From Heteronotia binoei (lineage: Eukaryota): 64,000 nt of DNA. The translations under genes and the position numbers were made by a program. The notes below the pieces were generated by a model. That model ran no database searches and had not been told where the DNA came from. It worked only from the letters and a program-made list of their open reading frames with translations. The stretch covers positions 31,682,001-31,746,000 of the forward strand of contig NC_083233.1 in the NCBI RefSeq assembly GCF_032191835.1, in the 5' to 3' direction. Shown in pieces: positions 1 to 64,000 of the stretch. The number at the start of each line of letters is the position of its first letter. Within the stretch, counting starts at the first letter, position 1.

Positions 1-306
1 AAACATAGTAATGGAAGCTGTAAAAAGTAAGAAGGACTCCTTTAAGCGGTGGAAAGCTAGTCCAAGTGAGATTAATAAAAGGGAACACAGGCTGTGGCAA
101 ATCAAATGCAAGACTGTGATCAGGCAGGCAAAAAGGGACTATGAGGAGCATATTGCAAAAAACATAAAGACCAACAATAAAAATTTCTTCAAATATATTA
201 GAAGCAGGAAACCAGCCAGGGAGGCAGTGGGGCCCTTGGATGACCAAGAGGTCAAAGAATTACTGAGGGAGGATAGGGAAATGGCTGAGAAGCTGAATGC
301 ATTTTT

Positions 307-1760
307 AATAATAATACCTTTTATTTATATCCCGCCCTCCCCGCCGAGGCAGGCTCAGGGCAGCTAACAACATTAATCAATATAACAAATGATACAGTAC
401 CTTAACAGTAGATAAAAATTAATTAAAATTCTAAAAGCAGTAAAACAATACAATTAACATCTTGGTGCTATTCTGACTGATAACAAAATCATTTAAGCAG
501 TCTCTCAGTGTTTAATCGGTGAAGGCTTCACTAAAGAGGAAGGTCTTGCAGGCTCTGTGGAAACGGTCAAAGTCCCGCAGGGCCCGTACTTCCTCTGGGA
601 GCTGGTTCCACAGGTGTGGGGCCACAACAGAGAAGGCCCAAGTGCAGGTACTCTGCAGTCTTGCTTCCTTCGGCCCTGGGATAGTCAACAGGTCTTTCCC
701 TGCTGACCTCAGTGCTCTCTGGGGTTCGTATGGAAAAAGACGGTCCCTCAGGTAGGCAGGTCCTCGGCCATATAGGGCTTTAAAGGTAATAACCAGCACT
801 TTGTAACGAATCCGGTGTATAACTGGCAGCCAGTGCAGTCCGCGCAGCCCTGGTTGTATGTGCTCCCATTTGGGGAGCCCCAATAACAGCCTAGCCACTG
901 CGTTCTGCACCAGCTGCAGCCTCCGGATTTGGCACAGAGGCAGCCCCATGTAGAGGGCATTACAGTAATCCAGCCTCGAGGTGACCATTGCATGAATCAC
1001 TGTTGCTAGGTCCTGGCGCTCTAGGAAGGGGGCCAGCTGCCTTGCCCGCCTCAAATGGAAAAAGGCTGACTTAGCAGTGGCAGCTATCTGGGCCTCCATT
1101 GATAGTGAGGACTCCAGTAGAACTCCCAAGCTCTTGACCTGGTGTGCCGCTTTCAGCGGCGCCCCATCAAAAGCCAGGAGAGGTATTTCCCTCCCCAGAG
1201 CACCCCGGCCCATGCAAAGGACTTCTGTCTTCGCTGGATTTAGCTTCAGCCCACTCAGCCTTAACCAGGTTGCCACAGCCTGCAATGCCAGGTCCAAGTT
1301 CCCTGGGACGCAGCCAGGCCGGCCATCCATTAACAGATAGAGCTGGATGTCATCCGCATATTGATGGCACCCAAGCCCATACCCCCGGGCAATCTGGGCA
1401 AGGGGGCGCATATAGATATTAAATAGCATCGGTGAGAGAACCGCTCCCTGAGGCACCCCACAATCTAGTGTGCGCCTCTGGGACAGCTCACCCCCGATTG
1501 CCACCCTTTGTCCCCGATCTTTGAGGAAGGAGGAGAGCCATTGTAAAGCCAACCCCCTAACCCCTATGTCGGCGAGGTGGTGGGTAAGTAGCCAGTGGTC
1601 GACCGTGTCAAATGCAGCCGACAGATCTAACAACATCAGCACCGCCACGCCACCTCGATCCAGGTGCCGTTGGAGGTCATCTGCCAAGGTGACCAGCACT
1701 GTCTCCGTCCCGTGACCCGGGTGAAAGCCGGACTGGCAAGGGTCTAGGACAGAAGCCTCT
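307..1760 (-). mobile_element. L2-clade LINE, 5'-truncated, nested in CR1
   Basis: Minus-strand ORF 512-1768 with QSGFHPGHGTETVL, LLDLSAAFDTVDH, GVPQGAVLSP, YADD and RLDYCNALY. It is followed by an AT-rich 3' UTR, the terminal CTGAGCC...GGGAGGGCGGGATATAAAT hairpin and a (TAT)n-like tail at ~307-370. Confidence 0.93.
512..1760 (-). CDS. L2 ORF2 C-terminal fragment (RT domain), uninterrupted from the truncation point to the stop
   Basis: 418-aa ORF in the track. The first residues (MKT) are read from antisense CR1 DNA. RT motif HQYADD is present. Confidence 0.8.
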
Positions 1761-1769
1761 GTCTTCACT

Positions 1770-3357
1770 GTGGAAGATGAGGAGTGTTTGCCTGCTCCAG
1801 AACCACTTATATTGGAAGGAGTGTTGAAAGACCTGAGTCAGATTGAGGTGACAAGGGAGGAGGTCCTACAACTGATAGATGAATTAAAAACTAATAAATC
1901 ACAAGGTCCGGATGGCATATATCCAAGAGTTCTGAAAGAACTCAAAGTTGAACTTGTGGATCTTCTGACAAAAATATGTAATCTTTCGTTGAAATCTATC
2001 TCCGTTCCTGAGGATTGCAAGGTAGCAAATGTCACCCCCATCTTTAAAAAGGGTTCCAGAGGAGATCCGGGAAATTACAGGCCAGTCAGTCTGACTTCAA
2101 TACTGGGAAAGTTGGTAGAAACCATTATCAAGGACAGAATGAGTAGGCACATTGATGAACACAAGTTATTGAGGAAGACTCAGCATGCGTTCTGTAAGGG
2201 AAGATCTTGCCTCACTAACCTGTTACGTTTCTTTGAGGGGGTGAACAAACATGTGGACAAAGGAGACCTGATAGTTATTGTTTACCTTGACTTCCAGAAA
2301 GCTTTTGATAAAGTTCCTCATCAAAGGCTCCTTAGTAAGCTCGAAAGTCATGGAGTAAAAGGACAGGTCTTCTTGTGGATCAAAAACTGGCTAATTAATA
2401 GGAAGCAGAGAGTGAGTATAAATGGGCAGTCTTAGCAGTGGAGGACGGTAAGCAGTGGAGTGCCGCAGGGCTCAGTACTGAGTCCCATGCTCTTTAACTT
2501 GTTCATAAATGATTTGGAATTGAGAGTAAGCAATGAAGTGGCCAAGTTTGCAGATGACACTAAATTGTTCAGGGTGGTGAGAACCAGAGAGGATTGTGAG
2601 GCACTCCAAAGAGATCTGTTGAGACTGGGTGAGTGGGCGTCAACTGGCAGATGAGGTTCAATGTGGCCAAGTGCAAAGTAATGCACATTGGGGCCAAGAA
2701 TCCCAGCTACAAATAGAAGTTGATGGGGGGTGTGAACTGGCAGAGACTGACCAAGAGAGAGATCTTGGGGTCATGGTAGATAACTCACTGAAAATGTCAA
2801 GACAGTGTGCGATTGCAATAAAAAAGGCCAATGCCATGCTGGGTATTATTAGGAAGGGAATTGAAAACAAATCAGCCAGTATCATAATGCCTCTGTATAA
2901 ATCGATGGTGCGGTCTCATTTGGAATACTGTGTGCAATTCTGGTCACCGCACGTTAAAAAGGATATTATAGCATTGGAAAAAGTGCAGAAAAGGGCAACT
3001 AGAATGATTACAGGCTTGGAACACTTTCCCTATGAAGAAAGGTTAAAACGCTTGGGGCTCTTTAGCTTGGAGAAACGTCGACTGCGGGGTGACATGATAG
3101 AGGTTTACAAGATTATGCATGGGATGGAGAAGGTAGAGAAACTTTTCTCCCTTTCTCACAATACAAGAACTCGTGGGCATTCAATGAAATTGCTGAGCAG
3201 TCAGGTTAGAACGAATAAAAGGAGGTACTTCTTCACCCAAAGGGTGATTATCATGTGGAATTCACTGCCACGGGAGGTGGTGGCAGCTACAGGCATAGCC
3301 AGCTTCAAGAGGGGGTTAGATAAAAATATGGAGCAGAGATCCATCAGTGGCTATTAG
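1770..3357 (+). pseudogene. Disrupted CR1 ORF2 (reverse transcriptase and C-terminal region)
   Basis: In-frame TAG at 2433-2435 and frame changes near 2655-2730 split the RT into three ORFs. The FADD catalytic motif is retained. Confidence 0.88.
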
Positions 3358-3360
3358 CCA

Positions 3361-3362
<2 letters not shown>

Positions 3363-3394
<32 letters not shown>
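3363..3394 (+). repeat. (GT)n microsatellite inside the CR1 3' UTR
   Basis: Perfect GT run of ~16 units between the CR1 stop codon and the terminal stem-loop. Confidence 0.95.
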
Positions 3395-3396
<2 letters not shown>

Positions 3397-4123
3397 TGGC
3401 TACTGTGTGACACAGAGTGTTGAACTGGATGGGCCATTGGCCTGATCCAACATGGCTTCTCTTATGTTCTTATGTTTTGATCTTTTCTGAGACCCCTTAT
3501 ATGTAACACTTGTAAAGGCACCTCTCTGTAGTGTTCTGTGGTGATGTGTTATGCTGCCTCTTGGCCTTCCTCAGTGTTTCTTCCTTATTTTCACTGCCAT
3601 GAAAGGCTCTTGCTATAGAATTCTTAGTTGGACCCAAAGAACAGAATCACTTAGTTAGAATGTCAGAAGCATGTGGAGGTGACTCTGAGGTAAAAGGAAA
3701 TCCTTTTTTCTAAACAAAACAGTTGTTTCCTATAAAACATTATTTAGAAATATAACACTGTAATGGTTTCAGTAAATTTGATAAGCATAATGGTTTCAGG
3801 TAAGTACTTCTTTAGCTGAAGTTCCTTAAATAGACCTAGCCACAAAGTCTTGTTTTCTCGCTTGCCAGTGAGGATAACAACTTCCACAAAGCTTAATTCC
3901 CTAACTTGCTGCTTAGGCTGATAATTCCGACAAAAAGCAAAGATTTCTTTCATACACTATTCTCTTCACCCACTGAACTCTTTTCTCTCTTACAAGATCT
4001 TTCTCACCAACCCATTCAACTCCACCTGCCATCTAACACTCCTCAATAACCTATCCTCCTTATTCTACAGTGCTATCTTTTAACACACAACCACATATAT
4101 AAAACCCCACATTACATCACAGA

Positions 4124-4302
4124 GACCAATTTCGCACTAGAGCTTTAATCCTGGTTTAACTCTGTCCCCAAACTGACTTTCTAAACTAAAACCATAGAAT
4201 CATAGTCATAAAGTTGGTTTCTCTGATTCTCTGATTCTAGTGTAGAAAGTCAGTTTGGGGATAGAGTTAAACCAGGATTAAAGCTCTAGTGAGAAACTGG
4301 CC
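4124..4302. mobile_element. Palindromic MITE, PIF/Harbinger-like
   Basis: ~66-bp inverted arms (CCAATTTCGCACTAGAGCTTTAATCCTGG... / ...CCAGGATTAAAGCTCTAGTGAGAAACTGGCC, about 5 mismatches). A 3-bp AGA direct repeat lies on both flanks (4121-4123, 4303-4305). Confidence 0.7.
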
Positions 4303-4824
4303 AGAGATAAAAGACCCACAAAATATTTACATAGAGAAACATCATACCTTCAATTTCAAATGAAGTATGATTAGCTAGCATGGAGATCTCTTGGTCTAGA
4401 GGAACCAAGAGTTCCTCTTAAATGAGAGAAGGCACCTTCCAGTTGGAGCTATTTGCTGCTGACCTGCCCACCCTCCCATGGGGAAAAATAGGATGAGGTG
4501 ATCATCTTCTGGGCCAGGCAACATTCTTACAAAGTTGCTCAGGGAGAAGATCATTTTTCACCTGTTGCTGGGGGGAAGGGGTATAGTTAGGCCTGGTTAG
4601 GTAAAATTAGGAAGGAATGGGCCAGTTTATAGGAATAGGCCAGCAAGTATATAAAGATTAAAGTTTGTATCTTACAGCCCATCATTCACCATACAGTGGA
4701 ACCTTGGTGCTGAACAGCATCAGCAAAACTCTTAGTTGTCGATGTGGCATGTTGGGGGAAGGAGGTAACACTTGGCTCAATGATGAACATAAATTTAATA
4801 ACAGAACAGCATAGCCTCCAATCA

Positions 4825-5020
4825 TGACCAGTGCACTGCAGAAGCTTTCAAAGCAGGCTGCAGGTTCTAGGTTCAAACCCTGGCATCTCCAGTTCAAAGG
4901 GCCACACATCAGGTGATATGAAAGACTTCTGCCTGAGACCCTGAACATCCACTGCCATTCTTAGTAGACAATACTGAACTTGATGGACTGATTCAGTATA
5001 AGGCAGCTGCATGTGAACAT
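4825..5020 (+). mobile_element. tRNA-headed SINE (Squam2-like), degenerate
   Basis: B-box-like GGTTCAAACCC, then GGCATCTCCAG...AGTAGACAATACTGA...TTCAGTATAAGGCAGCT...CATGTG. The same layout recurs at 9256, 15001 and 57068. Confidence 0.6.
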
Positions 5021-6637
5021 TTAAATGAACTAGTTTAATCCAACTTGGTTGTCTTGTGACTTCATTTGTGAGGTTCTGGTACAAAGGGATACAAATGAAA
5101 TGAAGAATGTGAAAACTGTGGTAACCTGAACGTGCCTATTCCAGAATTAATTTTAGAAACTGGGATTCAGGAGAAGCCAATCTTCTGGTAGACCAAAGCC
5201 ATAGGACAATAAAGGTGTGGAAAGAGGAATGTGTCCATGCCTAATCAGAATTGATGCTGTATGTTTCTGGATGCTATAAACGTCCTAATTCCAGCTGTTC
5301 TTTATTTGTTTATTTATTTGACTATTTATGCCTTGCTTCCCCTACCATGGGGACCCCACAGTGGCTTTCAATGTTTTTATCTTCTCTTTCATTTTATCAC
5401 ATTCTTGTGAATTTGATTAGGCTTAGAGAGAACGAGAGGACCATGGCCAACCAACAAGGTTCCATGGCAAAATGGAGATTCAAGCCTGGGTTTCCCAAAT
5501 CTACTCTGACACTCTAAACTGCACCAAAAATGAGAATCCCTGATTCAGTTATGTTTCTCTGTCATGCAACTCAAACCTGTGAGATCTTTTTTGTTTGCTT
5601 TCTTTTATCAATTATCCCCTGTTAAAATGAACATTTTCCCAGTGTTCTTTTTTCCCTTAATGGCATGAAATTGGCTTAACAGAAATTCACAACTTGGGAT
5701 CATCAACAACGAAAATGAGTGGAACAAAAAAGCTTGGGACAACCACATACAAAAACACAAGGAAATGAAAAAGGGCGTCTTTGCGTGCATGTTTTATGAG
5801 AGCTACTTGGGGCCCAGGAAAAATGGCATAGTATGTATTTAAATAAATGAAAAAGTATTATTATCCTTCTGGTATTATTATACCACAGTAAAAGAATGTT
5901 AACTTGTGTCCTGACTCCAACAGTCTTTGAGTTATTACAATAATTGCTTTATTCTGAGGTACATCCTATTAAAAACAGCATTAAAAACAGAAAATTGAGT
6001 GTTTCAATATGTTACCTCTGTTGTGAAGGCACAGTAATTATCCACATACCCCTAGAGTGTGGAAAACTGGCCATGAAACTTCAAACATTTATTGAAGCAA
6101 ATGTTGTGATAATGAGAATTATTATTGTATTCATTGTAGAAAAGAGTAGTATTTTTTTCCAAAGCACCCACAACTTTGCTATAAAATACACAGTTGTGAT
6201 AGCTTCTATTTTTTAAAATAATGGGCTGCTTACAGCAAATATGGCTCCATCTCTTAAAATGATGTAGTTCAGCTCACATTGCCCAAGTATGAACAACACT
6301 GTTGCTACAGAACACTGATTTCTCATCCCTGTTGATTCAGCTTGATAATCCTTATTGCGATTTCACTTCTCCCTTGTGCAAATCAAGTCGGAGTCTATTT
6401 GTTCGTTTGTTTGTGCTTCATTAACTGTTTCCTCATAGTGATTTCTTTCCTGTGTGAGAGACTATGAGTACAGAGACTATGACTAATAGTAGAGAAACCA
6501 AGGTTCTTACTTAAAGTCAAAGTATAGCAACAAGTTTCCGAGACATAGCTTCCTGTCTTGGTCCACCCCAAGGGCTTTTGATCAGATGTTTGCCATGCTA
6601 CCAGGCACAGCTACCCTTCAAACCATCTGCTCTTCAC

Positions 6638-6836
6638 TAGGACTGCCACTTCAGGCTGGAAAATACCCGGGGACTTTCAGAGTGGAACCTAAAGAGGGTG
6701 AGTTTGGAGAGGGGAGGGAGCTCAAGAGGTATAATGTCATAGACTCCACCTTCCAAAGTAGCCATTTTCTCCAGGGGAACTTATCAGTTGTAATACTGGG
6801 AGATCTCCAGGCCACGCTTGGAAGTTGGTTACCCTA
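6638..6836 (-). mobile_element. Short hAT-like MITE (TAGGGTTGCCA-type TIR family)
   Basis: Ends TAGGACTGCCA / TGGTTACCCTA. The internal sequence is the reverse complement of the copies at 8103, 38814 and 44122. Confidence 0.6.
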
Positions 6837-8102
6837 TTTTTTGTTCTGAAGTAGATCCACACTTTCGCTGCATTCTACCTGAGGCAGATCTGGACTCTCA
6901 TTGCACTTGCTGGCTGCAATCACACACACAAAAAATGCACTTTCCAACTGTATTTTACTGTTTGAACTGGCAAAATCTAGTTGTAAAGTGCATTGAAAGT
7001 ACATTGAAAGTGTATTATTTACTGTTTGTGATCACAGCCTCTGTGAAGCAAACCTGAATTAACTCCTGCTGTTTTTCCCTTTTAACATTCCATATCCCAC
7101 CTGAAAGGTGATTGGATACTAGAGCAGCACTCCCACAGACTCAGCTGAATGGCTGGTTTTTTTCCCCTTCAGGGGTAGGACAATCTCATGCCTGTAACAG
7201 TCACAAATAATTTCTGGCATTTCTTATACAAAATCCAGATAAAACTATTTTACATGTAGTATAATTTATGGAGACTCACCTAACTGAAACTATTCCTGTT
7301 AAGACAGCAAATTGAGTTAAGCATAAAATTAGTCATGTATTGTCAGTGTTTGAGAAATATGTAATATCTAATGCTGGTAACTGTATATGTTGAACAATGA
7401 CACAAAAATGTCTACAGTGTGTTGACTATATCAGAATAGTGGGTTGAAGATCATTGAAAATGTCTCTTCTGTAAAGTTTAAAAATTATATTCCATTGGAG
7501 GAAGGAAGCAATCAAAAGCCCATCCTCTTCTGTCTTTCTGTTTCACTGTGGTATAATTCACCAGCGATACAGACCCATGAACCTAAGATTGTCCCTCTTA
7601 TGCTAAATCAAACAGTTACAAAATGGACCCCCCTTTCCTCCCATATACATGTTCAATCTGTCTTCACACCTTCTGAATACAGTTCTCTGAATGTATTAGC
7701 ACATTTCACCATGGAGTCTCGACATTAGCACTAACTCACTCATTTAATAAATGAAAGTACATTTTACCTCTCCAAAGTGTCATTCCTGTAATGTATCTAA
7801 GCAGAATCACTTTCATTATCCGTCACAATCTGATGGCAGCTTTTAAAATGAGAACTATTAGAATATCTTACAGGCTTCCTTTCATAACACCTTTTTCCTG
7901 TTGGGTCATCTGTCTGTCTTCACATCTCAGGCAAAAAAAAAATTAAACATTCAACAGATTTGTCATCGGCTGATCATTAAATGTGATCATCTGACGCAGA
8001 AATTAATTTAATAACCACTTCACTATTATCCCTGCTGTAGCAATGAAGCTTGTTGGCTGAAACTTTTCTAAATATGCTGAGATAATGAGGCACAGGAAAA
8101 GT

Positions 8103-8387
8103 TAGAGTTGGCAGCCTCCAGGTGGGGCCTGGAGATCTTCCAGAATTAAAACTCACCTCTAGACTTCACAGATTATTTCCCCTGCGGAGCTAGATTTGAG
8201 TGCAATTGGACTCTAATCTAGCTGTTCTGCAGACCAACATCTGAAACTAGGAGGAAAATGACAGCTTTGGAGCATGGAATCTATACCATGGAGCATTATA
8301 CCCCACTGAGGTCCCTCCCAAACTCCACCATCCCCAAGTTGTATCTCCAAATCCCCAGGAATTTCCAACCAGGAGTTGGCAGCCGTA
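8103..8387 (+). mobile_element. Short hAT-like MITE (same family) carrying a ~65 bp insertion
   Basis: TAGAGTTGGCAGCCTCCAGGTGGGGCCTGGAGATC ... GGAGTTGGCAGCCGTA. It has extra sequence at 8188-8252 relative to the 38814 copy. Confidence 0.65.
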
Positions 8388-8810
8388 GGAGGATCTGATG
8401 TGGACAAGACACTCCTGCATTTCCATTGAGGTTTTAGACATGGCTCATCAGTGACAGGCGCTAAAATCTGCTTCTAAAACTACCCTTCTTGCCAAGGACT
8501 GAAAATCTGGAATCTCAAGACAGGATGTGGCTGGGATTTAGTGCACTCTTTAGAACAGTTTCCTGGGACTAAATTCCATTGAATAGTTCTTGGTCGATTT
8601 CTGAGCTACCAGGGAATATTTATGCAGTACACTTAAGTAGGAAAAGAGAGCATTGTTATTGTCATCTGAGAGACACTGGATGAACTTACCTGTTGTTATA
8701 TTTTTTTTCAAATGGATAACATTAATTTTTGCTTCTCCCTCCCAGCACACTGAAGGTGCAGCTAGTTAATACCAGCTAGATACATCCTGCGACTCTTGAA
8801 ATCACATACA

Positions 8811-8841
<31 letters not shown>

Positions 8842-8889
8842 TCATGGAATTTTTAATAATACCTCCCCCCATCTAGCTTTTTAATATGC

Positions 8890-8965
8890 AGCCTGATGAC
8901 ATGTTCTGGAGAACTTGAAATCTTGTATAATATGTTGCACAGTTTTGGTTGATGTTAATAAGAGG
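8890..8965 (+). mobile_element. Penelope-like element end, degenerate hammerhead relic
   Basis: CTGATGA(8893-8899)-catGTTC tgga GAACtt-GAAA, followed by a TTGGTTG..TAATAA tail. Confidence 0.4.
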
Positions 8966-9255
8966 CTTTTGTTGTTGTTGTTGGCTAGTTGTCATGATGA
9001 AGGGAAATATGTAGTAGAATCCCCTGAGGAGTTAAAATTCAGGACTGATGCTGTTTAACTTGTTCATAAAGAAGCCAGAATGAGGCGTGAATAGTGAATT
9101 GGCTGGTCTGCAGATACCACCACCTTTTCAGGACACTGAAGACCGGTCAGTGAGATTCTAATGTGATGTCTTTAGACGACTGTCAATCTTAGACTAGGGG
9201 AACCCGAGTTCAAATTCTTTCTCAAACGTAAAAACACAAAACAAAAAAAACCCTT

Positions 9256-9449
9256 TGCTGTGACTGAATGAGAGAGCACCTGCTTTGCAAGCAGAACATC
9301 CTAGTTTCAATCCTTGGCATTTTCAGTTAAAAGGAACAAGTAATAGGTGCTATGGAAGGCCTTGACCTGAGACCCTGAAGGCCAACTGCCAGTAAGACAA
9401 CAATTCTGACCTTGATAGACCAGTATACGGAAGCCTCATGTGTTCATGT
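9256..9449 (+). mobile_element. tRNA-headed SINE (Squam2-like)
   Basis: GAGAGCACCTGCTTTGCAAGCAGAA head, B-box-like TTTCAATCC, CCTGAGACCCTG body, CATGTGTTCATG tail. Confidence 0.6.
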
Positions 9450-12400
9450 ATTATAAGAATACATGCCCAGCTGGAGTAGATCAATATATCATCCAGTATC
9501 CTGTTTCCCACAGCAGCCAATCGGAGGTCCATTACGGACAGAGTGTAGAGGACAATGTCTGTCTCTAGCATATTTATTTGTGCTGCGCTGAAGCTAGAGA
9601 CCTAAATGTGTATTTCAAGGTCTAAAATAGGCTATGGAAATTACTCTAGGAATGTATGTCATTTTCCAATCCACCAAGGTTTACAGTCCCACAGACTCCT
9701 TAGCTACAGATGTTCGCGGAGATCAAAATTTGGGTTCATTGTCTGCAACACTTTGAAATATGCACCAATTAATATAAATGATTATTAGGCTCTTCAGCAA
9801 CCATTTCTGTGTAATGAAATGTCACAGATTCATTTTAATGAAATTATTTTTATATTTTGCTTGCATGAGAAATAGAGCCGATGATCAGCAAAAGAATGAG
9901 TTCTAATTTTTTTTAAAAAGCTCACAATTATGACAGCTGTACTGAATTAGCCAATGCATAAATGATGGTGTTAGAACAAAATCTACTTGTCAGCTAAATC
10001 GAACATGGTTTGTGTTTCCCCTCTTAAGACTGGAGACATCTTTATTGTTAGTTAAAATTTCTTGGAATATACACCAGCATCAGATTTATGCAGTTAAGTG
10101 AGTTTTATCTAGATAACTAGATGGCTCTGCAGAGGTTTTGATAGACTTCCAGCCTTAGATCACAAAGACCAGGGGTTCAAATCTTTGCTGAGGGACAAGG
10201 CTTCCTGGTAAATCTTGGTCCCATCACTGTTTCTCAGTTTCCTTAAATGACCACAGTAGGAATAAAACTGAATGGGCTCATGAAATCCATCCGCAGAAGT
10301 TTTGAGAGAGCACATGACAATGTGCTTTTAATAACAAAGATGATTGTGGTATTAAAACCTCTTTTAATGCAGGCCTCTCCTCCATCCAACATACAGTGTT
10401 CGGTCATTGTGTGGGGATAAAATAAATCGATTCCCCCACCCCGTAGCTCAAATTCCTTCTCCAGGATTCTGTAAGTTCTCAGGGGGGGTTGATGATCCCA
10501 GTCCACAGGCGACATCCGAAGTTTGATTTGACTGAGAAAGCATCTGGGAAATGGCATCAAAATACCATCCCTCAAACCACCAAATTCAGCCGACATTGTC
10601 AGCAATTACGCTGGTTATCCCTGGCGGATGTCACGTCCTTTCTCAGAACATTTTGGTGATCAGTCTTTTATTTTAAGTTTGAGTGCTAGAAGCCCTGTCA
10701 AAGGTTCAGGCCTTTTGTCATTTACTTCGGGCTGAGATGTTTGGGAGATTTATTAAGGGCCATGTTTAATGATGCATGCCTGGCTCCTTACAAGAGAGTC
10801 ACTCAAATGTCAAAACCAAATGCTCAAGCAGAGCTGTAAAAACTGATGGGCTGTTCTCTCCCTTTCTCCCTCTCTCCTCTTTCATAATGGGTTGCTTGCT
10901 TCACACTTGAGTAAAAATCAGTTAAGCCATTTCTTGCTTCAGTTAATGTGTCTTTCATTTGTATCTATTTGGAGAATAAGGTACTGCTAATTAGACACTA
11001 ACAACATGGTCCAGATAAATTAGCACTCTTTTAATGGAGGCAATTGCTCTTTTGTGATTTCACCTTCCTGCATTGTTGTGTGTGTGTTTTATGTGGGTGA
11101 GTAACATAGGCCTGAGAAGGTATCCACATGTTGTCTTCAATATCTGAATCATAGCTTAGTTTCTCTTATTTATCGTTTTCCCTGCCTTTTGGCCTTGACT
11201 CCCAAGATAACATACAATTAAGTTTCACATGACAGTCTTAAAATTCATTCAAGCAATCAGGGTACATTAAGAGCTGTCCTCAACTCCAGATCATCTTCAA
11301 AAAGCCTGGCAAATGAAAAGCATCTCAATGTGACTCCTGAAAGCAATCAGGGAATGGGCCCTGTGGATCTACAAAGGAAATTAGTTACAGAAAGCAGGGG
11401 CCACTGTCAAGAAGGTCCTGTTCCTATGAATCATCAGTTTAAATTATGTTAAGGATGAACCCCAAAGTTGAGTCTTTCATGGATGTTTATATTTGGAAAT
11501 ATTAAATGGGAGCCTATATAACTTGTATAAGGCTTTCGGTGTAAGCTTAAAAACACTTTCCTGGGAGTACAACCCACTGAATAGAACTAAGTAAAATTCT
11601 TGGAACACCTGCTTTGAATTTTTATCTAAAATCACCCTTCCCCTGTATCCTGTCTCTAATAGCATTGCCAGTTGGTTTGGAGAAAAATGTCCTGTCCCTT
11701 TAATAGATGCGTCAAGTGTGGAAATGGAGAGTTAAAGCTTTTCAGGGCATGGGGATAAATAGCATCACTTTGGTAAATAACATTCCACTAAAACTCTGTT
11801 AAATGGATTCTCCAGGTCAGTTGGCAACTCTAATTACCACCATCAATATATATACCTACAAATGACCCCCCCCCCAATATTTCTAACTGAAACTGATCTT
11901 CAGCTATTTGAAGTAATTTACCGAAAGGGCTTGTTCTATAGAAAGTGCGAGAGAAGTAATCTTAGTAGTTTCTCTGCTTAGTTTGATCTTATAGGGCCTT
12001 AAGCAACAATGAAAAATTTTCAACTATTTTTTAAAGCTAGTCACATAGGTGAAGCAGCCTTTCTGAAAATATAGTTCATTCTCGATATGTATGGAGTTTC
12101 TTAGCATTCATTTATTTAACTACAAATATAGGCCTAAAAATGAAATCTTAAAAAGAATTTCACCCTTCAACACCCTTTGAACTCTCATTAGAATTTCACT
12201 ATTAATGCAGTAAACATCTTCTAATAGCCATAAGAATAAGGACTGTGGAGAAATGCATTTTACTTTGAGGTCTGAAAACTCCCCTGAACACTTGGTTTTA
12301 GAAGTTTGTCTCTGTTATTAGAAGGCAGGCCAGAGGTGGGAAGTCAGCTGCTCCCATGTATTGCTTATCTTTTCAGCGGCTCTGATGAATATCCAAAGCC

Positions 12401-13285
12401 TTGTAAATATGAATGATCCTCCTGTTTAAGATAATGAAATTTCTTGAAGCAGGCAGTGGTGTATCTACTCCTAAAATATCCTACTGTGGACCGAGGAGTT
12501 AATAAGTACCATCCAGTCCATGCTTAAAAAACAAATCTTCAGATTAGAACTGTACACTTCTAAAATTTCATGAGTACATCATCAGTATATTTAAAATCGT
12601 AATAACTATGCTGAACTATAGAGCTCAATGTGGTGCATTACTAGGAGACGCCTTGAATCTAACCTTTCTAGCTGCAAGTGTAAAAAAGCGCTACTTTGCA
12701 TGAGACCAAGGAGTTCATATCCGACAGTAAAAATATATATATATCAACTTTTCATTGTCAGTTAAGTTGTGTACTTGGCTTAAAATTCCAGGTGGGAAAT
12801 TCCCAAAATGACCAGTTAGTAGCAACACACTGAAAGACAAACACAAGATAAATCCCTCCAAGAGTCAGGTAGGCTTGTGAGACACATGTGTTGCCAGGCA
12901 GAGATTTGGGACAACTGCTGAGTGCTTGGAAGCCTTGAAGGGCCAAAACAGAATGGGTCTCAGGGGTCATATTCTTGTCCAGTGAGGCTCCACAAAAATA
13001 TGCCACTTATTTGTCTTTTCTAGGGTGGCCAGACCGTCCTGGGTGCCTGGGAATGTCCCGGTTCTGGCCCCCTATTCCCGCCTCCCGGGCTGGCTATACC
13101 GGGACCATTTAGAGGTCCCGGTTTAGCCAGCCCTGGAGGCGGTGGGCCGCGGGAGCCGGCGGGGAAGGCGGCGAGTGAGGGAGCATCCCTGCGCGTGCGC
13201 AGGGCCCCTGCACACGCGCAGGAACGCTCCCTCCCTCCCTCGCCGCCTTCCCCGCCCGCACGCGGGGCCCGGCGGCGGTGGCAGA

Positions 13286-13975
13286 GGCCTCTCCGCGGCC
13301 TCAGCTGGTCGCTGGAAGCCCTCCAGAGACTCTGGAGGGCCTCCAGCGACCAGCGGAGGCCGCGGAGCAGCCGGCGCTGGTCCCGGAAGGCCTTCCAGAG
13401 ACTCTGGAGGGCCTTCCGGGACCAGCGCCGACCAGCGAAGGCCTCTCCGCGGCCTCCGCTGGTCGCTGGAGGCCCTCCAGAGACTCTGGAGGGTCTCCAG
13501 CAACCAGCGGAGGCCGCGGAGCAGCCGGCGCTGGTCCCGGAAGGCCTTCCAGAGACTCTGGAGGGCCTTCCGGGACCAGTGCCGACCAGCGAAGGCCTCT
13601 CCGCGGCCTCCGCTGGTCGCTGGAGGCCCTCCACTCTGGAGGGTCTCCAGCGACCAGCGGAGGCCGCGGAGAGGCCGCGGAGCAGCCAGCGCTGGTCCCG
13701 GAAGGCCTTCCAGAGACTCTGGAGGGCCTTCCGGGACCAGCGCCGACCAGCGAAGGCCTCTCCGCGGCCTCCGCTGGTCGCTGGAGGCCCTCCAGAGACT
13801 CTGGAGGGTCTCCAGCGACCAGCGGAGGCCGCGGAGAGGCCGCGGAGCAGCCGGCGCTGGTCCCGGAAGGCCTTCCAGAGACTCTGGAGGGCCTCCAGCG
13901 ACCAGCGCCGACCCGCGGAGGCCGCGGAGAGGCCGGCGCTGGTCGCTGGAGGTCCTCCAGAGACCAGCGGAGGCC
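13286..13975. repeat. GC-rich ~154-bp minisatellite made of two alternating palindromes
   Basis: Unit starts at 13286, 13440, 13594 and 13755. Each unit has two inverted repeats centred on CCAGAG-A-CTCTGG. Confidence 0.92.
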
Positions 13976-14100
13976 CTCCCCGGCCTCCGCAGCCACCGCC
14001 AGCCTCGCCAGCAGCACCAGCCGCCGGGAAGAGAGGCCGTCACCCGCCCTGGAAGAAGGTAAGCAGGGAGGGTGGGGGCCGAAAGCGGGGGGGGGGCTGG

Positions 14101-14531
14101 NNNNNNNNNNNNNNNNNNNNNNNNNNNNNNNNNNNNNNNNNNNNNNNNNNNNNNNNNNNNNNNNNNNNNNNNNNNNNNNNNNNNNNNNNNNNNNNNNNNN
14201 NNNNNNNNNNNNNNNNNNNNNNNNNNNNNNNNNNNNNNNNNNNNNNNNNNNNNNNNNNNNNNNNNNNNNNNNNNNNNNNNNNNNNNNNNNNNNNNNNNNN
14301 NNNNNNNNNNNNNNNNNNNNNNNNNNNNNNNNNNNNNNNNNNNNNNNNNNNNNNNNNNNNNNNNNNNNNNNNNNNNNNNNNNNNNNNNNNNNNNNNNNNN
14401 NNNNNNNNNNNNNNNNNNNNNNNNNNNNNNNNNNNNNNNNNNNNNNNNNNNNNNNNNNNNNNNNNNNNNNNNNNNNNNNNNNNNNNNNNNNNNNNNNNNN
14501 NNNNNNNNNNNNNNNNNNNNNNNNNNNNNNN
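14101..14531. other. Assembly gap (431 N)
   Basis: Run of N, flanked by two different tandem arrays. Confidence 1.
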
Positions 14532-14997
14532 ACACAGAGTGTTGGACTGAATGGGCCACTGGCCTGATCCAACAGGGCTTCTCTTATGTTCTTATGTGAC
14601 ACAGAGTGTTGGACTGGATGGGCCACTGGCCTGATCCAACAGGGCTTCTCTTATGTTCTTATGTGATGCAGAGTGTTGGACTTGATGGGCCACTGGCCTG
14701 ATCCAACAGGGCTTCTCTTATGTTCTTATGTGACGCAGAGTGTTGGACTGGATGGGCCATTGGCCTGATCCAACAGGGCTTCTCTTATGTTCTTATGTGA
14801 CGCAGAGTGTTGGACTGGATGGGCCACTGGCCTGATCCAACAGGGCTTCTCTTATGTTCTTATGTGACTCAGAGTGTTGGACTGGATGGGCCACTGGCCT
14901 GATCCAACAGGGCTTCTCTTATGTTCTTATGTGATGCAGAGTGTTGGACTGGATGGGCCATTGGCCTGATCCAACATGGCTTCTCTTATGTTCTTAT
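14532..14997 (+). repeat. Tandem array of the 67-bp CR1 3' terminus (at least 7 copies)
   Basis: Unit GTGACACAGAGTGTTGGACTGGATGGGCCACTGGCCTGATCCAACAGGGCTTCTCTTATGTTCTTAT starts at 14596, 14663, 14730, 14797, 14864 and 14931, with a first copy cut by the gap. It matches the CR1 ends at ~3407-3476 and ~46122-46185. Confidence 0.95.
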
Positions 14998-15000
14998 GTG

Positions 15001-15060
15001 ACAATAATGACTTTGGTGGACCCAAGCACTGATTCAGTGTAAGGGAGCTTTGTGTTTGTG
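15001..15060 (+). mobile_element. 3' fragment of Squam2-like SINE abutting the CR1 array
   Basis: ACAATAATGACTTTGGTGGACC...CTGATTCAGTGTAAGGGAGCTT resembles the 3' part of the SINE at 4967-5010. Confidence 0.5.
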
Positions 15061-15669
15061 TCTTCTGGTGCAATTTTGTTCTCAGATCCTGTATTTACTT
15101 CATCAGTATATGGGATAAGGCACTTTCTCAACTGTGCTGCATAATGCAGCCTATTTATTTTGTCCTGTTTGCTCTGTTGGGTCTATCTGCGCCACCTTCA
15201 TCACTTTCGGGGTGTGGATCCCCCAGTGGGGTGGTCTCCCGACTCCCTCCGCCGGCTGTTTCTGATAGCCCTGCGCCCCCTCTTTCATTTGATATGTGTC
15301 CCGTGCGGGTGCCACCCTCCCGCCGGGAGATGCCGCAAAATGAGCCCCCTTGAGGCTTATGGCAGCAGGGCTCGGGGGAAGCGAGCTAGACTGCTGTTCT
15401 TTTGAGGGGTTATAGAGTGTTTCGAGCCCGTCCCTGTGGCATCAGTCCCATCGTTGTAGGGCCCAGGGGGCCGGCGCAGCGGCCCGCTGAAGCAGCCTGT
15501 CGGTCACTTCCGGGTTCCTGTCCTGCATCTCGACCTGTGTTATTAGTGACAGGCTGCTTCGGCATTATGCAGCACAGTTGAGAAAGTGCCTTATCCCATA
15601 TACTGATGATGTATATACAGGATTTGAGAAAAAAATTGTTTCCGGCGGTGATATTTGGGGGATTTTTGG

Positions 15670-15930
15670 GGACGTCACAGGAAGTGCTGTGAAGTCACTT
15701 CCTGTTTCCGGCAGTGGCATTTGGGGGAAATGATGTCATTTGGGGGAAGTGATGTCAGAGGAAGTGATGTCACTTCCCGTTTCCGGCAGGTGACGCGGGG
15801 AAATGATGTCACAGGAAGTGGTGTCACTTCCTGTTTCCGGCGGTGGCATGACGTCACCGGAAGTGACGTCACTTCCTGTATCCGGCGGTGGCATGACGTC
15901 ACCGGAAGTGACGTCACTTCCTGTTTCCGG
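15670..15930. repeat. Degenerate ~45-bp repeat built on the palindrome GGAAGTGACGTCACTTCC (ETS/CRE motif cluster)
   Basis: Perfect TGACGTCA at 15849, 15864, 15894 and 15909. CCGGAAGTGACGTCAC at 15857 and 15902. Decayed TGATGTCA versions lie upstream. Confidence 0.85.
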
Positions 15931-17033
15931 CGCCACACGCGCTTTGCGCGCGCACCCCTGCCTCCCCCCTTCCCCCCAAGGTGTCCCTGGCTGGCCTTCA
16001 GACATTATGGTCACCCTATTTGAAACCCTACTCTTGTGTTCTCTATGACTGATAGCAGATGGCCAGTTGGGGTCGGCCTCAAGCCGTCCCAAAGACAGCC
16101 CCCTGGAAATGGAGTGCCCTGGAGCTTCTGGATAGTGCTCAGAAAAGGGGCAGGCTGTGGGTGCCCAGGGAGCATCTGGAATGCTCTTGTGTCCTGTCCA
16201 TGGCTCTCTATGTGCCTCCCGGCTTTCCAGACGGTCCAGGAGGTGCCTCAGAAGCAAAGAGGTACCACTTTGTAAGCGGTGCCTTTTTGAGCCAGCTCCC
16301 GGCAAGCCTGGGACAGGACAGGGGTGGGAGGGGGATGGCAGGCAGATGTGAATGCTTGGACATGCTTTTTTCCATCTGCCTGCCTCCTGTCCCCCAAGCG
16401 GCTTTAAATGCCCATCTGGTATCACCCTATATGCCCTTTTATAGTGCCCCATTCACTACAGTAGGCCTCCTGATCTCATGTATATCTATCAATCAGAAAA
16501 TGTTCTTGTCTCTTTAAACATGAATGTACACCTTAGTGCAATAAACTAAGCAGGGAAGATTCAGTGTTCAAAAATCAAATTTACCTTCTTCGCAATGCTT
16601 GTTTTCTGTTGAATTGAACATCTCATATGGTTACATTGATGACTTGCTTGCAATTCAAAATTGACAGCAGTTCAATAACTTTTCCCGTTGCTTAATGGTT
16701 GCAATCAGCATGGAACCATGCACAAGTTATTGGTGAAGCCATACACAATGTATTAGTTTGTTTGGACTGTATATTATGGATGCTGTGAATTCATCAGAAA
16801 TCTGTTCAACAGTTGAATATACCATGTTCTAAGGAGTCTATCAGATGTGATTCAATCACCCAGCCCATTTGGTTCTTGCCAAAGCAAATGTGAATGCCTG
16901 TTGAACACGTCACTATTGGTTTCTCACAGAAATGTGCATGTGTGGAGAGGCTGCTCACTCAAACCAATCAGTATCCATTAACATGGCTAGGCTACTTAAA
17001 CAAGCCCCAAAAGAGTAGGATTTAGTAAAATAC

Positions 17034-17445
17034 AGGTCTTGAATTCAGCAGGAGCTCACAGGAGTGCAGCTCCTGAACCTTTCTGAGGGTTCCCCCTCCT
17101 CCTCCCCACCTACTTACCTTGTCCATTGAATAGTAGGTGCAGCTGCATAACAATCCCAGCCAGCCACCATGAGCTTTGCTACACCCCCAGCTGCCCTCAT
17201 TAACCCCTGGAGAAGCCCATGTCACCCTTTATTTACTTGTTGTGTGATTTTGGATGGCAGGTGACTTGCTGGCATTTTGACTGGGGGGGGGGGCAGCCAA
17301 GGAGAGCCCCTCCTGAGTGAGACCTGCTTGGGCTGGCTAGATCTCTCCTTTCTGGCATTGGGTTTCTTTGGGCTAGTGGGGGAGCATATGCTGATGTGTT
17401 ATGCTAATGAGCTCCACCACCTATTTTTCTACAAAATGACCCCTG
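17034..17445. mobile_element. hAT-like non-autonomous element (CAGG-type TIR)
   Basis: Begins CAGGTCTTGAATT and ends AAAATGACCCCTG. The internal ATGCTAATGAGCTCC motif resembles the fragments at 55422-55539 and ~55880-55932. Confidence 0.45.
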
Positions 17446-18176
17446 GTAAAATACAACAGTTACTTATGACTGACTGATTTATATGATTTGTGACTGATTT
17501 AACTGTTTAAACAATAGCCTACTGAGAAGAGAAGTTGACGTACAGTAGGGCAAGGGCTGTAGCAATGAGACTGGTGTGAGAAAACGCATATGCAAGAAGC
17601 TGATTTGTCTATACTACATGATTAGGAAGGAGTACAGTGAAGCAGTCCACTGAGCAATCCCAAATAGGTCAACAACATTGCTTTATGAAGTTCAGTACTG
17701 TCTACACAGAGGAGCAGATCTGTGAAGACACATACAGTCCATAAAACTATTTAGCATCGACATTAAGACTTTATGGGCACCTTTTATGGTGTTCATCCAT
17801 CTGTCTGTGGTATCCATCATGCTAGCTCATAGGCAGATGTCAATCCAATAGTCATATGCAGAACTTACAATTCCCAGGCAGAAGTGCAAAAATATGTAAA
17901 TCTTTTAATGCAAAGAAATGGCCATCTTTGGCTTTGGGAGTCTAGTAGCAAAACAAAATGAACAAGACTGAAACTGAAGGTTTGGGGGGGATTCCCCCCC
18001 CCCAAGGCCTTTTTAATTTTTCCAGTGGAAAAACTAGAAATTTTGGGATGTAATGGGGGAGAAAACCCCTCCTATAAGATATTTTATCTTTTAGAACAAG
18101 TGAAATGTTTTTAAAGACAAGGTGGCCATGCTGTAGACATATACAGCTCTTTAAGCCAAGACACATTTCTGCACTG

Positions 18177-19138
18177 TAGGGATGGGAACTAGGAAAATGC
18201 AGTTCAGTTCATGGCATACTCATGAACTGTCACATACACAAGCTGTCACAAACTAAAAAGGTTTCATACAAACTGAATGGGTTCACGAAGTCCATGATGT
18301 GGTGTATCTGGCATGCAAGATACACCAAAATCACAGGGGATCTCTGGCTGACTTTCCTCTACCTACCTTTTGAGTTTGGTGACTATTGGATTAACAGGGT
18401 CTGAGTTACAGCCCCCCAAAGAAGGTGCAGGTTCAGGTGTGTACAGAATAGAACTTGTGCAAGCCTTTGACACCAAACTTTCCAGGAACCTCAGGCTGGT
18501 AACAAAACTCTATCCAGCAAAGATTGGTTTATCTCTTGTCTCTAGTTGATTGCTAACAGAAGTCTTTTATGTTCTGAATTCACATCACAAAGCTATTATT
18601 ACTGCAGAGGTTCTCAGGGGCCTTGATTCTGTTCTGCTGGGTTTCCATTGCTCTTGCTTTTTTGATGCCCCCCCTCCATTAGAAACAATGGAGGATGGGG
18701 CACCTTCTTTGGGGGACTATAACTCAGGCCTTGCAAAACCATTCTGCATGTAACTTGGAGGTCATGTAGAGGAATAACCAATAGTCACCGAACTCAGAAG
18801 GCAGGTAGAGGAAAGTCAGCCAAGAAAATGGGAAGAGAACTCAAGTTACAGTCAGGAAACCAACAGAAACCCAAAACACAGAGGGGAAAAAAATAACCCC
18901 ACCCACATTGTTGCTTTTAAGTTCCTCCCTTTTGTTGCCTTGAATTTTTGTTAACAGTTTAATTGATCAGCGACAGTTTGTTGGGAAATGAATCCATCCA
19001 CAAACCACCATGAACCACTGTGAACAGCACCAAAGTTCATGGATTGTTTGTACTGGGCACTTCTGAGAACATTTCTTCACAAACGGCCCAAATTTTGTGG
19101 CAAAGTTTACTATGTGAATCAGTTTGTGTTCATCCCGA
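18177..19138. mobile_element. Old palindromic hAT-like element (TAGGGATG-type TIR)
   Basis: Ends TAGGGATGGGAAC / GTGTTCATCCCGA. Internal inverted arms 18346-18429 and 18700-18821. Related to 37010-38007. Confidence 0.55.
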
Positions 19139-19546
19139 TTTAGGAGACATAGGCCAATTCTGCACTAGACTTTTACAAGTTTATGATCCTATATGAGGGG
19201 AACATGCAGGGCTTTCATTAATCTTAATGTTTTAATGTGGGGTACAGGGGGTGAACAGATGGTCTAGGAGGACAGCTATGGCAAAATCATGTGTGAAACA
19301 GTGCAGAAAGCATTTGCAATCCAGACCCAAACAAGGGGTCAAACAAACTAATTAGGCAAAGCCGTGCAGCTCTGCATGGAGAGAAAAAATAACGAAAATG
19401 CTTCTTGTTTTGTTTTTACGCAAAAATGAAGAATAAGGAATGGGGAAAGCAGAATGAGACTGCACATTTATTTATTTTGAATATGCTTATCCTACTTTTC
19501 TGCTGTAAATTAAAGCCCACAGTGGCTTACAAAAAATAACCCCTTC

Positions 19547-19894
19547 GAAATACTTCAACATAAGTCCCTATGGTGCCAATGCTCGACAGGGGAGACTGTT
19601 CCACCAAGGGCTGAGTTCTTCCAGCTGCTCAGCCCCACCCCTTGCCAACCCAGGTCCCAAAAAGAGCTGGGACCTGAGGTTGCCTGTGCTGCTGCTGCCG
19701 GGGGGGAACTATTTCATTAGGGGCTGAGTACTTCCTGCTGTTCAGCCCCACCTCCTTGCTGCTCTTTCTGTATTATGATTTTGGGACCTGTGTTGGCAAG
19801 GGGTGGGGCTGAGCAGCTGGAAGAACTCAGCCCTTGGTGGAACAGTCTCCCCTGTCAAGCATTGGCACCATAGGGACTTATGTTGAAGTATTTC
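19547..19894. repeat. Near-perfect long inverted repeat (116-bp arms, 116-bp spacer)
   Basis: 19547-19662 is the reverse complement of 19779-19894 with 2 mismatches. Confidence 0.95.
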
Positions 19895-20360
19895 AAACAC
19901 ACAACTGAATATGGTTTCATTGTTCGAGAGCGTTGCTCACTTTTTGCAATGACATTTGAATAGCCAGAGGAGTGCCGGGGCAGTCTTAGCCAATGGGCAA
20001 CCAGGGCAGCAGTCCAGGGTCCTGAATTGTGGAGGGTCACTCCTTCTCATGGCCCCACCACTTTGGATAGAGGAAGGAGAAGAAGTAGAGCAGGCTCCTG
20101 ATGCTGCTCATGCCATCCTGTTGGCAGCACATATACTAAAACCAGAATGATACTGAGAAGATTAGCAAGACCCTGTGCATGCCATCCTATCCTGGATGTG
20201 GGCAGCCAGCTCAACATGGCCTGCGCCAGTCAGGGCTTGGTTGCCCAGCTCACTACAGTTGCCACTCATGATCTGCAGTTCCAACAGCTGGTTCATTATG
20301 GCAGCCACTGGCACCCACTCCATCTGTGGCTCAGGCAGTTAGCTCAGCCTGGTGGGCACT

Positions 20361-20630
20361 GGAGAGTGCGGTTAAGTTCGCAGACTCTTATCTTGGAGAA
20401 CATGGTTTGATTCCCCACTCCTCCACTTTCAGCTGCTGGAATAGCCTTGGGTCAGCCATAGCTCTCGCAGAGCTGTCTTTGAAAGGGCAGCTGCTGTGAG
20501 AGCTCTCTCAGCCCCACCCACCTCACAGAGTGTCTGTTGGGGGGGAGGAAGATATAAGAGATTGTAAGCAGCTCTGAGTCTCTGATTCAGAGAGAAGGGT
20601 GGAGTATAAATCTGCAGCCTTCTTCTTCTC
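20361..20630 (+). mobile_element. Squam3-like (MIR/Ther1-derived) SINE, head partly deleted
   Basis: GGTTTGATTCCCCACTCCTCC B-box, GCCTTGGGTCAGCCATAGC core, L2-type tail with (TTC)n. Confidence 0.85.
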
Positions 20631-22269
20631 ATGCCACATGCAGCAACAGCTGCTCTTTGCATGGCCCTAGAGGAGAGGAGAACAGCAGTAATTCTGGGGC
20701 TCCATCCTGGACCATGGGGGTGACTGAGCACCCTGGTCTTAATAATAGAAAAGAGGCTTGCTAAAACGGCCTTCATTGGAAGGGCGACTCTGTCCAGCCA
20801 CCTTAAATGTAGCACTCTGTGAAATAAGCACTCCTTTTTGACATCTCTTTGAATATTGGCGGGTCAGAGTGCCCCCCCCCCTTGCCCAATTGTGTCATCA
20901 TCACCTGGAGGCTGCAGATCAATCAAGTCAGTACATTTCTGAACTGTGAATCCCACTAAGATGAAAATCACAAAAAGAGATCCTTTTGAATACATTCCTA
21001 GTGACAGATGTAAATTTTATGTAAATTTTATGGATTTGGAACAATCTTAGGGAGTAAAACAAATAGGCCTGATAACAAAACTCTATCCAGCAAAGATTGG
21101 TTTATCTCTTGTCTAAAGTTGATTGCTAATAGAAGTCTTTTATGTTCTGAATTCACATCACAAAGCTATTATTTCGACAGGTCCTGCATGAAATACATTC
21201 CAAATATTTTTGTTCCTTAAAGAAAGTAACTTACAAGGTAAGAGGTATGTGTGAGTGTGTTGGGTGTGTGGGGGGAGAGATTTATCCTTTGACATGCTTA
21301 TAAGTTTCAGACCTATCAAAAGGGGGAGAAACAACAACTTTTATCTGATTTCAAATTGTGTTGGCTGTCAGTCTCTTTTACAATTTTTTTTTCCCTAGTA
21401 TATTTCCCTGTCAGCACACATATTTGAGAGCTGGGAAGAACATAAAAGAATTTCAGACATTTTAGGGTTTACACAACAGTGCAGTGCAAAGAAGGAAAAA
21501 ACCAAGCCTTCCCCCCCCCACCACCTCTCTTGTTTATTATGTGTTTGGAAAGAGCAACTTGCTCTAGCTTTTATCTCTCTGAAATAATGTGGTTGTCAAA
21601 TAAAAATAAATAAATCAGTAGAATCCTGGCAGATCTGCCTGTGGGTCCAATTAGTCCAGCATCCTGTTTCCAACACTGGACAGCCAGATCCTTCCAGGAA
21701 GTCCGCATGCGGGTACAAATGCAGTCGCCCTCTGCTACTGTTTCTTCTTCTGGTTGGGAAGGCTCTATTTAGCTATCACTGCTAATCAGTGTTACTGCAG
21801 TAATCACTTAATGTGATGACTACTGCAGTGTCAACTAAAGAATCATCCTCATGCAGACCTAGTAGGTGGGATAGTCATGCTGAGCAAGGCCATTTGGGGC
21901 AAGCGGTTAATCTTAACAAATGCATCCGCTACTCTTCAATCAGCAATGCCGCTTTGATATTTTTTTTCTCCTTAGGACTGAAGAAGCGTTTGGCCAGTCA
22001 AATAAAGGATCATTTCATGATCAAATGCAGCCCATAGGAATTCAGTTGCTGCTCATGCCCAGTTTGGTTTGACTTGAAAAGCTCAAGGGTGGGATGGAAC
22101 ACAAAGGAACAGTGGTATGTTTCAAATGCTGATGCAACGCTGATGCAGGTATAGAGAGATGGTTTCTGCATGATCAGAAGGAGGAACATGACAGCTGAGG
22201 ACTGATCAACACATAGAATGAGCTTCAAACTGGTGAGATGGCACAGTGGACTTTCAGCTGGTAGGCCAC

Positions 22270-22338
22270 TGTGTTAAAACAGGATACTGGATTAGATGGC
22301 CTGCTGGTCTGATCCAGCAGGAACCTGCTTATGTTCTT
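22270..22338 (+). mobile_element. Old CR1 3' terminal fragment
   Basis: GGATACTGGATTAGATGGCC...CTGATCCAGCAGG...CTTATGTTCTT. Confidence 0.6.
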
Positions 22339-23034
22339 CTGCTGAGGTCATATAGTGGACTTGCTGAATTGTTCAACAGATCAGTTTGAGCTGTAGGTGG
22401 GATATCTCTAAGAAAACTCTTTGCAGAAAAGAAAAACCAGCACAGTGGGTATGGAGGTGTCCTATAGTGAAGATGGAAAGCAGAGCTTTACCCTCCCAAA
22501 CCTACCGACTGAAATGGACTTAGAACAGTGTGACTCAGTTCCACTGCTAGAATCTTTCACTCTAGTGTATTAGATTTTATTTGTAATTTTCAGGTCATTC
22601 TTGTAAGAGAGACCATACAAGATTGTGATTCCACTCCCCCCGCCCCGGACATTTTCATTCAGTTGGACAGTCTGTTCTATACCCTTGTGTTCTATCACTT
22701 AATTATACTGCCCGTGTAGACCCTACAAGATAGTACACACTGAATCACTAAAAAATATTGGGTTGGGTCCAATGAAACACTTCTGCAAACTGCACTGTTC
22801 CTTAATTCTTTGCTTAATATGAGAATGTCTAAAATTAATTCCGGAATTGGGCCATGCACAGTTTGCCACAGTTCCTTCTGTTCATTTACTTCTTCCTTCC
22901 CCTCTGCATTAAAACTAGGTGCATGTGCATCAATAATAAAACATTGCATATGACTGCATCAAGGCTGCTTGTTTGCAGTGTTTTACCCATGCATACTAGT
23001 GGATGTGTGCATCAGTAAAACACCATAATCAATA

Positions 23035-23118
23035 GGACAAAGTCCAGTGGCACCTTTAAGACCAACCAAGTTATGTTCAGAATGTAAGCTTTTATATGCA
23101 TGTATACTTCATCAGACA
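23035..23118 (-). mobile_element. Penelope-like element end with decayed hammerhead core
   Basis: Minus strand reads CTGATGA-AGTATACATGCATAT-AAAA-GCTT...TTGGTCTTAAAGGTGCCACTGGACT. Confidence 0.6.
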
Positions 23119-25266
23119 ATGAAATGGGGTACAGTGAGCAGAGCTACATATAGCTGGTGGCCAATGATTAAGAAAGACACACACCATAATCAAGATAACC
23201 TTTTATGTGACATATAACATCACACCAAGATTTCTCTTTTACAGCGTTTTGTCAGTTCACATCTTTGTAGAAGGAATGGGAAAAACACAAATTGAATGAA
23301 CTACTGCAGCATATAGCATAAGACAGTGCTGGGCAAAATTCAAATATTCAAAAGTGAATGGTTCCTAAGCTATTCCCCCTTGGAAAACAAATCATGTAAT
23401 TCAGAAATCCAAAAGCTAAGTAGGCATACAGTTGACAAGAATTTCAGAAACACTCTTGTTGGTGCACATCCCTGTGAGCATATGTCTAAGTAAGGCCAAG
23501 TATCTATCAAAATTAGTATTGCCTGTACAAATTGGCAGTAGCTTCCCAGGGTCACTGGCAGAAGTCTTTCACATCATGGGAATATAGCCTAGGGCCTTCT
23601 GCAGGCAAAACAGATGATCTACTGTGAAGCCATGGTCTCACCCCAAACATTTATGAGATCTCAATAAGAGAAACACTTTCCCATCACTTGATAGTTGAAA
23701 TCTTTTAATTGGAGATGTCAGGAAGGGAGCCTGGCACCTTCTCTTTACCACTGGACCACAGCTTCTTCCACATCAAAGACTGGAAAAAAGAACAAAATTG
23801 CTAATAGGAGTTGCTCTTGTGGAACAATGTTGGATGATTTAGGAAAGTATCACACTCGCAAGTGGTTAAGAAAGGTTAGTTGTTCTAACCTTTGGTGGAA
23901 CACTACTTTCCTTTTCCCTTTGAGGTTTACCCCAAATTAAAAGGCCTGTGTAACAAAGTCTCTAGAGATTACTGTCTTGGCAGACTCTATTGCTAGGTCA
24001 TACACCTGAAAAAAGCCCATTATATTTATGTCAATGTCACTGAACATTCAATGTTGCCCCATATACTAGTATGGCTACTGTAATTAGGGGAACAGAAACC
24101 ATATGTGGCAAGCCTAAATGGTGGAACAGTAGTTTTTAAAAAAAGTTTAATTCCATCTGTTAAGAAAGGAATTGCCCATTAAGTCACAAAGGTAATGCAT
24201 CTTTTCTCTCCTTCATCCCTAAATATATATTGAAAGCCAGGTTTGGGGGTGGGGGGCACACAGTGGTCTTTCCATGAAAAGGAGCTCATTGTGTTGTTTT
24301 GCTATGGCAAAGCAGAGATGTGTACATGCAAGATTCTCTGCCTGAATGTTTTACTAGTCTTCTTCAAGTTTCTTTTGGGTGTCTTAAAAAACCTTGTGAG
24401 TTTCTCCAGAAAAGGCATTGCCAAATCAGAAATATACCTTTGGCTACTGGGCTGCAGTCAGATGTATATTTTTATCCAACACAGCAGTGAATGCTCTTTG
24501 GATTTAAAATGCACATCCATGCAACAACATCTGGGAGTAGTCGGTAAGTTTTGGGTATCCTGTCATGCTGTGACTTACTGTCAGACTTTTTTGATAGTGG
24601 ATAAAATCCAGTCCTAAATGCTTGATGACGGGCCAAAAATAGATTTTCCCTGTCTGATCACACCAGCATTAGTGAGTCACTGCAACTTCCATCCCAGATC
24701 GGTGCCATTTTTCAAAATCTTAGCAATACATGCATAACCACAGAATCAGCAAAAGGCGGCAGGGGCTCCCAGGTGCCTTAAGCACCACAAGAGATGCATT
24801 CTGAGCAACTGCAAATGTTTCTTTTTAATTTTTTTGAGTTGAATTTTGTGACACAATCATTATTTAGTCCATGCTTCTAGAAAATAGTCCCTACGTGGTT
24901 GAGCCAATCAGCGGCATTGTTTATGCACATGTGCAAAGGTCAGGCGGGACAGTCAATGATGGGACAGGCACTCTGCAAGGTGGATTATTTTGGGGATGTC
25001 TGATTGGGCAACAGCATTTCAAATAAGGATTGACAAAACAGGAGCATCTTGCTGATGGATTAAATGGTGTGTCTGACTGCAGCCCTGGAGAATCAAAATC
25101 AACTGTGATCAGAAATGCAGATCAAGCTTTTATCAGAAATGCAGCTTGATCCAGTTTAGTCCCATTTCTAATTGATCCAGGTTTTTATTTTTTATTTTAA
25201 TAATAATTATTTTTTAAACAGAGAGTCCTGATCAGACTGAAGGCTATGTGTTTGTCTCTGAACTCT

Positions 25267-25531
25267 GCCAGTTTGGTGTAGTAGTTAAGTGCACAGGAAA
25301 ACTAGGTTTGATTCCCCACTCCTCCACTTGCACCTGCTGGAATGACCTTGGGTTAGCCATAGCTCTCGCAGGAGTTGTTTCTGAAAGGGCAGCTGCTGTG
25401 AGAGCTCTCTTGGACCCACCCACCTCACAGGGTGTCTGTTGTGGGGGAAGGAGATAAAGGAGATTATAAGCCACTCTGAGACTTTGATTCAGAATGAAGG
25501 GCGAGGGTATAAATCTGCAGACTTCTTCCTC
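25267..25531 (+). mobile_element. Squam3-like SINE
   Basis: GCCAGTTTGGTGTAGTAGTTAAG A-box, GGTTTGATTCC B-box, same body and tail as 48775. Confidence 0.87.
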
Positions 25532-26039
25532 AGAGAAATAACTACAACTCCTATGAGGCAGTGCAAGAATATAGACACAGCAATGTATAGTGGTCAGTAT
25601 CAGCCTACTTATTTGGAAAGACTAGGTTAAAATCCCCAGTCTACAAAGGAAATGTGCTGGGTAAACTTGGTCTGGACATACACATTCCGCCTAATCCTCT
25701 TCTCTGAACTCTGTGTAACATTCAGAAGTAAATTTTGTGTTTTATTATAGTCCCACTTTATAGTGGCATGAGAAAACAGAATGGCTGCTTCAATTCACAC
25801 AAAGGGAGAAGAAGAGTTGGGCAGGAAGTTGAAATAGCAGGGATGATACATTTAAAAAAAATCATATCTACTTGAGGACCTCCCAAAATTTGTTTTACAT
25901 TATTCATTAACATAACTTTGGGGATGTGCAAACCCTTCTGAGAAATTTCCTTCATCTTATGAAAGCTGCCTTTTTTATTGCACTGATAATTGTACTGGAG
26001 GAGGAATCTGTCAGATTTTCATAGAATTTTGCATTAGGG

Positions 26040-26990
26040 TTTTTTTTTAAAATAAGGTGTTTATTAAAGATTGAATTAAAACACAATAGTATACATTATT
26101 TTACATATACATTACTTAGTAAAGCATGAACAAAGACAGTTTCAAAATAATCATTACATTTCTGTTGAATCAAGGCTTGTCACTACAGGGTATCTGTTAG
26201 TTTTGAGCTTATCATTCAAATAATTTAAAAGGAAAAGGAAAGTAAATGGAGTTCAAGCCAGTTTTAAAGTTCCATCAGCTACCGAATGGTAAAGATATAA
26301 GGTATATGAAACAATTAAAGGTGCTTTCTGTAAACTTCTTTCTGGGTCAGCAGAAGCATCTAGCCATAATGATCATTTGGCCATAATGCTAATAAAGGTA
26401 ACCTGTATCTTGCTGAGGTTTTGTCCAGCAAAAATTATCCCATACTTTTTGGTACCACTGATGCATTGAGGGTTGATTCTGGGATTTCCAGTTTGAAGCA
26501 AGAACATGCTTTGCTGCTGCCAAAGGAGTGGGAATGAGGTTTCTAGTATTTTGAGAAATCCTAGTTCTTGGCCATAAATCCAAAAGGATTAAAGTTGGAT
26601 CTCTAGAGATATAATGTCTCATTATCAAATGAATTTGTGATATGATTTCACTCCAAAATCGACTAACCTTGCTACACGACCACCAATAATGGTAAAAATA
26701 GCCTTTTGGCCAACATAGTTTCCAACATGACAATGACATAAGTGGATTAATATGAGGGTTTTGATGGGGTGAGATGCCATCAAAGTAAAATGTTGTTGAA
26801 TAGGTAGGGAACACGAGGTATACCAAATATTATCCCATTGATGAGTAGTACGATTAATATCCAGATCTTTTTGCCATGCTACCTGATATAATGTTAAAGG
26901 AGGTTCTGTATCCAGCAATAAAGCTTTATAAAGTGCCTAGATTAAGCCTTTTTAGCAACGTGATTTAGAGTTCATGCCGCATTCCAAACT
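26040..26990 (-). mobile_element. L1/Tx1-clade LINE 3' fragment
   Basis: Minus-strand ORFs give LYQVAWQKDL..QWDNIW and CWKL..KGYFYHYWWSC..FWSEI..AAAKHVLASNWK (C-terminal Cys-rich region of L1-type ORF2). AATAAA at 26060-26065 and a short poly(A) at 26040-26048. Confidence 0.8.
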
Positions 26991-27749
26991 AAATTTAATG
27001 GCAGCACTACAATATTTGCTTTAAAAATGTATGTCCGTGCCCCCCCCCCCCCCCCCCGCTCATGAAGAAGTTCTCAATTTAAATTCCAGGGAATCTAAAG
27101 TCGCAGAAACAAAATATGCAAGAAGGAACATAACTGGGTCTATCTAATGCACATGTACAGCTTGCCCACATTACTCATGCTACCTGCCATGTAAATGAAC
27201 TGACAAGATTGTCATATTAACATTTTACAAGACAATTTGATTATACACAAATCCCCAGGAGACTAGAGAAGCACAATTTCATATTGGATGCCTTTGGAAA
27301 ATGCTGGTTCACAGCAAGGGAATTACTGTGTTAGTGTTTTCTTCCTCCATCTTTGGCTTCATATTTATTTTTTTTACAACTAATATTATGTGAAAATACA
27401 GTCAAGCATTTTAAGGTCATTCAGAAGGATATTAAAAATTATGAATATTCTCTAACCAGAATCAAATGCAATCAGAAATTGAATTCAAGTGGTTTGTGTA
27501 TAAAAGGTTAATATATCAGTATAAAGTTAGGTTAACATATCGGAAGATAATCACAGGGTAAAACTGTTGTGGTTAACTTTTAGAATGGCAAATGCCAGAG
27601 TGATCTTGAAATCTGTTTTATAAGAGAATTGTCAATGATGCTGTGAAGGATTGGGATTTAGAATTATGTATAAACAAAAAAAATAAGGCCTGTTGTGAGG
27701 AAAAAATACAACAGGCTCTAGAAAGAAGCTCTGGGCAAGTGCCCCCTAC

Positions 27750-28070
27750 TCTTGCTGTCTTCCCTCCCACCCACCCAGCCAAGTGAAGGCATTCACTCCC
27801 CCAACCCCACTTTCTCACCCCACCCCCCTCCAACTACCACCCATCCCTAACTACCTTTTCCTCTCAACTACCCCGCACCCTTGGCACTCCACTATTTCTC
27901 CATCCATGACATTCACTCACCCCACCCTTGCTGTCTTCCCACTCACCTACCAACTGATGGCCTTCACTCACCCCCCCCCCTCTAATTCTTGCTGTCTTCC
28001 CACATACTCAACAACCCATGGCATTCACACAGCTCCCTACCCTTATTGTCTTCCCATCAATCCCACAGCT
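27750..28070. repeat. C-rich degenerate ~60-bp minisatellite
   Basis: Recurrent CTTGCTGTCTTCCCAC...ATGGCATTCACTCACCC at ~27751, 27927, 27988 and 28052. Confidence 0.55.
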
Positions 28071-28339
28071 GAAAGATGCTTGTTTCCCCTCCCCTACATG
28101 TGTGTATATGTTCCTGTGTATGTGGTGGTTCAAAGCCCTGAAAGAGGCCTAGAATGGTGATAAGGAAGAATAATTGGTGTGTGTAGGGGCATGACAGTGG
28201 TCACCCAGATGCTGGAGTTCAGCATTATTTTGTTTGCACTGCATTGTTGTTACCTTTTCCTGTCAAATTCAGCCTTGCGACATTTAGCATCAGTGTGAGC
28301 TTATGGTGTGATCTGTATTTTTTGGCCTGGCATGGTTGT

Positions 28340-28768
28340 ATTATGGTATACCACAGAGTATGCACCTCAAAGTGGCCATTTTCTGTAGGGGAACTGATCT
28401 GACTTCTGGTCTCCAACTCCTCCCCACTCCCTTCAGCTTCTGCCTAGGAAAAGTACAGTCTTTCTCAACAGTGGGGACCAAAGTAGAAGGGAAGCAACCT
28501 CAGTAGGGTATAATAACACAAAGTCCACCCTGCAAAGCAGCCATTTTCCCCAGGCTAGCTGATCTCTGCCATCTGTAATTCTGAATGATCTCCAGTTCTC
28601 AGCTGGAGATTGACAACAATGGTTCCCCAGGAGAAAATGGCTGGTTTGGAGGGTGGAGTCTATGGCATTGTACTTATCTGAGGTCCCACCCCTCTTCAAA
28701 CCACACTCTCTCCAAGCTTCACCCATCAAATCACCAGGAATTTCTCAACCTGGAGTTGGCAACCTTAT
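28340..28768. mobile_element. Cluster of MITE fragments (TAGGGTTGCCA family) in both orientations
   Basis: Minus fragments at ~28340-28420 and ~28520-28595. Plus fragment ~28602-28768 ending GGAGTTGGCAACCTTA. Confidence 0.5.
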
Positions 28769-29652
28769 CTCCTTCTCAGTCAACCATCAGCCTACCTTTA
28801 GCTGCCCTTCTGACTTCAGTTTTCCATCTCCTCCCCCCTCCCAGCAGCCTAGGAAAAGGACAATCTTTTGGTGCAGTGAGAACCAAAGCAGTTTACATAA
28901 TTTCCCTCCCCCCCCCTTTTTTTTTAATCTGTGCAACAACACTGTGAGATAGGTTAGGCTGAAAGTCTATAAGTGGTCCAAGATCACCCAGTCAACTGCC
29001 ACAGCAAGAATTTGGGTCTGGCTCTGAAACCCTGCTCTGAAACACTAACTCCTATGCCACACTGGCTATCATGGGGGGCTAATGCTGAACAGTAGCAAGC
29101 AGCCAGGCCTAGGGTAGCCTACCTTCAGGTGGAGCCTGAAGATCTCCTGGTAATCACAACTGAACTCCAGACAACAGATCTTTCTTCCCTTGGGGAAAAT
29201 AACTGCTTTGGAAGATGGACTCTATGACATTATATTCAGCTGAGGACTCTCCCTTTACTAACAGAACCAGGCTTGGATGCCTAGCAACAGCCACTGGCAA
29301 GCAGCTTCCCCAGTTGCCCAATCCTCATCTGTCCTGGGGCAAGGCTGAAGGGAGGAGGGAGGGATGGAGGGAGTGGCAGGAAAGAGGCAGCTGCAGTGGT
29401 CTGTGAGGAAATGCTCCTAGCTGGGCCAGGCCTTGCCACCTAGTTACATTGCCACCTTCATTCCCTGACTCTTTGCCATTCTACTGGCATTCTTAGCCTG
29501 TCCTGTAATGTCTTGGTTATATTTTTTTTGTAAAATACCTTGTCTGCCCTATAAAAAGACATGCATCAAGAGTTCAGCAAAATTTATTTCCCCCCTTGGA
29601 AGAGGTTAATATTGTTTCACAAAGAGGCTTGAGACCATTTAAATTGGTTTTC

Positions 29653-29842
29653 AAGTCCAGGATCCCCTTAGACTAACACGATTTTCAGGGCATGAGCTTT
29701 TGAGAACCACAGCTCCCTTCTTCATCAAAGGGAGCTTTGGCTCTTGAAAGTTTATACCCTGGAAATCTTACTGGTCTTTAAAATGCTACTGGACTTACGT
29801 CTAACTTTTCTACTGCAGACAGACACTGCTATCCTCTGAAAC
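29653..29842. mobile_element. Inverted (palindromic) pair of Penelope-like element ends
   Basis: AAGTCCAG...GAGCTTTTGAGAACCACAGCTCCCTTCTTCA is mirrored by AAGGGAGCTTTGGCTCTTGAAAGTTTATACC...CTACTGGACTT. Confidence 0.65.
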
Positions 29843-32800
29843 AATTTATAATTGGTTCACACAACCCATGCTGGGCACTGTGGGGAGGAAACGCCCAGTG
29901 ACCTCCCTCCATCCAGAAGTCCTATGGGGTGTGGTCAAGCTCATGAGCAACCTAGCCCCCACTTTTCCCACCCTCAGTCTTGAGAAAGCAAACAACTGAT
30001 CATCAGACTGCTGGCTGTTAAAGCTGTCCTTGATCAGTTGGCCAACAGGTGGATCTTTGCAGGGTGTGTCCATAGCCTCACTTGGTCTTGTGGATGCTGG
30101 GTTTGACACTGTGGTACATAAAGACAGAAAAGGGGGGATGTCTGGTGTTTTCCCTGCCAACTCTAGCAAATGCTTTGGAGGCAATGGCATAAAAATGTAC
30201 ACAAATGCAGTAAATCAATCAATCAACATCCAAAGTGAAAGTGGAGATTCCTCATGAGGTAAGACATCAATATATTTTGTGGGAAGCTACAATGAAGGAT
30301 ATAATTTCTTAAATAAAGGGAAGTTTGTCTCTAATGAAAAGAGATCACAAGGGTGCTGTTTTTCTTCTCTACCATAATCATTATCTAGGACAGTGTTTCC
30401 CAAACATTTTGGGACCCAGAAACCTCTGCAAGTGGGGCATGGGCCAGCTGTCCCTAATGGCTACCCCAGCCCTTTCTATTACTCTCTTGTATTTTATAAA
30501 CAAAAATCTGACCTTGGAAACAGTATCTCCTATTTTTTCTTCTTCACTGCATCTACATATTGATCAAATGAAATGTGTCCTGAGGGTCACTAGAGTGAGT
30601 GAGAATCTTGGGATTAGAGAGAGTAATGGAGAAAGGGAAGATAATTAAAGGCTGGAATGTAACTTCCATAGGAAATGCTGTGTGTATGTCAGAATGCCAC
30701 TTGCTTGGGGTTCATAGTAAGGACAGCCATGCCCTTTATGCAATGTTTGTTGGTTTCTCCAAAACATCTGGTTAACCATTTTAGAAAATGGAATGCTGAA
30801 CTATACAGGTGCTGAAGTCATCGTTAGCCTAGGGTACCAAAAAAACCTTGGACTAGCCTTGCAAGGGTCATCATACCAAATGAATTTGGACTTGTGGGCC
30901 ACCATATGGAAAATGTTGGGAACTGCTGACCTAGGAGATCATCCAGTTCCTTTCCACATAGATATACAGTTGGGTTTCCCCTGACTGCTCGCTGTCCCTT
31001 CTCTCTGCTTATAGAAGAACTGAGAGAGTTTCAGCCCATAATCTGTGTTCTTACTTCTCTTGAATCCATGAAGGGTTAAGGAGTTGTCGGTTCTTCCCTC
31101 TGTTTTGTAGTTCTGGTTTCAAATTTCTTACTCCTGCTGTTAACCACCCTCCCTTCCAATTTTTATTTCACTGACATTTCGTCCTCATTCTGTTTCTTTG
31201 TGATAGAATCATGGAATGATACTTTTGTATGGAGGGGAGATACATCTAAGAAAAGAATTGCAACCAAACAGCAACAAACACACACACACACACACACAAA
31301 CCCACAGTAAAAAAAAAAAAACCTCACACAACTGAAGATCTTTTCAGCCTCCACCTCTTTCTAGGAGTGCATATCTATCTAAGGAGCTAAGCTGTCAAAT
31401 CAGTTTGGCATGGAGAATCAGGAGATTGAAAACATACGCGCACTCAGTGAGTCAAAAGGTGAACATTATTCAAAGGAATCATTCTTGATAATAAACATGT
31501 AAGGGAAACTTTGAACATCAAAGATAGTATAACCTGGTATTTGCAAAAAAAAAAAAAAAGTATCTGAAGGACTTTGACAGAAAAGTTAAGTGCCATGCTC
31601 CTTGTGGTTTGCATGTTTCTCATACTCATATTTCCATAGATAAAATTTACAGAGGGTACAAAAACCAGTAACTTCAAAGCAACATTTTTTTACCTCCCCC
31701 CCCCCCCGGACTAGATTTATAAAATTCATACCTCCTTTCTTGTGTCAGAAAAAAATTGTATGTATCTATTCAACCCCTTCCTTTAGTCCAAAGAGCACCA
31801 TTTTCTCAAGTTCTGTGTATGAAAAGGCTTGCTCTTAATAGGTAGTGTTAGATATTTGAAAAGAAATATCCCAAGAAGACACCTGACACTGTATCCAGGT
31901 GATGTGACATTTTGGATAGTGTGAGAGACTTCCTCTTGTGAGAGCTCGGCCATCCTTCTAGTTGCCCTGGCAACTCTGTGGTTGCTTAGGCAACCAAAAT
32001 AATGGCTGAATCTCATGGAAGTTCTGGAAACCTTGTAGGCCACTTTTGCCCTGCCACATTTTCTTAAAAGGGCTGGGGGAGTAAAGAGGATTGGCTGCTC
32101 TGGCCCCTGTGAGCAGATGGCAATGGAAGTGGTGGCAGCGGTCAAGGTGATGGCAGTGTGAGTCAGGAAGCTGATGAAGGGTTATTGTGTAATGGATAGG
32201 GCTGGAGGTTGCCACCCTCTCAGCTATGCTGCCTGAGTCAACTGTTGGCCTTATTATAGATCCACATCTGAATTCCCTCATAATTTATCCCAGTTGGATA
32301 AAGGGGAAAAATATTACATCAAAACTGTATTTCCCATTAACAGATGGAACAAAATGCTGACTATAACAAGGAGAACAAGCTTGTAATGATGATAATAAAG
32401 ACAAATAATGTACAAATAATGTACAACAAACTTGTAATGATGATAATAAAGACAAATAATGTAAATCTTTAAACTCAACATGAATAATGAATGGGGGGAA
32501 GAAGACAGTGCACCTATAATGCATCAGCAACATGGAGGACAAGAAAGATGCACATGAGCTATAGTCAGCAGCACATGAACATTGCATTATACAATATTTG
32601 TATAAACATGCAAACCACAAACCAAAATTGTTCATGAGGAATTCCTAATGCATTGGTGCCACTTAGAAACAAAGACTAATTCAGAACTAAAAAAAATCTG
32701 CAAATAAATTCAAAGGAGGTGAATAGCATATCTAATATGTGAGTGTAATTTTATCTTTAAGAATAGGGATACAATGTTTTTTTAAAAATCTTCATGCTCC

Positions 32801-35712
32801 CCCCCCCCTTTTTGATAGGCATACTAATAAACTTGTTTTCTGCCATCAATCCTTCCTTCCAAAACACACCTTGCACTTTCAGAATACTTTAAGATCAGTC
32901 TGTTTTTAATGAGCCCACCTGCTCACTTCACGTCATTGAAATTACAGAATATTCTAATTACAGGAGTTGTATTATTTTCAGAAATAGAGCAGCTTTATTA
33001 AAAGGGGGAGAAAACACAATTGCAGAGTCTTAATTGATTCTGCTATTGGTTATTGTTATTGGAATATGGTGGGATGTACTTTCAAGCAGAACACAATACA
33101 TGAGTTAGAAAGAAAAGGAAGGACAAAGAGTTTGAACAATGGGTGTTCCTTCATGGAAATGACAATTAACAGAACCTTAGCACTGTCAAACCACCTGTGG
33201 GGGGCAGGGATTGCCATCAAGTCCTGCTGCTGTGACTGACAGGCAACAACACTCTCCTAAGGATTTGACGGGCAGGCAACAACACTCTCCTAAGGAGACA
33301 GACTATCCAGTCAGAGAGCCCAGGGCGTGACAACCATACATCCAAGTTTTGGAACATAAATCTCTGATTTTGTATAGGAAGCTGAAACTTCTCTCATGCT
33401 AACTGTGAGTTTCTGAACAATGTTAATATGGAAGACGAAAAAGGAGGCATTTGTCAGATGAATGGCCATTTTGGCAAATGCTACTTTTGTGTTTACCTCA
33501 CAAGCTCATTAAAGCAAAAACTGCCTTTGAGGCCTCATATTTAAAAATTCCCTCAGGTGTTTATAGAAAACACACCTAATCTTGCATTAAACAGCCCATG
33601 GTGCTCAAACCCAAAACTGTGTAGGTCAAGCCAGTGGCATATCTAGCATATCTGACACCAGGAGCGCAAGGGTGGGCACACAGTTGGGCTTACTTGTAAG
33701 TAAACACACAAAGGATTTGGGGCCATTAGAAAGCAGGGACATAAATCAAAGGAGGATGGTAGGTAGAGAAAGCTTTGGTTGTTGCTTATTTTAGAAAAAG
33801 CAGGGAGTGTGTTTGAGATTTGAAAAGGGAAACCATTGAGCACCCAATGAAGAAAGGTGGTGGGGTATCCAGAGCTTTCAAAGCCTCCAGAGCTTTCCCA
33901 AAGAAGGTCAGAATTTAAAAAAAAACCAAGAATATCAATGAAATGGATTAAAAGAAGAGAGATTGTTTATGTTTTGTAAAACGGCAACTCCCTGGTGCTG
34001 GAGCACCTTACTTGTGACTTCTTGGGGAAAAAGGGGTGTTTTTTGATGCCATGAATTGTGATCCCTCTGCTCTTTGTTTGCCCCCCAAGTTGGAATAAAG
34101 AGGCGGACACAAGTGAATTGGTAAAACTATGGGCCATTTTATTTAAATAACCTAACAACGGCAAGGGCAACCAGCTGCAGCCAGGTAAGGGCCAGGGGTC
34201 ACCACAGACCGCTCCCCTGCCTTTTTCACAGGTGAGAGACCCGGCCCCCTAGTCAGAGCTGTGTGTCACAGTTTCCATCAGGCAGGCCCAGCAGGGAGGC
34301 TCGCACTGGAGGGCCCAGTCACCAGACGCATGTCTCAGCAAAAGACACCCATCCGAGTCTCCAGGACAGTCTGCATTCACACACCTTGGGTCACCGATAC
34401 CCAAAGGTTGATCCTGCCAGACCCCTAACTCCCCCAAAGGGGGAGGCTAACAGGTCTTCCCCAGGCCGCATGGTGCCATAAACCCAGTAAAACCTGCCCT
34501 CAAAGGTGACCAACCTTTAATAAGGCACCATCCTGAAGCCAATTCCACAATCCACTGATATGCTATGCAGGGTAGACAAAAAACACCCCAGCCAAAAGCC
34601 AAACATCTGGGGAGTAAAAAATTCCTACCTGGCCCCTCACTCAAAGAGGCGACCAGCAAATGCCTACATAACAAAGAGGGCGGGAGGGAGGGCCAACAAT
34701 CATCGAGGGACTGTGTGAGAGGAGTGCAGAGGCTGCTAAAGGCACACCTAAGCCCCACCCCTGAAAAGATGTGCCTAAAGCACGCCTCATGGTTCGCTCT
34801 CCCTCCAGGGAGGCAAAAAATCACCAACAGCCTAGCCGCAGGGCGGCAGGCTGTTGGAGCTTCAATTCCCCAGAGAATGCACACTCTTCTTGCCTGTATC
34901 TGGGGTGGACTGCATCTACTGCCTCATCCTAGGAACACCACTGGAGCAAGTACCATTTCCCTCATCCATAGGCTGCTGGTCAGAAGAGGGAAGTGCAAAT
35001 AATTCAAGACTGGAGACTGGGGTTTTAATTTTTAAATAAACAAATCCAGTAGCCAGTGACTGTAATAATAAACTGAACTGAATCCAGTAGCCAGAACCAC
35101 CATGTCCCTGAAAATCAGATAATCACAGCCAATCAAATGCCACTGACTGTTATATAGCACCCCAGTTTGCTATTACGCAGTCTGAGCAATGCGTTGTTGA
35201 GGAAAGCCATTAGGTCCTGATTCAGTTTCCCTGACCAACTGCCCATGTCCAAATTCTGGGATGCTGCTCTTTGACTGAATTTGTACCTAAGCAGTTTGCA
35301 GTGACTAATAGAAGTAAGGAAGGTCTTCTGGAGATCTTTCAGATACAGTGCTGGATTCAGCAAGAGTGGAAGGGGGAATTTTCACCAATTCTCTCACTGA
35401 GCTGTAGGCTTCTGAGTCTTCCGCTTACAATCTCCCTGTTGGTCCCCCATCCTCCAAAAGTATCAGAGATTTTCTGCAGGAACCCAGTCACATGAAGGAA
35501 GAGGGGAGCTCTTCCTACATCCTCAATTTAAAGGGATCAAAACAATTCCTGCTCAGTCCCAAATCTAGTCCTGCACTGAATTATATGGTTAGATGCCTGG
35601 GTGGGTAGATAATCAGCATGCAGCAAATGCTTGCATGTGGCTGGTGGAGATTCCTGTTGGCTGTGTCTTATGCCCTGTCTGTCAGTGAAATCTCATGTAT
35701 CATTTGAATTAA

Positions 35713-35838
35713 CTATCTGAAGAAGTGAGCAGTGACTCATGAAAGCTCCTACCCTGCTACAAATGTTATTAGTCTTTAAGGTGCTACTGGACTCTTGCTC
35801 TTTTCTCCTGCTACAGACAAACATGGCTATCCATCTTG
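35713..35838 (+). mobile_element. Penelope-like element end carrying a minimal type I hammerhead ribozyme motif
   Basis: TAT-CTGAAGA(35717-35723)-A-GTGAG cagtga CTCAT-GAAA(35741-35744)-GCTC, followed by TTAGTCTTTAAGGTGCTACTGGACTC. Confidence 0.75.
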
Positions 35839-36920
35839 AATTAATACAGACTGACACAATGGCATTTCGGGTCCAGACAGCCCTGAATAAAACCTGTCGC
35901 ATCCCAAGGATTGTCTTAATAATTGCATTTCTGGCTGAAGAACCTTGTTTGATAAGCCAGCCCTTTCAGGAGTCCCTTTATACAGCTGAAGCTTCTTTTT
36001 AATCCTTAAAGCAAAGTGCAACTTTTGATGTGGGTTAAAAAATATTTGTCAAATAAAACCCTAAATACTGTTTAAAGCAACCACAGTATTTTGCCCTGCA
36101 ACATTAAAAGGAAGGTTTTTTCCCTCCATGGTGTTTCATTTCTCTGCTTAAATTCAAAGCCTATTCATGCAGTTTAAACTTCTAGAATCCTTTCCCTCCC
36201 CTATATATATATATATATTTACAGAGAGAAATTGGCAGATTTGCCTTTTGACAAATGCATCTTTAATACTCTCTTTGACTTGCAAAATGAAACCAAAGAC
36301 CTTGGCACAGATGTATCTAGTGAAGTGTTTTGACACTTTGAAGTCCCTTTGATAATTTCCTTTAGTTTGTCACACTTGGGCCTGAGAAGCAGGACAGGGT
36401 GTGCTCATAGAATTTCAAAATTGGCCCATAGGGTTATTTCTGTCTTATGCTACATGCATGGTTGGTGGAGGGGGCAATTAATAATACTTTATATTTATAT
36501 AGTACTTTAAAGTGTTCAAAGCATTTAATATATATCATTGTACTCCTTACAACTACATTTTGTATATGTTTGGGATTAATATTATCCTCTTTCTATTCAC
36601 AGGGCACATGGCACTGTGGGAAAGTGACTTGCCTAAGGTCATATAAGGTTTTTATGATCATGACAGAGGCAAAATTTATACTGGGTACAGCTAGTAACTA
36701 GTAAACTACACTGGCCTCCTAGGGGTCTATGGACATTTCTGGGTTTACAGGGCTAGTGCTTACCTAGCCCAAAAAAACCTCCTCCTGTGAGAAAAGAATA
36801 AACCTACACAACTAATTCCTCCATGGACATAACACCAAATGAATGTTAATTCTGATTTTCATGGTGTGGAGGGAGGGGGGGAATATGCTAATGAAATAGA
36901 AATTTCTGATGTATACAATT

Positions 36921-37000
36921 GAAGTCCAGTAGCATCTTTAAAACTAATGTTTTACAGGATATAAGCTCCCCTGAGTCAAAACTGATGTCATCAGATGTTG
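36921..37000 (-). mobile_element. Penelope-like element end, heavily decayed
   Basis: Minus strand CTGATGA...GAGCTTATATCC...TTAGTTTTAAAGATGCTACTGGACTT. Confidence 0.45.
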
Positions 37001-37009
37001 AAAAGTTAA

Positions 37010-38007
37010 TAGGGATGGGCATGAACTGGTTCATAAATTAAAGTTTGTGATGAATTCTGGCTGGTTTGTGGTTTGTAAACTTTAGTTTCTGGCAGATCAG
37101 CCAGCATGAACATTCCACAAACTTTAAAGCAGTTTGTGGAATTTCATGTGAGTTTGGGAATGGATGCATTTCCAAACAGTCTCCACTAAAATAAAATGTT
37201 TATCAAATTTCGAAGCAATTGAGGGGGAGGGTGGAATTTTCCAGCCTCGAAACACTGTTGCCAATTTCAAAGTAGTCATGTCAGTTTCGAGGCCCCCCCT
37301 CCACTTTGCCCAGGTTCCTTTGTGTTCACTTCCTCTTTTTCTGCACAGAGCTTGCAAAATCTCACCCCTCCTTTCTTGGATTTGTGACTCTGTGCATTGA
37401 AATCAGGCCTTTTAAGCTGGCAATGCCAGTGGCACTAAATTCTACTGGGCACTCTGAGATTGTACCTGTTCTCCTGGTCTTACAAAATGCCCCCCACTTA
37501 GATTGTGATTGAGTTGGCATTGCCACATTGGCATTGGGTTCTGCTGGGCACTAGTGCATTGTACTGGTTCTGCTGGACTTGCCACAAATCCTTTTTCCTT
37601 TCAGTGTGATTCTGTGTTACTCAATCCTGTTGAGCTGGCATTAATACAATGGCACTAGGTTCTGCTGGGCACTAGTACATTGCATTGTTTTCACTGAGCT
37701 TGTAGTAATGCCTCCCATCAGGTTCTACTGCAGGGATTCTCTGTTTTATCCTTAGTCCTGTTGGGTTTGCACTGCCACAGTGGCACTGGTTCTGCTAGGC
37801 TTCCAAAAATGACCCCCACCTTCAGTTTCTACTGCAGAGATCCTCTGGGATTTTGATCCCCTGCAAGTTTGCTGTCTCTAGCATGCCAGGGTGCATTCTA
37901 CCATGTCATGAACTTCACAAATTGAACCAGCTCATTTAACTCTTAAAAGTTGGTGACACACCACAAACCAAATTAGAGTGCATTTCCCTGGTTTGTTCCT
38001 ATCCCTA
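37010..38007. mobile_element. Non-autonomous hAT element with internal degenerate tandem repeats
   Basis: TIRs TAGGGATGGGCATGAAC / GTTCCTATCCCTA. 8-bp flanks AAAGTTAA vs AAAGTAAA (7/8 identical) fit a hAT TSD. Repeated GGCACT(A)GGTTCTGCTGGGCAC units at ~37430-37860. Confidence 0.72.
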
Positions 38008-38611
38008 AAAGTAAATTTTGACTCATACAGTGTTGTTACAGAGGATAATTTCTTTTTTTCCAAAAATTGCTTCTTAAGATGTAACTATTTTTCTCTTTTA
38101 TTTCTTTTTCATTTCTCTTTGAAGAGAAATCAGTTCACCCTTTTGTAACTTTAGCCCTTGCAGCTGTTTTATGTTACGTACCACAGGGTAATGCTGTCCC
38201 AGGAGGGCGAGATACTTTGAGAATACATTGCCTGCCTCTGAGCAGCTACCAAATGAGATTTAGCAGAACATTGCTTCTGCCCCTCTTCTCTTTGAATTTC
38301 TTGTAACTGATTAGAAACTGACTCCAAATTCGCCCTTTTTAAAAAATAAATAAAATGCCAGCTTTTATAGATGTCTGGGAATGGACTCACCACTGACCCA
38401 CCCTCAGCCTTTGAGGCCACGATCAAGAGAAAAGTAACTGACATGGTCTGTGAGAGCAGCTATCTCATACTCATCATACCTGGTGGTGGGGGGGCAGCAG
38501 GGATCCCAGAGGACTGGCCCGACAACAAAGGAGCAACACTGCCTCTCCCGGAGAATCAGGCAGCCAGTGATGGAGAGGCAAAACCAGCAGCATGGACAGG
38601 TTCTGAGACTG

Positions 38612-39289
38612 GGTGGACTCACAGGAAGCTGGCCCAACCCAGCTGTTGGGGATTTCAACTCAGGCAGGCCTCCTGGATTAGCCAATCAGGGGCTGGCAGA
38701 CATCTCCAGGGGGGCGGGATCCATAACTTGGGAGAGCAGAGAGGAAAGATAGGCTACCATCTAGAGGGTAGGGGATTGGGGAATGCTGTGAAAGAGGGAG
38801 GACCAAACTCAGCTAGGGATGCCAGCCTCCAAGTGGGACTTGGGGATCCCCCAAAATTACAGCTCATCTTCAGACTACAGAGATCTGTTCCCCTGCAGAA
38901 AATGGATGCTTTGGAGGGTATAATCTATGGCATTGTATCTCCTGAGGTCCCTTTTTTCTGCAGGCTCCATCCCCAAATCTCCAGGAGTTTCCCAACCTGG
39001 ATCTGCCAACCCTATACCCCATCCCCCACTGGTGGTCATTGGGGGGGGGTGACCCTAAATCAAACCTATATAAAACTGATCCCATGACAAGGCAGGGAGA
39101 AATGAAATAACCTTGCTCTGAGATCTGGGGTAACACAGGCTCAGGATAAAGTGAGGGACAAGGTGGCACAACCCCCTCCTCTTCCCATTCTGAGGCCTGG
39201 GGAGGCTTACTTTGTCATACGGCAAAACAGCTGAAGAGGGAGGACCCACAGAATGGAAAAACTGAGTAAAGAGGAATTAAGCAAATTTC
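38612..39289 (+). repeat. ~677-bp direct duplication, copy 1 (left flank of Gypsy)
   Basis: Matches 43921-44597 with 14 substitutions and 1 indel by manual alignment. Contains a MITE at 38814-39014. Confidence 0.95.
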
Positions 39290-39532
39290 GGAGACGTAAG
39301 TCGGGCAACATTCTTTATTAGGAGCACGTTGCAAGAGAGCGAACACGCAGGCCGGGCCCCGCTTATGTACAGTTCCCAGAACAGCCTACTGGACAGGTCA
39401 AGCCAATCCTGACCTGTCAAACTTCCCGCCCCAGCTGGTGATTGGAGGGGAACTCCGCGCCCAGCGTAGGAGGCGCCTGGGACCGCCCAGTCGCCTCTAC
39501 GCGTGGACGCATATGGCTGCTGATACACTACA
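39289..39532 (-). repeat. 3' LTR, lacking its terminal 16 bp
   Basis: Aligns with 43678-43920 (about 7 substitutions and 1 indel). Begins TGTAGTGTA on the minus strand. TGTAACGTACTCAGTC, seen at 43662-43677, is absent here. Confidence 0.93.
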
Positions 39533-39543
39533 CCCCTCCCCCC
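39533..39543 (-). promoter_or_regulatory. Polypurine tract
   Basis: GGGGGGAGGGG on the minus strand immediately before the 3' LTR. Confidence 0.9.
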
Positions 39544-39545
39544 GG

Positions 39546-40824
39546 TTAATGCACATAGTCCTTTAGGTACGCGGGAGGCCGGCGCTCCCTGGTGGACTGT
39601 CTGGGGAGGTCCTGTGGAGGCGGCACAGCTTCCGCTGCAGTTGGTGCATCGGTGGACCGAGGCGCGGCCGGTAGCTGCGGGTCTGGGTCCGCGGGTCTTT
39701 CAGACTCTGTTGGCCCCGGCGCTTCGTGTGTCGGGGTTGCTGGTGTTGGGGCCGCTTCCTCGGGTCGGTCCCTGGTTGGCTCCCCCCCGGAACCAGCCTC
39801 TTCTATGTCCGCCGGTTCCTCCGGCAGAGTGCGGCGGCGCAACTGGTCTATGTGCCGCCTTAATACCTGGCTCCCCTCGGTTGATATATCGTAGTGGCGG
39901 GACCCCGTTACTCGTAGCACACGGCCCGCCACCCAGTCTGGCCCCCTGGCATAGTTCCGGGCATATACCGGGTCGCCCGCGAAGAAACCCCTGGCTGCGT
40001 CCCGGACCTCGGGGCTGCTGCGGGGGTCTGGCGCCCGGTCGGGGTGTAGCTGGTCCAGTCGGGTTATGAGCTTGCGCCCCATGAGGAGCTCTGCCGGACT
40101 GACCCCCGTGACCGGGTTGGGTGTGATCCTATTGTCGAAAAGTAACGTGTCCAACCTGTGGTCCCAGTCGCCCTGCACGATCCGGCTCAGGGCCTCTTTG
40201 GTTGTGCGGACCATCCACTCGGCCTGGCCGTTGGTGGCCGGATGGAAGGGGGCAGACCTTATGTGCCTAATCAGATATCTCTGGAGGAACGCCTGGAAGT
40301 CCGCCGATGTGAATGCGGTCCCGTTATCCGAGACTATGGTGTCCGGGATCCCGTGTGTGCATAAGACCCGGTGCAGTGCTCGGATTGCAGCGGCGGACGA
40401 GGTGGACCCCACAGGAATGACCTCCAGCCATTTGGTGTAGGCGTCCACGATTATCATGAAGATCTGCCCCTGAAATGGCCCCGTGAAGTCGAGGTGGAGC
40501 CTCGACCATGGCTTCCTGGGGGATTCCCATCGTGTGGCGGGGGCGCTAGGCAGCTCGGGGCATGTTGCTTGGCATGTCTGGCACCTACGGACCCAGCTCT
40601 CAATCTCCCCGTCCATCCCCGGCCACCAGACGTAGCTCCTGGCTAACGCCTTCATTCGGACTATGCCGGGATGGGTCTCATGTAGGGACTCGAGCACCCG
40701 CTTTTGCAACTGGGGCGGAACCACCACCCTACTCCCCCATAGTAGGCACCCTTTGTGGGCTGCTAGTTCCTCCCTCCTAGACTTATATGGCTTGAATTCC
40801 TCTCCCATGTTCCCTTCTGGCCAC
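39546..40824 (-). CDS. pol: Gypsy integrase portion of pol (after frameshift)
   Basis: HHCC zinc finger (LHETHPG...CQTC), core LHLDF...IVSDNG...NGQAE (DDE). Real frame starts at about GWPEG in ORF 39546-41063. Confidence 0.9.
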
Positions 40825-43576
40825 CCCTCACCACCCAGTCGAGTACCCGTGCCAGCGTCTTGTGTTTCTGGGTGGCCTTGGCAACCTCCGCTGCGTGGAG
40901 GGGCTGCTCCGGGAGGCTCTCCACTAGCATGACCTGGTGTACGGGGGCAGGGTCGGGGCCTGTTTCCGGTAGCGGCAAGCGGCTGAGCGCGTCCGCGTGG
41001 CCCATGGCCTTGCCTGCCCGGTGGACCAGTGTGTACGTGTAGGAGTTGAGGAATTGGTTCCACCTCAACACGCGCTGTGAAAGAATTTGGGGGGTTTGAC
41101 GGTCTGGGGCCAGCAGACCTAAGAGGGGCTTGTGGTCCGTGGCAATAGTGAACCTCCGCCCGTACAGGTATTCATGAAACTTGCAGACCCCCGCCACGAT
41201 TGCCAGAGCCTCCTTGTCTATCTGCGCATAGTTTCGCTCGGCTGGTGTAAGTGTGCGGGAGTAGTACGCTACCGGTACCTCCCTCCCGTCCGGGAGCTGG
41301 TGCCCCAGGACTGCTCCCACCCCATACGGCGACGCATCGCAAGCCAAGATGACGGGGAGGCCCTCGTCAAAATGGTGGAGCACCGCATTAGACACCAGGA
41401 CGTCCTTGACCGCCTGAAACGTGGCGGCTTGTCGTTTTCCCCAAACCCACGTGGCTTTTTTGTCCAGCAGCCAGTGAAGGGGCTCTGCTAGGGCTGCTTT
41501 GTGGGGGAGGAACGAATGGTAAAAGTTCAGCACCCCCAAGAAGCTTTGTAGCTCCACCCTGCAGGTGGGGGTCGGGGCTTGCACGATGGCCCGTGTCTTT
41601 TCGTCCATAGGGTGAATTCCCGCTGCATCTACGGCAAACCCCAGGAACTCCACCCGTGGAACCCCCAGCACGCATTTCTCCCTCTTGACCTTGAGCCCCA
41701 CTGCCTGGAATCGGCGGAGCACCTCTCGAAGGCGGTTGCCGAATTCTTCGGGGTCCGGGGCGGTGATTAAAATGTCATCGAAGAACGGCTGGACTCCGGG
41801 GATCCCTTTAAGGAGAGCGTCCATTATACTCTGGAAGATCCCCGGAGCGACGCTTACCCCGAACTGTAGCCTCCTCACCCGGAAGGCCCCCCTGTGTGTC
41901 ACAATCGTTTGTGCCTCGGCCGTCTTGCTGTCTACTGGGAGCTGTTGGTAGGCCTGTGCCAGATCCAGCTTCCCAAAGATTTTAGACCCCGCGAGGGCAG
42001 CCAAGACGTGGCTCACCACCGGCACTGGGTAGGGGTTATCCTGCAGTGACTTGTTTATCGTGCATTTATAGTCTGCACAGATCTGCACCTCCCCGTTTGG
42101 CTTGATAGGGGTTACGATGGGGGTCTCCCAGGCAGCGTAGTCCACTGGCTCCAGGACTCCCTGGGCCGCGAGGCGGTCTAGTTCGGCCTCTATTTTTGGC
42201 TTCAAGGCGAACAGGACCCTCCTCGCCTTGAGCCGAATCGGCCGGACCGTGGGGTCTAGTGGTAGGGAGATGGCCGGCCCCTTGTAGCTCCCTAGGGAAC
42301 CATCGAATACGTCAGGGAACTCCTGGCATATCTCCCTGAACCCTCTGAGCGTTAGGGTCTGCCCCACCCCCTCCACGCGGATCCCCAAGGGTTTGAACCA
42401 CGCCAGTCCTAGCAGGGTGTGGAGCTGGCACTTTACCACCAGGATGTCCAGCGGGCCGTAGAAGGACCCCCGCTCGACTTGCACCCGCGCCCACCCCGCG
42501 ATTTGCACCGGATTTTTCTGGAAGTCCCTGAGTATGAAGTCCGCCGGCCTTAGTTGAAGCCGCTGGCAGGGGCAGAGTTTCCTCAGAGTTTCCTCCGCTA
42601 TGATTGAAAGGGAGGAACCCGAGTCCACCTCCATCAGGCAGGGGTTCCCTTCGATGAGGACCGCCATTTTGATTTTGTTGGGGGTGGCGAGGGGCAAGTT
42701 CAGTACCTGTAGGGATGTAGAGTCTGCGGAGGGGAACTCTGCCGACTCGTGGTGCGTGGTCGGCCTCCGGCGGTTGGGCTTAGCGCGGCAAGCCCTTGCG
42801 ATGTGGCCGGTCTTTCCACAGCTCCAGCAGTCCCAGGTCCGGTACTGGCAGTCTCTCCGGTCGTGGGGGTCGCCGCAACTGGCGCACTTGGTGGCCGGAG
42901 CCCTCTCCACTGCTGGGGGTCGATCGACCGCTCGGGGGCGTTGGGCCGTTCTGTTGGGTGGTCCGGTGGGACGCCGCAGCTGGTGGGCTTCCCTCTCCTC
43001 CGGGCGGTCATGGTCCAGCTCCTCGTGGTGGACGGCGTCTGTCCAGGCCTTGGGAAAGGTCTTTGAGGTCCTCTCGAATGCCACGGCTTCGTTGAAAGCA
43101 CTCTGGAGGGTGAGCTCTTCTTTGGCAAAGAGCTTCTGCTGGAGCCTCTCGTCGCGGAGGTCCCACGTGAAGCGATCGGCCAGGGTGTCTTCCAGCTGGG
43201 GGAAGTTGCAGTTCCCGGCGATCCTGCGGAGGGCCGCCAAGTAGTCAGCGGCCGATTCGCCTACTGCCTGGTCCCTTTTGTGGAACAGGAACCGATGGGC
43301 CACCCGCGACGGCTGCAGCAAGAAGTGGCCGGTGAGGAGTCGGCTGACCTCCGTGAAGGACTTCTCCATGAGGCGGGCGGGGTTCGAGAGACCCTTAGCG
43401 ATCTCGAATGTGGCCGCCCCGCAAACGCTCAGGAGAACGTCCCTCTTCATGCTGTCCTCCATTACTTTGTTGGCCCTCAGGTAGCATTCGACCCATTCCA
43501 GGTAGGACTCCCAGGCCTCTGGATTCGCGGGGTCGAACGGCTCGACGTGACCGGTGGTTCCGCCCTGGTTAGCCAT
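40825..43576 (-). CDS. gag-pol: Gypsy gag-protease-RT-RNase H polyprotein
   Basis: Likely ATG at 43576 (MANQGG...). Protease VDSGS, RT LDLAQAY/RLQFG/FFDD, RNase H CDAS/DKEAL. Frame is lost at the C run 40824-40827. Confidence 0.92.
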
Positions 43577-43642
43577 GGGGGCTGCGGCGGCGGTCGTGGC
43601 CAGGTTGTGCCCTTGGTCTCCTCCGTAGCCGATAAGGCTAGG

Positions 43643-43660
43643 ATCCCATCCTCGTCGCCA
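43643..43660 (-). promoter_or_regulatory. Primer-binding site complementary to tRNA-Ser(GCT)
   Basis: TGGCGACGAGGATGGGAT, 1 nt from the 5' LTR. The plus strand ATCCCATCCTCGTCGCCA equals the vertebrate tRNA-Ser(GCT) 3' end including CCA (recalled sequence). Confidence 0.88.
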
Positions 43661-43661
43661 G

Positions 43662-43920
43662 TGTAACGTACTCAGTCCGGAGACGTAAGTCGGGCAACAT
43701 TCTTTATTAGGAGCACGTTGCAAGAGAGCGAACACGCGGGCCGGGCCCCGCTTATGTACAGTTCCCGGAACAGCCTACTGGACAGGTCAAGCCAGTTTGA
43801 CCTGTCAAACTTCCCACCCCAGCTGGTGATTGGCGGGGAACTCCGCGCCCAGCGTAGGAGGCGCCTGGGACCGCCCAGTCGCCTCTATGCGTGGACGCAT
43901 ATGGCTGCTGATACACTACA
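43662..43920 (-). repeat. 5' LTR (259 bp, intact TG...CA)
   Basis: Minus strand TGTAGTGTA...TACGTTACA with imperfect terminal inverted repeats. AATAAA present (plus-strand TTTATT at ~43703). Confidence 0.95.
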
Positions 43921-44597
43921 GGTGGACTCACAGGAAGCTGGCCCAACCCAGCTGTTGGGGATTTCAACTCAGGCAGGCCTCCTGCATTAGCCAATCAGGG
44001 GCTGGCAGACATCTCCAGGGCGGCAGGATCCATAACTTGGGAGAGCAGAGAGGAAAGATAGGCTACCATCTAGATGGCAGGGGATTGGGGAATGCTGTGA
44101 AAGAGGGAGGACCAAACTCAGCTAGGGATGCCAGCCTCCAAGTGGGACCTGGGGATCCCCCAAAATTACAGCTCATCTTCAGACTACAGAGATCTGTTCC
44201 CCTGCAGAAAATGGATGCTTTGGAAGGTATAATCTACGGCATTGTATCTCCTGAGGTTCCTTTTTTCTGCAGGCTCCATCCCCAAATCTCCAGGAGTTTC
44301 CCAACCTGGATCTGCCAACCCTACACCCCATCCCCCACTGGTGGTCATTGGGGGGGGTGACCCTAAATCAAACCTATATAAAACTGATCCCATGACAAGG
44401 CAGGGAGAAATGAAACAACCTTGCTCTGAGATCTGGGGTAACAGAGGCTCAGGATAAAGTGAGGGACAAGGTGGCACAACCCCCTCCTCTTCCCATTCTG
44501 AGGCCTGGGGAGGCTTACTTTGTCATATGGCAAAACAGCTGAAGAGGGAGGACCCACAGAATGAAAAAACTGAGTAAAGAGGAATTAAGCAAATTTC
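43921..44597 (+). repeat. ~677-bp direct duplication, copy 2 (right flank of Gypsy)
   Basis: Starts exactly at the LTR edge. Matches 38612-39289. Confidence 0.95.
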
Positions 44598-45307
44598 TCT
44601 AAACAACCCTACACTCACAAAAGTTTATACACCAAAGTGTTTTGTTGGCCTAAGGTACTAATAAACTCAAATTTTGTTCTGCTACTGTAGACAAAAATGG
44701 CTACTCAGCTGAAAATGATTTATTTAAGGACCGCCTTCTCCCATATGAACCTAGCCATCTACTCCAGTCATCTTTGGAGGACTAGCTTCAGATGACCCTG
44801 CCACTGAAGCCAGGCAGATAGCAATTTGAGAAAGGATCTTCTCAGTCATGTGTCAAAACTCTGGAACTCACCCCAACGCTGCCTCCCTCTATCATTGTTG
44901 TCTATTAGCAGGTAAAAGCTATTTTTTGGGGGAGGGGGGTTGTTTTGGTATTTTCGTATTTGTGTGTGTGTGTGCATGCACACACAAGTGTGAGTGTGCA
45001 CCTGGAAGTCATGGTGACCTCTGGTAACTGACCCTTTCTAGGGACATGGAAGATATTCAGAGAGGTAGCTGAATAAAGCTTTCCCTTGCCCCCTGCTGGT
45101 ATTCCACAAAGGTCTCCCACCCAACTACATGCAAGAGTTGGCCCTGCTTAGCTTCCAATATATGATGAGAGTGGGATTCCCTGGGCTATCAGGGTCAGGT
45201 ATTTTTTGTTTTGTCTGGTAAACCTCCAGTAAATATTTACTGGTCCTCCTCCCTGATTGTGTTTGCTTGATGCTTATATGTCTGCATGTTCTTATTGTAT
45301 TGTTGAC

Positions 45308-45440
45308 TTGGACTGGATGGGCCATTTAGACTGGATGGGCCATTTAGACTGGATGGGCCATTTGGACTGGATGGGCCATTTGGACTGGATGGGCCATTGG
45401 CCTGATCTAACATGGCTTCTCTTATGTTCTTATGTTCTTA
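45308..45440 (+). mobile_element. CR1 3' terminus with five tandem 18-bp units
   Basis: GACTGGATGGGCCATT core at 45311, 45329, 45347, 45365 and 45383 (first four followed by TA or TG), then GGCCTGATCTAACATGG and (TTCTTATG)n. Confidence 0.9.
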
Positions 45441-45626
45441 ACTTCTCTCCCCATAATAGACACCCTGTGAGGCGAGTGGGACTGAGAGGGCTCTCACAGC
45501 AGCTGCCCTTTCAGGCAACTCCTGCAATAGCTATGGCTAACCCAAGGCCATTCCAGCAGCTGCAAGTGGAGGAGTGAGGAATCAAACCCCTTTCTCCCAG
45601 ATAAGAGTCCGCACACTTAACCACTA
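45441..45626 (-). mobile_element. Squam3-like SINE truncated at both ends
   Basis: Reverse complement of the 48775 copy, lacking the first ~16 nt and the tail. Confidence 0.85.
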
Positions 45627-46185
45627 AAAGGTTAAAGGGTTGGAACACTTTCTCTATGAAGAAAGGCTAAAACGCTTGAGGCTCTTTAGCTTGGGTCAAC
45701 TGTGGGGTGACATGACAGAAGTTTACAAGATTATGCATGGGATAGAGAAGGTGGAGAAAGAAGTACTTTTCTCCCTTTCTCACAAGACAAGAACTCGTGG
45801 GCCTGCAATGAAAGGATAAAGGGAAGTACTTCTTCACCAAAGGGTGATTAATACATGGAATTTACTGCCACAGGAGGTGGTGGCGGCTACAAGCACAGCC
45901 AGCTTCAAGGGGAGGGGGGAGCGGTCGGATAAACATATGGAGCAGAGGTCCATCAGTGGCTGTTAGCCACAGCATATTGTTGGAACTCTGTCTGGGGCAG
46001 TGATACTCTGTATTCTTGGTGCTTGGTGGGGGGGGGGGGCACAGTGGAAGAACTTCTAGCCCCACTTGTGGACCTCCTGGTGGCACTTGGGTTTTTTGTT
46101 TTTGTTTTTTTTGTGGCCACTGTGTGACACAGAGTACTGGATGGGCCATTGGCCTGATCCAACATGGCTTCTCTTATGTTCTTAT
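45627..46185 (+). mobile_element. CR1 3' fragment with long 3' UTR
   Basis: Similar to 3013-3357 (GAACACTT..CTATGAAGAAAGG..AAAACGCTTG), then a ~170-bp UTR and the terminal stem-loop/TTCTTAT tail. Confidence 0.88.
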
Positions 46186-48774
46186 ATGCATTTTAAATGC
46201 TATTTTAATGTTTTAAATATTTTAATGCCTTGATGTTCACCACTTTAGGGACTATACTTTGGAGGAAAAGAGACGTACGAATGCTTCAAATAAATAAATT
46301 TAAGATAGTTATAATCCATTTTTTCCCATGTCAGAACAACTTCTGGCAAAGCCTGTTGAAGCTACAATACTGCTAGTTCAGACACTCATACCATAGCCTC
46401 TGCCTCACACACCCCTGGCTCCAACATGGTAGCCACAGCAGCTTTTTCCTCTTTTCTGCAGCCCTCTCTTAAAACAGTGTGGCAGGTCATACAGCCCTAT
46501 CAGGCTTCCCAAATTTTCACACAGAATTCATTCCTCTCAAAAGAGTTTGACCACTTTCAGATGGTCCTTGCCCCCTTGCCAGTTGCTATGGTTGCTTATT
46601 CTATATGCTGCAAATATTTGCCTGAACAGGCCCATATTTTATCTGGAAATGCCACCTGAATCAAAATTTGGTAGCTCAGAAATTTGCCATCCCACCATCC
46701 CCAGAGACATTTGCTGATTATATCAAAGGATTTTAGTTCTCTTCAAAAATGCCTGCAAATATTCTCTCTCTTTCTCTCTAAGTGGGGGCCTGAAACTTTG
46801 TTGAAATTCAACTGCATCTGAAAAGATTATGATACCCCCTGAGAAATGTGGTTAATCTCACTGAAATGTTTTCTGCTTGCCTCAAAATTCCACAGAGCAG
46901 GAAGGAAGATCCCTCCAAATTCACCTCACATTTCACTGCAGGTGAAATTCAGTGGTAAACTCCAGTCATGTTTTGAATCAAGTTAGGGTAGATGGAGCCA
47001 GCGAGCGGAGGTTGTAATTTTTGTCAGTTTGTTTTCATCTGCCTATAATGTTGGCATAATATATGAGCCTATAGATGTAGTAACCATATGATAGTTTCTC
47101 AATCTCCTGGGAGAAAAGGCAACACAATTTTCTCCTATTCAGAGAAGGACAGAGACACAGCTGATTGCATTATGCTGGTATTGCAGTTACAATATTAATG
47201 AGTGTGTTTTTCTCCCCTTAGAGACATCGGTCTAGATTTGAAGAAAAGGGAGAAGAATAAGGTAAAAATTGTCAGAAATTGTTCTGTAGTTTTAGAAATA
47301 ACACCATTATACAAATCAGTTTCAGAACCTTGCAGTCTTAGGCATTCTTTGCAGTGCCATTATAAACAGAGTTACACCCTTCAACGTTCACTGAAATCAG
47401 TTAGCGTAGAAAGGTATCAGTCTGCTTAGGTTGGCACACTGTTGGTCACTCTGGAAGACTGGTTATCTGGATATTGAACTATACAGCATATTCTTTAGTA
47501 TACTGAAATTCCAGTATTCAGTTGTGCAAATGGTGTGGGAGAAGAATGGGGAAAGTAAAACACTCATTTCTCTAGCGCCACAGCTTCAATTCATGCTGCT
47601 CAACCTTATATCTAACTTTTTCAGATTAACTATATGTTGGGTGTGATATGATTATGAACCACGATGTCAAGTATATTTTGGCACTGAGAGTCATTTCATA
47701 TATTGCATAGTTGTGGACACATGTTACTGTTGCACATAATGAGATGGAGGCAATTCCAGTTTCATGTTACTAGGAGATTACTGCATGCTTGTTGCATTCA
47801 TAAACTATGTCCTTTTCAGATGTTACAGCCATAGCTATGCCAGGACTACCTGCAATGCTCCTAATGCATGTGGTTGTCACTCTATGTAAAACAGGACAAT
47901 GTGCAGATTCTCCATGTGAAAAGAGATTCAATACATATGCACATTCATGGAAAAATCATTCATTCCTCAGTTCACATGAAATGTTAACTGTGCATCATGG
48001 GTAGCATTTATTATTTATTTATATATATTTATTAAAACATGTATATCCTGCTTTACAGTAATGCATTTGCTTCTACTGGTAGTAGGTTCTCAGTATGCAT
48101 GATTTTAACATCTGAAAAGGGCTTTATGTAGGCATAAATCTGTTGTTTTTTACATATGCAAGTAATATATAAAGTGATCAGTGGCCCTTGAGCCTGTGCC
48201 CCAGTATCTGCAAAGTCACATGATCTTTTAAATTTAAAAAAAAAAAAGCAACCTTCCCTCTGTCATTTTGCAGGATCAGGTCCGAATTCTGCCTCTCACC
48301 ACCTGTCTCACTCGATAAAGGTTCAAGATGGCATCTCCTTGCCTCATCAACTCTCCATCTGTTTCGTACTCTCATATGAAAACAGCTCTTTTCATTTATC
48401 TTTTCTTCAAAATATTAATTATGTCTTCTGCTCTCTTTTCTCCAAGTAGTGAGAGGTTCAAAGGAGCTCTTATAGGGTCATTTACATTTGGGGCAAAAGG
48501 TGTGAGAGAATTATGATGTCTTCAACAGAAGCCAATTACTAATAAAGATACAAATTGAGCAGTGATTATGCTATGCAGAAGAAACACCAGGCTTAGGCTG
48601 CCTGCATGAACAAAGGCAAACCACAGCAGATACAGTAGTAACATTTATTCAGAAAGGCACTCTACTGGACTTTACTACACTTTTTATGAAGAGAATCTAT
48701 GTGGGTTGTGACCAATTGTTTCTCCAAACTTTCAATGCTGATGCAGATATCCCCATTTTGATTATTCCTTCTCC

Positions 48775-49060
48775 GGAGAGCCAGTTTGGTGTAGTGGTTA
48801 AGTGCGTGGACTCTTATCTGGGAGAACCAGGTTTGATTCCCCACTCCTTCACTTGCACCTGCTAGCATGGCCTTGGGTCAGCCATAGCTCTGGCAGAGGT
48901 TGCCCTTGAAAGGGCAGCTGTTGTGAGAGCCCTCTCCAGCCCCACCCACCTCACAGGGTGTTTGTTGTGGGGGAGGAAGGTAAAGGAGATTGTGAGCCGC
49001 TCTGAGACTCTTCGGAGTGGAGGGCGGGATATAAATCCAATATCTTCTTCTTCTTCTTCC
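48775..49060 (+). mobile_element. Squam3-like SINE, full length
   Basis: A-box TGGTGTAGTGG (48787), B-box GGTTTGATTCC (48830), tail GTGAGCCGCTCTGAG...GAGGGCGGGATATAAAT and (TTC)n. Confidence 0.9.
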
Positions 49061-51429
49061 CTTGTTATCATAGAATACATAATAAACATACATACATAAT
49101 ATCTCTAAGCCAGATTTCTACCAACTCAGCTTCCAAGAAGCATATTTTGCTGCAAAAATAGACGTGGGAGTCACTTTTCTCACCCATTGTCATCACCTCC
49201 TCCAACCAGCTCAGCGACTCAGAGAAAGAGCCTAAGGAGTCAAGGTCACCAGCCCAGGACCACCAGCAGGACCAGGGAGAGCCTAACATGGCTCAGATGC
49301 TTGCTGACCATGGTCCTGCAGCACCAGAGCCCAACCTACCTGAGTCTGCAAGGAAGGTCTCACCATTGCCCCCTGAAATAGTCACCAGGCCTATGCTGGG
49401 CAGAACATGGACACAGGTCCCTTGGGCATGCTCTCACTCTGCAGGAATGGTGACAACAGAAGGCCCAAGTCAAGGTGGCCCAAACTAGGGAAAGTACTCT
49501 GCTGGCTGCATGCAACTCCATCCCAGAGCCAGGCTTGTGCCTAGTTAATCCAGTAAGGCAACTTTGCCAAGCCCCAGCCTAAATAGTCTGTGAAGTCACC
49601 AGCCTCAGCTGCTCTCCTGGCAAGTGTTGAGTTCCTACTGCAATGTGTTTTGGGCAGAATAGAGTGAAGAATTATTGTTTTGGGTGCTCCTCTCCAAGCC
49701 ACAAATTACCCCTCCAAATATGCAAGAAGCTGGAAATAAAAGTGACATGCCTACATGACCCAGAACCCACTGGGGCCGGTTGAGTCAGAAATGATGTAGA
49801 CATTTGGTGACAATGGGGAATGGCACTCTAGTTTTTTGGGCAAAACCTTATGGTAGAAGCAAATTCTACCATAGAGTTTTGCCCCAAATGTACAATGTTG
49901 CCCCTCAACATCCCATATGTGCCTATGTCACTTCCAAATCATGTAGGCACTTATTATTCATTTCACATTTATTTTCAGCATTCCACCCTGCTCCCAGTAA
50001 GATTACCCCCCATCCCCTACTGGCAGGTTGTTCCTTATTCCAATAGCCAATTTACCTGCCCTACGGAGTTACTGTTAATAAAGAAGCCTTTAACCAAATG
50101 GAACGGGCTGTTTGTTGTTTGCTCCACTACCCAAGAACTATAGTCTAAGAATAGCGCAGTATATGTGGATACAACCTGAAGGATATATCAACAGAAATCA
50201 TGATGTGAGTCCGCAGGTTGAGCATAAGCTTCTCAGAGACTACAACAACCTCTGTCATAAATGTAAGAATGAGTCACAGGCTTACAACAAAGCGGAATAT
50301 GCTTGGGCAGTTATCACAGCCCATAAACTTTCAATGTGTCGTTCTCTTCATTATGTCTCTGTGAATAATTATGGAAGCATTTAATGAGTGCTCAGTAAAT
50401 AGCATTACTGGACCAATGAGATCACAAATAGCAACAGCTGCTTTCTTTGTAGGATAGCTGACAAAATGCAGCTTGTTTGGATTGGGAGGGGGTCTATCCC
50501 AAATACTGTAATGACTGTCCTTTGTAACTATTGGATTTGCCATAATTCTTCTCTGAGGATGGGAGTGAGTCATACCACCCCTTGCAGAGCCTACTGGTCA
50601 TACAGGGACACTAAAAGGCAATGCTGAGCTAGTACATGAATTTCCTTAGTCACCAGGCTGTTGGTATCATTCCCTGAAGTCCCATTTTTCTTCAGCAATT
50701 GCACTACAAGCAGGATGGCACCAAGACATTTAAAGCCTCGATGGAGAACACCCCAAAGTCTATTAAATCTTACAATAAGGAGTCCCCAGATGAATGCAAT
50801 TAATGCACAAAGATTTATCGACAGTACATGTGGATGTCTTCAAAGGTAGTCTTACAGCAGGCAGTAAAGAGAAACAAACAATGAACACAGAAGGCAAGAA
50901 CTGAATGCGGGGACCACCTCAAATGCCAATGTTTTCAACATTGAAGCATTTATCAACATTGAAGCATTAAGCATTTAGGCTTAAGCAAAGGATAAACAAT
51001 CATCTAAAAATGTCTCCCCACCCCCAGCAAACTTCACATTAGGAGGGATTGATGTGCCTGGATAAACATGACAATCACTTGGAACGGTACTTCTTTTTCC
51101 TGATGGGTTTATTTGAGGGTGATGTGGAAGTAGGGATGATTTTGAATTTCTCATTTCTGCTGCTGACATCCCTACTTTAATTTTGCTGTTCTCTTGTGCA
51201 AACTGAACCACTGATTCTTTAATAGCTGTGTGCCTACAAGTAGCATCCAACCCATGGCAATCCCAGGACCATGGAGTGTGCAAGGCAAAAGATTACCAAA
51301 GATGGTTAGCCATTGTCTTCCTCCATGGAGGAACCCCAGTTTTCCTTGGGGGTTTCTTATTTAAATACTCACCACAGATGACCCTATTTAGCTCCCAAGC
51401 TCTGGCAAGATCAGACTAAGCTAAGTCAC

Positions 51430-51681
51430 CAGACTGCTACTGATTTATGGACTCTAATTTGAGGAGCTGAATTTGATTCCCTACTCCTCCAAATACAGCC
51501 AGATGAGTGACCTTGAGTCAGTCACAGAGCTCTCTCAGTCCCACTTGAAATAGATGGTATCTGTTGTGGGGAGAGAAAGGGAAGGAGTTTTTAAACTGCT
51601 CTAAGACTCTGAGTGAAGGGCAGGATATAAATCCAACTCCTCCTCCTCCCCCTCCTCCTCCTCCTCTTCTTCTTCTTCTTC
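51430..51681 (+). mobile_element. Squam3-like SINE, short older variant with (CCT)/(CTT) tail
   Basis: GGACTCTAATTT...TTTGATTCC...GTGACCTTGAGTCAGTCAC...GGGCAGGATATAAATCC. Confidence 0.75.
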
Positions 51682-52195
51682 ATTTTTGCTCTTTCTGCTC
51701 CGTGTACCTACTCCCCCCCCCCATATGCATTTCTCAACATAATTTCTGCATCAATAAATCAGAATTATACATTACCCCCTGGACCTGAACTGAAGATGCC
51801 AAACTGTCTTGTATGAGTTAAATTAGAGCTTAATTAATTGCCGTGAACGCACATCATGCTAAACACTTCCCTCACATACAGGTTGATTTACCCTCTCTTT
51901 CAGACAGCCACACTGAGCTACAATGTGGTCCATTCCTCTGAGTAGGTCATCAAAGTATTTCAGATTCTTTTCAAGACTTAAATGAGATCAAATGCAACCA
52001 TTTATGCAAATAGTCACATTGATTATTAATCAAATCTCTTTATAACCCAATACCACACTATTCCAGCAAAAGTAAGTGTTGCAGTAAATCGTATACAAAA
52101 TATGTTGTGTTATCTTACATGTAGAAACTGATTGTATCCACCGAACTTGTTTGGATTGGGAGGGAGTCTATCCCAAAATTATAGGGTGGCCAAAA

Positions 52196-52508
52196 GAAGA
52201 AGAAGATGATGATGAGAAGGAGAAGATTGGATAGAGAAGAAGAAATTGGATTTATACACCATCCTTCACTTGGAGTTTCAGAGTGGCTTACAATCTCCTT
52301 TCCCTTCTCCTTCCTACAACAGACATCCTGTGAGGGAGGTGGGGCTGAGAGATCTTTTTCAAGAACTGCTCTTGAGAGAATAGCTCTGAGAGAACTTGTT
52401 AATGACCCAAGGTCACACCAGCAGCTGCATGTGGAGGAGTGGGGAATCAAACCCAGTTCCCCCAGATTAGAGTCCATGCTCTTAACCACTACATCAAACT
52501 GGCTCTCT
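52196..52508 (-). mobile_element. Squam3-like SINE with expanded (TTC/TCA) tail
   Basis: Minus strand AGAGAGCCAGTTTGATGTAGTGGTTAAG head, GGTTTGATTCC B-box. Confidence 0.87.
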
Positions 52509-55500
52509 ATTCACTTTTGAGGTCAGATCTTTTAAGGAATTGCAAGATGGAAACAGACACTTATAGTTGTCGCTAGCTTTGCTACTGGTGAGTGAAGAAA
52601 CAATCTTACTTTTCTTGGAATGGCAGCTCTTTGTATTTCTTCCTCTCTGAATTGCTCTGAGCTCCCATTGGCCAGATAGTCTACATTTACAGGGAAAACA
52701 ATGTTTCAATTGTTTATTTTGCTTGTGTTACCACCTTGTTCAAAACTTTCATCCATATGTGTACTGTAAATAGTGTGTAGCTAGCAAAATGCCTGTAGTA
52801 GAATGACTTCAAAGGCTTATAAAACCAATCCTTTTGCCCCCTTGTACTCCCCAAAATGTCCAAGACTCCCATCCATGCTCTTGGTCCTGGATCCTACTAC
52901 TTCATTCCAAAAGGTGATGAGGCAAAATGTCCCCTATGCCTCCACAAAATGAGGAACAGACGCGCACATATTATATGAACAAATAACATACATTTTACAT
53001 GTAAGTACCACATAAATGGCTTTTAAAAGTGAAAAGAAAAAAAAATGACCAATACCACCAAATAAGTAATTAATACCAGAAATTAAAATGGGACAACTGA
53101 AACCATTTAGAAGAACAAGACACAGAAGTGAAAGGAAACAAAAAAGAAAGGACATCTTTGTCCAGTCCTATATCAGTATTCTACGTTAATCCTTGATGCC
53201 CCAGACTAGGCACCACCTCTGTTTGTCTCTTGCCTTGAAAACCCTACCAGTTGAAGGCAGCTCATATACACATCCATATTTGACAGTCCTCTAAAGAGGG
53301 GTATTAGCAAGTTCTGTGGCCACAGACAGGGGCATCTGCACATGATTCCTCCCCACCCCCCGAGTTGTTATCTGGGCTGACGCTAAGTAGCATTACTGAC
53401 AGTGACACATCTGGCTAATTTCTCATAAACATGTTAAATGCAACTATCAGTTATGCTGTCTCTATATTGCCCTGTAGTTCCTCTTGTTCCTGACATCTGT
53501 AAAAGGGACCCCCTTCAGTGAAACTAACATGCTATTTATATAGCGAGTGGCAGAAGTTCTTCAAAATCACAAGCAAAGGACCTCCTAGCTTTGCTGTCTA
53601 ATATTTGTGATGCTTCTGAAATAGTCTTCTTTTGAATTTCTCCCCAGTCTTTAGAGTTCTGGTTACCCAGCCTTGTTTCAGAAGAACGGAGGAGATAAAA
53701 TAGGAATTGTCCATTGTTCTATTTTTTTTTTAAAAAAAATCCAAATAATGCACAGAATAATTCACATGGACAGTTCACCACCCCTTTCAGGCTCTTCAGA
53801 GTTATTGATGTATACATGAGCACTGACAAACACTGCAAAAAAAAAGTAACCTTGATATTCTTGTACATATGATCTGTTGTACCCAGGTTCTTTCTGTGCA
53901 ATGCTTACTGCTGTACACAATAGAGGAGAAAACAGGAAAATGAAAAGTACTGAAATCTGTGGTGCAGTGAGCATGATTCAATCTTGACTAAATTTAGAAA
54001 GGCTCTATATGAAACCAAAATTAATGGCAGCATAAAAAAGAAAGTTTGGAGCAATAAAGGAATCTCTACCCAAGATTCTTAGAGCAGAAACTGAATTTGG
54101 GACTTAATTTTTTTGTTGTTGTTTCCTGAACCTCCTATTTAAAAAGCTAAGCTTCACTGATCAACATTTTACTACGGAACCTTCCCTCCTATAATGTTTG
54201 TGAATATTCCATCATTTCATTCTGGTTTAGTTATCAGATAAGAGAAGGGATAGCATGCAGCAGCACTTCAAAAATGGCAGTCTTTGATTCATTGGCTGGC
54301 CCTGAGTAACTACCTGTCAACCTCAATTTCCCCTTCTGAAAAAAAAGAAAAGAAAATGTTCTATCTCACAAGATGTGTGGATGGATAAAAAAAAAGATTT
54401 TAAAGAGCGTTGCACACTGAAGTTACTATCTATAGAATTAATTATAATTACCTAATGCATAATACATACTTTCCTTACTACTCAGTCCAAGAAGTCTTTT
54501 GATTAGGATTTGAGACTATTCAGGTTTTTATTTTAAGATGTTCAAATAGGTGGACTTGTCAAAACTTCTAGTTAATTCCTCCCTATACATAATGCTTTGA
54601 TGTTCATTTGACACCCCCTTGTCCTCCCCCAATTTGTCTTGTTTGTAGGGATTTCATCTCTCTCTACTTGCTTTACAGTGGATGAACCAACTGAACGTCG
54701 ATCAGCCAGCTAGCCTTTCTCTCCTTTCCATGTTCTTAACATTATATGGAGAACAATCTTAAACTAGTTTCTGTCATATTATTTGGGGATGGATATTCCC
54801 AAGGCATCTAGGAATGTGGTCAATTCAACTGGAAATTTTTAGCCAAGGAAACCATCGGATTCTTTTGAGTCTATTGAAAACATGCCTTCCAACCTGGACA
54901 CTTTTTTACTATCCAAAAACTCCCAACAATATGAAACTGCCCATTCAAACAAATATCCTGCTCCACAAACACAAAAGGATCCAGTCATGAATTACTTTTT
55001 ACAACTTTAAAAAAATTGCTTGTAAGTTTTTTTTAAACATTTCTATTGTACCTTTTAGCTCAAGAGTTCTTGGGCCAGTGCAGCAGAAATTAAATACAAT
55101 AATAATAACATTGCAAAAACACAATAACAATCTGAAATACAAAATACAAACATAATATATAAGAACCAATATTAATGAAGCATTAAGGGGAAAAAAGCAA
55201 GTAGTTGCTCTCAATAGCTCTGCAAAAAGTCCATCAAAACAAAATATATTGTGAAAATCTTAATTTGCTGTGAAAATTCTAATAAAGATAGGGACTTCTG
55301 TAGCTCCTGCAGAGGTCTGTTCCACGAAACAGGGGCTGCCCATGAGAAAGCATGGGCTCGGGTTAACATCAGGTGAACCTGACACAGGGAGAGTTCAACC
55401 TGCTAGGCCATCACCTCAAGCCAGGGCTTTTTAAAATTAGGAACGTACATGAACACAGTTCCCGCTGGCTTGGTGTCAGGGGGTATGGACTAATATGCAA

Positions 55501-57067
55501 ATTAACTCCTGCTGGGCTTTTTCTTAAAAAAAAATCCTGTGTGAAACAATGGTGATGTCAGGGGGTTCAGCCTAATATTTGTTCGTTTGTTTGCTTAGTA
55601 GGCTTATAGTCTGCCTTTCCCCGTAAACAGGCTCAAGGTGGATCACAACATATAAAAATAACAATAAAAACCTACATATCAAGGTTAAAACGCCAAATTA
55701 AAATTAACAGTAAAAACAATAAATAAAACGCACCACCGATGGACAGGGCACAGCATATCAATAACTAGTTGTAGGCACACCTTAAATGATGGTAATAACA
55801 ATAGGATAGCACTGTAATAAAGCATGATGTCACCACAAGGGAGGCCAACTGATGGAATAATAGGAGGCCCACTGCCTCAACCATAATATGCAAATGAGTT
55901 CCTGCTGGGCTTTTTCTGCAAAAGGAGCCCTGCCTAAAGTGATATGTGGCTTACAGGACTGCTGCCCTAATCTGCCCCCCAAGGCATACTCCTAATTTAT
56001 TTTTAAAGGCACACCCAGTAGAAGGAAGGCAATACCGTAAATTTCAGTCAACCTTTTTTTACCATTCCTCAGTGTATGATGTGCAGACCAAATGTATTTA
56101 TGCAGATACACATTGTATTCAGATAAATGTGTAGAGTGGACAAAGCCTCAAACATTAACAATTTATCAGCTATGACTTCTTAACTGCCAAACTAACTGTG
56201 CCTTCATAACAATGTTTTCTTAAGTGCCATAGTGCCATCTTTAGTAGAGTTACATCTTTCTAAATCTGCTGAAGTTCATAGGCTTTGAAGAATGCACCTT
56301 AAAGCTGGCACTGCAAATCTTTTATTCTGAAATGTTCTGGCAGCATCCTGATTCTTGACAGGAAGTCCACCCATGACAATTTTTCTAATAACAACATTAA
56401 TAATAATCGCAACAATACTGCTATCCATCAGAGTGTAGAAGATCCAGATACTTTTGTAGAAAATCTAGATAATTTCAGTGTGAAAAGGGGAAATTATTGT
56501 GAATTATATTCAGCTAGGATTTTCAAAGTATGGTGCAAAGAAAGCATTGGAAGTACATTTTCTAAAAGAGTGAGACGATGTTTGAGTTCCTATCTGATCT
56601 ATTTTAGAAACAATTTCTTTAATACAGTTCCAAGAATAGTTCTTTAAGGCATTTCATGCAATATTGAACAGCCAAGATAGAACATTCTTTTTGTTGTTAG
56701 AGTACCTTACCCACAACAAATGCAAGCTGATTGGTTTGGTTCATCTCTGGCTAATGGTCTTAACACAGGGCCTTAATGATTTCACAGCTGTCCTTGTGTA
56801 CACACTTGTTTCCATTTGTTGCCAAGTTTGTACTAGTCATATCCTCAGGTCTAATGACTGCTGAAGAAAGATGACGCAATGAGCTAGCAAGAAATATAGG
56901 TGCTCCTGATAAATAACCCCACATGTTCTTAAATGCAAAACGAGTTCTAATCATGTTCGGTTAACATGCAGAGAAGAGTGGAATTGCTTAAGGTGGCCTA
57001 CCTGGCACTGACTAAAGCTTGCTCTTTTTCCACCATATTTGTCATCATATAGTCCCTGGCATCATAT

Positions 57068-57201
57068 AGTCCCTGGCATCTCCAGCTAAAAGGATCAGGT
57101 GGTAGATGATGTGAAGGAGCTCTGAGACCTTACAGAGCCACTGCCAGTATGAGTAGACAGTGCTGATATTGATGGACCAATGGTAGAGCAACTTCATGTG
57201 C
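57068..57201 (+). mobile_element. Squam2-like SINE, 5'-truncated
   Basis: CCCTGGCATCTCCAGCTAAAAGG...GAGTAGACAGTGCTGA...CTTCATGTG, preceded by a short tandem duplication. Confidence 0.55.
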
Positions 57202-60200
57202 AGTGCTTTCCCAGAGACTGTAAAGGGGTGCTGTCTCTAACAGTGTTTAGGGGGTAATGCAAGGCTATTTTATTTACCAGGGCTTTTAATTGATAGAAAT
57301 TGTAGACCAGTTGGGGATGGGGATCTCTCAGTTTGGACTCCCTCCCTCTGCTTCAATGCTATCACAAAGTGGGGTGAAATGGCCACAGAATAGCTCCCCC
57401 CCCACACACAACAAAGAAGAAGCAGGAAATAACTGCAATGTCTACCTAACCAGGAAGTGATTACCAGGAAGCTGTGTTGGTGATTTCAGGGGCAATGCTC
57501 TGGTTTTTGGGCAAAACTCTATGGTAGAATTAGCTTCAAACCATAGAGTTTAGCCCAAAAACCAGTGTCTCCCCCCTACATCACTGACATGCCTATGTCA
57601 CTTCCTGGTGATGTAAGCATGCCATGTTTATTTCCTGCTTCTCCCTCCTTGCTCCCAGAAAGTAAAACTGCCCCCTACCCACTGATCAAACCAAACTGGC
57701 AACCATACACTTTTTGGGGAGGGGCGTTAGTTGAGGGGTTATTGTATTTTTGTTGTGTGTGTGTGTGTAGAGAGAGAGAGATGATAGATAAAATCTAACA
57801 TTATCAAACAACCATTTCATCCCATTAATCCACCCTTTCCTCTAGCTCTACCAGAGTGGAGAAAATGAATATTTTTTTAAAAAAAAATCAAACATAAAAA
57901 GGAGAGAAAAGAACACCCTGGTGAGAATTCAACTTGTTTCCTACTTCATAATTGCTCTTATCTTGGATGCCTGTGCACCTGATTGGTTGCGATTTTTTTA
58001 GTGGTTTCTCCAAGGGACAAACATTCGGTGGGAACTGGCAAGGAACCACTGCATCACACTAAAAATAAAATATTTGAAAGAAGTTAAATTAGCAGCTCAG
58101 CTCTGTAAATCTGATCCGTGTCCTTCATTGAGACACGAAGTATTTTCCCCCTACCCATTTGGAATTGAGTGTAGGGCTTTAAGGGGTGGGAGTGGGTGGA
58201 CTCAGTGTCTTGTGAGTCCCAGCCACCTGAAGGATTGATCAACTGTATTCAAAGTGGCCCTGCCTCCCCAGGCTGCTATTTAAGGCTGTTCTGCCACCCC
58301 AGTAATTTCCATTGTTACTGCCCATCCTTTTATAATGGCAATGAGGAATTAACTGGCCACTTTGGAGCCAAAGGAATTTGGGGAGCTTCTTCTTGGATTG
58401 GCCTGGAGAAGAGGGCTTTCTTCATCTACTTCATGTTGCTAGAATGGATGAGTTTACAAACTGAAGTTGGATTAAGTGGGGTTTTGTTAGGCTCTTACTA
58501 AAGAGGGCAGGGATTGTGTGGGTCTACTGCTTTATGTGAACTAAGGATCAATCAGCAGACATCCCAAGGATTCAAAAAGGAAGCTGGTTATTCCAGCATA
58601 ACTGCTCTGGCCAACTGGCATAGGAGAATAGTAATGATGCTCAAAACCACTTAGAGAAGCATGATGTTGGTATGGTGCTGGAGAAAGGTTTGTCCATATT
58701 CTTGTAGCCTGTCAGGCTGCTCTCACAATTAAGGTAACCTTCCCTGAAAATAAGTCTTTGCTTTATGATTGAACAGATCACATGATAAACAAAACCTTAG
58801 CTGTACCAATATTTTGAGTCTTGTGCCTTCATTTCTGAGTCCTTATTTCAAGGCTATTTTTTTTAAAAATGCAACTTTTTGGCTCAGCTAGAAAAGCATG
58901 TTTTCTGATTTCTATGTGATTGTTTTCTTCCTCTTTGCTTTAGAAAAAAGGGGGGGGGGATCCACAAACCACTGTTCAAATTAAACAAGGATCATTTGAC
59001 ACATATGTTTTGTATTCCCTCTGAAGATTACAACAGCTTTTCCGAAGAGAATTTTTATACATCTGTTTAAATTAAAAGAGTTTGTCCAGAATAGAGGCTT
59101 TGACAATAGAAATGATGTTTTTGGTGTAGCCTCAGAAGTTGTGTTTAAAAAACCAAAAAATCCTCTACATTGTTCTTGAGCCAAAAGGAGGTCTTTAAAT
59201 GTGGAGTACACACAACAGCTTGATGTCCTACATTTCTGACAACTTTGTTACATCCCATAAACGTCTAGACAAATCTAATTAAAGGCAATGAAATACTTTT
59301 ACACCAACTAAACTGCATTAATCTTCTCTTTAAAAAAATTGGACTTGGATCAAGTTCTCTACAGGGCTCAAATGCATTGGCTTTAAATAAACACTGTATA
59401 TATGTTGTTAACAGCAAGACACTGCATTGTGAATGTATGTTTGGAATGATAAATGTCTCTTTTAAAAACTTTAAAAGTTATTCAGAAAAGACAGCCACAA
59501 GCAACTTCTCAATGAAAATGGCATTAAATTTAAACAACAACAACAAAATTGAAAGAAGTTCTTCATTCAACTATGGGCACCTTCCAGCCAAAATTATATA
59601 CTTCTGATTCTTGGTCTATTAGCTCACTGTCTTGAAGACCCAAGAAAAATGTCACAAACAGGTCTGCTCTAGGACTTTTTAAAAAATCCCAGCGTTTTAT
59701 TTCCTAGGATATTACTCTGTAGTGGTTAGCTGTTTGTACCAAATTTTGTTCTGTCCTAGAAGCAGAACATGGACCAGGAAGAACACCAGAAATATAGCTA
59801 TAAATTTACTTAGTCCTTCTGTTCACTAACCCTGACACAGTACTGAAAGCATGAGAAAGGGAGAAGCCTTATCAAACATGAGAGGGAAGGGAGATGGAGG
59901 GTGTTTTTACACTGACAGTTTGTGACTCTCTATCACCGCATTGGAAACTCATCTTTTACATTACCTAATGTTCGCACAACTGTTTTGCATCTTTGCTGCC
60001 TGAAGCATCTACATTTGTTTCTGTGAGATGAGTTCTGGAGCTGCTGCTGCAATGTTTTTCTTGACACTAGTTTTGATCCGGTCATTTCTCTACAAATGTT
60101 TCAAACTTGTATTGTAGAAGTTTTCATGCATTTTAAAAGATTCCTCCAAAAGCCACAAGGTGCAGTAATTTGCATGAGAACTGACAGCACTTGAAATTTT

Positions 60201-60384
60201 TACATATCATTGCTTGCCTCATCTTGTAATTTAAATTTCTATTGTTTTTGCAGTGTTGACACGATTTCCAAGCAATTGTATACATTTAACTAAGCACTGG
60301 TATTCCGACTGCCCTCTGATCAGAGACCCCCCCCCCAATTGAAACGCTTTCAGCAGGCAATATAAAAGTTTGGCTACACAAAAT

Positions 60385-61970
60385 GAGCAGAGTGGTCTGT
60401 CCCCATCTAAAAAAAACATCTTTAGACCCGGCCCAATTGGCACACTATTGGCCGGTTTCAAATTTGCCCTTTTTGGGCAAACTTATTGAGAGGGCAGTGG
60501 CGATGAAGTTACAGACCTTCCTGGAGGACGCTTCCATCCTTGACCCACTTCAGTCCGGCTTTCACCCGGGCCATGGGACGGAGACGGTGTTGGTTGCCCT
60601 GGTAGATGACCTTCAACGGCATCTGGATCGGGGTGGCTCGGCAGTGCTGATGTTGTTGGACCTATCGGCTGCGTTCGATGCGGTCGACCATCGGTTACTG
60701 ACTTGCCGCCTTGCCGACGCGGGGATTCAGGGGTTGGCCTTACAGTGGCTTTCCTCTTTCCTTGAAGGTCGGGGACAAAGGGTCGCGATTGGGGGGGAGC
60801 TATCCCAGAGGCGCACACTCGACTGTGGTGTGCCCCAAGGGGCGGTTCTCTCCCCAATGTTATTCAACATCTATATGCAACCCCTTGCCCAGATTGCCTG
60901 AAGGTATGGGCTGTGATGTCACCAGTATGCTGATGACACCCAGCTCTATCTGCTTATGGACGGCCGACCGGTCTGCGCCCCGGAAAATCTGGATTGGGCA
61001 TTACAGGCCGTGGCTGAGTGGCTCAGACTGAGTGGACTAAGGCTAAATCCTGCAAAGACAGAGGTCCTTTGCTTGGGTCGTCGGGGACCGGGGGGAAATC
61101 CCCCTGCCAGTTTTTGACGGTGCGCCGCTGATGGCGGCGGACAGGGTCAAGAGCCTGGGGGTACTATTGGAGAAAGATGGAGGCTCAGATAGCAGCCACT
61201 GCCAAGTCCGCGTTTTTTCATCTTAGGCGGGCAAGGCAGTTGGCTCCCTTCCTGGATCGCGACGACCTAGCAACAGTGATCCATGCTACGGTCACCTTGA
61301 GGTTGGACTACTGCAATGCCCTCTACATGGGGCTGCCCCTGTGCCGAACTTGGAAATTGCAGCTGGTGCAGAATGCCGCGGCCCGGCTGTTATTGGGCCT
61401 CCCAAGATGGGGGCACATTCGGCCGGGTCTTCGGGCTCTGCACTGGCTCCCAATAATATACCGAGTTTGGTACAAGGTGCTGGTCATCACCTTTAAAGCC
61501 CTATACGGCCTGGGACCTGCCTACCTGAAGGACCATCTCTCCCCACATGTTCCCCAGAGAGTACTGAGATCGGGAACCCAAAATCTTCTTGCTATCCCTG
61601 GGCCAAAAGAAGCCAGCCTAAAATCTACTAGGGACAGGGCCTTCTCTGTTATGGCCCCTACATGGTGGAACCAGCTGCCGGAGGAGGTGAGGGCCCTGCG
61701 GGACCTTATTCAGTTCCGCAGGGCCTGTAAGACAACCCTCTTCCGGCTAGCTTACACCTAACTGATATGGGAAATTAAATATAGCTTTACCAGATTCTTG
61801 CTATACATACTGTTGTAATGTTTAATGTGTTTAAGGTTTTAAATGTTTTGAATGTTTTAAATGCTTATATATTTAAATGCTAATTTAATTTTATGTTTGA
61901 CTATCTGTGGTGAGCCGCCCTGAGCCACCTTTGTGGGAAGGGCGGGATATAAATCATAAATAAATAAATA
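60385..61970 (+). mobile_element. L2-clade LINE, 5'-truncated, degenerate
   Basis: ORFs 60383-60901 and 61177-61761 are closely similar to the 512-1768 protein. Premature TGA at 60899-60901 and a small deletion near 61170. Terminal GTGAGCCGCCCTGAGCC...GGGAAGGGCGGGATATAAAT and (TAAA)n. Confidence 0.93.
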
Positions 61971-63171
61971 AGTCCACCAATGTAAAAGGAAAATAATTAA
62001 AGTGGAACAGTGGCAGACAATTTGAAGACTCTAAAACTCTGGATCAAACTGAAAGTAAAAACACCGGGAGAGGGAAAACAGAGCCTGTCAGTCATTGCCA
62101 ATCTAAGAAACTGGAAAATGGGATGGAACCAGTAGTAGAGCATATATTTTGCATGTGGAAAATCCCAAACACAAGCTACAGCATTTCCAGTTAAAAATTC
62201 TAGTTGATAGGTAATCTAAATTCAAGTCTGCATCAGATGTTGCCAGTTAGAATAGATGATGCTGAGTAAGGTAGACTCAGTTATAATGCAAGGGTCATCA
62301 CCAACCTTTTATCTAATGAGAGCTATTGTTGATTAATGAAAAAATATCCCAAGCTACTCTGTCCCCTGACATTATTAAATACTGTGTTTGATGTACAGAC
62401 AGATGCTTGGCATAGTGATCAGCTCATTTATTAAGTGATTTCAGCAAAAACATGCATGCAACACTCATTCCTCTGCCTGCTTATATACACAAAAACTCCT
62501 CCCACATTCCAAGCTATTAGAGGGTTTGAACTGCTTTCCTGCTCTCTATTGGCAGTCTGTAACTGCATGTCCAATCAGCAGGCATACTCCAGAATCCTGG
62601 TGGTCTATTGTTCTAGCACCTCAAGCTCCACTAAGGCTTCCAGAGAACAAGTCTGGGCATGCTTGTAAGGAGCCACTACAGCTAGCATAGGAAACAAACC
62701 CCGGACATAACAGTGCCAAATTTTCCTCTGTCCCAAGAAACAGAACATGTACTAGGAAGAACATCAGACATGAAGCTAAGCTGGTGGTTTGGCAGGGCAA
62801 CAAGGCAGCCTGTAGCAGCTCAACCCACACTGACTGACCAGTTGACAGAGGCAAGTTGCTGTTCAATCTCTGGCCATATGCAACAGCAGCATTGTAAAAA
62901 AAAGAGAGAGAGAGAGAGAGCAGGCCAGCAATTCTTTCAACCTGGAACCAATTTAGTAGATCAGCATCCCTAGTTTGACATCTCAGTACCTTTCATGCAG
63001 ATTCTCTCTTGAAGCTTACTTAAAAAAAAAGAAAAAGAAAAGAAAGCACCAGTGACACATTTTAATCATTTTAATTAAAGTTCAGTTATCCTCCCTTTTG
63101 TCTCAGAGTGGCATTTTTTAAAATAAATAGATCTATCAACAGAATAAGACTGCAATCCCCAATACAGTTAA

Positions 63172-63280
63172 TTGGATCTGTCTGAAGTAGCAAAACACAG
63201 TATGAGTCCAGTGGCACCTTTAAGACCAACAAAGTTTGATTCTGGGGACAATCTTTCATGTGCATGCACACTTCAGATAC
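63172..63280 (-). mobile_element. Penelope-like element end with damaged hammerhead core
   Basis: Minus strand GTAT-CTGAAG-TGTGC-ATGCACAT-GAAA...TTGTTGGTCTTAAAGGTGCCACTGGACTC (3-nt loss in the core relative to 35717). Confidence 0.6.
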
Positions 63281-64000
63281 TACTTAACAGGAGTAAGTCT
63301 TAATAGTAAGCCAAAATGCCCTCAAAATGAGGTTGGGGAATTGTCAGGTGGGCACCTGGCTTAATAAGGATCTTTTATCTGTGTATACAGGATTCCATGT
63401 CCAGAAATTAATGCTTAAATCTACCAAGGACTCCAATTTAAGTAAAACAATTAAAATTTATTCTACAAAATATAGGCATACATACAAGGCAATGTGCTCA
63501 TGAAACATAAATAGAAAAATAGAAAGAGATATAGAAAATAGAGAGAAATATATAGAGACAACACATGAGTAGACAAACAGGATGATAATTACCGATCGTA
63601 GTCTTCAAGAAGGCTCCAATGGAGATGATAGAGGACGGGGGAAATGGACCCAAAACTGATCAGGAATCGGGGATGGATCTAGACAGCGGAACTAGGGTAC
63701 TGCTAGATGCACACATGAGTGGTGTTGGGTCACAGGTTATAAAGACTACCTTAGACCCTCAGGGGATGGGAGGTACAGGGATGGAAAAAGGGGAGGCTCT
63801 GCAGTGACCATAAGGGCTGGACTTCTGCAGTAGCCAATAGCAAGTTAATTGGTGGCACCTAATTGGGTGCCCATAACTGACCAATGAACAAGCTTGGGTC
63901 CTGATTACCAAGTTGGACCTTCAGGTAACAATGGACCAGGGTGGGGAAGCTCCAAGATGACCGTTGGGGAGAAGAATGGGGGAAATCACTGGGTGGAGGG

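Follow-up and report, generated by a model that had tools for sequence, protein, structure and literature searches.

In the 64-kb stretch of gecko DNA that was analysed (the window), a Ty3/Gypsy element of ~4.6 kb (about 4650 bp) lies on the minus strand between two direct copies of host sequence (Table 1). Along that strand the order is 5' LTR, primer-binding site, gag-protease-RT-RNase H, integrase, polypurine tract and 3' LTR, and the Pfam positions and motifs place the pol domains in the sequence protease - RT - RNase H - integrase, which is the Ty3/Gypsy order. The hallmarks of such elements are all present (two TG...CA LTRs, a primer-binding site and a polypurine tract), bar the clipped U5 end of the 3' LTR. 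The upstream frame contains the CCHC knuckle and the protease, RT and RNase H motifs, the downstream frame the zinc-binding domain and the core of the integrase, with the acidic catalytic motifs present, and neither is interrupted by an internal stop. A single frame break separates the two, near 40808-40832, and this is where relatives aligned by tblastn change frame.

Table 1. Features of the element, its host flanks and its junctions (positions in the window).
Feature	Position	Strand	Remarks
Host duplication copy 1	38612..39289	+	678 bp counting the base shared with the LTR; self-BLAST, alignment
Interspersed host repeat fragment	38811..39015 (copy 2: about 44120-44324)	.	Inside the duplicated unit; 7 further matches in the window
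Host 8-mer	39261..39268	+	Reverse complement of lost U5 end nt 43669-43676; the clipped join is 21 nt to its right
6-bp palindrome	39283..39288	.	In host DNA; its last base precedes the shared C of the clipped join
3' LTR	39289..39532	-	Terminal 16 bp of U5 gone (17 with the shared base assigned to the host); the aberrant junction is at 39289
Polypurine tract	39533..39543	-	Adjoins the 3' LTR; seen in the sequence
Integrase frame	39546..40832	-	Pfam Integrase_H2C2 1e-17, rve 6e-14
Gag - protease - reverse transcriptase - RNase H frame	40808..43576	-	Pfam RVT_1, RT_RNaseH; motifs
Primer-binding site	43643..43660	-	1 nt inside the 5' LTR
5' LTR	43662..43920	-	Complete, 259 bp, TG...CA (TGT...ACA); outer U3 edge is the normal-looking junction
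Host duplication copy 2	43921..44597	+	677 bp, begins at the base next to the intact LTR edge; self-BLAST, alignment

The protein search returned 103 matches among 8000 scored candidates, and the best of these were K02A2.6-like proteins of Heteronotia binoei, with up to 93% identity and encoded on several contigs that differ in length, followed by proteins of other squamates. These matches fit a host that is a gecko or a close relative of geckos, and suggest that the family is multi-copy in geckos. The 64-kb window contained no further family copies or solo LTRs that could have served as a guide to the normal duplication length. Intact relatives have a single gag-pol frame of 1355-1356 amino acids. 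The element resembles the K02A2.6-like Mag lineage of Ty3/Gypsy in its size of about 4.6 kb, its short LTRs, the position of integrase after RNase H and the single frame of its intact relatives, and by this resemblance it would be a candidate member of the lineage, which is marked by a length of 4-5 kb, short LTRs, a single ORF and a Ser or Leu primer site. Its primer-binding site is putatively of the tRNA-Ser type; neither tRNA nor Rfam matches were found in the 64-kb window. The duplication of 4-6 bp that is expected for Ty3/Gypsy is absent from this copy, and 677 bp are duplicated instead. In the mosquito, 20 of 21 Mag copies are listed with 5-bp duplications in the relevant part of PMC3286476; the gecko copy departs from these both in the length of its duplication (677 instead of about 5 bp) and in the clipping of one end. 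The missing short duplication concerns the insertion event and not the identity of the element.

The two host copies constitute the strongest repeat of the whole 64 kb in a self-BLAST of the window, with 97.8% identity over 678 columns. In a global alignment they differ by 14 substitutions (10 transitions and 4 transversions) in 677 aligned columns and by a single one-base indel in a G run, which is the count given in a first-pass annotation of this DNA (14 substitutions and 1 indel, ~2%). The unit size of ~677 bp proposed there holds as well, with the refinement that copy 1 measures 678 bp and copy 2 677 bp. The similarity stops abruptly at either end of the unit, and the differences are evenly distributed along it (KS p=0.89). 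Such evenly spread and transition-rich differences (10 of 14) would fit mutation in the genome, and given these two properties sequencing error is an unlikely cause. The arrangement of flanks and element is a real feature of the assembled sequence, and the only run of Ns in the window (14101-14531, 431 N) lies 24 kb from the element.

As judged from its composition, the 677-bp unit is ordinary host DNA and not an LTR. It has no TG...CA ends in either orientation and no AATAAA or ATTAAA signal, and a short duplication outside the flank pair was not found; the first-pass annotation had named the possibility that the unit is the LTR of a different element as a refutation of its reading, and these findings point the other way. 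Inside the unit lies a fragment of an interspersed repeat with 7 other matches in the window, at 69-82% identity and in both orientations, and at this level of similarity the other copies proved uninformative for polarising the flank substitutions. A host gene was not recognised at the target in a Pfam scan that covered 300 of the 304 open frames listed with 55 amino acids or more, leaving aside the gag-pol frame and three others located beyond 63000; the scan gave one RT fragment above the cut-off and four weak matches below it. An open frame that runs over the target site had no match among 537 candidates in a search that covered longer proteins only, which is weak evidence.

At the intact end, which is U3, the terminal CA meets copy 2 directly at 43920|43921, and the earlier description of copy 2 as starting exactly at the intact edge of the 5' LTR is thus borne out (the LTR ends at 43920 and copy 2 begins at 43921). 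The clipped end is U5, truncated by 16-17 bp and joined to the end of copy 1 via one shared C, so that 16 bp are lost when this C is assigned to the LTR and 17 bp when it is assigned to host DNA. A 16-bp loss and a single shared C had both been recognised before and both stand, but in combining them the C was counted twice. The lost terminal 16-mer occurs once in the window, in the complete LTR, and the next best match in the window is 11/16; a transfer of the lost 16 bp to a nearby site was considered and not found. The second breakpoint falls within the outermost 17 of the about 4650 bp of the element, i.e. within 0.4% of its length. A stable hairpin across the clipped junction in its present form was not found (z=0.81). 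When joins of this LTR end to host DNA were simulated 200,000 times, a microhomology of 1 nt was expected in 44% of cases. Because the single shared base is at chance level, it provides no evidence of invasion by the clipped end.

The divergence of the two LTRs offers a second clock next to that of the flanks. The LTR pair (39289-39532 and 43678-43920) is 96.7% identical in the window self-comparison and shows 7 substitutions and 1 indel in 243 columns, or 2.9% (95% interval 1.2-5.8%), against 14/677 or 2.1% (95% interval 1.1-3.4%) for the flanks. These values do not differ significantly (Fisher p=0.46), in agreement with the first-pass annotation, which had put the LTR divergence (~3%) in the same order as that of the flanks. 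The ratio of flank to LTR divergence is 0.72, and considering its wide 95% interval (0.27-2.1) the two divergences are compatible with the same age, which they would permit rather than prove; we infer that duplication and insertion are of one age. At non-CpG sites the flanks differ at 10/669 (1.5%) and the LTRs at 2/201 (1.0%; p=0.74). Four of the five isolated LTR substitutions are CpG transitions, and both non-CpG differences are part of a single clustered change within a hairpin or quasi-palindrome, which leaves 0 isolated non-CpG substitutions in the LTRs versus about 3 expected at the flank rate. At non-CpG sites the LTRs are thus if anything less diverged than the flanks, which leans, non-significantly, towards flanks that already differed at birth, as two alleles would. 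The stop-free pol frames fit a decay of 1.0-1.4% (P=0.19-0.31, under assumed mutation weights).

Taken together, we consider it probable that the locus records an aberrant germline integration, in which integrase attached one end and host repair closed the other, with duplication of target DNA. The structure would have formed during insertion in the germline, where integrase presumably made the U3 join by linking the cDNA, via its U3 end, to the plus strand of the host at the present 38611|38612, while the U5 end would never have been joined, or would have been lost from the host before gap repair. On the basis of strand logic and the established chemistry of integrase, U3 joining should leave two free ends, the host 3' end at 38611 and the U5 end of the element. 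The simplest closure would be an extension of the free host 3' end by ~677 nt, on the intact strand or on the sister chromatid, after which the extended end would be end-joined to a U5 end trimmed by 16-17 bp. In a published alternative, as outlined in the corresponding passages of PMC5041404, the trimmed U5 end would prime on nearby host DNA and copy back, and recombination would complete the join. By a further route, a normal two-ended intermediate might come apart at its U5 junction while the gaps were still unrepaired. Our estimate covers jointly the extension of the host end, the priming by the viral end and the two-ended intermediate that broke before repair; the three routes give an identical product, and sequence alone cannot tell which end primed the synthesis.

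The first-pass annotation had proposed a half-site integration, and this class of event is well supported, because the duplication begins exactly at the intact end, the two clocks agree and the anatomy is frequent among aberrant HIV-1 proviruses (see below), but its details of end joining go beyond the evidence. It had let the clipped end invade the target, whereas the shared nucleotide is at chance level (44%) and the same sequence results when the host end is extended and then end-joined. It had also assumed that the U5 end was never joined by integrase, a point that is not supported, given that a two-ended intermediate which broke before gap repair yields the same product.

The main alternative, which we consider unlikely, is a mis-join in the assembly, whereby an empty allele (left flank and unit) was fused to a filled allele (element, unit and right flank), the 2% difference then being allelic. 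The layout of the present locus is also that of a false tandem duplication created where an insertion is heterozygous, the 431-N gap suggests that the window belongs to a scaffolded draft, and the flanks are nominally the more diverged at non-CpG sites (1.5% vs 1.0%). Moreover, the closest named relatives come from Heteronotia binoei, which is a species complex that includes hybrid, highly heterozygous parthenogens. On the other hand, the join contains no N and an overlap of 1 nt only, where assemblers need long overlaps or leave a gap, and an LTR divergence of 2.9% indicates an old insertion, which is less likely to be still heterozygous. Furthermore, the window contains just one other direct repeat that is neither tandem nor LTR (at least 90 bp and at least 93% identity), of 105 bp, and no false duplicate flanks the N gap. 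Quite unlikely is a normal insertion, with a 4-6 bp duplication, whose U5 junction broke much later and was repaired from an empty homologue or sister, or which underwent illegitimate exchange between a filled and an empty allele. The final sequence would be exactly the same and the interval of the divergence ratio, down to 0.27, allows a younger duplication, but the chance that a random break falls in the terminal 17 bp is ~0.4%, whereas integration intermediates place breaks precisely there, and the flanks show no lower divergence than the LTRs once CpG sites are excluded.

Two further scenarios invoke recombination or a repeat that was there before. Very improbable is that two family members inserted in the same orientation 677 bp apart on homologues and that unequal recombination created a hybrid element, a small deletion at the U5 junction being a separate event. 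Unequal exchange between repeats is a known origin of duplications, the idea is akin to the 'pseudo-TSD' raised for HERV-K in passages of PMC5488345, the family appears to be multi-copy in geckos, and the single clustered LTR difference could mark two parents. Nevertheless, two close insertions in the same orientation are required as well as an unrelated junction deletion; the predominance of CpG transitions among the isolated LTR substitutions (4 of 5) is that of sibling LTRs ageing in place, and the clustered difference lies in a quasi-palindrome, where template switching can explain it. Still more improbable, and hardly to be expected, is an origin of the 677-bp unit as the LTR of some other element, or as a tandem duplication that was already in place and received the Gypsy element in its seam. 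Direct repeats around an internal region do look like an LTR pair, but the unit lacks the ends, signals and outer short duplication of one and carries a common host repeat, all DNA between the copies is Gypsy element, and an insertion exactly at a seam with a matching deletion would take two coincidences.

Aberrant integration as we favour it here has counterparts in retroviruses. The one-end-defective integrations of HIV-1 and ASLV, as described in the relevant sections of PMC5041404, resemble the gecko locus in having one normal end, another from which a few to tens of bases are trimmed, and hundreds of duplicated host bases. The supplement of this study tabulates 67 aberrant HIV-1 proviruses, 13 of which, by our own count, combine one normal LTR with a loss of 2-23 bp from the other and a host duplication; the latter ranges from 66 bp to 1.6 kb (12 with a length and 1 unstated), examples being a loss of 17 bp with about 1.6 kb and a loss of 10 bp with about 990 bp. 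Again by own count from the supplement, 6 of these 13 proviruses are clipped at the PPT-side LTR, as in the gecko, and inversions occur in 6 of the 67. Short homology is, according to the same sections, usual but not invariable at the aberrant end of HIV-1, and the gecko locus has 1 nt. The HIV-1 and ASLV cases in this account were, however, provoked in cultured cells, through drugs, mutant integrases or mutated ends, whereas the gecko copy is a natural, aged and inherited Ty3/Gypsy element. Unperturbed HIV-1 integrations were aberrant in 0/99 and 0/85 cases in the controls reported there (PMC5041404), which suggests that such events are rare without perturbation.

Inherited cases are found with HERV-K (HML-2), where LTR elements lie between direct host repeats of 61-450 bp, as in the passages on target-site length in PMC5488345 and in Mamedov et al. 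as cited there; the rarity that the first-pass annotation had implied is overstated in view of these published germline cases. In the same passages, duplications longer than 10 bp, and up to 450 bp, are given for 8/451 HML-2 sites, those of 250 bp and 111 bp being backed by sequenced empty sites, and pseudo-duplications made by recombination are offered as an alternative. The provirus at 6p25.2 (111 bp duplication) is described there as truncated on one side, and at 21q21.1 (450 bp duplication) the listed LTR interval of 257 bp, versus 968 bp for full LTRs, makes us infer a shortened LTR (PMC5488345). Passages of two HML-2 papers are silent on a truncation of the 21q21.1 LTR. HERV-K is a betaretrovirus-like element of primates, whereas the present element is a Gypsy of a gecko. 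Its duplication of 677 bp is longer than any in the HERV-K table of that source, a survey which reached only 500 bp, and the passages concerned do not link the long duplications to one-ended integration (PMC5488345). No account of such an event in Ty3/Gypsy or a reptile came up among the open-licence papers and preprints that were searched, which is weak evidence of absence, and the literature on reptile Mag elements and on false duplications yielded nothing specific to this locus. An IAP insertion in the mouse with an unusually long target duplication, somatic and from irradiated leukaemia cells, is reportedly the subject of a 1995 paper by Tanaka and Ishihara, to go by its title.

On the present evidence the locus thus most likely works like the one-end-defective integrations of retroviruses, and is most likely a new instance of this known type, in a Gypsy element, rather than a new mechanism. 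If reads confirm the arrangement, host-completed one-end-defective integration is extended to a reptile Ty3/Gypsy retrotransposon from a range that, going by the passages cited above, comprised HIV-1 and ASLV in culture and HERV-K in the germline. Annotation that requires a duplication of 4-6 bp would overlook such copies or label them recombinants. Direct repeats of 677 bp permit clean excision by recombination, and therefore an 'empty' allele at this site need not be ancestral, a point made for HERV-K in PMC5488345 in the passages at hand. As this is a single locus and no host gene was found at the target, no open question is decided by it alone; its importance would come from the frequency of such events across the family, and would be greater with confirmation by reads as well as recurrence in the family.

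One feature of the clipped junction, on which the first-pass annotation is silent, could point to more elaborate repair. The inverted host match to the lost end and the palindrome (Table 1) were found post hoc, after inspection of several features, and may reflect coincidence, a tether or the remnant of a fold-back; for direct priming of the observed join the orientation of the 8-mer is wrong. In a fold-back, the free U5 end would pair with the host via the inverted 8-nt match and be extended by about 21 nt in the wrong direction, whereupon the growing end would turn at the palindrome and copy back over 677 bp, and loss of one arm of the resulting palindrome would put the clip 1 nt into the 8-mer that had paired. 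We regard it as doubtful that the junction records such a two-step repair, which is not described in the sections concerned of the papers cited here. Should clipped U5 ends, long duplications and this signature of inverted homology and palindrome recur together at a measurable rate in the family, natural Gypsy integration would be shown to fail routinely at one end and be rescued by template switching, which would constitute a regular origin of sub-kilobase duplications in vertebrate germlines. The position of the clip is 1 nt inside the 8-mer that has the inverted host match. The lost end is matched equally well in 12 of 2713 host windows of 80 nt (0.4%), and of the 244 LTR 16-mers, 8 have a match of 8 nt within the 40 nt that flank the join on each side, every one of them through this same terminal 8-mer. 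A 6-bp palindrome that ends 0-1 nt before the position considered is present at 1547 of 54441 host positions (2.8%).

The two LTRs of the Ty3/Gypsy element share a quasi-palindrome (39392-39418 in the 3' LTR and 43781-43806 in the 5' LTR), and the sole clustered difference between them, two substitutions and one indel within 4 bp, is located inside it. Because this cluster lies within the quasi-palindrome and lengthens its stem in the 5' LTR, a template-switch correction is suggested. At the clipped join, where the 3' LTR meets the end of host copy 1, a palindrome of 6 bp was found (39283-39288), and an inverted match of 8 nt connects the lost U5 end, as known from the 5' LTR (43669-43676), to nearby host sequence (39261-39268).

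The insertion site at the start of host copy 1 is crossed by an ATG-initiated open frame of 238 codons (38371-39084, plus strand), which continues into the copy. A Pfam search gave no match for it and a protein search no relative; it is probably spurious. Three degraded reverse-transcriptase fragments (see table), which have no LTR partners, are probably LINEs; the first and third share 78% identity in opposite orientation. A weak PRELI-like Pfam match (59269-59604, plus strand, 82 residues, E=0.0016, under the curated cut-off) may be due to chance or to a pseudogene that has decayed.

Direct repeats also form another pair (18496-18600 and 21069-21173; 105 bp, 96%), for which LTR-like ends were not seen and which encloses 2468 bp. 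Within this stretch lie an inverted repeat of 119 bp (19544-19662 and 19779-19897; 97.5%) and, at 18778-18822, an inverted recurrence of 18345-18389. The only assembly gap in the window (431 N, 14101-14531) is flanked by two tandem arrays with units of 154 bp (very GC-rich) and 67 bp, and single copies of the 67-bp unit occur at 3406-3475, 45380-45448 and 46114-46188.

Tandem arrays and reverse-transcriptase fragments in the window
Feature	Positions	Remarks
Reverse-transcriptase fragment, first	534-1759	degraded
Reverse-transcriptase fragment, second	1725-2651	degraded
Reverse-transcriptase fragment, third	60527-61742	degraded
Arrays flanking the gap	13285-13964 and 14532-15002	
Short tandem arrays	15718-15932	units 19, 54 and 45 bp; palindromic cores
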